Below, piece after piece: positions 1-64,000 of a stretch of 64,000 bases of DNA. Source of the stretch: Adineta vaga (Eukaryota; Animalia; Rotifera); the NCBI GenBank assembly GCA_021613535.1, contig CP075494.1:4836001-4900000 (forward strand), read 5' to 3'. Position numbers and translations under genes: made by a program. Each line of letters begins with the position of its first letter. Position 1 is the stretch's first letter. A model generated the notes under the pieces. It ran no database searches and had not been told where the DNA came from. It saw only the letters and a list, made by a program, of their open reading frames with translations.

Positions 1-1996
1 TAATCATTTTCGTTGGAATATTAAGACTATTCAATGCTCGTTCTAATATAAAATTTTCCGATGCAGCGACACGAATATCATTCGAAGGCACGATAATAAG
101 TGTCGGTGTGCGAACTTTATTCATACGAAATATTGCAGCTTCTCCTTGATACAAATGAGGCACTTGCCATGGAAAACCACCGAACATATAAACACTAGTC
201 AAAGGTATATCAGTTAATCCCCAATCGGCAACATGTTCAGATGCACCAGCACCGGAAAGTGCAGCATTAAATCGAGTTGTTTCTGTAATGATCCAATTTG
301 TTAAATAAGCACCGTAACTATAACCACCGATGGTCAACCGTTTCGAATCGACAATTTCATCTTGAATTAAAGCATCTACACCATAAAGAATATCTTTTGC
401 TGGTTTTGAAACAATCTGAAATCGTACGCCTTGTAAGAATCCATCACCATATCCTAAATATCACGAGAGAATTATCGAATACGAAATGTATAAAACAATA
501 TCTGACTGACCTGTTGAACCACGATAGTTTGGTTGAAAAACAAGCCATCCTTCTGTAGCCATAATTGGTGCTAAGTAATACCAATCAGGACGAAAACTAT
601 TTACATCTGCATCATTTGGACCACCATGAATAAGTACAAATAAGGGTAAATTTTTCTCTTCAAATTTATCGGGTGGATATACAAGAATTCCTTCGATTTC
701 GGTTTGATCATCTTTATTTGTCCATCGATAAGCTTTACCCTTTGGAAGATTTCGTTCAGTAAATAATTTATTTTCATAAGTCAATTGTTGTGCTGTATTT
801 AGCTGATCAATCTGATCGATAAAATAGACTTCTTGAGGTTTTTCAAAAGATGAATGAATAAAAGCAACCGTTGAACTTTTCCCACTCGAAGACGTAACAA
901 TGTTTTCATAAGTTCCATTCCAACCATTCAGTCGATTTAATTCGGTATTCGCTAATCGTTGTGTATAAATTTGAACTTCTGTGCTCAGTTGACCTGAGAA
1001 AGCAACACCTTCCTGTCCACCTTGTAATAGAATGTAATTTGTAATTGCTCCGTTAAATTGATGAGCCCAACGTTCAATTTGACGCGTATTTGGATTGATC
1101 TTATATAATCGTCCTTGTGTATCTTCATACTTACCTTCAATAGATCCTGCTGCACTCACCATAAAAAATATCGATCCATCGTTTGCCCATTTTAAATTTC
1201 GTTCCACTGCTGAATTATTCGTCAATCTTACTGGTATCAGTGGTAATGGTTTTGTCAAATCGAGAGAATAAAGTTCGTAATCTGATATAAATTCCATATT
1301 TGATGATGCCGGTGCAGTTGAATATACTAACTGTTTTCCATCAGGTGAACAAATTATTTCATTGATACTGTATGTGATATTGATCAACGATTCTATTTTG
1401 ACTATTGTCATATTTTCAATATCAACTCGAAAAATTGTATCACCTCGATCTTGTTCACGATGTTCTATCACATCTTTCCATTCATTTTCATATTCGAATT
1501 GAACATCTTTCGACCGGGATGTTCAAGTTGCAAAATAAATACTCATTGATGTTGTTGACCATGTAAACGTATGAAGAATTTCTGTACCAATAGAAAGAGG
1601 TATCATTTGATTTGTACGAATTGAATAAAGATGAATATATTGTTCAATATCCGAAAATTTCATTTTTCGACTTCGTTCTGTAGAATTATCAACGAGTATC
1701 AAAGCAATAAAATCACCTTTCCATTGTGGTGGAAAACTACTTGCTTGTTTAGTTATTAATATTCGAGTATTATTTCTTAAAGTCTGTAAATAAAGATGTT
1801 TTTCATTGATATTTTGATCCCATACACGATGTATTGTTTGAATAAGAATCGATTGTTCATCATTCGGTGAAAGAGTTAAAGATGAAAAATATGTATAATT
1901 AAAAAATTCATCGAATGTTACTTTTGATAGAGATAAGACACTCTCATTATTCAGCCAAATACATAATAAAAGAATGAGATAAACTTTAGTAGCCAT
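1..1996 (-). pseudogene. Secreted S9-family (acylaminoacyl/prolyl oligopeptidase-like) serine peptidase with one in-frame TGA; 3' end runs off the window
   Basis: Signal-peptide-like N-terminus, beta-propeller-like region, IHGGP and PNYRGSTG. After a GT-AG intron (454-510) it continues YGDGFL...IGGYSYGAYLTNW (GxSxG nucleophile) and RTPTLII. ORFs 1523-1996 and 461-1471 are in the same frame, separated by TGA at 1523-1525 and an open 17-codon stretch. Confidence 0.8.
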
Positions 1997-2506
1997 AGAT
2001 GATGTCTATATAGGATATGAATTGTATTCAATCTGTTATTTATACATATTCATACATAAATGTTAAGATTTATTCTTTGTACTCAATCTGATAAAGCTCA
2101 TTGTGTCAAAAAATATGATGACAAAGGTCTAATATTCATATGTAATACAAGAAGATTCTTTTGTATTTGAATGTGGATTAAAGAAAAAGAATAGAAGAAA
2201 TTCAACGATTCTTTTATATAATCGAATGACATATAGTTTTTGTTGATTTTATTTGTGAGTCATTTATATTCTGATAAAGAATAAACACACTGTAACAAAT
2301 GATAAAAATCACGAGAAGATTTTTTGCAAAAAAATCTCGTTAGATATTATTTGATATTTGATCATGCTCTTATCTAAAACAAATATTTAATGAAAGACAA
2401 AAGAAGAACAAATTATTGACTCATTTACTTTTATCATTGTTCTATTTTGAGTATAAAACTAAGAATTTTGCACGGGATTTCATCGTGAAACTTTAGTAAA
2501 AACAGA

Positions 2507-3262
2507 ATGATTGGCATTCCAGTTAATCCAAATTCAGTTCATGTTTCCATGATTCAAAGTAAGGCATCGATATGGTTTGAATTCATTTTTTTTCAACTGA
2601 ATATCATATAGCTGGATGTACAACGGGAGAATTTGATTCAACTTATCCTGTTCATCTGAATGGAATTATAAGTCAAACAGAATATCAAGAATCTATTCAT
2701 AAAATAAATCAAGCTATTCATTCAAATAAGAAATATTTTACTGCTATGTGGGTTTTTTTTACTTTGACAATGGTTATGGGAACAATTTGTTTTCTTGTTT
2801 CTGGATTAACAGCAAGAGAGTATATTAGATCGTCATTTTTTATCTTGCTTGGTCTTGGAGTGTTCTTCACAAGTATTGGTTCAGCAGTGGTTGGTATCGG
2901 TGCTTGTGTGCTTACCACACGACGACAAGCACATCTACGACAAGCAGTTGCCGAAGAATCAATGAAATATTCTTCAAGATCACCAATACCATGTAGCTGG
3001 AGATTAGATACTTCACGAAATTTACCTGGCTTCTATACAAATCAAAATAATTACAATTTAGCTTATAATGTAAGTACATCCTTTCTTCTGTTCATCATCT
3101 TGAGATTATTGTATTTATTTCTAGTTAATTATTGATATTGGTCGTTCTACTTCGATGGCAACTAATTTTCACGGATCATATTCAAATAAAGTTGCACCTG
3201 CACCAGCATCTATCTATGAACAACAATACAATCCTTCACCTCCATCTTATTCGTTTCAATAG
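2507..3262 (+). CDS. Small two-TM membrane protein with Golgin-A7/Erf4-like N-terminal segment and PPxY motif (paralog 1; zinc ribbon disrupted)
   Basis: Three exons: MIGIPVNPNSVHVSMIQ / GEFDSTYPVHLNGIISQTEYQESIHKINQAI, two hydrophobic helices / SPPSYSFQ then TAG at 3260-3262. Clearly paralogous to 20117-20976. Confidence 0.7.
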
Positions 3263-3447
3263 TTAGAAGTCTGCTCAAAAATGTAATATTCCACGATCAA
3301 ATCTTTCCACTAATTTTTGTTCAGCATGTGCACTTCGATTTAATAAATAATCAGTCTATTTTTAAATAATTAGAATATATCTTTCAATACAAAGAAACAA
3401 TTAAAATTTTATTTTCGAAATTAAAATATATACAATAACGTTAATAA

Positions 3448-5299
3448 TCATTTCCATCGTACATATAAATAAATCTCCTTACAATTTCGTTCAATTGTAC
3501 AATTAAGAAATAAGCGTTCATCAGAAATTACTTTTTATAAATCATTTATCATTGCATTATCAATGGTCGGTAAACAAAAGCAGAATAATCGAAAACGAAA
3601 ATCAAGTTTGATGTAAATCATCGATAGAATATGTTGAATAAACGTTTTAATATTGATCTGATTCATATCATCTATTTTAATATATTTCAAACGAGGAAAA
3701 AATTTCATAAGAAAATGAATTTCTCTCATATTTGTTATCTTCATCAAATTCAATTTGGTTATTGGATTTGACTTGGATTCTGAATGATAAATTAATAAAT
3801 CTTGATTGGATATATAACCATTTTCTTCTAAGGATAACGAATGAATTCTTAATGAATCAAGTTCTTTGAATGAAGATAAAATTTCACTTAATTCAAAAAT
3901 AGTAACTTTTTCTACAATTTCCAAATGATAAATATTTGTTATACTTAAAACATGATCAATATTTTCTAGTAATACATCAAAATCATCATATGCGACAATC
4001 AATCGCGTCGCTTTTGAAAGCTTGTTGAAAGATTTACTCATTTTCTTTTGTCCATCATCATACCATCTCTTTCTAAATGAATTAATCAATCAATAGGAAA
4101 GAAAATATAATTCGAAGGAATCTACTTAGGTGACTGAATTGCGTATGTAATTAAATGATAATCAATATTGACATCAAGTATCCAATTTCGTTCAATCCAA
4201 AATGGTGAAATGAATTGATTACGCATGTTAAAATACGCAGAATCTTGACAATAATTTCGAAAGGCTATAGAATAATTCAAATGAAAATCTTCTAATCTAG
4301 GTAAATATTGAACAATTAATTGTTCCCATCGATTACTATCGAGATAGGTAATATCATAAGATAAACTTGAAAGACGTATATATGTTAATGAACAATTAAT
4401 TTTACTAATGAACATTTCAAATTCATTAAATGTTACATAATAAACATATAGAATAAGATGTGTTAAATTTGATAATGTTATTGATGAAGTAATGTTGATA
4501 TGCTCATGAATATTAGTTGTATAAACACAATTGAGATGACAAAGTTGAGGTGTATAAGAAGTTAATCGAGAAAGATCTTGAAAAGTACAATCATGACCAA
4601 TATCAAGATGTTCAATAGTACTCAATTGTTTATTGTTGATTGGTATTAATGAAATACTATTTTGATCACCATGAGAAATGAATTTGTTGTATTTTAACTT
4701 GGGCAAATCGAATATTAATCGATAGATTTCATTGAGATTAGTATATGTATTCCATCCTTCGATAATCAATGAAAATAAACGAGGTAAACAAACTAGATTA
4801 ATAAGGATTGGAATAAGTACATTTGATTCGATTTGTACCATGTGTAGTGATTCAAGATGATCGAATGATGAATTAATAGTTAGTTCTGGAAATAATAGAT
4901 CAGTATATATTGGTTTTAATAAACAAAGTGAATAGATTTGATGTTTATTTATATGTTGAAACTGTTTGTAATTATTTATACATGTTTCATTCGATTCCGA
5001 AAGATAAAGTTGAATTTTAAATAGAAGTGATGAAGAATTGATTAGTTTATTGAAACGAGTATTAAGATTTGTAAAAGCATTGCGAATATCAATACCATCA
5101 AGATAATCAAATATTTCATAGAATAATTCATTAGGAAAGTTTTCGATAGAAATTATGGATAGTCTTTCATCCAATGTAACTAAATAAATATATGAAAAAA
5201 AACAAGATAACAACTAGCAGGTTCAATCTTACTTCGAAATCGTTTTGTTCCTCCATCAAAGAAATTCGATGGTCGTTTATTCTTATCCATTGTATGCAT
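3448..5299 (-). CDS. F-box/LRR-like protein with a probable premature TAA near the C-terminus
   Basis: F-box-like IENFPNELFYEIFDYLD and LRR-like LxxLxL repeats over three exons. After TAA at 3535-3537 the frame stays open (KVISDERLFLNCTIERNCKEIYLYVRWK) to TGA at 3448-3450. Confidence 0.75.
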
Positions 5300-5742
5300 T
5301 TCTTTGGACTATTTAGTTTGATCTATACTGTTAACTATTATATATATATGTACAAATTTGTTTAGATTGGTTAGTTTTTCTTAACGAAAGAGAATGAACG
5401 ATGGTAGCATAACATTTGAATTCTTTTACTTTTTCACGAGAAATATAACTTCGATGAATCATTCTTCATTTCTGTCGTAGTAAACGCAAAATATTTCAAA
5501 ATCAATATTACACTATACATGCAAAATGAGAATATGTTCTTTTGTGAATAAATGTATAAAGCACAAATATCTATTGATGTAAAAATAAAATGGTAGGATG
5601 ACTCATTACATACAGAATAGAAAAGAAAATAGTTCTTCTTTCTTCAAAACATGTGAGAGAAAGAGCGGTTATTACACAAGTTAAAAGTAATGCATATACA
5701 TTCTATGATAGTAGATCATGCAAGTTTTTCGTCTAATAATAA

Positions 5743-8700
5743 ATGACGACAGATTCGAACGTTTTTATAAAACCAAGTTTTTGGGAATGTGATAGTTGTC
5801 AACGTATTCTTAAACATGGTGAATTTCGTTTTAATTGCACTGTTTGTCCTGATTATGATCAATGTGAAACCTGTGCAACATCTAAACAATCGATTCATCC
5901 TCATCGATTAGTTCGTGAAGTTGCGTATGGTTATGTCGAGCAAGTAGAATGCACTCGGGAAGATTTGTCTTCGCGAATTCAAACTGCAATTACAACTTAT
6001 CAGGATCGTTTTTGTATGGGTGTCCGAGATATTGATTCAAATAATCCAGGAAACTATGTAGATTCATATTCATGGCAAACATTTAAAACAATCGGTGAAC
6101 GAATAATAAATTTCAGTCATGGATTACGACGTTTGATGAAACCACGTGATTTTCTTGCTATTTGTGCAGCTAATCGACCTGAATGGTTAATCACGGATTT
6201 TGCATCTATTCTACAGAGTTTTATTACTGTACCTATCTATTGTCTTTTCAATGATCGTGAAGTTGCCTTTATTATCAGAAATACACCTATATCTATTGTC
6301 GTTTGCGATAGAGATATGTTACCAAAATTTATTCGCATACATTCCGAATGTCCTACATTACGACACATCATATGCATGGATCCAATCGTTGAGCCCATCT
6401 CAAGTAAGTTAAAAAAAATGACTAATTATTCGAAGAGAAACTTTTGAAATCAATTTTAGAAATAGATGGTTTGTCTATTCATGATATGAGTACTATTGAA
6501 AGATATGGTTCAATGAAACGATATGAATATGTTCTTATTAAACCTGATGACTGTATTACTATTATATATACTAGTGGTAGCTCAGGATTCCCCAAAGGAG
6601 CTATGATCTCGGAGAGTTCATATAGAAGCAATTTTCCACCGTTAAATTTATCATTTCGAGATGAACATGTTAAATTGTGTTATCGACCATTAGCTTGGGC
6701 AACCGATCGGCAAGGTTCAATTGCAGTATTTCTCGGTGGAGGACGTATTGGATTTTCAACAGGTGATGTCAATCGTCTTATGGAAGAATTACTTTTAGTC
6801 AGACCAACAAGTTTCTCCGGTCCACCAACGATTTGGAATAAAATCTATTCGGAATATAAAGCAACTCTTTCATTAATAACAACAGATCAATCAATCAATG
6901 AAGTAGAAAAGAGTGAAGAAATACTTTTAAAACAATTTGCAAAATTAATTCCAAATCGATGTAAAATCCTTTCGATTGGTGGTGCTATGGTTAGTCCGAA
7001 TGTTTTCAATTTTATGAAACGCTGCTTTCCACAATGTCACATTATGGAATCTTACGGAACTACCGAATGTGGAAGTATAACTTTCGATAATCTTCTTGAA
7101 AATGCTATCGAATATCGTTTGGAATCAGTCATCGAAATGGGTTACACACTTGAAGATAAACCATTTCCACGAGGAGAATTATTAGTTAAAACACAGAAAA
7201 TGTTTTTAGGATATATTAATAATCCTGAAGAAACCAAAGCGGCATTTACTGATGATGGATTTTTTCGTACTGGAGATATCGTTGAATTACGTCCTGTAGA
7301 TGATGGTCAACCTACAATACGTGTTATTGATCGAAAGAAAAATTTTTTCAAGCTTTCACAAGGACAATTTGTATCACCGGAATTTCTCGAAGATATCTAT
7401 CGACAAAGTCCATTCGTTGAGCAAATCTATGTACATGGTAATCTTCTTGAGGATTCTGTTGTAGCAGTGATCGTACCAAACAAAGAATATGCTCGAGCAT
7501 TTGCGAACAAACATAATCTAAATGATTTCAATACTAATGAAGCAGAGAAATTATTATACAATGCGATTATGCAAGATTTACGATCATTAGCAAAGAAAGA
7601 ATCACTTCGAAAACATGAAATTCCATGTAGATTTATTATTAGCTTTGAACCATTTACATCTGAAAATGGTTTACTTACATCTTCAATGAAACTTTGTCGA
7701 TATCGATTAGCTGCTCATTTCAATGATCAATTGAAAACTAATGAATCAGTCGAAAATCGACTAAAGAATCTGATTGAAAAAGCCACCGGAAAGGAATTAA
7801 TCGTAGATTCATCAACAAATTTTATTTCTATTGGTGGTGATTCATTGGCTGCTGTACGTCTTTCTCGTATGATACACGAAAACTTGGGAGTATCGATTCC
7901 ATTGAATTTTCTTTTTGATTCTAATATGACTTTGGAAAGTTTAGCCGATATAGTAAAGAATCCATCTCAAATCTCAGCAATATCCGATTCCATCGTACCA
8001 CAACTATTACATGATGCTGAAGAAGAACTCAACGTACAGATTGGTGAAAAGAAAAGTACAGTTGATTCCCCCTCGGTTATTTTTATTACAGGAACAACTG
8101 GTTTCATTGGAGCTTTCTTATTAAACGAACTATTGAAAGTATATCCTTCTGATTGTAAATTTGTCTGTTTAGTACGATGTGAAGAATCTGTATCATCATT
8201 CGATCGTATTCGAGAAAATATGGTATTTCTCAAATTGTGGAAGGAAGAATTACGAGATCGTATTGTTGCATTGCGTGGTGATCTTGCTCAAGAATGCTTT
8301 GGACTTGATGGTGAAACGTATTGCAAATGGGCAAGTCAAACAGATATAATTTTTCATTGTGGTGCGATAGTTAATTTTATATTACCTTATAACAAACTCT
8401 ATCGTTCCAATGTTTGCGGAACGCGTGAAATAATTCGCTTTGCAACTTATAATACTGCAACATGTATTCCCGTACATTACATATCGACAATGAGTGTACT
8501 GCCTTCGACGACACTGTACAATGAAGTGCCTATCGATGAAATCTCACCAAATCATTTGAAAAGCGGTTATTCACAAAGTAAATGGGTAGCAGAGAAACTT
8601 ATTGATAAAGCCATTCGTCTCGGTCTACCAGTGACAATCTATCGACTTGGATCAATGTGGGGTGATACTGAAACTGGTGCTTGTAATCAACATGATATTC

Positions 8701-9158
8701 ACACATTATTACTCGGAGCAATCATAAAAACTAGTTGCTATCCAAAAACAGTTACCAATACAAAACTAAATGGTTTACCCGCAAATTTAGCAGCTCAAAG
8801 TATTGTTTCATTGAGTCGTAATCAATCGAATGGTTATGGTAAAATCTATCCTATTGTTCCATCAGGTAATGGAATATCATTTCAGACTATCATCGAAAGT
8901 ATGCAAGAGTGTGGTATGACACTTAGCGATGTTTCATACGATGAATGGAAAATGAAATTAATGGAACAATCAACAAAAAAACAATCTTATGAATCGATCG
9001 CCGAATTTTTTGCCGACAATCCATTCGAACGAAAAGCATTTCAAAATTCAGCGATCGATCATGTTTACGTTGTGAAATGGCTGCAGTTTATATCAAGTCA
9101 TATTGTTCATGGAATTTCTCAAGACTTAACTAATAAGACCGCCAACGACAACCAATAG
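5743..9158 (+). CDS. ZZ zinc finger fused to a carboxylic acid reductase-like NRPS module (A-T-R)
   Basis: One intron (6404-6459) joins the 234-aa and 904-aa ORFs in frame. ZZ: CDSC...CTVCPDYDQCETC...HPH. A domain: YTSGSSGFPKG, YGTTE, FRTGD, DRKKNFFKLSQGQFV. T domain: GGDSL. R domain: TGTTGFIG, GYSQSKWVAE. Confidence 0.92.
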
Positions 9159-9316
9159 AGAGAAGGATTAAATTAGAGCTCTTTTCTTTTGAACATCTTT
9201 ACATGTTTTCGTCTGTGTCATCTATTGAATTGAAAACTCTTTGTTTCCTCCGAAATATTATTTTAAAATAAAAATCATGTCTCAATATCTTCAAAATCTC
9301 GTCAGTAATCAGGCAC

Positions 9317-11161
9317 CTATATTGTTGTTGTTGTTATATGATTGGTTATCAGTGAACACTCTTTCCGTCGTTGATTAAAATAAACAGCATTTGAAATCAG
9401 ATAAACAGTAATTGATAATAATACGCAAATAATCAAAAGTACAGGGAAATATTTCCAATCATGATCAATTACAATACCTGAATCATTTTAAAACTATACT
9501 TTCTTTTTTTTCCATATATTCACAAACAATCTATTTACCTGCCAGATTTTCAAAGATGATAGATCCGAGTGATGATGCACAAAGAAGTAGAGCAAGAAAT
9601 ACAGGTGTTATGTTCAATCGTTGATTGATTAGACCCAACGATAAAGGAAATAATGGAGCAAAGATTAATCCAGTAATTGCACTAAGAAGATTTAAAGTTG
9701 TTAAAGTCAAATCGGTAGTCCAAATCAAAAGAAGCCATCCGAGAGCTGAGCATAATCCACCAAACCAAATAATATTCATACAATTATAAACAGAGAACAT
9801 TAAAGATACAATTGCTACAATTAATCGACCAATCTACATAAAAGGATAATAATAAAAATAGAGCTCTCTCTCCTGTGTGCTAATTAATCGATCTGTGGTA
9901 CATACCGAAAATGAAAGCCAATATAAAATAGTGCCTAAATTTGCAGTCTTATTTGTGATATGAGATTGTTCAGATCTGAGGTACGTAAATAAGAATTTAG
10001 AAAAAATGTGTTCGTCTGCCGCGATAAAGAATTTATAAGATAGAAATATTATTGATAGAAATAAACCATATCGGTAATTTCCCCAACCAAACGTACCAGG
10101 AGAATATGATAAAACTACATGTTGATCTTCGAAATGATTCGTATTTTCTGCATTTGTTCTCAACGTGCAGTGATCAATCTAAATATTTATTGAAATTTCT
10201 TATTTTTTTAAGTAAATAACCAATTGTCTATCAAACTTTTAATCTTTGTCTTTGATTTTTGCAATCTCGAATATAAAAGATGACATGTCCAGCAGCAATT
10301 AAAACACATAAACTTGTCGTAATGAAATACAGAATGGCAAGATTGGAATTTTCATTTATTTTAACAATTCTTGTATGGTCTGTAATACTGATTGATGAAG
10401 GTTTTTCAATAAGAAATGGTCGAGCGAACAAATTGACAAATATAGCACCGATTCCATATCCAAATTGAACAATACTTATTGGAGTTGCTGCGTGTTCACC
10501 CCAAATACTCAATAGAATATTAAGTCCAGCTAGTCAAAAATAAATCAATATCATTGAAATTTTAAGAAAATTTTCTTATTATTACCTAAATCAGTAAGTC
10601 CTTGCGAAGCTCCTTGAAAGAAAAACAAAATACACATTAATACCAATGATGTTACAAATGGTGTAGCACAAACCACTAAAATCACACAAAATCCGAGTTT
10701 ATCTTTCTACATGATGCATTCATTTTACTTATAGCTGATATGATAAATGAAAGAATCAAAAGACCTTCAGGATATTTGTCCACAGTATTTGGTATAATAA
10801 GACCGAGCATATTAGCAATTAAATAGCCGAAGTTTCTTAATGCGAGTGCAGATACAATATCACCGTATCCGATTTTAGTATGTTCAGCCAGTCTTGGTGA
10901 TGTTGCATTAATCAATTCAAGATGCAAACCCTTTAATAATACAAAAACATTATTATTCATAGTTTATTCAATTAATACACGTTCATGAGTAGATTTAGGA
11001 TACTTGTACAATTTTATAGGACTATGATGAGTTTTCTTACGTATGAGACATACCATAATAATCCAGGTTAAAAGAAGAAATCCCGTTTGCATTAGATTCC
11101 ATTGATACTTTAAATAAATTCTTATTCCTGGTGGTGACTGTTCAATTAATTTCATTATCAT
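9317..11161 (-). CDS. MFS transporter, MFSD4/fucose-permease-like (copy 1)
   Basis: Multi-exon hydrophobic ORFs with GLHLELI, QFGYGIGAI and GLIFAPLFP; colinear with the adjacent paralog. Confidence 0.8.
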
Positions 11162-11542
11162 TTAGTTTATTATCAAAACATCATTTAATACTAACTAATC
11201 CATGTGCATTTATATTGTACATTAAAAAACTTGATACGATAGGTAAAGAAAGGAGAATATAATTACTAGACACGAAAGTATTGTGTCTATGAATAGACAT
11301 TACTTTTTCTTTGTTCTATCTCTTCGCGATAAGAACAGTCATTACAAGTCATGAGGTTGATTCTTATTCATATTATTATGACTGGATGTCATCGTACAAA
11401 TATCTGCATTTCATTTTCGGATGTATCACAATAGTTGTTATTATTACAGATTTATATTTGAACATTCATTGCACTTACAACGCTCTAGTTTGCATGTGAG
11501 TACTGAGTGCATTTCAAACATTATCACTAATCTATGAGTCAT

Positions 11543-13284
11543 TTATTGTTGTTCATCTTCATTAAAAACTTCAAGAGGCAAAACTACACCATGAATTAAC
11601 GAAGAACGATTTTTTCGTTGATAAAAATAAGAAATAGCATTTGAAATAATATAAAGAACGATTGATATTAATATACAAACAATTAAAAGTGTTGGAAAAT
11701 GATTTGGATTCTTATCCATGATAATACCTAAAATATCTCGAAAATATTTTCTCTTTAAAATAAACATACAAAACACTTTTACCGGCTAGTTTTTGAAATG
11801 CAATAGCACCAAGTCCTGCTCCACAAAGAAGTAAAGCAAGAAGTACGGGTACGACATTTAATCGTTGATTAATTAAACTTAATGATAAAGGAAATAATGG
11901 TGCAAAAACAAAACCAGTTGCCGCACCAAGAATAAATAAAGTTGTACTTGTCAAACCAATTGTCCATACAACAATAAGCCAAGCAATTGCAAGGCATAAA
12001 CCTCCAAACCAAATAAAATTCAAACACATGTTAACAGAGAACCAAATCGATAGAATAGCTCCAATTAATCGACCAATCTAGATTTTGAAAAATAAAATTT
12101 TCTCAATATATCTTCACATCAATACGAATTTTGAAAAACTTACCGAATAGGAAAGCCAATAGAGAATAACATCCCGGCTTGCAACACTATTCGATAGATG
12201 AAATTGTTCTGATTTTAGATAAGAAAAAAAGAATCGAGAGAAAGTTTGATCATCTCCACTGACAAAAAATATATAACAAATAAATAGAATCGAAAGAATT
12301 AAACCATATTGAAAATCACCATTACCAAATGTACGAGGAGAATAGGGAGAAACAATTTCTCTTACAGTTTCACCATGATTATTAAGAGTATTATAATCAA
12401 ACTAAATTATTATGAAATTTTTCACACAAATTTTCTCTTTCATTTCTCATTACCTGTCCACCTTCGGTTTGTTCTCTTGGATTTCTTAATTTCCGAATGT
12501 AAAACAACGCATGTCCAATTGCAACTAAGAAACATAATGCAGCAGTAATAGAATATGGAATAATCATAGCAGTAATATTGATCGATGAACTTTTATCAAC
12601 AAGAAACGAACGAACAAGTAAATTGACTAATATAGCACCGATACCATATCCTAATTGGGTCATATTTAATGGAGCAGCTGCCTTGTCATTCCACATGGTT
12701 AATAAGATATTCATTCCACCTATATAAAAATTGAGATTATTTCATGTTTAATCGTTTTCTTAGAAAGTATTTAAACTATACCTAAATCGGTCAAACTTTG
12801 AGCAATTCCTTGAATAAAAAATAGAACATACATTAATATTAATGATGTAACAAATGGAGTTGCAAAAACCACTAAAATAATACAAAGAACTATGATTTCT
12901 CTTTTATACATAGAATGAACTTGTTACCAATGGCTGACAACATAAAAGCACATATCAAAAGTCCTTCGGAATATTTTTTTACAATATTTTGTAAAATAAC
13001 ACCAAAAATATTAGCAATTAAATAACCAGTAGCTCTAGCTGCTAATATTGAACCAATACCACTAAAATCGACTCGAATATTTGCAGCAATATTTGACATC
13101 GTTGGACCGATTAATTCGAGGTGAAAACCCTCGAAAAAAAAACGAATAGTTTATTTTATTACATGTAAAAACTTACTAATATGATCCATGTTACAACGAG
13201 AAATGCAGTTTGGATTAAATTCTGACGATGATTTATATAAAATCTGAATCCAGATAGAGATTGTTCGATCGGCGTTATTGACAT
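11543..13284 (-). CDS. MFS transporter, MFSD4/fucose-permease-like (copy 2)
   Basis: Exons with GFHLELIGPTM, ARATGYLIAN, QLGYGIGAI and GFVFAPLFP; tandem paralog of 9317-11161. Confidence 0.82.
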
Positions 13285-14310
13285 TTATTATGCGATTTTA
13301 TTATTCAAATAGCGAACAGATAAAACCTACAAAAATAAAAATTTCAGTTCAAAAAATATTTCTTCGCGAGTAAAAGAAAGCAATGACAAGTAATACACCA
13401 TGTGCGTTTGTGTCAAACAAAACAAAATTTAGTTGACAGAACAGAACGAGTAAAGAAAGGCAACACCATTATAGTCATGAACGATACACGGGTTTGTCAC
13501 CTTTTTTTTCTTTCCTTATTCATATTACAGAGGAGAAGAAATGATGACGGCCATCGTAGATGGAGCACACATGTCGAAGTTATTCCAAGTTAAGAATATT
13601 AATATAGTTCAGTCTATGAAACACAAATAAGTTAATTGATCAAATGATAAAGAAAAGAGTACAAACAGATAAATGAGATTCGTCTTCCTTCTGCATTCCT
13701 AATTCACTACTAAAGTTATACGTTGAAGCCTTAGATCTCAATGTGATAGGATTCAATCTGTTTTTAAAATACAAAATACTTTTTTATGATAAACAAACTA
13801 GTTATTACATGCATGGTTCTACTTTTCTCTTAATTATTCAACAACATCTGATGAATCGTACAATGTAAGAACGTGAATTCAAGATAATGTTCTAGAAAAT
13901 AGGAAGCTAACTCATATATTAGTATGTTTACGAATTTAAACGAAGCAATCCCCAACATTTACTATTCAAATAAATCTTATTTTAAATATATCATTGGCAA
14001 GAAATTCGACTCTCATTATTGCATGATGTACATACACTGGATAAGTCCCGATGTGATCCAGGTGAGGAAGTTCAGTTTAAAAATTGAGTAATTCAATTCT
14101 TTTCAAATAGAGACGACTATCAAGTCGGGGAAAGACCTGTGTCTATTCTTACAAATATTTGTGAGACTTTTATGACATATATATGTTGACGTTATGTGAA
14201 GATCGAATTACAACAAAAAGCAAACATATCAAAACCTATATATTGACAGACAAATTATGGCTGGAGATATTCGTCTTCGAACAAGTACGAGAAGAAAAAA
14301 AAACTACGCA

Positions 14311-27483: not shown

Positions 27484-28515
27484 ATGGTCTCATCATCATT
27501 GATTTCTACATTGACTCATATTACTCGACAGATTAATATCTTTGCTGGTATTTCTATCTTCACCGTAGGAGTTATCGGTAGTTCACTCAATATCATTGTT
27601 TTTCTCAGTTAAAAAACTTTTCGACAAAATTCTTGTGCTTTTTATCTCATCATTATGTCATTTGTTAACATTGGTCAGTTAATTATTGGTTTACTTTTTC
27701 GTAGTGTCAGTAATATATTAAACAACGATTGGTCACAATCCTCTCTCATCTATTGTAAATTACGTAATTATCTTCTTGTCGTCTTCACTAACATATCAAT
27801 GTAATGTATGTGTTTTGCAACCATTGATCAATACTTAGCTACATGCCATCGTCGACGTTGGCAACATTGGACTAGTCTACGAGTTGTTCGTTGTATTTCA
27901 ATTGTTTCAACTATCTTTAGTCTCCTAACAGCAATTCCATGTCTGATTTATTACACGCATTATATCTCATCTGTCACGGGACAAGTAACATGTACAATAA
28001 CTGATGTCATCTTTATTCGAGTAAACATTATTTTCTATCGTTTGATAATGAGTAATATTTTACCTCTCATTATTGCATCTGTTTTTGGAATATTAACATA
28101 TTACAATGTCAAACAAATTCCTTATCGAACAGTTCCACTTGTTCGACGTGAACTTGACAAACAATTAACCATCATGATTCTTATACAAGATGCATTTACT
28201 GTTATCACTCTGCTACCAATAATAACATTAGGATTTATATCTCTGAATCCAAATGTTAATCAAGATCCTCTTGCTAATGCCGAGTTTCAATTAGCGAATG
28301 TTATCGCTGTAATGTTCTACTATTTATATTTTGGTGTAAGAATCTAACATTTATATTCCTATTTGTTTATTTGCTTATCTATTGTTTAGAGTCCTTTCTA
28401 TGTTTATATTTGTGCATCTGAACGATTTCGTCAACAACTAAAACATGTTCTATTCGTACATCGATTTCGACCGTTCACAATCAATGTTAATCAAATTGCA
28501 CCACAAATAAAATGA
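27484..28515 (+). pseudogene. Class A GPCR pseudogene
   Basis: Full 7TM frame (SLNIIVF, YCKLRNY, TIDQY, DKQL, PFYVYICASERFR) with in-frame TAA at 27610-27612 and 27802-27804. Confidence 0.85.
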
Positions 28516-28990
28516 ACTTTTTCTCGTAATTTCAAGAATGCAGCGACATCAACTATCATGATTTAATCAAACGAGTTACATTCAATAATGGAGTTATTGT
28601 TCAAGGAATCGAAAAACTCATTTAAGTAAAATATGAAATATTTTCTCATCAATAAATTTACTCGATCAATTCTATTTCTCCATGTCAGAAAGATATAAAA
28701 TGTGTTTTAATATTCAATTCAATTCAATTCAATCAAGAAAACCTTGAATATCTTTTGTTTATACGTTTCTTTTTGTATATTCTGTGAAGACATTATTCAA
28801 AATATTTTTTTTCTTGCGTTCTGTCGATGAACAAAAAGAAAACTATAGAAACGTGGTTGCGCACCTACGCATACTTTCTTCATATTTTAACATATACTAC
28901 CACTCTTTTGATGTGCGCGTTTTTTTCTTCTCAGAAAATACGTCATCTTGGTAACTGGATGCATAAATTTTGAAAATATTTACTTGATAA

Positions 28991-30124
28991 ATGGAATTAA
29001 ACAAATGTAATACAATTTCATTGATTATAATCTTTCTTACGACATTTATATTTATGTTTTTTCTATCAAAATATCCATCCTATCTGCAATGGTCTTTCAA
29101 TCATCAATTTATTTTAAATCTCTTTGATTCCAGAAGTATAAATTCATATAAGAACATAACTTCCATTTCTTCGGGCAATACGTCGGATGTTTTATTAATA
29201 TATGTTTATGCCAATGTTCATGAACATGCATATGGAAATTTAAAATATTTTATTGATATTGCTGTTCGTGAAAATGATGGTGTTGATTATGTTTTTATAT
29301 TACAACAAACAGAAAATAAACCTATTGATGAAACAAAATTACCACGAATACCACACAGCAATGCATTTTATTTTCAACATGAGAATAAATGTTTTGATTA
29401 TGGAACTATGGGTTGGTTCTTTGATCAATATACTATTGGTAATCCATGGCAAAATAGTACTCCTATAACGCAATCTATGAATCTAAATAATGGTACGCAT
29501 CGATTATTTAATTTGATACAATACAAATATTTTATTTTTATGAATTCATCAATTCGTGGTCCATTCTTTCCTCCATATTTTCTTAAGTTTTTATCTGATT
29601 ATCAAATGGAATTTCATAAACCATTTTATTGGTATACGATTTTTACAAAACGTCTCAATAACAAAGTAAAATTAGTTGGTGGAACTATTAGTTGTATTCC
29701 TGTTCCACATGTTCAATCCTATTTCATAATAACAGATTTTACTGGGTTTTCAATTCTATTAAAAAGTTCAACCACCGCTGAGGGAAAAATTTTTGCCGGT
29801 GTGTTTGGATGTTATCCATCAAAGAGCGATACAACATGGATCAGCGAACTTGGAATTTCTAAATTAATACTTGAATCAGGGTATATGATGAGTAGTCTGA
29901 TGTCAAAACATCAGATGATTGATTTTGTTAAAAATGGTACCTATAAATGTCAAGTATATGAAAATCCATATTCAGATAAAAGTGTTGACGGAACATCGTT
30001 AGAACCGTATGATGTTGTTTTTGTTAAATATAATGCAAAAAAAACGACAACTGATGCACAAGATCGAGCAATGTTGTATCAAAGATGGATAGAAGAAACA
30101 AAGACAAATAATAGAACTTTATAA
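28991..30124 (+). CDS. Intronless type II membrane putative glycosyltransferase (RgpF/rhamnan-synthesis-like motifs)
   Basis: N-terminal signal-anchor; HENKCFDYG, FMNSSIRGPF, PHVQSYF and ELGISKLILESG parallel the RgpF-family motif order. The family call is motif-based only. Confidence 0.6.
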   Translation: MELNKCNTISLIIIFLTTFIFMFFLSKYPSYLQWSFNHQFILNLFDSRSINSYKNITSISSGNTSDVLLIYVYANVHEHAYGNLKYFIDIAVRENDGVDYVFILQQTENKPIDETKLPRIPHSNAFYFQHENKCFDYGTMGWFFDQYTIGNPWQNSTPITQSMNLNNGTHRLFNLIQYKYFIFMNSSIRGPFFPPYFLKFLSDYQMEFHKPFYWYTIFTKRLNNKVKLVGGTISCIPVPHVQSYFIITDFTGFSILLKSSTTAEGKIFAGVFGCYPSKSDTTWISELGISKLILESGYMMSSLMSKHQMIDFVKNGTYKCQVYENPYSDKSVDGTSLEPYDVVFVKYNAKKTTTDAQDRAMLYQRWIEETKTNNRTL

Positions 30125-30714
30125 CGTATAATTTTTATGTTTTTTTTTCCTTAATAAATTTTATCACATCTTTAGGGTGTGAATGAGAATTGTTGAAGGC
30201 TAGTTGTGATGATTGGTTCATGCTTTTGAATACTTGCGTTTAGAATTCAAACAAAAGTTTCAGAAGATGTCTTATGGTGATTAAATGAAGCCTTAAAATC
30301 CTTGTTTCTTTTCTATATAAACTCATATTCTCGTTCATTGTGAAGATACACTTTATAGAACTTTTCTTACAATGTGACGCTCGAAAAAGATGAAAAGATA
30401 ACCTGCTACTACACAATTAATCTGTTTCGCTGTTGTTGTAAAGTCCATAATGAGTCAACAATACTGCAGTAGCTGGCTAAAATTGTTTGCTGCTACCATT
30501 ATCTTCTTCCGACCTGCTATCAACATACCATAACAAAGAAAAAGAATACGAAAATGTGCGCATGCTCTGATAAAATACCTCTTCGTTTACTATCAGTCTC
30601 TCTAAAGATATAAAATATAAGTGGCTAATGAAATTCGCTTTCGCTTTTTATTTCATACGCATTTAGCAGTCATACCTTGAGTAATATTTCAAAGGATAGA
30701 ATATTCGTGCAAAA

Positions 30715-31628
30715 ATGAGTCGATACTTGGAAGGTGAAATTGGCAACAAAAAACTACCACCAATAGGTGCCTACTGGCAACATTCTTTATTTCCACTCGA
30801 ACAAGCTTTAGAACCTGTTATGGATCGTATTAATGGACTAGATCGATCCATTAAAGATGCTAAACGGTATTGCTGCTATCCATCAAAACATCAGTTGACA
30901 AAGGATGAGTCAGCTGCTGTGTATCTATATACGATGGAAGGTGGTGATAACAGCTTTTATCGTATATTAAATGAAGCTCTTCGCTCAGAAAATCGTCGAG
31001 CACTTCGATCATGGTTTGGCTTTCTTAAACTATTCGATACAGCCCTCGCCAAACTACCCGTCGTCAAAAGATCTGTTTGGAGAGGTATATCTGGAGATAT
31101 TAGTAAACAATTTAAGAGGGGTGAATTATTAACATGGTGGAGTATAAGTTCGTGTTCAACGGAACTAGAAGTTGTTCAAGATTTTCTCGGATCAAACACG
31201 AATGCCACTCTTTTGATGATTGAGACTAAAAATGCGAAAGATATTAGTGGATATACAAGTTTTCCCGATGAAAAGGAAATATTATTGGGACCAGGTACTG
31301 AACTGCGCGTGGAAAGTAATGCATTACACCATGGAGCTTTACATATCGTGCATTTGATTGAGGTACATGAGGGTAACGAAGACTCATTGTCAACTGCTAT
31401 GAGTTCTATGGAATTATTACCCAAATCGAAAAGTTCAGGTACAGTCACTGATGAACATTGTCTAAATTTTGTGATGAAATCTATTGTTTTATCAGAGAAG
31501 ACATGTATTTTTGTTTACACAATAGTATTTGAAAAGGGACTCTAATTCTTTTTCTACTGTAGGTAATCCACAATCGGCATGGACTTCGGCTTCTGCGGAG
31601 CCCACACTCAAAAAAAGCACAACAACAA
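30715..31628 (+). CDS. NAD+-arginine mono-ADP-ribosyltransferase (R-S-E clade); last exon unresolved
   Basis: AAVYLYT, VWRG, WWSISSCS and DEKEILL (ExE). No signal peptide. A probable small second exon (about 31563-31628) ends at a GTAAGT donor. Confidence 0.85.
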
Positions 31629-31790
31629 GTAAGTTTGCTCTCCAGCTATATCGGACATTCACTATCAGCTTAAAAGAACTACGGACGTCATTTCTCTTCA
31701 ATTCTTGGATGCTTTACACTTTGTCAATACATACGTGTATAAGATCGTTCGTGTGAGAAATGCGGTCGTTTGACCGTGTCTTGTTTGACA

Positions 31791-32706
31791 TGATGATCGA
31801 TGAGATGATCACCTGTCAGTGTGGACTTCGAAGTGAGCATCATAGTTGAACAGAGTAATGATGAGAATGATTGCTTTGTGATGTGATGATCGATGAGATG
31901 ATCAACTGTCAGTGTTGACTTCGAAGTGAGCATCATAGTTGAACAGAGTAATGATGAGAATGATTTCTTTGTGATGTGATGATCGATGAGATGATCAACT
32001 GTCAGTGTTGACTTCGAAGTGAGCATCATAGTTGAACAGAGTGATTCTGAGAATGATTTCTTTGTGATGTGATGATCGATGAGATGATCACCTGTCAGCG
32101 TGGACTTCAAAGTGAGCATCATAGTTGAACAGAGTAATGATGAGAATGATTGCTTTGTGATGTGATGATCGATGAGATGATCAACTGTCAGTGTTGACTT
32201 CGAAGTGAGCATCATAGTTGAACAGAGTGATGGTGAGAATGATTTCTTTGTGATGTGATGATCGATGAGATGATCACCTGTCAGTGTTGACTTCGAAGTG
32301 AGCATCATAGTTGAACAGAGTAATGATGAGAATGATTGCTTTGTGATGTGATGATCGATGAGATGATCACCTGTCAGTGTGGACTTCGAAGTGAGCATCA
32401 TAGTTGAACAGAGTGATTATGAGAATGATTGCTTTGTGATGTGATGATCGATGAGATGATCACCTGTCAGTGTTGACTTCGAAGTGAGCATCATAGTTGA
32501 ACAGAGTGATGGTGAGAATGATTTCTTTGTGATGTGATGATCGATGAGATGATCAACTGTCAGCCTGGACTTCGAAGTGAGCATCATAGTTGAACAGACT
32601 GATGGTGAGAATGATTGCTTTGTGATGTGATGATCGATGAGATGATCAACTGTCAGTGTTGACTTCGAAGTGAGCATCATAGTTGAACAGAGTGATTATG
32701 AGAATC
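31791..32706. repeat. 93-bp tandem minisatellite, about 10 copies
   Basis: Unit tgatgatcgatgagatgatca(a/c)ctgtcagtgt(t/g)gacttcgaagtgagcatcatagttgaacagagt...gagaatgatt(g/t)ctttgtgatg, seen as a 31-aa period in the minus-strand ORFs. Confidence 0.97.
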
Positions 32707-34635
32707 ATTCATTTATGATTTGGTTTTATATTTCATCACAAACTCTTAAGTTCGTTTTTGAGATGAACACTAGTTTTGATAACAAAAATACGTGTAGGAA
32801 ATGTAAGCATAATAATTATTCACAAAACAGAGTTATTTCACTTTCTCAGAGTTTTTAAAAGACAACGAAAAGTGACGAGAATTGTTTTTGAACTGAACCT
32901 TACGTATTGCTATAACTGCTGTTTTACTCGTTATCTGTTTCTGATTCTACCTCCAGTAGTTCAGTCGATCTGATTACCTATAGTTTTTGCGAGAGTTATA
33001 GTAGAATAGAAATGTAAATAACAATAATTTACAATCGAATGAAATATTGAAATACAGGATCTGTGAATCCTGCTTTTTTACAGCTATTTTGTGAATAAAA
33101 ACTATGGAAAATCACTCGGATCTCACTTTTCTCAAGAGTCTTTCGATATAAACAGTAGAACGGTTAGAAATTCTAAAAAATAGAACTAGTTTAACTATAA
33201 TCATTTAAAATCACGTTTCTTACTTTCATTTTCTAATACTCAAGTATTCATACGCAGCAGAGATTAAATCTATTATTCAGCTAACCTACTAATATGCCTG
33301 GGGAAACATCAAATGAACTTTTATACCACTAGAACCACATCTTTGTGTTACAGAGTTCGCTACTCTGAATACGTAGTTTTTGTCAGAGAGTTTTGAAAAA
33401 CAAACTCAAGCATATATGGTCATGTCATGCTTAGTCTAATACTTGAAAAATGGGAAAATGACTTTTCAACCATACTTCTATTTATTCAATTATATGGTAA
33501 ACTGCTATCGATCGCAAGATACATTTGCGATCATTTGGTATCGGGCAATACTTCTAAAGCGGTTAGCAAGAAAATTCAAAATAAAGAATGATTGACAGAC
33601 AGACATGAAAATCCATTATTCAGTTTCTATGACAATCAATTAAGTATTAATAGAACAGAACAACAGATAAAAAATTTCGAAGATGAATAAACGTTCATCC
33701 CATATCTACCATCACTCAATATTAGATGATTTTTCTTCTTTGTACATAATACTGATAAGCATAATCATATTAATGCTGTTGCTGACGTATACTTTTAATT
33801 ATTCATGACTCCTCACTGGAAATGTATAATATTATACCCGATAGTGAATTATTATCTGAGAAAAACAATTAAAATTAATATAAAAATCTATTATGATCAT
33901 ATCAATATTTATTTATGATAAGAGGTTTTCTCTTTTATTAACTTTTAAAGATTAATGTATATACAGTGTAATACAAATGCTACACTTTACTCTAATGTCA
34001 AAAGCTAAACTGAGTGTTATACGTTTGAACATACATAGAAATCGTTTTTTTAGGAGAAAGGATCTTGAAAGAAAAAGATCATATAAAGATAAAATGAACA
34101 TTATGAATATTTCAACCTATTCACACAATTTTATCTGTGATGATAATACTTATGAAAAGCAACACATTCTTACTTGGTGAACTAGACATTACATAGAAAA
34201 CATAAGAGAATCGTATGCATTTTTTCATGATATATTGCAAAGTAATTGCGTAATTGATCAAGAGAAGAAGTGAAAGTAAGTATTACTTCACAGAACATCG
34301 GTTCATTTCATCGATTGATATCTACGGCTTGTGCAGAAAGCGCTATACGTTTTATTGCTGTCGAAACAAATAACGTGTCTATTGTAAAGTTTTACGAAGG
34401 ATGAACTTCGACAATTATTTTAGAATGGTCATCTACAGAAAAAGAAAAAGAAACAGCATATCAATGTGCTTATCTTCTTCGACGCACACACATTGCACAA
34501 CATGTGTTGAATGCTGACGTTCAATGCCGACGATACATCTTCTACCTAGGCGTCTATTAGTCTGTGTAGAAATTGAGGGAAAGCGGGAAGAAAGATCATG
34601 AAAATGATTTGAAATCGCTTCAAGGAGGTATTGGT

Positions 34636-34850
34636 TTTCGAATTTTTATCACAACTTTGGCCAGTAAAATGCTGACACTTATTGTTTCACAGGGAGAGAC
34701 TATTAAGAATTTAAAGACAAAAATAGAAAAATAACGAAAGTATTTCATGTGATTATCAACGACTTACTCATGCGGTAAAGGAACTTAACGATAGTTACAT
34801 CCCTGCTGATTATGACGTCACGAAAAATGTCGCCATTCATCTCATTATTG
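34636..34850 (+). pseudogene. Ubiquitin-like domain remnant
   Basis: FRIFITTLASKMLTLIVSQGETIKNLKTKIEK* then, after a frameshift, SISCDYQRLTHAVKELNDSYIPADYDVTKNVAIHLII. This aligns by eye along the full length of ubiquitin. Confidence 0.75.
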
Positions 34851-34997
34851 ACTTGTTCGAAGGTACACTCGTTGACAATAAAAGTATTTTTTTTCTTTTG
34901 AATTAATTCCTTCAAGTAATAAACAAGATTTTGGTGTAAATTGAAGATCTACCTGACAAGCTATTTTACATATCAGTTGTTTTATATAAATATATGA

Positions 34998-35213
34998 TTG
35001 ATACAGAGTAATCGAGATTATGTTCTCTTTATTAAGCTTATTTTTTTGCTGGCATCTTCATATTTGATAGAATGTAGATTAATATCTGATGATTCAACAT
35101 TAAATTTAACGGAAGTCGCTTATCATAATGAACCCTCTGAGATTTATCTTGGCACTCCATCGCTTGTTCGTCTTTTCTTGCCAGTCGTGATTTTTTTGGT
35201 GCTGGATGTATAA
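34998..35213 (+). pseudogene. Truncated 5' fragment of a secreted bacterial-type sialidase/BNR-like protein
   Basis: Signal-peptide-like segment, then IYLGTPSLVRL and, in a shifted frame, LASRDFFG. This recalls the YIGSPSI...ASHDFFG start of bacterial exo-sialidase-like proteins. No continuation is visible. Confidence 0.4.
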
Positions 35214-35789
35214 TCGAAATTGGATACCAAAATTATATCCCATTTGACTTGAACTTATAGCTATTATTTTAGAATTAAATCAAACAACAAACAATCTTAC
35301 GTTTCTTTCTCTTATTCAAATTTACTCTTCGATATGACTCAATAACTTAAACATTTCTTTCATTAGTCAATCCAGTCACATCATTGCTTGATCCATACCA
35401 ACGAAATACTTTAAATTTATCCTATACAAGAGATTCAATGAATTTAACTAAATGAAATATTTTTGCTATTATTGATTACTATATGATGATACTGGTTTTC
35501 ACTATGTTGATTGACAATTTGATTCAAATGACGTATATAGTTCTTGTTACTACAATATTTTTTTATTTAATATATTTACACTTTATTTTTCTTCTTCTTC
35601 TGCCACTACAGTGAAATAAATTAACGAATGGACTTTTTCTATCAGTTGCGCAACTGCTTGTGGTGAGTGTGTGACGTTGGTATTTGCGCATTTGTTGCAA
35701 CTAGGAAGAACAGAACAAGACACGTACGCATACATTTTTCATTTTCTTCGAGACTTAGTTTTCTATTCGACGCAAACAAAGAATACTAC

Positions 35790-37278
35790 ATGATGGCAGG
35801 TGGTAATTCAAATCTCGGTATGTTTCCGGGAAAAAAGGATTTAGAAGCATGAAATATATTTTAATTAGATCTTGTATTTGCGATGGATTGTACAGGTTCG
35901 ATGGGTTCATATATTAAAAGTGCAACAGACAACATTCGTATGATTATTGATGAAATTGTTGTAAAAGAGAAAATAACTATACGATTAGCTCTCGTTGAAT
36001 ATCGTGATCACCCTCCTCAGGTTTCTATATATAATATGCGAAGAAATACATTTAATGTTAGATGTTTAGGATACTACATTTATCACTCGTGTACATGGTT
36101 TTACAAATACAGTAGCAGAAATGAAAGGATGGCTTGAACAATGCTCTGCTCAAGGTGGTGGTGACGGGCCAGAAGCAGTGGCTGACGCCCTTCATGATGC
36201 TTTAAACCTTTCGTGGCGTTCTACTGCTGCAAAAATTTGTATTCTCATTTCTGATGCACCACCTCATGGACTTGTTCGCGCAGGTGATAGCTTTCCAGAT
36301 GGATGTCCTCTAGGTCATGATCCACTTGGAATCGCTCGAAAAATGGTTGAACAAAATATTACTCTCTACACAGTTGGAGTCGAGCCATCGATCGGTAATT
36401 TTATGTGCAATCTAAACTCTTTTTCTACTACTATATTCTTTTTTATTCTAGTACCTTATCGTGATTTTTTCATGACACTTGCACATATAACAGGTGGACA
36501 ATATGTTCCAATGGTCGATGCAAATAAATTGGCTCAAATGATTATTGGAGGAGTACGTGAAGAAATTTCAATTGATCGAGTTATGAATACTTCTAAAAAG
36601 GACATTGCTCGTGAAATACGTAAAGCAACATCAGATGGTGTTGACGATCTTGAAACAGCCAAACGACTTCAAAAACTTTTCTCGCAAAAGAATATCGTAG
36701 TTAATCGTATGGCAAATGAAGCTGGAACACCATCAAAAGTAGCTGAAGAATGCTATGCAAAATGTGTTGATATGTCCGATATTCAACAGCAATATCAACA
36801 ATCGACACCAACAGTTTCAACAACAAAATCAACTGAGATGAATTACAAATTGGAAGAAGAAAAAACGGTTAGTTTAGAACAAGCTAAACGTATTGTTCAA
36901 AAAGCAAAAACTTGGGATTACTCATCTATTGATCTAAGTGAAGAAAAGACCACCAATACGCGTAGTAGTAGTACACAATGCAAACATGGAACGAGATGCC
37001 ATGATCATACTGAATATCATCGCGCAAGATTTTCACATCCAGACAGTACTAATTCATCTACACAACGAAACTATGAAACAAAATCCAGTCATCATAACAC
37101 CACACGAAACGACGGGGCTCTTATTCCGTGCAAATTCGAAGACAGATGTCGTGATCATAGTGATTCTCATCGAACAAAATATTCTCATCCTGAAAAAAAT
37201 GATCATCGTATAAAATGCAAGCATGGCTCAAGCTGTTATGATAATAGTGATTATCATCGCAACAAATATTCACATTAA
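35790..37278 (+). CDS. vWA-domain protein (vwkA-like) with three C-terminal PBZ-like zinc fingers
   Basis: Four exons; MIDAS DLVFAMDCTGSMG, EYRDHPPQD and GGGDGPEAV. Fingers: CKHGTRCHDHTEYHRARFSHP, CKFEDRCRDHSDSHRTKYSHP, CKHGSSCYDNSDYHRNKYSH. Confidence 0.85.
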
Positions 37279-37604
37279 ATTATCAGGCAATAATAGTCTT
37301 TTTACTTTATTTAAAATAATAAATCAGCTAATTAGTGTACGAAAAAACCCAAACGAGCATCAAGCAGTGTAATTTCGTCATCACAACATGTGTTTGATGA
37401 AAGGTTTTTTCCTTTTATTTTTTTCTCCTATGATGTCATAATACACCCTATTTTTGCGTTCTGACACATTACATAGTAGGTAGAAAGAAACAAAAAAAAA
37501 GGAATGTATAAGAACAACAAACATATCGTGCTCGCAATTCATTTGAATAAATTTTTTACTGTCGTTACTTACTAAAATCGAATAGGAAAAAAAGAACCAA
37601 CAAT

Positions 37605-39284
37605 ATGAATTATATAAAATTTGATTCGAATTCATCTGTTCAAGTGTATAAAATCGTAATTTATATAGATAAATACTTGTCAAAAGATGATGTTATGTTC
37701 ACAGCGATTGATATCCATGGACATCAACAATCTTTTACATCACCCATTTCGGGCTGTATAACTAAATTACACATTCATGAACAGGATATTCTTTCTTACG
37801 ATTCCATTATTCTTGAATATGAAGAATGTTCTCACTCGATTATTTACAGAAATTTATGTGCTGTTTGTGGTAAACATATACAACAAACAGATAACAGATT
37901 AGTACTATCAATGGAACCTGCATTTTCGACGTTAAAAAGTACGAGAAATGTAGCTGTAAAATATGATCATGACGAACGTTATCTTCTACTTCGTAAACGT
38001 AAGCTTCATTTACTAGTAGATTTGGATCAAACAATTGTTCATACGAGCAATTCTCCTAAACATCATACATCATCATCTGAGATTAATACGTTTCATTTGG
38101 ATCATCCAGTATCACAAACACTCCACGCAAAATTTCGTCCAGGTTTAAAAGAATTTCTGACAAATCTTCAACCCTACTATGTATTTCATATCGTGACATT
38201 TGGTGATCGACCTTATGCTAATACTATAGTCAAATTAATCGATCCAAATGGAACGTTCTTTTCTCATCGAATTTTATCACGTGATGAATGTATTAGTTTA
38301 ACAGATAAATCAGCTAATTTAGGTACACTTTTCCCTTCTGGTGATGCATTAGTATGTATGATCGACGATCGAGAAGATGTTTGGAGATATGCACCAAATG
38401 TAGTACGTGTCAAACCATATACATGGTTTGATGGCGTTGGTGATATTAACAGTACTTATTTACCAAAGATATCTCATACTAGTGTAATAAATGACAACGA
38501 TCATTATTTATGTCGATTAGAGATGATATTAAAACAGATTCATACAAAATTCTACCACATTTACGATAATCAATCAATTCAAAATAAATCCCGAATAATT
38601 CCAGATTTAAAACAACTCATACCAATGATTCGTCAGCAGATACTCAATTCTGTTTCTCTTTGTTTTTCTTATTTACTTCCACAAGATTATCCATTAGAAA
38701 ATTATCGTGGTACAATTATTGCTCAAGCAATGGGTGCAAAAGTCACTGCAGATTTACAACTGGATCCAAACAGCATCTATCGAACGACACATATTATTGC
38801 TGGAAGACACACATTGAAAGTACAAGAAGCGTTAAAAAATAATATTAAAGTTGTCACATTAGAATGGTTGCTTGATTGTTATGAACAATGGGAAAGACAA
38901 TCAGAAGATAACTATCGTCTTACTGCAGATTATAACGTTCAACAATGTCGATTGTTTGCAGAAATCACACCTCATATATACAAACGATCTCATGATGAAA
39001 TGCAACAACAAACATCTAGTGTTGAACAATCATTATTAAATGCCTGTTCGATGGATATTGACGAACGTTTTGATCTCTGCCACGAAATTAGTGATGATAT
39101 CAAAGAGATAAATATGCAACCATCGAAACGACAACGGACAATATCAGTAACAACATTTGATAACGTGAAAATAGATAATGATGATGATGAAGAAGAAGAT
39201 GAAGCTGGTTATGTTTCAGATGAAGAATATCTTAGTGATGATGAAGTACCTCGTGGTTGGCAAGATACCAGAAAACGAAGATGA
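37605..39284 (+). CDS. CTDP1: FCP1-like RNA polymerase II CTD phosphatase (intronless)
   Basis: CSH...LCAVCG, HAD motif LLVDLDQTIVH, RILSRDEC, MIDDREDVW, a BRCT domain (MGAKV...TTHIIA...VTLEWL) and an acidic tail. Confidence 0.88.
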   Translation: MNYIKFDSNSSVQVYKIVIYIDKYLSKDDVMFTAIDIHGHQQSFTSPISGCITKLHIHEQDILSYDSIILEYEECSHSIIYRNLCAVCGKHIQQTDNRLVLSMEPAFSTLKSTRNVAVKYDHDERYLLLRKRKLHLLVDLDQTIVHTSNSPKHHTSSSEINTFHLDHPVSQTLHAKFRPGLKEFLTNLQPYYVFHIVTFGDRPYANTIVKLIDPNGTFFSHRILSRDECISLTDKSANLGTLFPSGDALVCMIDDREDVWRYAPNVVRVKPYTWFDGVGDINSTYLPKISHTSVINDNDHYLCRLEMILKQIHTKFYHIYDNQSIQNKSRIIPDLKQLIPMIRQQILNSVSLCFSYLLPQDYPLENYRGTIIAQAMGAKVTADLQLDPNSIYRTTHIIAGRHTLKVQEALKNNIKVVTLEWLLDCYEQWERQSEDNYRLTADYNVQQCRLFAEITPHIYKRSHDEMQQQTSSVEQSLLNACSMDIDERFDLCHEISDDIKEINMQPSKRQRTISVTTFDNVKIDNDDDEEEDEAGYVSDEEYLSDDEVPRGWQDTRKRR

Positions 39285-39702
39285 TGATGATGAGAAGACA
39301 TGTTGACTAAAAACTTTGTATAAGTCCTAGATTATAGAATATATTTTTTTTATTCCATGTAAAATATTTATTCTTGTATACAAAGAAAAAACGTTCATTA
39401 ACACTTTTTTTCAATAAAGTATAACATCTAAATCAACAAAAGAAGATTTTTCTATGAAGAAAACAAAAAATACGTCAATCATGCTTGTTATTGTTTCTAA
39501 CATTTATTTTAACTATCATACAGAAATCATCACGTATAGTCTCTATTGAGAAATTTGATATGAACATGATATTCAGACTAGATAGTGTTGATGACAATAA
39601 ATATTCAAATAAAAAATATAGATTTTTATTCTCCCAAGTAGTATAAAAGATCAGAAGAACTACAGAAAACATGTCAGAAATAAACAATCTGTGAGAAAAG
39701 TG

Positions 39703-41115
39703 ATGAATACAAGCGAAGATGCAAATTGTCCTTCACGACCCGTACAGTATGTTGTATTCTCCTTTTATCTAAAAGTATAATGAAATAAAATAAATGAATT
39801 GCTATTTAGAGTTCGAACGAATAGCAAAAAAAATCATTTATTGATCGTACTTGGTGTAATTCTCGTGATCGCTCTTATTGTTGTAGTAGTAGTTGTTGTC
39901 AAGAAATCAAAAACAGGTAAACAAATAGAAAACACGACAATCATCGATACAACAACAGTAACATCGACAAATGGTAGGCTAAATTCTACTCTAATTATTT
40001 ACAATTGAAATCGTAATTTTTTCAGAAGTATTAGTATTGAATACAACAGCAACAACAACAACAATGGGTGAGTTAAAACCTGTAGCTTTTAACTATTCAT
40101 TCATATTCAGACAATTTTTGTTGTTATAGCTTTATCAATTCCAAAAAGTATGAACTATGCGCGATATTTACATACAGCATCGACTTTGCAAGATGGAAAA
40201 ATACTGATTGTTGGTGGACAGAATAATAGTAATACATATTTGAAAAGTACTGAAATTTATAATCCATCAACAAGAAATTGGAACAAAATTGGTGATATGA
40301 ATTATGAGCGAGCGTTGCATACAGCTACAGTGTTGAAGGATGGAAAAGTATTGGTTTGTGGTGGAAAAGGTAAAAATGGAAAACCTTTGTCTAGTGCAGA
40401 ATTGTATGATCCACAAATCGAAGAATGGAATATTACTGGTAACATGACTCATTCTCGAGAAAAGCACACAGCATCTATATTACCGGATGGAAACGTTATA
40501 GTTGCTGGTGGAGATGATAATAAATCGAATTTATTTACTATCGAAGTATATAATGTGTCAACAGGAACATGGACAATGGTTAATAATCGCACTATTTTCG
40601 AAGAAGAATATCTTTCAATAGTTATTTTAAAAAATGGAACTGTATTGATTATTGGTAGCCGAAACAGTACTATATTATACAATTATTCAACAGGAATTTG
40701 GACATATAGAGATGGAATTCGCGAACAACAAAGTGGTTACACATCGACATTGTTAACGGATGAAGAAGTTTTAGTTACCGGTGGAATGATGACGAATCAG
40801 AGTTTGAATAGTGTTGAATTATACAATCCATTAACAGATAATTGGACACGTATTGATAATCTGAATGTTGCACGAGCACATCATTCAGCATTATTATTAA
40901 CAAATGGCAGCGTATTAGTAATTGGTGGATATTCTAATAGGAAATTTGTCAATAGTTATGAAGTATTTAACATATCGACACGAAAGTGGATTATTACTGG
41001 TAATATGACATCTGTTCGAAAAGATTATACAGCATCTGCATTACCAGATGGACATGTACTTATTGTCGGTGGAATGTTCGATCAAAAAGCATTAGATAGT
41101 GCTGAACTATATTAA
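39703..41115 (+). CDS. Type II membrane protein: signal-anchor, Thr-rich stalk and six-bladed Kelch propeller
   Basis: TM LLIVLGVILVIALIVVVVVVV, small Thr-rich exons, and a final exon with repeated R..HTA..L.DG.VL..GG...S.E.Y.P. Confidence 0.85.
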
Positions 41116-41537
41116 TTGTTTTATTCTCGATAACTTTTTATCTGCTTTTACTTTTCATATTAATTTAATTTACAATATTTCTTTTTCTGTCTTATACTCT
41201 CATCCTTTTTTCAACCAAGAGATTCAATAAAACAAGAGCTTTTTGAAATACAATTCTCCGACGAAATTTATTCGTTTGGAAGAAACTATATACAATATTA
41301 GAAACTCCCTTATATAGAAGGAATAAAGCAATTACTTTAGATGAGAATATAACATCATATTTGTTACTTTTAGTAAAAAATAATCCTTTCATCATCGATG
41401 TACTTCTATTAATAATGTAAAAAAAATGATATATTAAGATGATAATTACTTTTTTTTTAATATCAGATAAGAAGTATTTTCAATAAATTTAATGAAAATT
41501 TTTATTAACATTTTTTTTCTCAAAAGTAAAAACGACA

Positions 41538-42446
41538 ATGAATTCTTCATCAGAATATACTCTCATCACAATTTTAATCGATTCTTCTACAATAATTTTA
41601 TCATCAATAAGTTTATGTTTAGCAATTCTTCTATTTTGTTTTATTATTTATCATTTACTGAAAAAACCACGATCTCCACATTATGTTGCACTTCTTCTAA
41701 TCAATAATATGTTTTTGGCATTGATTCTATTCTTTATTTTAATAATTGATATGTACGGAAGAATGTTATATGGACATTTATATTTGAAATTTCCATGGAT
41801 CAATCAAATTCATTGTCAAATTCAAGCTTATTTAGTTTTAGTTTCAATGGGATCGATATTTTATTCTAATATGCTTCAAGCCATTTATCGTTTATGTCGA
41901 GTTATATTTCATACGTATCGTTTTTATCAATCAATTCAATTTAATTTCGTAATGATCATCATTCAATGGTCTATTTGTTTCATATGTCTTCTTCCAAATG
42001 TTATTCTGAAAGATTTTGATTATATTTCTCAAGAATATCATTGTCAAATTCAGTTCGAAAATATTCGTGCAGTATGTTGTGCTGGAATAGTTTTATATGG
42101 TATACCTATTTATATAACTGTTGGATGTTATATTTATACATTAAGACGAATTCGAAATGAAAATCAGATAAGACATCATCTAACACAAATTCAATTAGTT
42201 ACTGCTCGACGAGATTTAATTGTACTTTTTCGAATTTGTATTCTATTTATATTCATGATTATTTTTATTATACCGAATTTCATTAGTTTTTTCATATATT
42301 TGATTTGGAAATACGATGTTGGGTGGTTAGAACAGGTTCAATGGCTTTTTTATGTTTTATCAATGACAGGTGTGACTGTTGTTTTACCATTTATCTCACC
42401 ACATATTTCAAATCTTTGGAAAACTAATAGGATTATTCCAAAATAA
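41538..42446 (+). CDS. Class A orphan GPCR (intronless)
   Basis: Seven hydrophobic segments, CQIQAY, AIYRL (DRY variant), EYHCQI in ECL2 and RRDL before TM6. Confidence 0.8.
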   Translation: MNSSSEYTLITILIDSSTIILSSISLCLAILLFCFIIYHLLKKPRSPHYVALLLINNMFLALILFFILIIDMYGRMLYGHLYLKFPWINQIHCQIQAYLVLVSMGSIFYSNMLQAIYRLCRVIFHTYRFYQSIQFNFVMIIIQWSICFICLLPNVILKDFDYISQEYHCQIQFENIRAVCCAGIVLYGIPIYITVGCYIYTLRRIRNENQIRHHLTQIQLVTARRDLIVLFRICILFIFMIIFIIPNFISFFIYLIWKYDVGWLEQVQWLFYVLSMTGVTVVLPFISPHISNLWKTNRIIPK

Positions 42447-43048
42447 GAATGAAAATGAAATAGTAATAACGTTGATGTCATCGAATATTCTTTTTTCAAA
42501 TTTATATCTTATGATGTAATTAAAAGTATCGATGGTTGAATATATTTATTATTCTGTTATTGTTTACACAAAATATGATCGATTAATTATTCCCACGTGT
42601 TAATCTCAAGGTTGTTTACGATGAATAACTGTAGAAAGAAAATGGGATGATGTTTTATTTCTATAAAAATAAATTTTGGGTTGATTGGTATGTCGAGATA
42701 AAAATCGAAATGAGTAATGATTTGATTGTGACGTATTAGGTGAATATTGTGCATGATTTTGTCGATAGAGAAAAGATAGAAGAAAAATCGATGTTAAAAT
42801 TAGAAATTATATAACAACCAGTTAGTGAGTAGAGAGAAACAAGTATTGATATACGTATTGGCAATAGAGTATTTTTCGTCATGGTCGAATGAATTGATTA
42901 GATATGTTTGTTTGTCCATGTTGACGTGTGAGAGAAAAGAAAAGACAAGAAGTTTTTGTATATAAATGAAGGTTTTTATCGAGAGGATTTCATTCATTGA
43001 TCAAAATTAAAGTTTCATTCGTTTTATTCATCTATTAATATATCAAAT

Positions 43049-43374
43049 ATGTACGGTGGATATGGTGGATATGGAGGTGGATATGGAGGTGGATACGGAG
43101 GTGGATATGGAGGTGGACTCGGAGGTAGTTCAGAAATGCGATCTGATATGTGGATTCAACAAAATATTCCCGGTGGATTGAATAGTATGTATAAGAAATA
43201 TTTCGTAGTCGAATATACAAATGTTTTCTTTTTAACCTAGGTAATATGGGTGAACGATTAGATAATTTCATGGGTGGAAATTCTAATCCAACATACGGTC
43301 AAGTGTATGGTGGTGCACCAGGTGTTGGAGGTTATGGCGGTGGATATGGTTATTCGTATGGTGGTGGATGGTAA
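43049..43374 (+). CDS. Gly/Tyr-rich microprotein, family copy 3
   Basis: Intron 43185-43240. Product: MYGGYGGYGGGYGGGYGGGYGGGLGGSSEMRSDMWIQQNIPGGLNSNMGERLDNFMGGNSNPTYGQVYGGAPGVGGYGGGYGYSYGGGW. Confidence 0.87.
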
Positions 43375-44055
43375 AAGCAATTGAATTCATTTCATTTGTA
43401 TTAACTATAGAGAGATCTGTTTATATGTTTTAAATTTTTTCTTTATAACAAAAATAAACATACTATAAATCATATGTAAAAATTGTTGATATTTAAGAAA
43501 CGATTGAAAGTATAACATTTCAACGTGCATACAAAATGTTATAACGTAGGAATAATAGGAGAAGAAAAACAAAGGATTTTTGTTTTGTTATTATGATTGT
43601 GTAATGACTATCAAAACAAAAACATTTTCTTTTATTGTTTCCTACAAATATGAAAAAGAGACTTGAATTGCAGTATCGATACTCTCTTTGAGTTGGAAGA
43701 AATTCAAAAGGAAAAATAATTCTTATACAAATTTGTCAAGAAGTAGACGATCAACAACATTTATGAGTTGTTCTCTAATACATATATCTAAGTGCAATTT
43801 CTTTTCTTTTTAATACTGTATACGATATGATGTTATCATGAAATCTGTTGTAATCTATCGATGATAAAGAAAACATATATAAAATAAAAAATACCCACTG
43901 ATATACTATTTATGATGTATTTCACTACAGATTTAGTTTTGCTTACAATCGGCAGGAGTAAAATCCATCATTTAAAGTGAGAAGTTCATAGAGCGTTCTC
44001 AAAATCTTTCTATTGTTTTTAGATTTGTAACGTTTATTATTTCGTAGCTACGAAA

Positions 44056-47000
44056 ATGAATGAATCAATCGTAAATCATTTGTTTCTGCCTCATTATTTA
44101 CCGTCTTGTGCCGAACAAGATTTTTTAACGCATGGTAATCATGAAAATGAATATAAATTACTAGAATGCATGAAAGAATATTTTTATTCTATGAGTACGA
44201 CGGCCATGTTACCATTGTTTGAAACTATTCATCGTTGTATGGTACAATGGTCGAACTTACAAAATCCACAGAATTTTTCGGTAGGAAGTATTCGATCCGC
44301 CATCGAACAAATGTCATCAGGAAGTTTTCTTCCTGTTTATTTCCGTGCTCAAAATGCTGCCATATTAATTGAAATTGATCATATAAATGTCAATCAACCG
44401 ATAATATCAGCTTGGCAAGTTTTATTACCAGCTGGAGAAGTGACGTCGACGATGGTGCCCCATCTTGCTTGTTTTCCAATAACGACATACAAATTGCAAG
44501 ATCGAGCACAATTAACTTCTACAAGTCATTGTGAATTATTAATTGATTTTATGAATCATACTATTGAATATTCGAAAGCATCAAAAGCTTCTCGTGAAGT
44601 TGATGAAATACGTGAAGTACCAGAATCACATTACGTGTGTCAATGGTGGATTCAACACTTCGATAATATAGAAATAATTGAAAATAGTAATCCATCTATT
44701 CGATTTAATAAAAAACATCGTGATCAAATAAGACTTAATGGGGGTTTGGTACCTTTTCGACGATCAGGATTGTGGATGACCATAAAAACAGTTCTTCATA
44801 CCATCCTCACTAAACATTTGGGACTTACGACGAGTACCATCGTTTATAAATTATTGATTACTCAATTTTTAACACATGTCATTTATAAACAAAACATATC
44901 GACTGATCTACAAGTTCACTGTGTGCGAAAAATTGTTCGACGATTAAATAAAATTGAATGTTTACCAGCAGAAATGGAAACTGATGGTATGAGCACGTGG
45001 ATTCAACGAACGAAACAAGATATAGTATTAAAAATAGATGAGATAATTCCAAAACCAGTTTGGCAAAAACGCATCCCATCGAAAAATACAAAAGAAAACA
45101 GCTCATTAGGAATCAACGTTCAGTTGAAAAATTCGAAAATCTATCGCCATTCATGTCTTGAATTCAAAACTTATTTAGAAGAGTTGAAGTCAATTGCAAC
45201 ACCTCATTCTGTCTTAGGTCTGAACAGTTACATTGACAATAGCAATGTTCATCAAGCAGATTATATACCTTCCATGAAAATCTTAACAGACCATTTTAAG
45301 TATACTATCGACATAGTTTTAAGTCGTATAGAACTATGGGTTGAATCAAGTTTAGAAGTATGGATCAATCGAACAGCAACGTTTCAAAACAACAAAAATC
45401 GTTTTAGTGTTTTATTAGATTTCTTTGAAGAATATCAAATTGCAGCACTGAACCATTGTTGGTCAGAGAAGGGACCAACGGATACTACGAGTTACAGTCG
45501 ATTTATTCTTACGTCTCTAACAATTATTCGTTGTATGTATGACAATCTCTGTAAAAATCCAAGTTTCGAACGATTGAAATTGCACTGTATCAATATACCT
45601 AATCTACTGGATTCATTTGAATACTTGATTTTACCAAAACAAACAGATATGATTAGGGCTCGAGCCTTGTACAATTATCTGGATGAATTTAGTCGTAAAA
45701 GTTATCCAGATCTTTTAATTAATATAAAGTCATGTGATGCATTTGGTGTCTACTATGCTAATCGATCATCGATGATGAATGAGAGTATACAAAGAATTCG
45801 AGATCAAGCTGATCGAGATCAGCAACAGAAGATAAGAGAAGTGAACGATGCGAAAGAAAGATATAGACAACTTATTAATTCCATAAGTGGTCTGTCTTGT
45901 ACATGTGATTATCAATATGTGTATTGGAGGAAATGTCACAGATGCATTACTCAAGAACAAGCCAATACCATTCAAGTAGGGATTTTTGAATGTCCTATGC
46001 CAAAAGAAAAAGAAAGTGCACTAGCCGTTATTTTTGAATTACAAATGCCCACTGAAATAAGATGCTATCGAGAAATTCTTTGGCAATTTATCAATCGACC
46101 AAAACCATCAATACTGAAAAATAATATGTATGAATGGTTACACGTTTCTCCTCATCAGGAAAAACTAGGCTCGTACTTTACTGGTCGACATGATTGCAAA
46201 GTGAAACTAGTATCTCAAGTAACTTCTGCTACTCAAACCCACTACCGCTATCCACCTTCTATTGTATCAACACCTGTCGAAGGCTTTCTATTTGACAATA
46301 GTTTAGAAGTTCAGATATCCTTGATGCAACCAATCAGTTTTGAAGATGAACGCCGAATATTAACACCTCGACTCAATCATCTCAGTTACAAACAATTACA
46401 ATTCACTCTGAACACAACAGAATTTTTACAAAATAATGTCATAGCTAACTTATCTAGTTGTCCGACACGTATAAAACCTTTTCAATTTGTGGAATTCGGT
46501 TCATTTCGATCAGGTCATCGTTTACAATGGTGGAATCTTCTAGTAATATTAGAAATGGATTCCTTATCGATCGCTGAAGAAAGTGTAGCAATACTTATCA
46601 TACATTCAATATTACAATATGGTCCATTAAAGACAGATCAAAGTCTTCTGCCTAATCACTGGTGTACAGAATCGCATCAACAAATATTTAAAGATCATTT
46701 TGTAGATGAACTCCTTGATCGATTAAATCATCATTTAGATAATATCGAATTGAATTGGCAAAACGAACTAGCTTTAGTTGTTATAACAGCAATTACAATG
46801 AGAATTTTTACTTTATGTAATCCAACAAGAATAAATGAAGTTGTTGAATTAGTAATGAAATGTCGTAGAATTGGTGAGGAATGGATTATTCGTATATTGA
46901 CAAGTATTCAAACGATATCAGTTGCAGATTTGGATGAAATTAAAAAACTTCATCTTAAAATGATACATATAAGTATCTGTAGTATTTTAACATTTTCAGC

Positions 47001-50000
47001 CGATCCGAACCGTATTCATTCTTTATTATGTACAAATCAACATGTGGTATCTTTACTCAAAGCAACAACTATGATTCATGATAATATTATTCTAAGCAAA
47101 AATGAATCGGATATGAGTATCTTTATGAAAAATTTAATGAGATATAGTAAACATATTCTAGTAATTATACAGCCAACTATTGCTGATTATTTGCAGAAAA
47201 CATCTTTTGAAGCTTTAAATGAATTCGCAGCGATTTACTGGGCAGTTATTAGAAGTAAAGGTAAAATGAATGAACAATGGAAGAAACGATATGTTGATAT
47301 GCATGATGGTTGGTACGATTGCCAATATGAATCAAGATTGATATCGATTGATTGTATTCAAGGATTGTTTTTAGTCGACGAAATGACAATCGGTTTCTTA
47401 CCTGAGCAAATTACGTCAAATGAATTATTTACTCGTGTTTTTGATTCTCATGTATTTGAAGTACAAGCAGCTGAATTACCTCATACATATATTACAAAAC
47501 ATTCATATCATAATGGAAGAGTTCTGTATGAATTTCACTTCGATAATCGGACCAAGTGTTTGATTGTTAACGAACGACATCTACAACAAGACAATATGTT
47601 TCAATTGATTCCACATCACTGCTTTGAAAAAGAACTGCCAGATACATTCGTTTCAGATCATAGTCATTGGTGGAATGCAAAAACACGCCATTTACAATTT
47701 CGACCTGTTCAGTTCCAGAATAAAGAGTTCTTAGATGATAAACCCTATGTGTTGAACATGGATACGGGACATGTTATTACTGTTGAAACAGATAACATGC
47801 AAATGTTAGTCAATCAATCATCGAAATTCTTTTGTAGTTTGTTTTCGAGTTACTTTAGTCGTCTTGATGATCAACCATATGTATATATGATGCGAGACAA
47901 TAATTATAAATCTAACGTCATCATTCATATCTATTTGTCTCGATTAAATATTGCATTTCAATATAACTCTGACACTCAAGTAATTATTTCTCGAGAATAT
48001 TCAGATATGCGTATTGATCAAAATCAATGGTTAGGAACATTGACAGGTTTAACATCTGGTCTTCTTCTATCACCATTGTCCATCAATAATCAGACATTAG
48101 AAAGTTATCCATATCGAAAATTGATCGTACCTTTTGGAAACGTTCTTGTTACCGCGACTACTTTCTCTGATCATCAAACTGTTACCATTCAACGAACATC
48201 AATTCCAAATGAGTTTCTTCGTCATTATTTTGTTTTTATCTTAAATGATCGACTAAATATTCTTCAATCAACTGATAGTCCTACAGGATGGTTTTATTTA
48301 GCATTATTACATGCAATGACTTCTCATCCATTACCAGATGAGTACACTAAGATGGCTGGAATGGAACGTGCCTTTCAATTATTAAATTCAGCTGGTTGTT
48401 GGTCTGATCAATCTTTCGATGGACTTTCGCTCAATATTCTTGCTCAAATAGCATCGATTTCACCTAAAGTTAATTATTTTCCACCAACGCTTCAGCTTAT
48501 GGTAAAGATAGATTGGAATAAAAATGGTTTAGCATATTCTTTGCAACATTTTGGATATTATTTGATAGCCAAACAATTAATTAATGCCAGTCAACAATTT
48601 AGTTTTATGTATCCATCCTTGAATTCAAATAAAACTCCAGAAGTATTCGAGGGAAAATTATATAATGAAACATTATTAAAAAAGCTTTATTGGGAATATC
48701 GAGATTCGTACAATCCTATTGCTAGATTATCTTCGATGATAGAAGAAGATATACAAAAACTATGTTACTCATCACCACATCAATCAGATCCAGAATATTG
48801 TTTACATATAGCAAGTTATAATCCTGTTTCTCTTACTACTAATTTGTATAGTAAAGGCAATGTAAAACTGAAAGACTGTTTTGTGCAGAACTATTTACCT
48901 TTGTCACAATGGGTGTCTGATGAAAATCAATTAAAAAATATGTGGGTGGGTCTACTAAAAATAATATATCAGATCAAACAAGAATCTAATGAACACACTA
49001 CAGATAACATCAAACGGATAGAAAACTTATTGGACTTTCTTCATTATATTTCTAGACAATGTAATGTTGAACCATTTTATATACAAATCCTTAAAACAGT
49101 ACTGGAATCTTCGACAACATTGTTGGAATGTGTAACATTTCCTCAGTTTATCACCTATGAACGAATTGAAGATATTACTTTTGTGAGAAATCAGATCGAT
49201 TTCATAGATCATCATACTCCATATGATAAAAACCGAATCATGTCAGAGATCGAAAGCTGTTTTTCGACTAACTGTTGCTATGAGGATAAATGTCGTTTAG
49301 TAATTCCAGCAAATGTAACACAAGTTAACCAATTATTCACATCTTGGCGAAATAATCATAGACTTCATTCATTTCTCAGTGATGTTCAAAATCGTATCTG
49401 TTCCACGGCAATAAAAATGTTCAAAATAAAAGTATCATACCAACCTCAAACATTTTCGTGTGAACGTATTGAAAATCACCATACAATACAATTGAAAGTG
49501 AGTTGTGAACCAATCGATCAAACATTGGTACAAAGAGCACATGAAAAATTCTATCAGAATCATTCAACTCAATTTAATAAAACAATCGTTTCTCTTCAAC
49601 CGACTACAGATCAGAAAGAATTTCCACATGATATTTTTCCTTTCACTGATGATCAAAACAATCCTCTCAGTGATATTACTAATTATTTTAAAAATCATTT
49701 AACTAAAAGCTGGGGCAAACTGTTCGAGGAAGAAGAAAGTGAAAAAGTAGATCCTTCAATTGAAGAAATCAACGTATTTCTTCACTCCTTAAGAGAAGAA
49801 TCCACAAAGGAATGGAATGAACTAAATGAATCTATTCGAACATCAAACGAACAACTATTCGAAAGTGGTCTTGTTTCAAGAATTACTCCAACAACGTTAA
49901 TTTATCTTTTGCAACAAATAGGAACAACAATCGATCTAAATATCGATCAAAAGACATTGTTAGGTGGTATTCTTGTTAGTTGGACATTAGAACAGCAACT

Positions 50001-53000
50001 TGAAAGAGCATTGCATTTTGCTGCTCATGAAAAATGGGAAGATCTCAAAAAAGAAATATTCAATACACCACATTGCAATTGGATACCATCGGAGCATATT
50101 CCGTGGTTAATTTTAGAATTAGAAATGAATATAACCATCCGAGAAGCACAAATCAAAGTCGCACGTCATATGATGCAATCAGTAATCGTTCCGAACGATA
50201 CAACAGTGAAGAATATTGTCATGCAAATGAATATGGGTGAAGGAAAAACTTCGGTTATTTTACCAATGTTAGCTCTTAGTCTATCTTCAACTCATTCTAG
50301 TTTAGTTCGTATTATCGTGCTAAAGTCATTATTTCCAACGAATTATCAATCATTACGATATAAATTAGGTGGCTTACTTAATCGACGAATTTTTCCATTT
50401 GTATGTCGCCGTGATCTGAATTTTAATGATGCGCAAATCAAACAGATTTCTAATCGTTTTCAACAAGGATTACACAATTGTGACGTCGTATTAACAGCTC
50501 CCGAAGATATTCTATCTTTTGATTTACTTACCATGGATAAATGTCGACGAGAAGAATTTGATGTTGGTCAATCGATGTTAACACTTCAACGATGGTTAAA
50601 ACGCTATATTCGTGATGTATTGGATGAATCCGATGAAATTCTACATGTAAAATATCAATTGATCTATACTATTGGTGGTCAACAACAAGTCGATGGAGGT
50701 GTTAGTCGATGGGAAACAATTCAGTCAATACTTGATTTAGTTAAGAAACATGCAGCAGAAATTTCAAGAACTTTTACTAATGAAGTTTGTTACAAACCAC
50801 CAGAACGCAAAAGTGCTTTTCCACAATTTCGTTTACAATCACAGGTGCCATTTCCACAATTATGCAAAAACATCGCCGATGATTGGTTGAATCAACGATC
50901 TCTTCGACACAATGCTAAAGACGCTGTTTTATCATTTATTCTCAAAACAGAATTATCAGTTGACACGCTATTGAATAAATTTCCACTATATGATCTTCAA
51001 TTATTTCTTATTGTTCGTGGTTTATTATCCGCAGAAGTCTTATTGGTAACTTTAAAGAAACGTTATCGAGTAAATTATGGTATTAATCCAAATCTTTCAT
51101 TGAATCGTCTATTAGCTGTTCCATTTCGTGCAAAAGATGTTGCAACTGATAGAACTGAATTTGGTCATCCAGACGTTGCACTTGTATTAACGCATCTCAC
51201 ATATTATTACTCTGGTTTAAGTGATTCACAAATGACTCAATGTTTTGATCGATTGAGTGAAGAAGAAACTGATTCGGCATCAATTTATGATCAATGGATT
51301 TCATATGAATATACTGATGATATACCAACAAGTATTAAACAATGGAAAGGTGTAAACTTGAAAGATTATCAACAAAAAACTCAATATTTATTTCCAAAAT
51401 TACGATACAATATGTTAGTAGTTAACTATTTTCTTAATCATTTTGTATTTCCTCGAGAAGCAAAACAATTTCCATATAAATTAATTGCATCAGCTTGGGA
51501 TTTATCGTCTTCTTCGCGATCGAAAATCATCACTGGATTCAGTGGTACAAATGATACACAATTATTATTACCTATCGACATTCGTCAAGATGATTTACCT
51601 GAATTACAAAAAACTGATGCCATTGTTGTGAACAATTTATTACAACGAGAAAATGAAAGTTATCAATCTTTACCCATCAATATTATATCAAATGAAATTC
51701 TAGAACAAATTCTAAAGCACAAAGAGAATATCAATGTTATTTTAGATGTCGGTGCTTTGTTCATCGATGGAACTAATCAAGATATTGCCATGAAATGGTT
51801 AAATCTATCAAATAAAACTCAAATCGATTATGCTGTTTATTTTAATTCGGATTCCATTGTTGTCTGTGATCGACAAAATCATCCGCCTCATCTATTTGTC
51901 ACCTCTCCGGCAAGTGAACGATTAGATCGATGTGTCTTCTATTTAGATGAAATTCACACAAGAGGAACAGATTTTAAATTTCCTAAAGGTTTTCGTGCTG
52001 CAGTTACATTAGGAAATGGTTTAACTAAAGATCGTTTTGTGCAAGCATGTATGAGGATGCGAAAATTAGGAAATGGTCATTCATTAACATTCTTAAGTTC
52101 CTATGAAGTCCATCATCAGATTACAAGATTAATATTGAGAACAAATCCAAACACTAGTATTACTGTTAAAGATATTCTCCGTTGGGTTTACGAGAATACA
52201 GTATATACTACGTGGGATGGATTACATCATTGGGCTTCACAAAGTTTAAGTTTCCAACGAAAAGTGACAGCATTTCAAGGAATCAATTGGAATAACTATG
52301 AACAAATATTCACAAATGAAATGATGAAAGAATTAGCAAATGCATGCTTAGAACCAGAAATTATTGAATTAAAAGCTATGTATGGTGCACGTCGAGCACT
52401 TCAGACAGTATTCGACATTCATTGTGAGCGATATCGACAGAATAAACACTTCCTATCGCCAAGAATAAGGAAGATAGTGATACAACGGTTGTTAGATTAT
52501 GGTGGAGGGAAAACACGTTTATCACAGTTATTAGATGAAGAACAACAACGAGAATTAGAACAAGAATTAGAAGAAGAACGACAATTAGAACGTCCTCCAC
52601 CTGTCAAACCACATCCAGCGGTACTATACGAAGAAATCAAAAGACTAGGTGATATATCAGGTACTGTAATGGATTTAACACAATTTCCTCAGGTATTCCG
52701 TCCTTTGTCATATGCGTTTATCGACACAACGTTTCAGTCTCTGTGCCAAGCAAACAGTTGGTCATCGAATTTATGGATTTCAACAGAATTCCAACGTGTT
52801 ATTAGCACCAAAGGAGAATCTTTAGATCCATTTCTTCGTCCTCCAAGATGGGTTCTAATCTATCGTAATCAACACATTATTTTTGTCAATGCATTAGAAG
52901 CGAATTGGTTAATAGGACGTTTACAATCGAATTCATCTCCGATAACTACGTTACGTTTATTATTACCACGTGTTAAAAGAATTCAATCAATTCTCGTTAA

Positions 53001-53397
53001 CACAGCAACTCTGACAGTTCCACCAACTATTCAGCTTCCGAAAGATTCAATATTTTTGACCAAATCACTCGAATTATTAGTTCAATTCTTTATCTTCAAT
53101 GGTACTCTCTTCTTTGAAACAGACGATGAACAAACAACATATTGCGAATGTTTAAGTTTATGTCCAAAGCCTCGAACGAACAATGAAGAAGAAGCTTTTC
53201 AAAATGGTTGGATCGATATTGATGGATATGTTGACAACGCTGAACATCGTCGTCAATTAAGAATCAATCGAGTTTTGTTCAACTCCAATCCATTACTTTT
53301 CATAAAAACACTTTTAGAAATTCGAAATAATGCACATGCTACAATTACATCACATATTGGTAGTATTATTCTTAATTCAATGAAACTCTTTAACTAA
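44056..53397 (+). CDS. Giant (3113 aa) intronless DUF3638/DUF3645-family protein with an SF2 P-loop ATPase-like core
   Basis: NHLFLPHYLP N-terminus, FGSFRSGHRLQW, LALLHAMTSHPLPD, QMNMGEGKTSVI, DVLDESDE, AVPFRAKD...EFGHPDV, GFSGTND, YLDEIHTRGTDFK, QACMRMR and EEQQRELEQELEEE. Confidence 0.88.
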   Translation: MNESIVNHLFLPHYLPSCAEQDFLTHGNHENEYKLLECMKEYFYSMSTTAMLPLFETIHRCMVQWSNLQNPQNFSVGSIRSAIEQMSSGSFLPVYFRAQNAAILIEIDHINVNQPIISAWQVLLPAGEVTSTMVPHLACFPITTYKLQDRAQLTSTSHCELLIDFMNHTIEYSKASKASREVDEIREVPESHYVCQWWIQHFDNIEIIENSNPSIRFNKKHRDQIRLNGGLVPFRRSGLWMTIKTVLHTILTKHLGLTTSTIVYKLLITQFLTHVIYKQNISTDLQVHCVRKIVRRLNKIECLPAEMETDGMSTWIQRTKQDIVLKIDEIIPKPVWQKRIPSKNTKENSSLGINVQLKNSKIYRHSCLEFKTYLEELKSIATPHSVLGLNSYIDNSNVHQADYIPSMKILTDHFKYTIDIVLSRIELWVESSLEVWINRTATFQNNKNRFSVLLDFFEEYQIAALNHCWSEKGPTDTTSYSRFILTSLTIIRCMYDNLCKNPSFERLKLHCINIPNLLDSFEYLILPKQTDMIRARALYNYLDEFSRKSYPDLLINIKSCDAFGVYYANRSSMMNESIQRIRDQADRDQQQKIREVNDAKERYRQLINSISGLSCTCDYQYVYWRKCHRCITQEQANTIQVGIFECPMPKEKESALAVIFELQMPTEIRCYREILWQFINRPKPSILKNNMYEWLHVSPHQEKLGSYFTGRHDCKVKLVSQVTSATQTHYRYPPSIVSTPVEGFLFDNSLEVQISLMQPISFEDERRILTPRLNHLSYKQLQFTLNTTEFLQNNVIANLSSCPTRIKPFQFVEFGSFRSGHRLQWWNLLVILEMDSLSIAEESVAILIIHSILQYGPLKTDQSLLPNHWCTESHQQIFKDHFVDELLDRLNHHLDNIELNWQNELALVVITAITMRIFTLCNPTRINEVVELVMKCRRIGEEWIIRILTSIQTISVADLDEIKKLHLKMIHISICSILTFSADPNRIHSLLCTNQHVVSLLKATTMIHDNIILSKNESDMSIFMKNLMRYSKHILVIIQPTIADYLQKTSFEALNEFAAIYWAVIRSKGKMNEQWKKRYVDMHDGWYDCQYESRLISIDCIQGLFLVDEMTIGFLPEQITSNELFTRVFDSHVFEVQAAELPHTYITKHSYHNGRVLYEFHFDNRTKCLIVNERHLQQDNMFQLIPHHCFEKELPDTFVSDHSHWWNAKTRHLQFRPVQFQNKEFLDDKPYVLNMDTGHVITVETDNMQMLVNQSSKFFCSLFSSYFSRLDDQPYVYMMRDNNYKSNVIIHIYLSRLNIAFQYNSDTQVIISREYSDMRIDQNQWLGTLTGLTSGLLLSPLSINNQTLESYPYRKLIVPFGNVLVTATTFSDHQTVTIQRTSIPNEFLRHYFVFILNDRLNILQSTDSPTGWFYLALLHAMTSHPLPDEYTKMAGMERAFQLLNSAGCWSDQSFDGLSLNILAQIASISPKVNYFPPTLQLMVKIDWNKNGLAYSLQHFGYYLIAKQLINASQQFSFMYPSLNSNKTPEVFEGKLYNETLLKKLYWEYRDSYNPIARLSSMIEEDIQKLCYSSPHQSDPEYCLHIASYNPVSLTTNLYSKGNVKLKDCFVQNYLPLSQWVSDENQLKNMWVGLLKIIYQIKQESNEHTTDNIKRIENLLDFLHYISRQCNVEPFYIQILKTVLESSTTLLECVTFPQFITYERIEDITFVRNQIDFIDHHTPYDKNRIMSEIESCFSTNCCYEDKCRLVIPANVTQVNQLFTSWRNNHRLHSFLSDVQNRICSTAIKMFKIKVSYQPQTFSCERIENHHTIQLKVSCEPIDQTLVQRAHEKFYQNHSTQFNKTIVSLQPTTDQKEFPHDIFPFTDDQNNPLSDITNYFKNHLTKSWGKLFEEEESEKVDPSIEEINVFLHSLREESTKEWNELNESIRTSNEQLFESGLVSRITPTTLIYLLQQIGTTIDLNIDQKTLLGGILVSWTLEQQLERALHFAAHEKWEDLKKEIFNTPHCNWIPSEHIPWLILELEMNITIREAQIKVARHMMQSVIVPNDTTVKNIVMQMNMGEGKTSVILPMLALSLSSTHSSLVRIIVLKSLFPTNYQSLRYKLGGLLNRRIFPFVCRRDLNFNDAQIKQISNRFQQGLHNCDVVLTAPEDILSFDLLTMDKCRREEFDVGQSMLTLQRWLKRYIRDVLDESDEILHVKYQLIYTIGGQQQVDGGVSRWETIQSILDLVKKHAAEISRTFTNEVCYKPPERKSAFPQFRLQSQVPFPQLCKNIADDWLNQRSLRHNAKDAVLSFILKTELSVDTLLNKFPLYDLQLFLIVRGLLSAEVLLVTLKKRYRVNYGINPNLSLNRLLAVPFRAKDVATDRTEFGHPDVALVLTHLTYYYSGLSDSQMTQCFDRLSEEETDSASIYDQWISYEYTDDIPTSIKQWKGVNLKDYQQKTQYLFPKLRYNMLVVNYFLNHFVFPREAKQFPYKLIASAWDLSSSSRSKIITGFSGTNDTQLLLPIDIRQDDLPELQKTDAIVVNNLLQRENESYQSLPINIISNEILEQILKHKENINVILDVGALFIDGTNQDIAMKWLNLSNKTQIDYAVYFNSDSIVVCDRQNHPPHLFVTSPASERLDRCVFYLDEIHTRGTDFKFPKGFRAAVTLGNGLTKDRFVQACMRMRKLGNGHSLTFLSSYEVHHQITRLILRTNPNTSITVKDILRWVYENTVYTTWDGLHHWASQSLSFQRKVTAFQGINWNNYEQIFTNEMMKELANACLEPEIIELKAMYGARRALQTVFDIHCERYRQNKHFLSPRIRKIVIQRLLDYGGGKTRLSQLLDEEQQRELEQELEEERQLERPPPVKPHPAVLYEEIKRLGDISGTVMDLTQFPQVFRPLSYAFIDTTFQSLCQANSWSSNLWISTEFQRVISTKGESLDPFLRPPRWVLIYRNQHIIFVNALEANWLIGRLQSNSSPITTLRLLLPRVKRIQSILVNTATLTVPPTIQLPKDSIFLTKSLELLVQFFIFNGTLFFETDDEQTTYCECLSLCPKPRTNNEEEAFQNGWIDIDGYVDNAEHRRQLRINRVLFNSNPLLFIKTLLEIRNNAHATITSHIGSIILNSMKLFN

Positions 53398-53854
53398 AAC
53401 TATAAAAATAAATAAAATGAATTTTTGCCGTCCTTTCACTTTGATATACCTTTTCTAATTTAGTTAACAATAAAATAATTTTTCCATTGATTATTGAATT
53501 AACAGCGTCATCTATTGTTACTAGGCAACGCTTTTATGTATGTCTTTGAGTCATATCTCATGCGATATGATGCATTAGTAGAACATTCATCGTCAAAGAA
53601 TTCCTTTATTCTTCTCATAAGCAAACGAAAGAACGATAGAGAACATTTTCATATAAGATGTGCGTACTAATTCAACCAGACTCACGTTGTTTTATGTAAT
53701 AATCAGATTTTTTTGTCGTTGTTTTCTCTCAATTACAGAAGTAATGGTCGTGAAGAATAGCAAAAAAGAAAAATGTCAATAACAACCATTATATGCACGT
53801 TGTGAACAGATTTTTCTTCAATTGACAAAAATCTATTTTCTATCCAATACATAG

Positions 53855-55888
53855 ATGACAGAAACAAAGTCCAAGGGGAAAGATAAGCATGGTGATTGGT
53901 ATGCTGATTCATTAAATCCAGTTAATCCCACTCCTGAATTTATGGGTAATTATCCTCAACCAAAATTCACAACGTCAACAGTACCTGATATTGATCCACT
54001 GAATGAACCGACAGCAGAACCGCCCTCATTGGTCATTCATCCACCAAGACCACCACGCTCAAAAATAGGTCCTTTTATTCAATTTATTACTACGGATTTG
54101 AAGAATATGTTATGGATGGGTAGCTTATTAATCTTTCGACATATTTCATTTGAACGACCAAAACTTGAATTTCAGTCAGATGTTAAAATTGATTTTAATT
54201 GGGAAATTTTATATGAAAATTTATTTAATTTACGTGCATATCGTGTCAATCTTTCTATTCAACTACGTTCCGGTGAAGGTAATGAGAAAATTATATGGAA
54301 AATCGATTGGGGTGATGAAAAAACAAATGGTTTATTTCATATTCCTCGTCTTGATCAACATTGGCGTGGAGGTTTCTTTTCATGCAATGGTTTTGATGCG
54401 TATGTTCCGAAAGAAGTGACTATAGATTTAACTTATTCAAATGTTTGGAATCATCTACTTTCTATTCATGATGAAATACCATTACATCTATTATTATGGG
54501 GTGGTGATCAGATTTATATAGATTTTATTTTTGAAGATGTTCCATTTCTTCGTGCTTGGGTCAATATGGAATGGAATGAAAAATGGACAACAGATTTTCG
54601 TGATGATTTGAAAGAACAAGTAGAAGAATATCATTTTAATACTTATATAGAAAATTGGGACCGTCGTTTGGAGGTAAATAGAGCATTAAAATCCATTCCA
54701 AGTTTAATGATGTGGGATGATCATGATATATTTGATGGTGCTGGATCATATCCACCTCTACTTCATGATAGTCCAATGATGATGGGATTGTTTGGTGCAG
54801 CGCAAAAGATGCGACTTTTATTTCAACATCATACGACATTTGATAAAGCACGTGAACATCGTTTATTTGGACATGAAGGTTATAATAGTTTTGCTCGATG
54901 TGGTCGGCATTTAGCAATCGTTGGTACTGATGGACGAACTGAACGTGATACTGAAACAGTTCAACATGAAAATACATGGAAGATGATTTTCGATCGATTA
55001 GAAAATGAACTTGAAACTGTTGAACATTTGATTATTCTGTTTCCTGTACCATTTTCTTTTGTTCGTGTTCAACTTGCTGAAACGATTTTTGAACATTTAA
55101 AAAATCTTCCATACAAATGGCGAAATGGTGCAATTCTTAAAAAAACCAATTCTATCTTTGGTCTACCCGAACTTTACGATGATCTTCTCGATGAATGGAC
55201 ACATCGAGCACATATTGAAGAACGTAATCGTATTCTTATTCGTTTTCAACAACTAGCGGAAAAGAAAAAAGTTCGAATAAGTTTTTTTAGTGGTGATGTA
55301 CATTGTTGTGGAATTAGTCGATTTCAAACGCGTGGAAAGCGTCGACCAATACCATTAAATGATTCGAAATTAATGTATCAAATTATTTCTTCCGCTATTG
55401 TAAATATGCCTACATCAGAAACTGCTATTAAAGTTGCACATCGTTTTCAAACAAAATGGACACCAGTCGATAATACAGAAGAAGAAATAATCGATTTTTT
55501 TGATCGAAGACCTGAAAATGGTGGTAAAGTTTTTCATAAAAAGTTTCGTCCAAATAGAAATTGGTGTTTTTTCGAACAATGTTCGAATATTTTAACATCT
55601 ACTGTTACTGTTGTACAAAATCATTGTCATCATTGTTTTCCATGTCGTGGAAATCATGTGGTACCAATTAGTTTAGGTCCAACTTCTGATCAACAAGGTC
55701 ATGGTAGTCAACAATTACCAATTCATAATCATTCCTATGAGAAATCATGTCAACAATTGATTCAAACGGACCAACGACAAATTGGTATACATGATTTAAG
55801 AATTCGATTATGGTTAGAAAGTACGCATAAGCATGACGATAAAAAACAATTTGTTAGTTATGATCTTCTCATTCCAAATCTCAAATAA
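53855..55888 (+). CDS. PhoD-like metallophosphatase, fungal/bacterial type (intronless)
   Basis: FFSCNGF, WGGDQIY, MMWDDHDIFDG.GSYP, DDLLDEW, SGDVH and YQIISSAIVN. Confidence 0.85.
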   Translation: MTETKSKGKDKHGDWYADSLNPVNPTPEFMGNYPQPKFTTSTVPDIDPLNEPTAEPPSLVIHPPRPPRSKIGPFIQFITTDLKNMLWMGSLLIFRHISFERPKLEFQSDVKIDFNWEILYENLFNLRAYRVNLSIQLRSGEGNEKIIWKIDWGDEKTNGLFHIPRLDQHWRGGFFSCNGFDAYVPKEVTIDLTYSNVWNHLLSIHDEIPLHLLLWGGDQIYIDFIFEDVPFLRAWVNMEWNEKWTTDFRDDLKEQVEEYHFNTYIENWDRRLEVNRALKSIPSLMMWDDHDIFDGAGSYPPLLHDSPMMMGLFGAAQKMRLLFQHHTTFDKAREHRLFGHEGYNSFARCGRHLAIVGTDGRTERDTETVQHENTWKMIFDRLENELETVEHLIILFPVPFSFVRVQLAETIFEHLKNLPYKWRNGAILKKTNSIFGLPELYDDLLDEWTHRAHIEERNRILIRFQQLAEKKKVRISFFSGDVHCCGISRFQTRGKRRPIPLNDSKLMYQIISSAIVNMPTSETAIKVAHRFQTKWTPVDNTEEEIIDFFDRRPENGGKVFHKKFRPNRNWCFFEQCSNILTSTVTVVQNHCHHCFPCRGNHVVPISLGPTSDQQGHGSQQLPIHNHSYEKSCQQLIQTDQRQIGIHDLRIRLWLESTHKHDDKKQFVSYDLLIPNLK

Positions 55889-56039
55889 TTTGTTTTTTGG
55901 TCAGCCATTTGATAATTATAGTAAAATAAAAAGAAAATGAATTTTATCATCTGAATCATTGTCTTAAAAAAGATTGTCAGTGTTTTTTCTTCACATCTAA
56001 CCATTCTGAAAAAAAAACTTAGCATGTGAATACTGAAGA

Positions 56040-56990
56040 ATGTCATTAGCATGTATTAGTCAACAAATAGTCATCTGTGTAGATATGTTTATTTTGATTA
56101 CTGGTGTTTTCGGCAATAGAATGAACGCTTACGTATTTTCAAGTAATCATACTCATCATACAACTGCAACGGCATGCTATTTTCTTGTTGAATCAATATG
56201 GAAAAATATTTTTTTAATAATAAACCTTACACTACGCATAATAACTTGTACATCATGAATATGATGTAAAATACGGCAATAGTTGCTTCATATATCCAAT
56301 ACGATATCCATTACGTATGCATGTTTAGCTATAATCGATCAATGTTTTGTTACATCTACTTATGCATCAGTATGACGGATGAGTCGAGTTCGATGGACTC
56401 GTTGGATTATATTTGTTGTTATCCTTCTCTGATGTCTACATGGAATTCCTTTCCATATCTATTATAACATTTCACCAATTAATAATACATGTAGTTCTAC
56501 AAATCCAGCATTTACTCTTTATGTTGCAATACATTTCATTATGATTATTGCTGTTATTCTAGCAATAATAATATTGGTATTTGGAAGCTCAACTTATCGT
56601 CATCTGCGACAAAGGACGGCTCTTGTTGAACAACAGGCTGATCGACAATTAAGTAAGATGATGTTATTATAAATTATACTTATTATTATTTGTAATTTTC
56701 CCATTAGTATTTTTAATGCATACAATGTGATTACGGCTAGAGTTGCTAAATATGAAGATCGACAAGAGAAAGAATACCTTATATCTACAATAATCAATCT
56801 ATTGAAGCAACAGGTTATTATGCTGTATGTTTATATCGTATTAAAACGTTTGATATCGATTCTTTTTATCAATGTTTTTAGGCAAGTTTCTACATGTTTC
56901 TCCATTTGAAGCTCCGTAATATAAACAATAATATTAAGAAAATAAAACATACAGTTCTCCTCAAAATATTTTTTTTGACTAAACGAAAAT
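56040..56990 (+). pseudogene. Class A GPCR pseudogene
   Basis: GVFGN, CLAIIDQC and ADRQL motifs are recoverable, but with several stops and frameshifts. Confidence 0.75.
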
Positions 56991-58059
56991 TTGATAAACG
57001 TTCGAGAAATAAATTCTCTGATGGCGAAAGTATTTGATTTTTCTTAACAATAACGATCAGACAAACTGCATTATTTGAATATGTAATATTTTCACTAATA
57101 AACATGAGAAACTTGTGCCTGAAATTGTTATAGAAGAATCTTAAAAAATAGACCACGATGCTCACAATTAAAATCAAAAGATATTCAAGAAAAAAGTTTT
57201 TCATACCGATATTCCAACAAGTACCATAGTTTTGCAAAGTCGATAATCGTATTGATAAACACTACCATTTGAAACGATTTGTATTCAAACAAGAATAATG
57301 AGAGAATGTACCTCCATTTCGAAACGTATTATATGGAATCGTAGTCAAATTACAAAATAGACTAATGTAATAAAGATTAGAACATTGTGGAGCAATAAAA
57401 AGATTGATAATGATTCTATAGTTGCTCTCATTGTTGACATATCTGTCCTGTCGTTGGATGTAAACGTTGTTATGACGCTCGTTAATCCTACTGCAGAACT
57501 TTCAAATAAGAAAAAAAAGGATCATAACACCGGTCCTTTGATTATATGACCACATAATTACCTGATTCAATTTGATACCATTATCAATGAACAGACCGTA
57601 AGGAGTTGAGCTATAAATATAGTACTGTCAATTATAGTTGTTACATTCATATATCCTATGTTACACAAAATTTAAAGCAAGGTTGATTGTAGAATATACC
57701 TAAAGAAAAATCAGATTGAAACAGACAGTATATCCTTTCTTTGACTAAAAATTCACTGAGAATAACACAGCAAATAAACCAAACAATCACTGGATAACTA
57801 AAATTCATCCTATTTGATTTTGTACACAAAGTCCAATGGCATGTGAAAGGAAAGAGTTTGATGAAGTACAATTATTTTTTCTAATGTTTTCAAATAAAGA
57901 ACGCATCAATATTGAAACAATTCAATGAATATAGAATTATTATACAATTTTTTTTTAATTGCTGATAGATATTCAAACATAAACAAAAAAAAGAATTAAA
58001 ACTTAATACTATCTACTATTTGTCGTTATAAATTGAATCACAAAAACAAAACACTTGTA

Positions 58060-59136
58060 TTAAACTTGATTTTTCTCGAAAACATCTCTCATTTGTTTCA
58101 AAACATATTCCACGTTCTCCCTTGTAATCATATAATGTGTTATTAATCGACATTTCCATTTTCCACTTGCACCTATGAGAATTTGATGTTCTTGTTTTAA
58201 AAGATGAGCTAGCGCAGATGCATCGATTTTAATCCTATTAGAATCTATTTCGAAAAAGACAATATTTGTTTGCACATCTTTCTCTGGATCAATTTCACAA
58301 CCGGATATTTTTGCTAAGCCTTCAGCAAGTAATTTCGCATTTTGATGATCTAATTTTAATAACTGTGGCATTTGTGTTAAAGAAACTATACCAGCAGCGG
58401 CTAGGATACCTGCTTGTCTCATTCCACCGCCTAATACTTTTCTTAATCGTCGTGCTTCTCGAATAAATTCTTCTGTACTGACAATCAATGAACCAACAGG
58501 TGCAGCTAAACCTTTTGATAAACACAGTGAAACAGAATCACAACATTCAACTAATTTTGCAGGTTCAATATTTAATTCAACAGCAGCATTCATCAGTCTT
58601 GCACCATCCATATGTAGTTTTAATCCATACTGTTGACATAATTGTCCAACACTTTGTATATATTCTCGTGTCAATATTTTTCCTCCCATTCGATTATGTG
58701 TATTTTCTAAACAAATCAATTTTGTTAGAGGAAAATGAGCATCATCTTTTACAGTTCGAATTCGTTGTTCAATATCTTTAATTAGAAGTGTTCCATCGGG
58801 TTGAGTTGGAACTGTTCGTATATGAACTCTTCCTAATGTAGAACATCCACCTTGTTCAAATAAATGTATATGACTTTCATCACCTAAGATTATTTCAGAA
58901 CCGAATTGTGAACAATGATTGAGAACACAAATAAGATTTGCCATTGTTCCTGATGGAACAAATAATGCTGCTTCTTTTCCTAATAATTTAGCTGCCATTT
59001 CTTGTAATTTTAAAACTGTTGGATCATCACCATAGACATCATCACCAACGTCAGCTTCGAACATTGCTTGACGCATTTCGGCCGATGGTTTTGTTACAGT
59101 ATCTGAACGAAGATCAATCAGTGATGAAGAAGACAT
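58060..59136 (-). CDS. ltaE: Low-specificity L-threonine aldolase (PLP-dependent), intronless
   Basis: [53 protein letters not shown] (PLP Lys) and GGGMRQAG. Confidence 0.93.
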
Positions 59137-59897
59137 CTTTTACTCTTTTTTTCTGGACGTGTATCAATGATAAAACGACAGAATATATAACGTTGATAGA
59201 AATTGAGATATTGTGTGCTTTTTTTCTGCTTGTCATATTTGATGAAGATAACAACGGTAAATAATTAGTCGTTACCTGCATATTTGAACTTTCAGCATGA
59301 AATTGTGTCAAAAGTTTTATCTTTGATATTGTCATATGACTCTGTAGAAAATGGAGTGTATCAAAAAATGGACGAGCACATATATATTAATTACCATGAC
59401 ATTTTCATTCGTGCTGTGTGAACGAAAATTTTGTAAACGGATCCTTGATTATGGGAAACTTTGTTGCAGTGACCTTTGTTCTATAGTAGATCTTGTAGTG
59501 ATGATAGTAGAGGTAGTGTCTAGTGTGTTAAATGATTCAAGAGAATGATAGACGGCAATACAATATTCTATCCTATTTAACTGCGATATTACTTTACCTT
59601 TTCGATGTTTTTTTCCATAAATCAAATTCAGTTGATACTGACCTATTGATATTGTGAGCATCACAAGAAAATCAAATTCAACATTCTAGAGATGATATTG
59701 TACATTTAATATCGTTACCATTATCAGTAGTTACTGAAAAGATTTTTGATTCAAGATTTAATAAAAAAATATATGATAGTTTTCATCATGGTAATGAGCA
59801 GTTATCGTCGAGGATTCATCCAAAGATCAGTTATTAAAGAAAGTATAGCCATCTTACTCGAGAACAAATCGAACATTTAGCCTTGCCATTCGTATTA

Positions 59898-61217
59898 CCG
59901 GGTGTTACAAAAGTTTTGCGACATTTTGAAAAATCTTTCTTTCCTTTCCGCGCATTAAGATAATTGGTTTAGTTCATATAGTTTCAGTAGATATTAGCGC
60001 CCCCTACCATATCAATAGCACGTGATTTATTAATTATTCTTCCGTTGATTGTACTATGGTTAAAAGTCACGATATGCGAGAAGTCGCTATTTCCCATTAT
60101 AAAGCTGGGAAAAAAGCTCCAGAAATTGCAAATTTGTTGGCAAATAAAGTTCATCGAAGTACCATTGATCGTTGGTTACACCGATACAAACAATCTGGTT
60201 CAATTTATGTTAAACAAAAATCAGGAAGACCAAAAACTGGCCGTACAAAACAAAAAATTCATTTTGTAAAAAAAAGACTTGATTCCAACATTTCTCGAAA
60301 AAGTTTGCGAACAATGGCCAAAGATTTTACAACTTCTTATGGAACGATCAAGCGAATACTTAATATTGATCTAAATAAAAAATGTTACCGAAAAATTACA
60401 GTTCAACATTTAAAAGACAATCAAATACCAATAAGAAAATCATGTTGTCAATGGATTAGGAAGAACATTAGTCGTTATAAATTAGAAAGAATGATGTTTA
60501 CTGATGAAAAAATTTTCACCAAGAATGGTCATTTCAATCCAAAAAATGATGTTGTGTGGGCCGACGATCGATCTGATGCTAATGAGCGTGGTGGACTGCA
60601 TCCAACTGAAAAATATCCAGTATGTATCATGGTAGCAGTTGGTGCAACATGGTATGGACTTACACGTCCATATTTTTTTTTGAATGGCGAACGTCTCAAT
60701 GGTCAAGCTTATCGTGATCAATTATTACCATTTTACAAAGAAGAAGGTGACCGGCTATTCGGACACCAAAATTGGGGCTTCCAGCAGGATGGGGCTAGTT
60801 CCCATACTGATAATAAAGCTCAAAAATGGTGCAAAAATAACTTCAAATTCTTCATTTCAAAAGAAAAATGGCCACCTAATTCACCTGAACTCAATCCACT
60901 TGACTATTCTATCTGGGATAATATCTCAAGTAATATGGAATATCGGAAGATCAAAACAATTAATGATTTACGTCGTGAAGTCGAAAAAGCAATAAAGAAA
61001 ATTGATGTTAATTATCTACGGGAAGTAATAGGTGCTTTCCTTCGACGAGTATATTCAGTAGAAAAACATGATGGTGAATTGATAATCGATGAGTATAACT
61101 GATTGTTGTAGTACTGTGTCGTAGCTGTTAAGACAATATATTGTTATTTTATTTGTTTACTTTCTTTTGAAATAAACTGATCTTTCTGAAATGTCGCAAA
61201 ACTTTTGTAACACCCGG
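59898..61217 (+). mobile_element. Complete Tc1/mariner-superfamily DNA transposon, DD37D (maT) family
   Basis: Perfect 29-bp TIRs CCGGGTGTTACAAAAGTTTTGCGACATTT (59898-59926 and 61189-61217); TA target duplication at 59896-59897 and 61218-61219. Confidence 0.96.
60056..61102 (+). CDS. DD37D transposase, intact (348 aa)
   Basis: HTH region with SGRP, then FTDEK, FQQDGA and WPPNSPELNPLDY; 37 residues between the second and third Asp. Confidence 0.95.
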   Translation: MVKSHDMREVAISHYKAGKKAPEIANLLANKVHRSTIDRWLHRYKQSGSIYVKQKSGRPKTGRTKQKIHFVKKRLDSNISRKSLRTMAKDFTTSYGTIKRILNIDLNKKCYRKITVQHLKDNQIPIRKSCCQWIRKNISRYKLERMMFTDEKIFTKNGHFNPKNDVVWADDRSDANERGGLHPTEKYPVCIMVAVGATWYGLTRPYFFLNGERLNGQAYRDQLLPFYKEEGDRLFGHQNWGFQQDGASSHTDNKAQKWCKNNFKFFISKEKWPPNSPELNPLDYSIWDNISSNMEYRKIKTINDLRREVEKAIKKIDVNYLREVIGAFLRRVYSVEKHDGELIIDEYN

Positions 61218-62279
61218 TAATAGTGGTAGTATCGAAATAGTTAATAGGTCGTTTCTGTGAAGTTGTTCTGTTATTTAAATTTGAATCTTCATCGAAGATA
61301 GTATATCAACACTAGCAGTTGACATGTCATAACTATCCTATTCTGCATCTTCTTGATTTTCAGATGGACCTGAACTGTCAATATCATGGTTATCGAAATG
61401 TTTCAGGTGAATGTTACAAACCATTCTCGATGATATTATCTGTGCCGTAGATAATATATATATATAGTTATTTCAATGTCATATAAATTCTCTGTAAAAA
61501 TAAATAGTAGAATTTCTTTTTATTCTGAATAGCTCATAAAAAACCAAATTTATTTTAAAAGTTTAATAACAAAAATGCTGTTTTATGTAAGGCACATATG
61601 ATAGTCGATTTGCTGTTATACAAAATGTCATACTGGACAGTTCATACTGTTGACTTTCTAACGAGTGTTATTTTACTTCTGTTATATGCTTAGATTCAAG
61701 ACGAGAACAAATTCTAAAATTGACATGGAAAAACCTTGTAGCAGAATCTGTGATCAATAACTAATAAATATTATACTAATTCACCAAAAATACAGTAATT
61801 CTGTCTTTTAATTGTTTTGATAAACGTAGATTTGTATTATTGACATCTTATGATAATTTTATTGTGATGAAGAAGTAAAATCTTGAATTTATATTTATTT
61901 TCAATCCGGCTAGATCAACAATTCTTATCACAGTAAACGTAAGAGCTGATCGTTTTATAAAGTAAAACCAATCGAAAGAATATTTGAGTAAAATTTGATT
62001 TTCACTTCAATTTTTATGATTAAATTTATTCAAATAATTTGCATTGAGCTAGATAATTAATATATTAGAGAAAATAGCATTTTTATTATGTTGTAATATA
62101 TTGTTGCATATCTTTTAAACGAATATCTCAATTTATAAAACACATACGATCACTCCTTCAATATTATAACAATGTTTCAGCAATACTTTGTCTTTTACTA
62201 AAATTTTAAATTTATTTTTATAAATGAAGATTTTCTTTATAAAATGAAGATAAAATAACACCTCTAGGTGATAGTTTCT

Positions 62280-62570
62280 GTTACCGCGAATTTCGTTTAA
62301 GGATTTTTTGTTATCCCGGCAATTTCGTAAACGGATTCTTTGTTATCGGAAACTTCGTTGCAGTGGTCTTTGTTCTCGTAGATCTCGTAGTAGTAGTAGT
62401 TTGGGTTACGGTGAATTTTGTTCCTGGGTTTCTCGTTATCGGAAATTTTGTGAAAGGATTCTTTGTTCTCGTAGATCTCGTAGTAGTAGTAGTTTGGGTT
62501 ACGGTGAATTTTGTTCTTGGGTTTCTCGTTATCGGAAATTTTGTGAAAGGATTCTTTGTTATCGAAGACC
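62280..62570 (-). repeat. Coding tandem repeat: 30-bp submotif within a 93-bp duplication
   Basis: TKNPFTKFPITRNP(R/G)TKFTVTQTTTTTRSTR occurs twice, plus degenerate T(K/R)NPxTKFx(I/V) units that continue past the stop. Confidence 0.85.
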
Positions 62571-63855
62571 CTGATGACCCAAATGGAGTTGTTGTTGTCC
62601 TCGTTGTTCGCCGTTTTGTAGTGGTGGTGCTTGTTGTCATACGTGGTCCTTTGGTTGGAACACCTGTTGGTGGTAACGTTTGAGGAGTTGTAGTAGTCGT
62701 AACTGGCTGACCACTTGCTGTTGTTGTTGTAGTTGATGTCGCTGATGAACCTTATCAGAAATAAATAAGACATATTAGTAGAAAATAACCATCGTAGAAA
62801 CTCTCACTACTTTAATAATAGATTTTCTGATAGGTGTGTACAAGTTTCATTTTTGAACCCATAGAGTAGTTTTCGAGTATGGATAGAACTGGTTGTTCTA
62901 TATGATATATGATATAGTCATCTTACGGAATTTGCAAAGACTGAATATCTGTGTTAGCTTTTGGGCTGGTAAATAATGATACTCACCACCTGTTCCTAGT
63001 GTTCTACTGTTTGTTGTTGTACTAGTTGTTACCGATCCTGTTGTAGGTTCACTAGATGCAACTAAATAAAAATTATCAGAAAATATATTTAATCCTTTCA
63101 GACATAGTCTTCTTTAGTTCTTATAAAATAATGTACATTACCAGTTGTTTTCCTAATTGACTAAATTTGGGATTTTGCTGAGTTCTGTTGCTATATGAAT
63201 TAGTTCTGCATGTGCCAATTTAGCATCAACTCTCATAAAACAAAAACAGTAACATAACTACTTCGTAAGTTCTTTTTTTGTTAATTTTGTAAGAAAAAAT
63301 ATTTATCGTATTTTATAACGCAATTTTCGTTATGGTTGCACACATATCATTGCACAGACATAAGTAAATATCTATGCATATAAATGAAAACAAACCATTA
63401 TATTCTATATAGTTTTGCCTCAAAATATCGACTACTTCTAGAAACGGTCTAATAAGTTCCTTTTTGTATCATGAAAGTATCGAATCTCAAAAGGAATCTA
63501 TACCTGATGTATCACTTTTGACCATTGTTGGAATGAGAATACCAACAGCTATTAGAACACCGGCTACACATGCACCAATGAGTGTCATCGCAATATAACG
63601 TCTTGGTTTCGTCCAGAATCTATCATATTCATCATAAAAATCGATCAAAAATCTAAGTAAAAAGGACTACAAACGTTGTTCGTGTTCGTTTTGCTTCGAC
63701 GACTCGAAGTTCTCGCATATCGAGTCGTACTTGTTTCGCTGAGACACGCGATCCCTATATTGTATTTCAGAACATACTTATCTTTATACTAACAAATTAT
63801 CGGATAAACTTACAGTACTTGCACTGGATCGACTTATCATAGCCTCAGTTTGCAT
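62311..63855 (-). CDS. Type II membrane mucin-like protein with Thr-rich exons and basic TKNPFTKFP repeats (exon model approximate)
   Basis: TM exon YIAMTLIGACVAGVLIAVGILIP ends at a phase-1 donor. Phase-1 exons VASSEPTTGS... and GSSATSTTTT... lead into ORF 62311-62640. Confidence 0.55.
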
Positions 63856-64000
63856 CGTTAGTTTCGTCAGCACAAACTACGCACCTGTAGTCACTAACGG
63901 AATTATCAACGGTTGACGTATTTTCTCGGTATACTTGTAAATGAAAGAAAATGTTTTCACGTATACAGAAAAGAATGCTGATTCAAGCCTCTAAGATTAA

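Follow-up and report, generated by a model that had tools for sequence, protein, structure and literature searches.

What is a ZZ-type zinc finger doing at the start of a carboxylic-acid-reductase-like enzyme in a rotifer, and were the two joined in the rotifer or before they reached it? The question is raised by I4U23_023324, an Adineta vaga gene in the window that we analysed (the whole stretch of DNA, 64 kb), whose product is annotated as a 'hypothetical protein'. ZZ fingers are familiar chiefly from proteins of ubiquitin pathways, autophagy and chromatin. Carboxylic acid reductases (CARs) are in demand as biocatalysts, and their known classes are, to our knowledge, bacterial and fungal. 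A sequence-only reading of the locus had proposed that a foreign NRPS-like enzyme, similar to actinobacterial and fungal CARs, gained a eukaryotic, peptide-sensing finger with the p62 pocket.

Gene structure and transcript

The gene occupies positions 5743 to 9158 of the forward strand and consists of two coding exons for a protein of 1119 amino acids (P0001). Its ATG lies at 5743, directly after an in-frame TAA at 5740 to 5742, and its stop codon ends at 9158. Exon 1 (5743 to 6403) encodes residues 1 to 220 and the first base of codon 221, and contains the ZZ finger, a linker and the start of the adenylation (A) domain. Exon 2 (6460 to 9158) encodes residues 221 to 1119 and the stop codon, covering the rest of the A domain and then the carrier (T) and reductase (R) domains. 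Because the two parts lie in different frames on the genomic DNA, they are joined in frame only by removing the 56-nt spliceosomal intron between them (6404 to 6459, GT..AG, phase 1). This joint is seen exactly in spliced RNA contigs of three runs, and the annotated protein agrees with it. The contigs begin at 5693 (X1) or 5713 (X2 and X3), which gives a 5' leader at 5693 to 5742, and end at 9186 to 9278, which gives a 3' untranslated region at 9159 to 9278. Since the spliced contigs begin upstream of the ATG, the finger is included in the transcript, and the concern attached to the sequence-only reading, that transcripts might start downstream of the finger, does not apply. The ZZ finger and the intact A, T and R motifs that it had described at 5743 to 9158 are all present, and its coordinates are exact.

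We found no biosynthetic gene cluster around the gene in the 64-kb window. Its neighbours include an F-box-like ORF, a probable transporter, and ART, Kelch, NIF/BRCT, DUF3638 and PhoD-like ORFs; the gene is sited mid-chromosome among ordinary genes.

The A-T-R enzyme core

Pfam places AMP-binding, PP-binding and NAD_binding_4 in that order on the one polypeptide, and TIGR01746 matches too. On the forward strand, the adenylation (ANL) domain spans 5965 to 7748 (about residues 75 to 650, split by the intron), the carrier (PP-binding) domain 7758 to 7952 (residues 654 to 718) and the thioester reductase domain (TIGR01746/NAD_binding_4) 8079 to 9083 (residues 761 to 1095). The carrier motif GGDSL lies at 7833 to 7847, with the phosphopantetheine serine S682 at 7842 to 7844, and the reductase motif YSQSK at 8568 to 8582, with the catalytic residues Y924 and K928. 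Overall, eight catalytic residues (K266, E423, D493, R512, K631, S682, Y924 and K928) do not vary across 70 homologues from bdelloids, protists and bacteria. The P-loop lysine, the A10 lysine, the phosphopantetheine serine and the R-domain tyrosine and lysine of CARs are all present in the rotifer protein.

By both sequence and fold, the best solved relatives are the Nocardia, Segniliparus and Mycobacterium CARs (sequence E 4e-92). In Foldseek, the best eight matches are without exception structures of the A or A-PCP part of CARs (TMt 0.56-0.78, E down to 1e-50), and the full-length predicted model has a pLDDT of 87.8. Compared with the bacterial CARs (Nocardia iowensis, Segniliparus rugosus and Mycobacterium CAR/FadD9; NF041592; PDB 5mso, 5msp, 5msw and 6oz1), the rotifer protein has the same A-T-R order, a FadD9-type A domain and all the catalytic residues, and its model matches their fold with TM 0.71-0.78 on target. 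On the other hand, identity is about 24-29%, the bacterial proteins carry no ZZ, and the rotifer gene is eukaryotic and intron-bearing. Against NF041592, P0001 scored 472.5 bits and did not reach the equivalog cut-off of 1300; members of the ZZ-less bacterial clade scored 1036-1357 bits. With a score so far under the cut-off (472 versus 1300), the enzyme may use and make other compounds than bacterial CARs do. Pfam gave no match to a condensation domain (PF00668) in the protein, which is therefore 'NRPS-like' only and not a true NRPS.

Judged from its sequence and transcript, the product is a CAR-type A-T-R enzyme, intact and expressed, with predicted activity. By homology, the A domain would adenylate a carboxylic acid with ATP and attach it through a thioester bond to the phosphopantetheine arm of S682, and the R domain, with its Rossmann fold and Y924/K928, would reduce the thioester with NADPH and release an aldehyde. 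The A. vaga genome has two PPTase (PF01648) genes, at G000:C2:8650604 and C5:9958259, one of which may supply the arm. The mollusc FmtATR of the bursatellin pathway is likewise a stand-alone animal A-T-R enzyme with an extra N-terminal domain (PMC11869996). In FmtATR, however, the additional domain catalyses formyl transfer, tyrosine is the substrate of the A domain and an alcohol is formed (PMC11869996), whereas the rotifer protein carries a zinc finger without catalytic function in front of an A domain of FadD9 type.

The N-terminal zinc finger

The Pfam ZZ domain (PF00569) covers 5785 to 5907 on the forward strand (residues 15 to 55), at 26.1 bits against a cut-off of 21.4 (E 7.8e-6). Its eight zinc ligands stand in cross-brace order (C16/C19, C32/C35, C41/C44, H52/H54). 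In an AF2 model of residues 1 to 75 the ZZ core has a pLDDT of 82-91, and the Foldseek PDB matches listed, which include p62, CBP/p300, HERC2, BIG and Nbr1, are all ZZ domains or ZZ-containing proteins, the best at probability 1.00. Across 37 homologues seven of the eight ligands are invariant and the eighth is at least 90% conserved. Given this ligand conservation, the confident predicted fold and the Foldseek matches, the finger is genuine and not a chance match. It has the cross-brace C4-C2H2 zinc fold of the ZZ domain of p62/SQSTM1, a reader of N-degrons, and of the other ZZ fingers that bind N-termini, those of p300/CBP, HERC2, Nbr1, BIG and KCMF1. The rotifer protein lacks the PB1, UBA and LIR regions and is therefore not a p62 orthologue. 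Its finger has 12 residues between the first two Cys pairs, a longer spacer than the 10 residues of human p62.

The p62 ZZ pocket is made up of D129, N132, R139, D147 and D149 (PMC6197226). When the two are aligned by eye on the Cys framework, the equivalents in the rotifer finger are D17, Q20, R29, D37 and D39, so the sequence-only reading had correctly recognised the counterparts of Asp129, Asp147 and Asp149. As a pocket belonging specifically to p62, the assignment holds up less well. The top Foldseek match is indeed the p62 ZZ with an Arg-Glu peptide, but p62 is only marginally first by fold; by sequence, Nbr1 (2.7e-8), p300/CBP (4e-6) and HERC2 (1e-5) all rank above p62 (1.8e-4, a partial match), and the five pocket residues also occur in the ZZ fingers of these three proteins. 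Within the bdelloid family, no more than 14 of 42 members have the Asp triad in full; the paralogue I4U23_023313, for instance, is without the acidic residues. Two pocket positions drift between D and N, and one bdelloid subclade has lost all the pocket residues.

Possible roles of the finger

We favour a role for the finger as a ligand-binding adaptor, the least certain step of the mechanism that we propose. The finger of I4U23_023324 retains the residues by which free N-terminal amines are clamped in other ZZ fingers; its probable task is to tether the enzyme to a protein partner or an N-terminus, and it would take no part in catalysis. A predicted complex of the finger (residues 1 to 70) with the A domain (71 to 660) scored 0.00, which is evidence neither for nor against docking.

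The strongest competitor, which we consider somewhat unlikely, is that the finger is a structural zinc module that caps the N-terminus of the A domain and aids folding or stability, with no ligand of its own. The pocket residues vary among paralogues and the zinc ligands, conserved over the 37 homologues, do not, a pattern that a structural role fits at least as well as a role in reading N-termini. The finger also stands in place of roughly 25 positions at the start of the bacterial CAR profile (the match starts at residue 67, profile position 26), and the linker, too, is modelled with fairly high confidence in the full-length prediction (78-90). Against a purely structural module, the third Asp is kept in 35 of 42 bdelloid fingers and in all 17 protist fingers that have a five-residue segment, and the five-residue pocket is complete in I4U23_023324 and four-fifths complete (four of five residues) in the A. 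ricciae and R. socialis counterparts.

It is very unlikely that the pocket binds the amine of the substrate itself, for example of an amino acid or amino-fatty acid, and presents the substrate to the A domain for conversion to amino-aldehydes or alcohols in place of plain fatty or aryl aldehydes. The p62 ZZ does also bind free arginine (PDB 6mj7 title; PMC6197226), and R domains of NRPS modules can release alcohols, and the mollusc Fmt-A-T-R enzyme yields N-formyl-tyrosinol (PMC11869996). The rotifer A domain, however, is of the fatty-acyl/aryl CAR-FadD9 type rather than an amino-acid type, and nothing links the finger spatially to the active site.

Distribution of the fused architecture

Among bdelloids, the family was found in Adineta, Rotaria, Didymodactylos and Philodina, with at least eight paralogues in the A. 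vaga genome. The intron position near residue 220 is common to at least five A. vaga paralogues and absent from two. Another A. vaga copy with 25% identity (G000:C3:10405708-10408851) was rejected as a member, having neither ZZ nor PP-binding by Pfam. All named animal matches are bdelloids, and next among the named relatives come protists and bacteria.

An N-terminal ZZ-like finger is present in 52 of 145 non-bdelloid representatives. The named bearers include Cavostelium, Stenamoeba, Protostelium, Clastostelium, Pelomyxa, Mastigamoeba, Acytostelium, Dictyostelium, Balamuthia, Anaeramoeba and Ancoracysta. An N-terminal ZZ followed by A-T-R is found in many Amoebozoa, Dictyostelium discoideum among them, and also in Anaeramoeba and Ancoracysta. 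Examples are Cavostelium apophysatum P0123, D. discoideum P0294, Pelomyxa schiedti KAH3744291 and Anaeramoeba ignava KAJ5070375. Like the rotifer protein, these consist of four parts and begin with the ZZ, right at the N-terminus, and most have the 12-residue spacer; identity to the rotifer protein is 27-40%. Their annotations go no further than 'hypothetical', 'carrier domain-containing' or names given by similarity, and no protein among them is characterised. A feature search of the ESM Atlas (clusters of at least 50 members) gave CAR clusters from bacteria and fungi only, all of them lacking a ZZ. In the searchable literature we found no description of a ZZ fused to A-T-R (ZZ was searched with carboxylic acid reductase, adenylation, and AMP-binding/thioester reductase). 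The architecture, which the sequence-only reading allowed might prove both widespread and already characterised, is therefore widespread, in many protists, while we found no paper that characterises it.

The bdelloid finger resembles those of the protist proteins more than its own genome's other ZZ domains. Scored with an HMM built from the fingers of protist ZZ-CARs (CARs with the N-terminal ZZ) only, bdelloid CAR fingers reached a median of 55.7 bits, compared with 38.1 for 18 other A. vaga ZZ domains. The 12-residue spacer occurs in all 38 bdelloid CAR fingers, in 17 of 22 protist CAR fingers and in none of the 18 other A. vaga fingers. By these sequence measures, the rotifer ZZ is nearer the protist ZZ-CAR subtype.

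Origin of the gene

We built a 46-row mixture-model tree (quick version) and a 26-row LG+G4 bootstrap tree. The bdelloid copies are monophyletic at 100, and their sister is the ZZ-bearing Cavostelium protein at 99 (99/99), with 40% identity; the deep branches are without resolution. The bacterial CARs form a separate clade without ZZ, and an AU test rejects bdelloids plus bacterial CARs as one clade (p 0.007). This phylogeny, which the sequence-only reading had suggested as a check, runs counter to the idea that actinobacterial or fungal CARs are the nearest relatives. Its description of the gene as foreign stands: with named animal matches confined to bdelloids and followed by protists and bacteria, the gene is foreign to animals.

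The same fusion in many amoebae and other protists means that the rotifer most likely acquired the gene ready-made. We are fairly confident that I4U23_023324 is a transcribed, spliced ZZ plus A-T-R gene of a eukaryotic ZZ-CAR family that was fused beforehand, acquired whole and multiplied, with the ZZ as an adaptor. The finger would have been fused to the enzyme before transfer, within this family, and an ancestor of the bdelloids would have received the enzyme and its finger together, as one complete gene, from an amoeba-like eukaryote. Such an arrival is probable on the sequences compared, and the donor is read from one transcriptome-derived sister sequence, that of Cavostelium. The acquired gene would then have carried the intron near residue 220 and multiplied to at least eight copies in A. 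vaga. The intron is not matched in the three amoebozoan genes compared, and the idea that it is shared with the donor lineage was rejected for each: the D. discoideum orthologue is intronless, the Acytostelium intron lies elsewhere (at about residues 300 to 308 on the rotifer protein), and a Pelomyxa intron in the same variable loop, five residues off, is in phase 0 and so differs in phase. The Pelomyxa gene has roughly a dozen or more introns.

We regard it as highly improbable that this is an ancient eukaryotic gene, inherited vertically in rotifers and lost in other animals with no horizontal transfer. The spread of the family across several eukaryotic supergroups would suit such descent, as would the intron and the mid-chromosome position. 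However, vertical descent would require practically all other animals sampled to have lost the gene, and the bdelloid clade has as its sister a single amoebozoan lineage, with 40% identity, and not a deep branch. A review of NRPS genes in animals moreover found none in the monogonont Brachionus (PMC10531068).

The original proposal, that a bacterial or fungal CAR gained a host p62-type ZZ in the rotifer and that N-terminal Arg degrons gate aldehyde production or location, is very unlikely, despite the matching pocket (D17, D37 and D39, with Q20 and R29), the leading p62 fold match and the finger's place in the transcript: the fusion exists in many protists, one of which supplies the sister of the bdelloid clade, the remaining ZZ domains of A. 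vaga are of a different subtype, other fingers outrank p62 by sequence, the triad is mostly incomplete and a bacterial sister group is rejected, so that the 'gain in the rotifer' part is already largely refuted.

Implications

A eukaryotic CAR class with a built-in ZZ would add new enzymes and a possible new mode of control to those known, in a range that runs from Dictyostelium to a rotifer with at least eight copies. A ZZ fused to a metabolic enzyme is also an unusual setting in which to find a ZZ ligand, and D. discoideum has an orthologue, so function is genetically testable in a standard model organism. In its boldest form, which we hold to be unlikely, the proposal would be that ZZ-CARs are an unrecognised class of aldehyde-forming reductases, distributed over several eukaryotic groups, whose ZZ, of the degron-reader type, senses a free N-terminus of a protein or peptide and so switches or positions the enzyme, and that they entered bdelloids by eukaryote-to-animal transfer.

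The NRPS/PKS genes that bdelloids have acquired (PMC11258130; PMC10531068) resemble the ZZ-CAR gene in being foreign, of biosynthetic type, expanded and expressed. The screens behind them required a condensation domain or antiSMASH NRPS calls, and the ZZ-CAR family is absent from both papers; unlike those genes, it has no C domain, and its nearest relatives are eukaryotic, not bacterial. For bdelloid biology, this is an example of a multi-domain gene whose source seems to have been another eukaryote instead of a bacterium, and which was subsequently retained, spliced, expressed and multiplied.

Gene structure and expression

The gene under study (window 5743-9158, +; annotated as I4U23_023324) lies in a window with a G+C content of about 30%, which was placed at G000:C5:4836001-4900000 in the A. 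vaga assembly (six contigs, 100.8 Mb). Its genomic DNA contains two ORFs that do not share a frame (5743-6447 and 6444-9158) and a 56-nt intron at 6404-6459 (+; GTAAGT...TTTTAG). Exon 1 (window:5743-6402) and exon 2 (window:6462-9155) were used as separate search queries. Whole-protein analyses were based on the database record P0001, an exact match to 'hypothetical protein I4U23_023324 [Adineta vaga]' (1119 aa), whose sequence across the exon junction is exactly as predicted from the splice. For the RNA check, contigs from four public runs were aligned to window 5400-9400 (4001 letters). In three runs, all from one study, a contig skipped 6404-6459 with GT..AG ends, so the contigs of these runs are RNA-derived. 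Contig coverage of the gene runs from 5693 or 5713 to 9186-9278. One contig (5693-6146) includes the leader, the complete ZZ zinc finger and the start of the adenylation (A) domain, and another (6024-7784) spans the splice junction. Because this coverage, pieced together from separate contigs, begins ahead of the start codon (ATG at 5743) and takes in the ZZ, and because an in-frame TAA stands immediately 5' of that ATG, the doubt attached to the sequence-only reading, that transcripts might start downstream of the finger, is removed. Two short upstream ORFs can also be read by eye in the RNA-covered 5' leader (window 5705-5790, +); their ATGs are at 5705 and 5718, and each ORF overlaps the main ATG.

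Directly upstream of the gene are two adjacent ORFs (3535-5213, -), the larger of which (4122-5213) gave a weak F-box match just under the Pfam cut-off. Four consecutive short hydrophobic ORFs directly downstream (9531-10960, -) resemble, by eye only, membrane-transporter exons. Domain matches elsewhere in the window comprise an NAD:arginine ADP-ribosyltransferase (ART, PF01129) domain in a 276-aa ORF (30715-31545, +), a PhoD-related phosphatase domain (PF19050) in a single ORF of 677 aa (53855-55888, +), and DUF6606, DUF3638 and DUF3645 in an uninterrupted 3113-aa ORF (44056-53397, +), which is intron-free and of unusual length for the A. vaga genome.

The enzyme core

On Pfam, P0001 gave a ZZ match at aa 15-55 (26.1 bits; cut-off 21.4) together with matches to AMP-binding, PP-binding and NAD_binding_4, and no condensation domain was found in the protein. 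Its best NCBIfam model was the carboxylic acid reductase (CAR) equivalog NF041592, with 472.5 bits, below the cut-off of 1300. Among solved structures, the best-ranking relatives were CARs from Nocardia iowensis and Segniliparus rugosus (E-values from 4e-92 to 3e-86). The full-length AlphaFold model had a mean pLDDT of 87.8 (85-91 in the ZZ), and the top Foldseek matches to it were CAR A-PCP and A-domain structures. The GGDSL (7833-7847, +) and YSQSK (8568-8582, +) motifs were read in the sequence. When 70 homologues from bdelloids, protists and bacteria were aligned, K266, E423, D493, R512, K631, S682, Y924 and K928 were invariant. From this complete conservation of the CAR catalytic set we infer acid-to-aldehyde chemistry, in which an acid would be converted to acyl-AMP, then to a thioester on S682, and then to an aldehyde with NADPH. 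Two genes for phosphopantetheinyl transferases (PF01648) are present in the A. vaga genome.

Among animal proteins already described, the mollusc Fmt-A-T-R (PMC11869996) is the nearest analogue of this enzyme. The bdelloid NRPS/PKS study demanded a condensation domain (PMC11258130), and the ZZ-CAR family goes unmentioned in the animal NRPS survey (PMC10531068). Our literature search for ZZ combined with CAR, adenylation or thioester reductase found nothing relevant.

The ZZ finger and its pocket

The gene's ZZ has all eight zinc ligands; seven of them never vary across 37 homologous fingers, and the eighth reaches at least 90% conservation. Modelling of aa 1-75 gave a core pLDDT of 82-91, and the PDB fold matches listed for this model were ZZ domains or ZZ-containing proteins: p62 with an Arg-Glu peptide first, followed by CBP/p300, BIG and HERC2, with SUMO1 or H3 tails as ligands. 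The groove of the p62 ZZ is lined by D129, N132, D147 and D149, and R139 also touches the ligand (PMC6197226); on the Cys framework, the equivalents of D129/N132/D147/D149/R139 are D17/Q20/D37/D39/R29. The p62-type pocket Asp residues previously read from the sequence are thus confirmed. They are not specific to p62, since other fingers match better by sequence (S. pombe Nbr1 2.7e-8, p300/CBP about 5e-6 and HERC2 1e-5, against a weaker, partial p62 match at 1.8e-4) and the Asp triad varies across the bdelloid family: among 42 fingers, 14 have DDD and 11 DND, and the triad is mostly lost in one subclade. Its third Asp varies least (present in 35/42 bdelloids and 17/17 protists).

A purely structural role for the ZZ is a serious rival explanation, because universal conservation is limited to the zinc ligands. 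We nevertheless favour a predicted tethering or ligand-reading role, since this gene preserves the pocket and its A. ricciae and R. socialis counterparts retain four of the five residues.

The bdelloid family

In a word-based search the family proved to be large, with members in Adineta, Rotaria, Didymodactylos and Philodina. Almost every complete bdelloid model starts with a ZZ finger, the shorter ones being truncated gene models. A. vaga has at least eight copies; five share an intron position at about aa 220, and two on contig C1 are intronless. The nearest paralogue, I4U23_023313 (P0059; G000:C5:4817395-4820761, +), lies 24 kb upstream, just outside the window, with the same intron position as the gene under study and a ZZ in which none of the three acidic pocket residues is left (CVNC...CINYNLC). 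Another 4-5 kb or so upstream is a 335-aa ORF with two ZZ matches (G000:C5:4812634-4813365, -). A distant homologue, 25% identical to P0001, is an intronless 1348-aa ORF (G000:C3:10405708-10408851, -; L003:1071-5117) with A and R (thioester reductase) domains and an N-terminal extension of about 330 aa, in which Pfam matched neither ZZ nor PP-binding. The assembly as a whole has at least 65 ZZ (PF00569) matches, an apparently large repertoire.

The fusion outside rotifers

In an exhaustive representative search, many proteins with 30-40% identity aligned from query residue 8-16, i.e. with the finger included, and with a local HMM 52/145 non-bdelloid representatives proved to have a ZZ-like finger at the N-terminus. 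Cluster look-up named ZZ-bearing members from Amoebozoa (Cavostelium, Stenamoeba, Protostelium, Clastostelium, Pelomyxa, Mastigamoeba, Acytostelium, Dictyostelium and, as the partial copy P0179, Balamuthia), Anaeramoeba (Metamonada) and Ancoracysta. The finger was not detected in Thecamonas, Rhizamoeba or a second Balamuthia copy. Pfam confirmed the ZZ in Dictyostelium, Pelomyxa and Anaeramoeba proteins, and precomputed domain lists include it for the D. discoideum, D. citrinum and D. firmibasis orthologues, named merely 'hypothetical' or 'carrier domain-containing'. A chimera specific to rotifers is contradicted by this occurrence of the same ZZ + A-T-R fusion in many protists, and we rate the family instead as an uncharacterised eukaryotic class of ZZ-fused CARs.

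Two protist records deserve separate mention. P0209 (Mastigamoeba balamuthi) has two identical ZZ copies about 200 residues apart (aa 470 and 669), which may reflect duplication within the protein or an error in the gene model. In the Pelomyxa schiedti gene for P0153 (L027:2340-2760), an SSGSTGVPKG frame follows an unannotated intron directly after '...IIYT'; the deposited model seems to miss the exon encoding this P-loop motif.

Origin of the bdelloid genes

Three trees were built from the A-T-R part, with ZZ columns excluded: FastTree (134 rows), IQ-TREE quick with a site-mixture model (46 rows), and IQ-TREE with LG+G4 and 1000 ultrafast bootstraps (26 rows). They agreed that bdelloids are monophyletic (100/100) and sister to a Cavostelium protein (99/99). 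A ZZ-less clade, scoring 1036-1357 bits on the bacterial CAR model, was separate (100/100), and forcing it together with the bdelloids cost 63.8 log-likelihood units (AU p = 0.007). Deep branches among eukaryotic sequences were without resolution.

The sequence-only reading had a foreign enzyme gaining a eukaryotic module. We examined the finger's origin with an HMM built from non-bdelloid ZZ-CAR fingers only. Bdelloid CAR fingers scored a median of 55.7 bits and the gene's finger 57.8, against a median of 38.1 and a maximum of 48.5 for the 18 best other A. vaga ZZ domains; the generic Pfam ZZ model reversed this order, placing the other A. vaga domains above the bdelloid CAR fingers. Of the ZZ-CAR fingers, 38/38 from bdelloids and 17/22 from protists have a 12-residue spacer between the first and second Cys pairs; in 18/18 other A. 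vaga ZZ domains this spacer measures 9-11 residues. The HMM scores and the 12-residue spacer indicate that the gene's finger is of the ZZ-CAR lineage and was not taken from the rotifer's own ZZ repertoire, which argues against a gain within rotifers.

A ready-made ZZ + A-T-R gene would then have passed from an amoeba-like eukaryote, most likely the source of the whole gene, to the bdelloid ancestor. In bdelloids it is now a spliced, expressed, multi-copy family.
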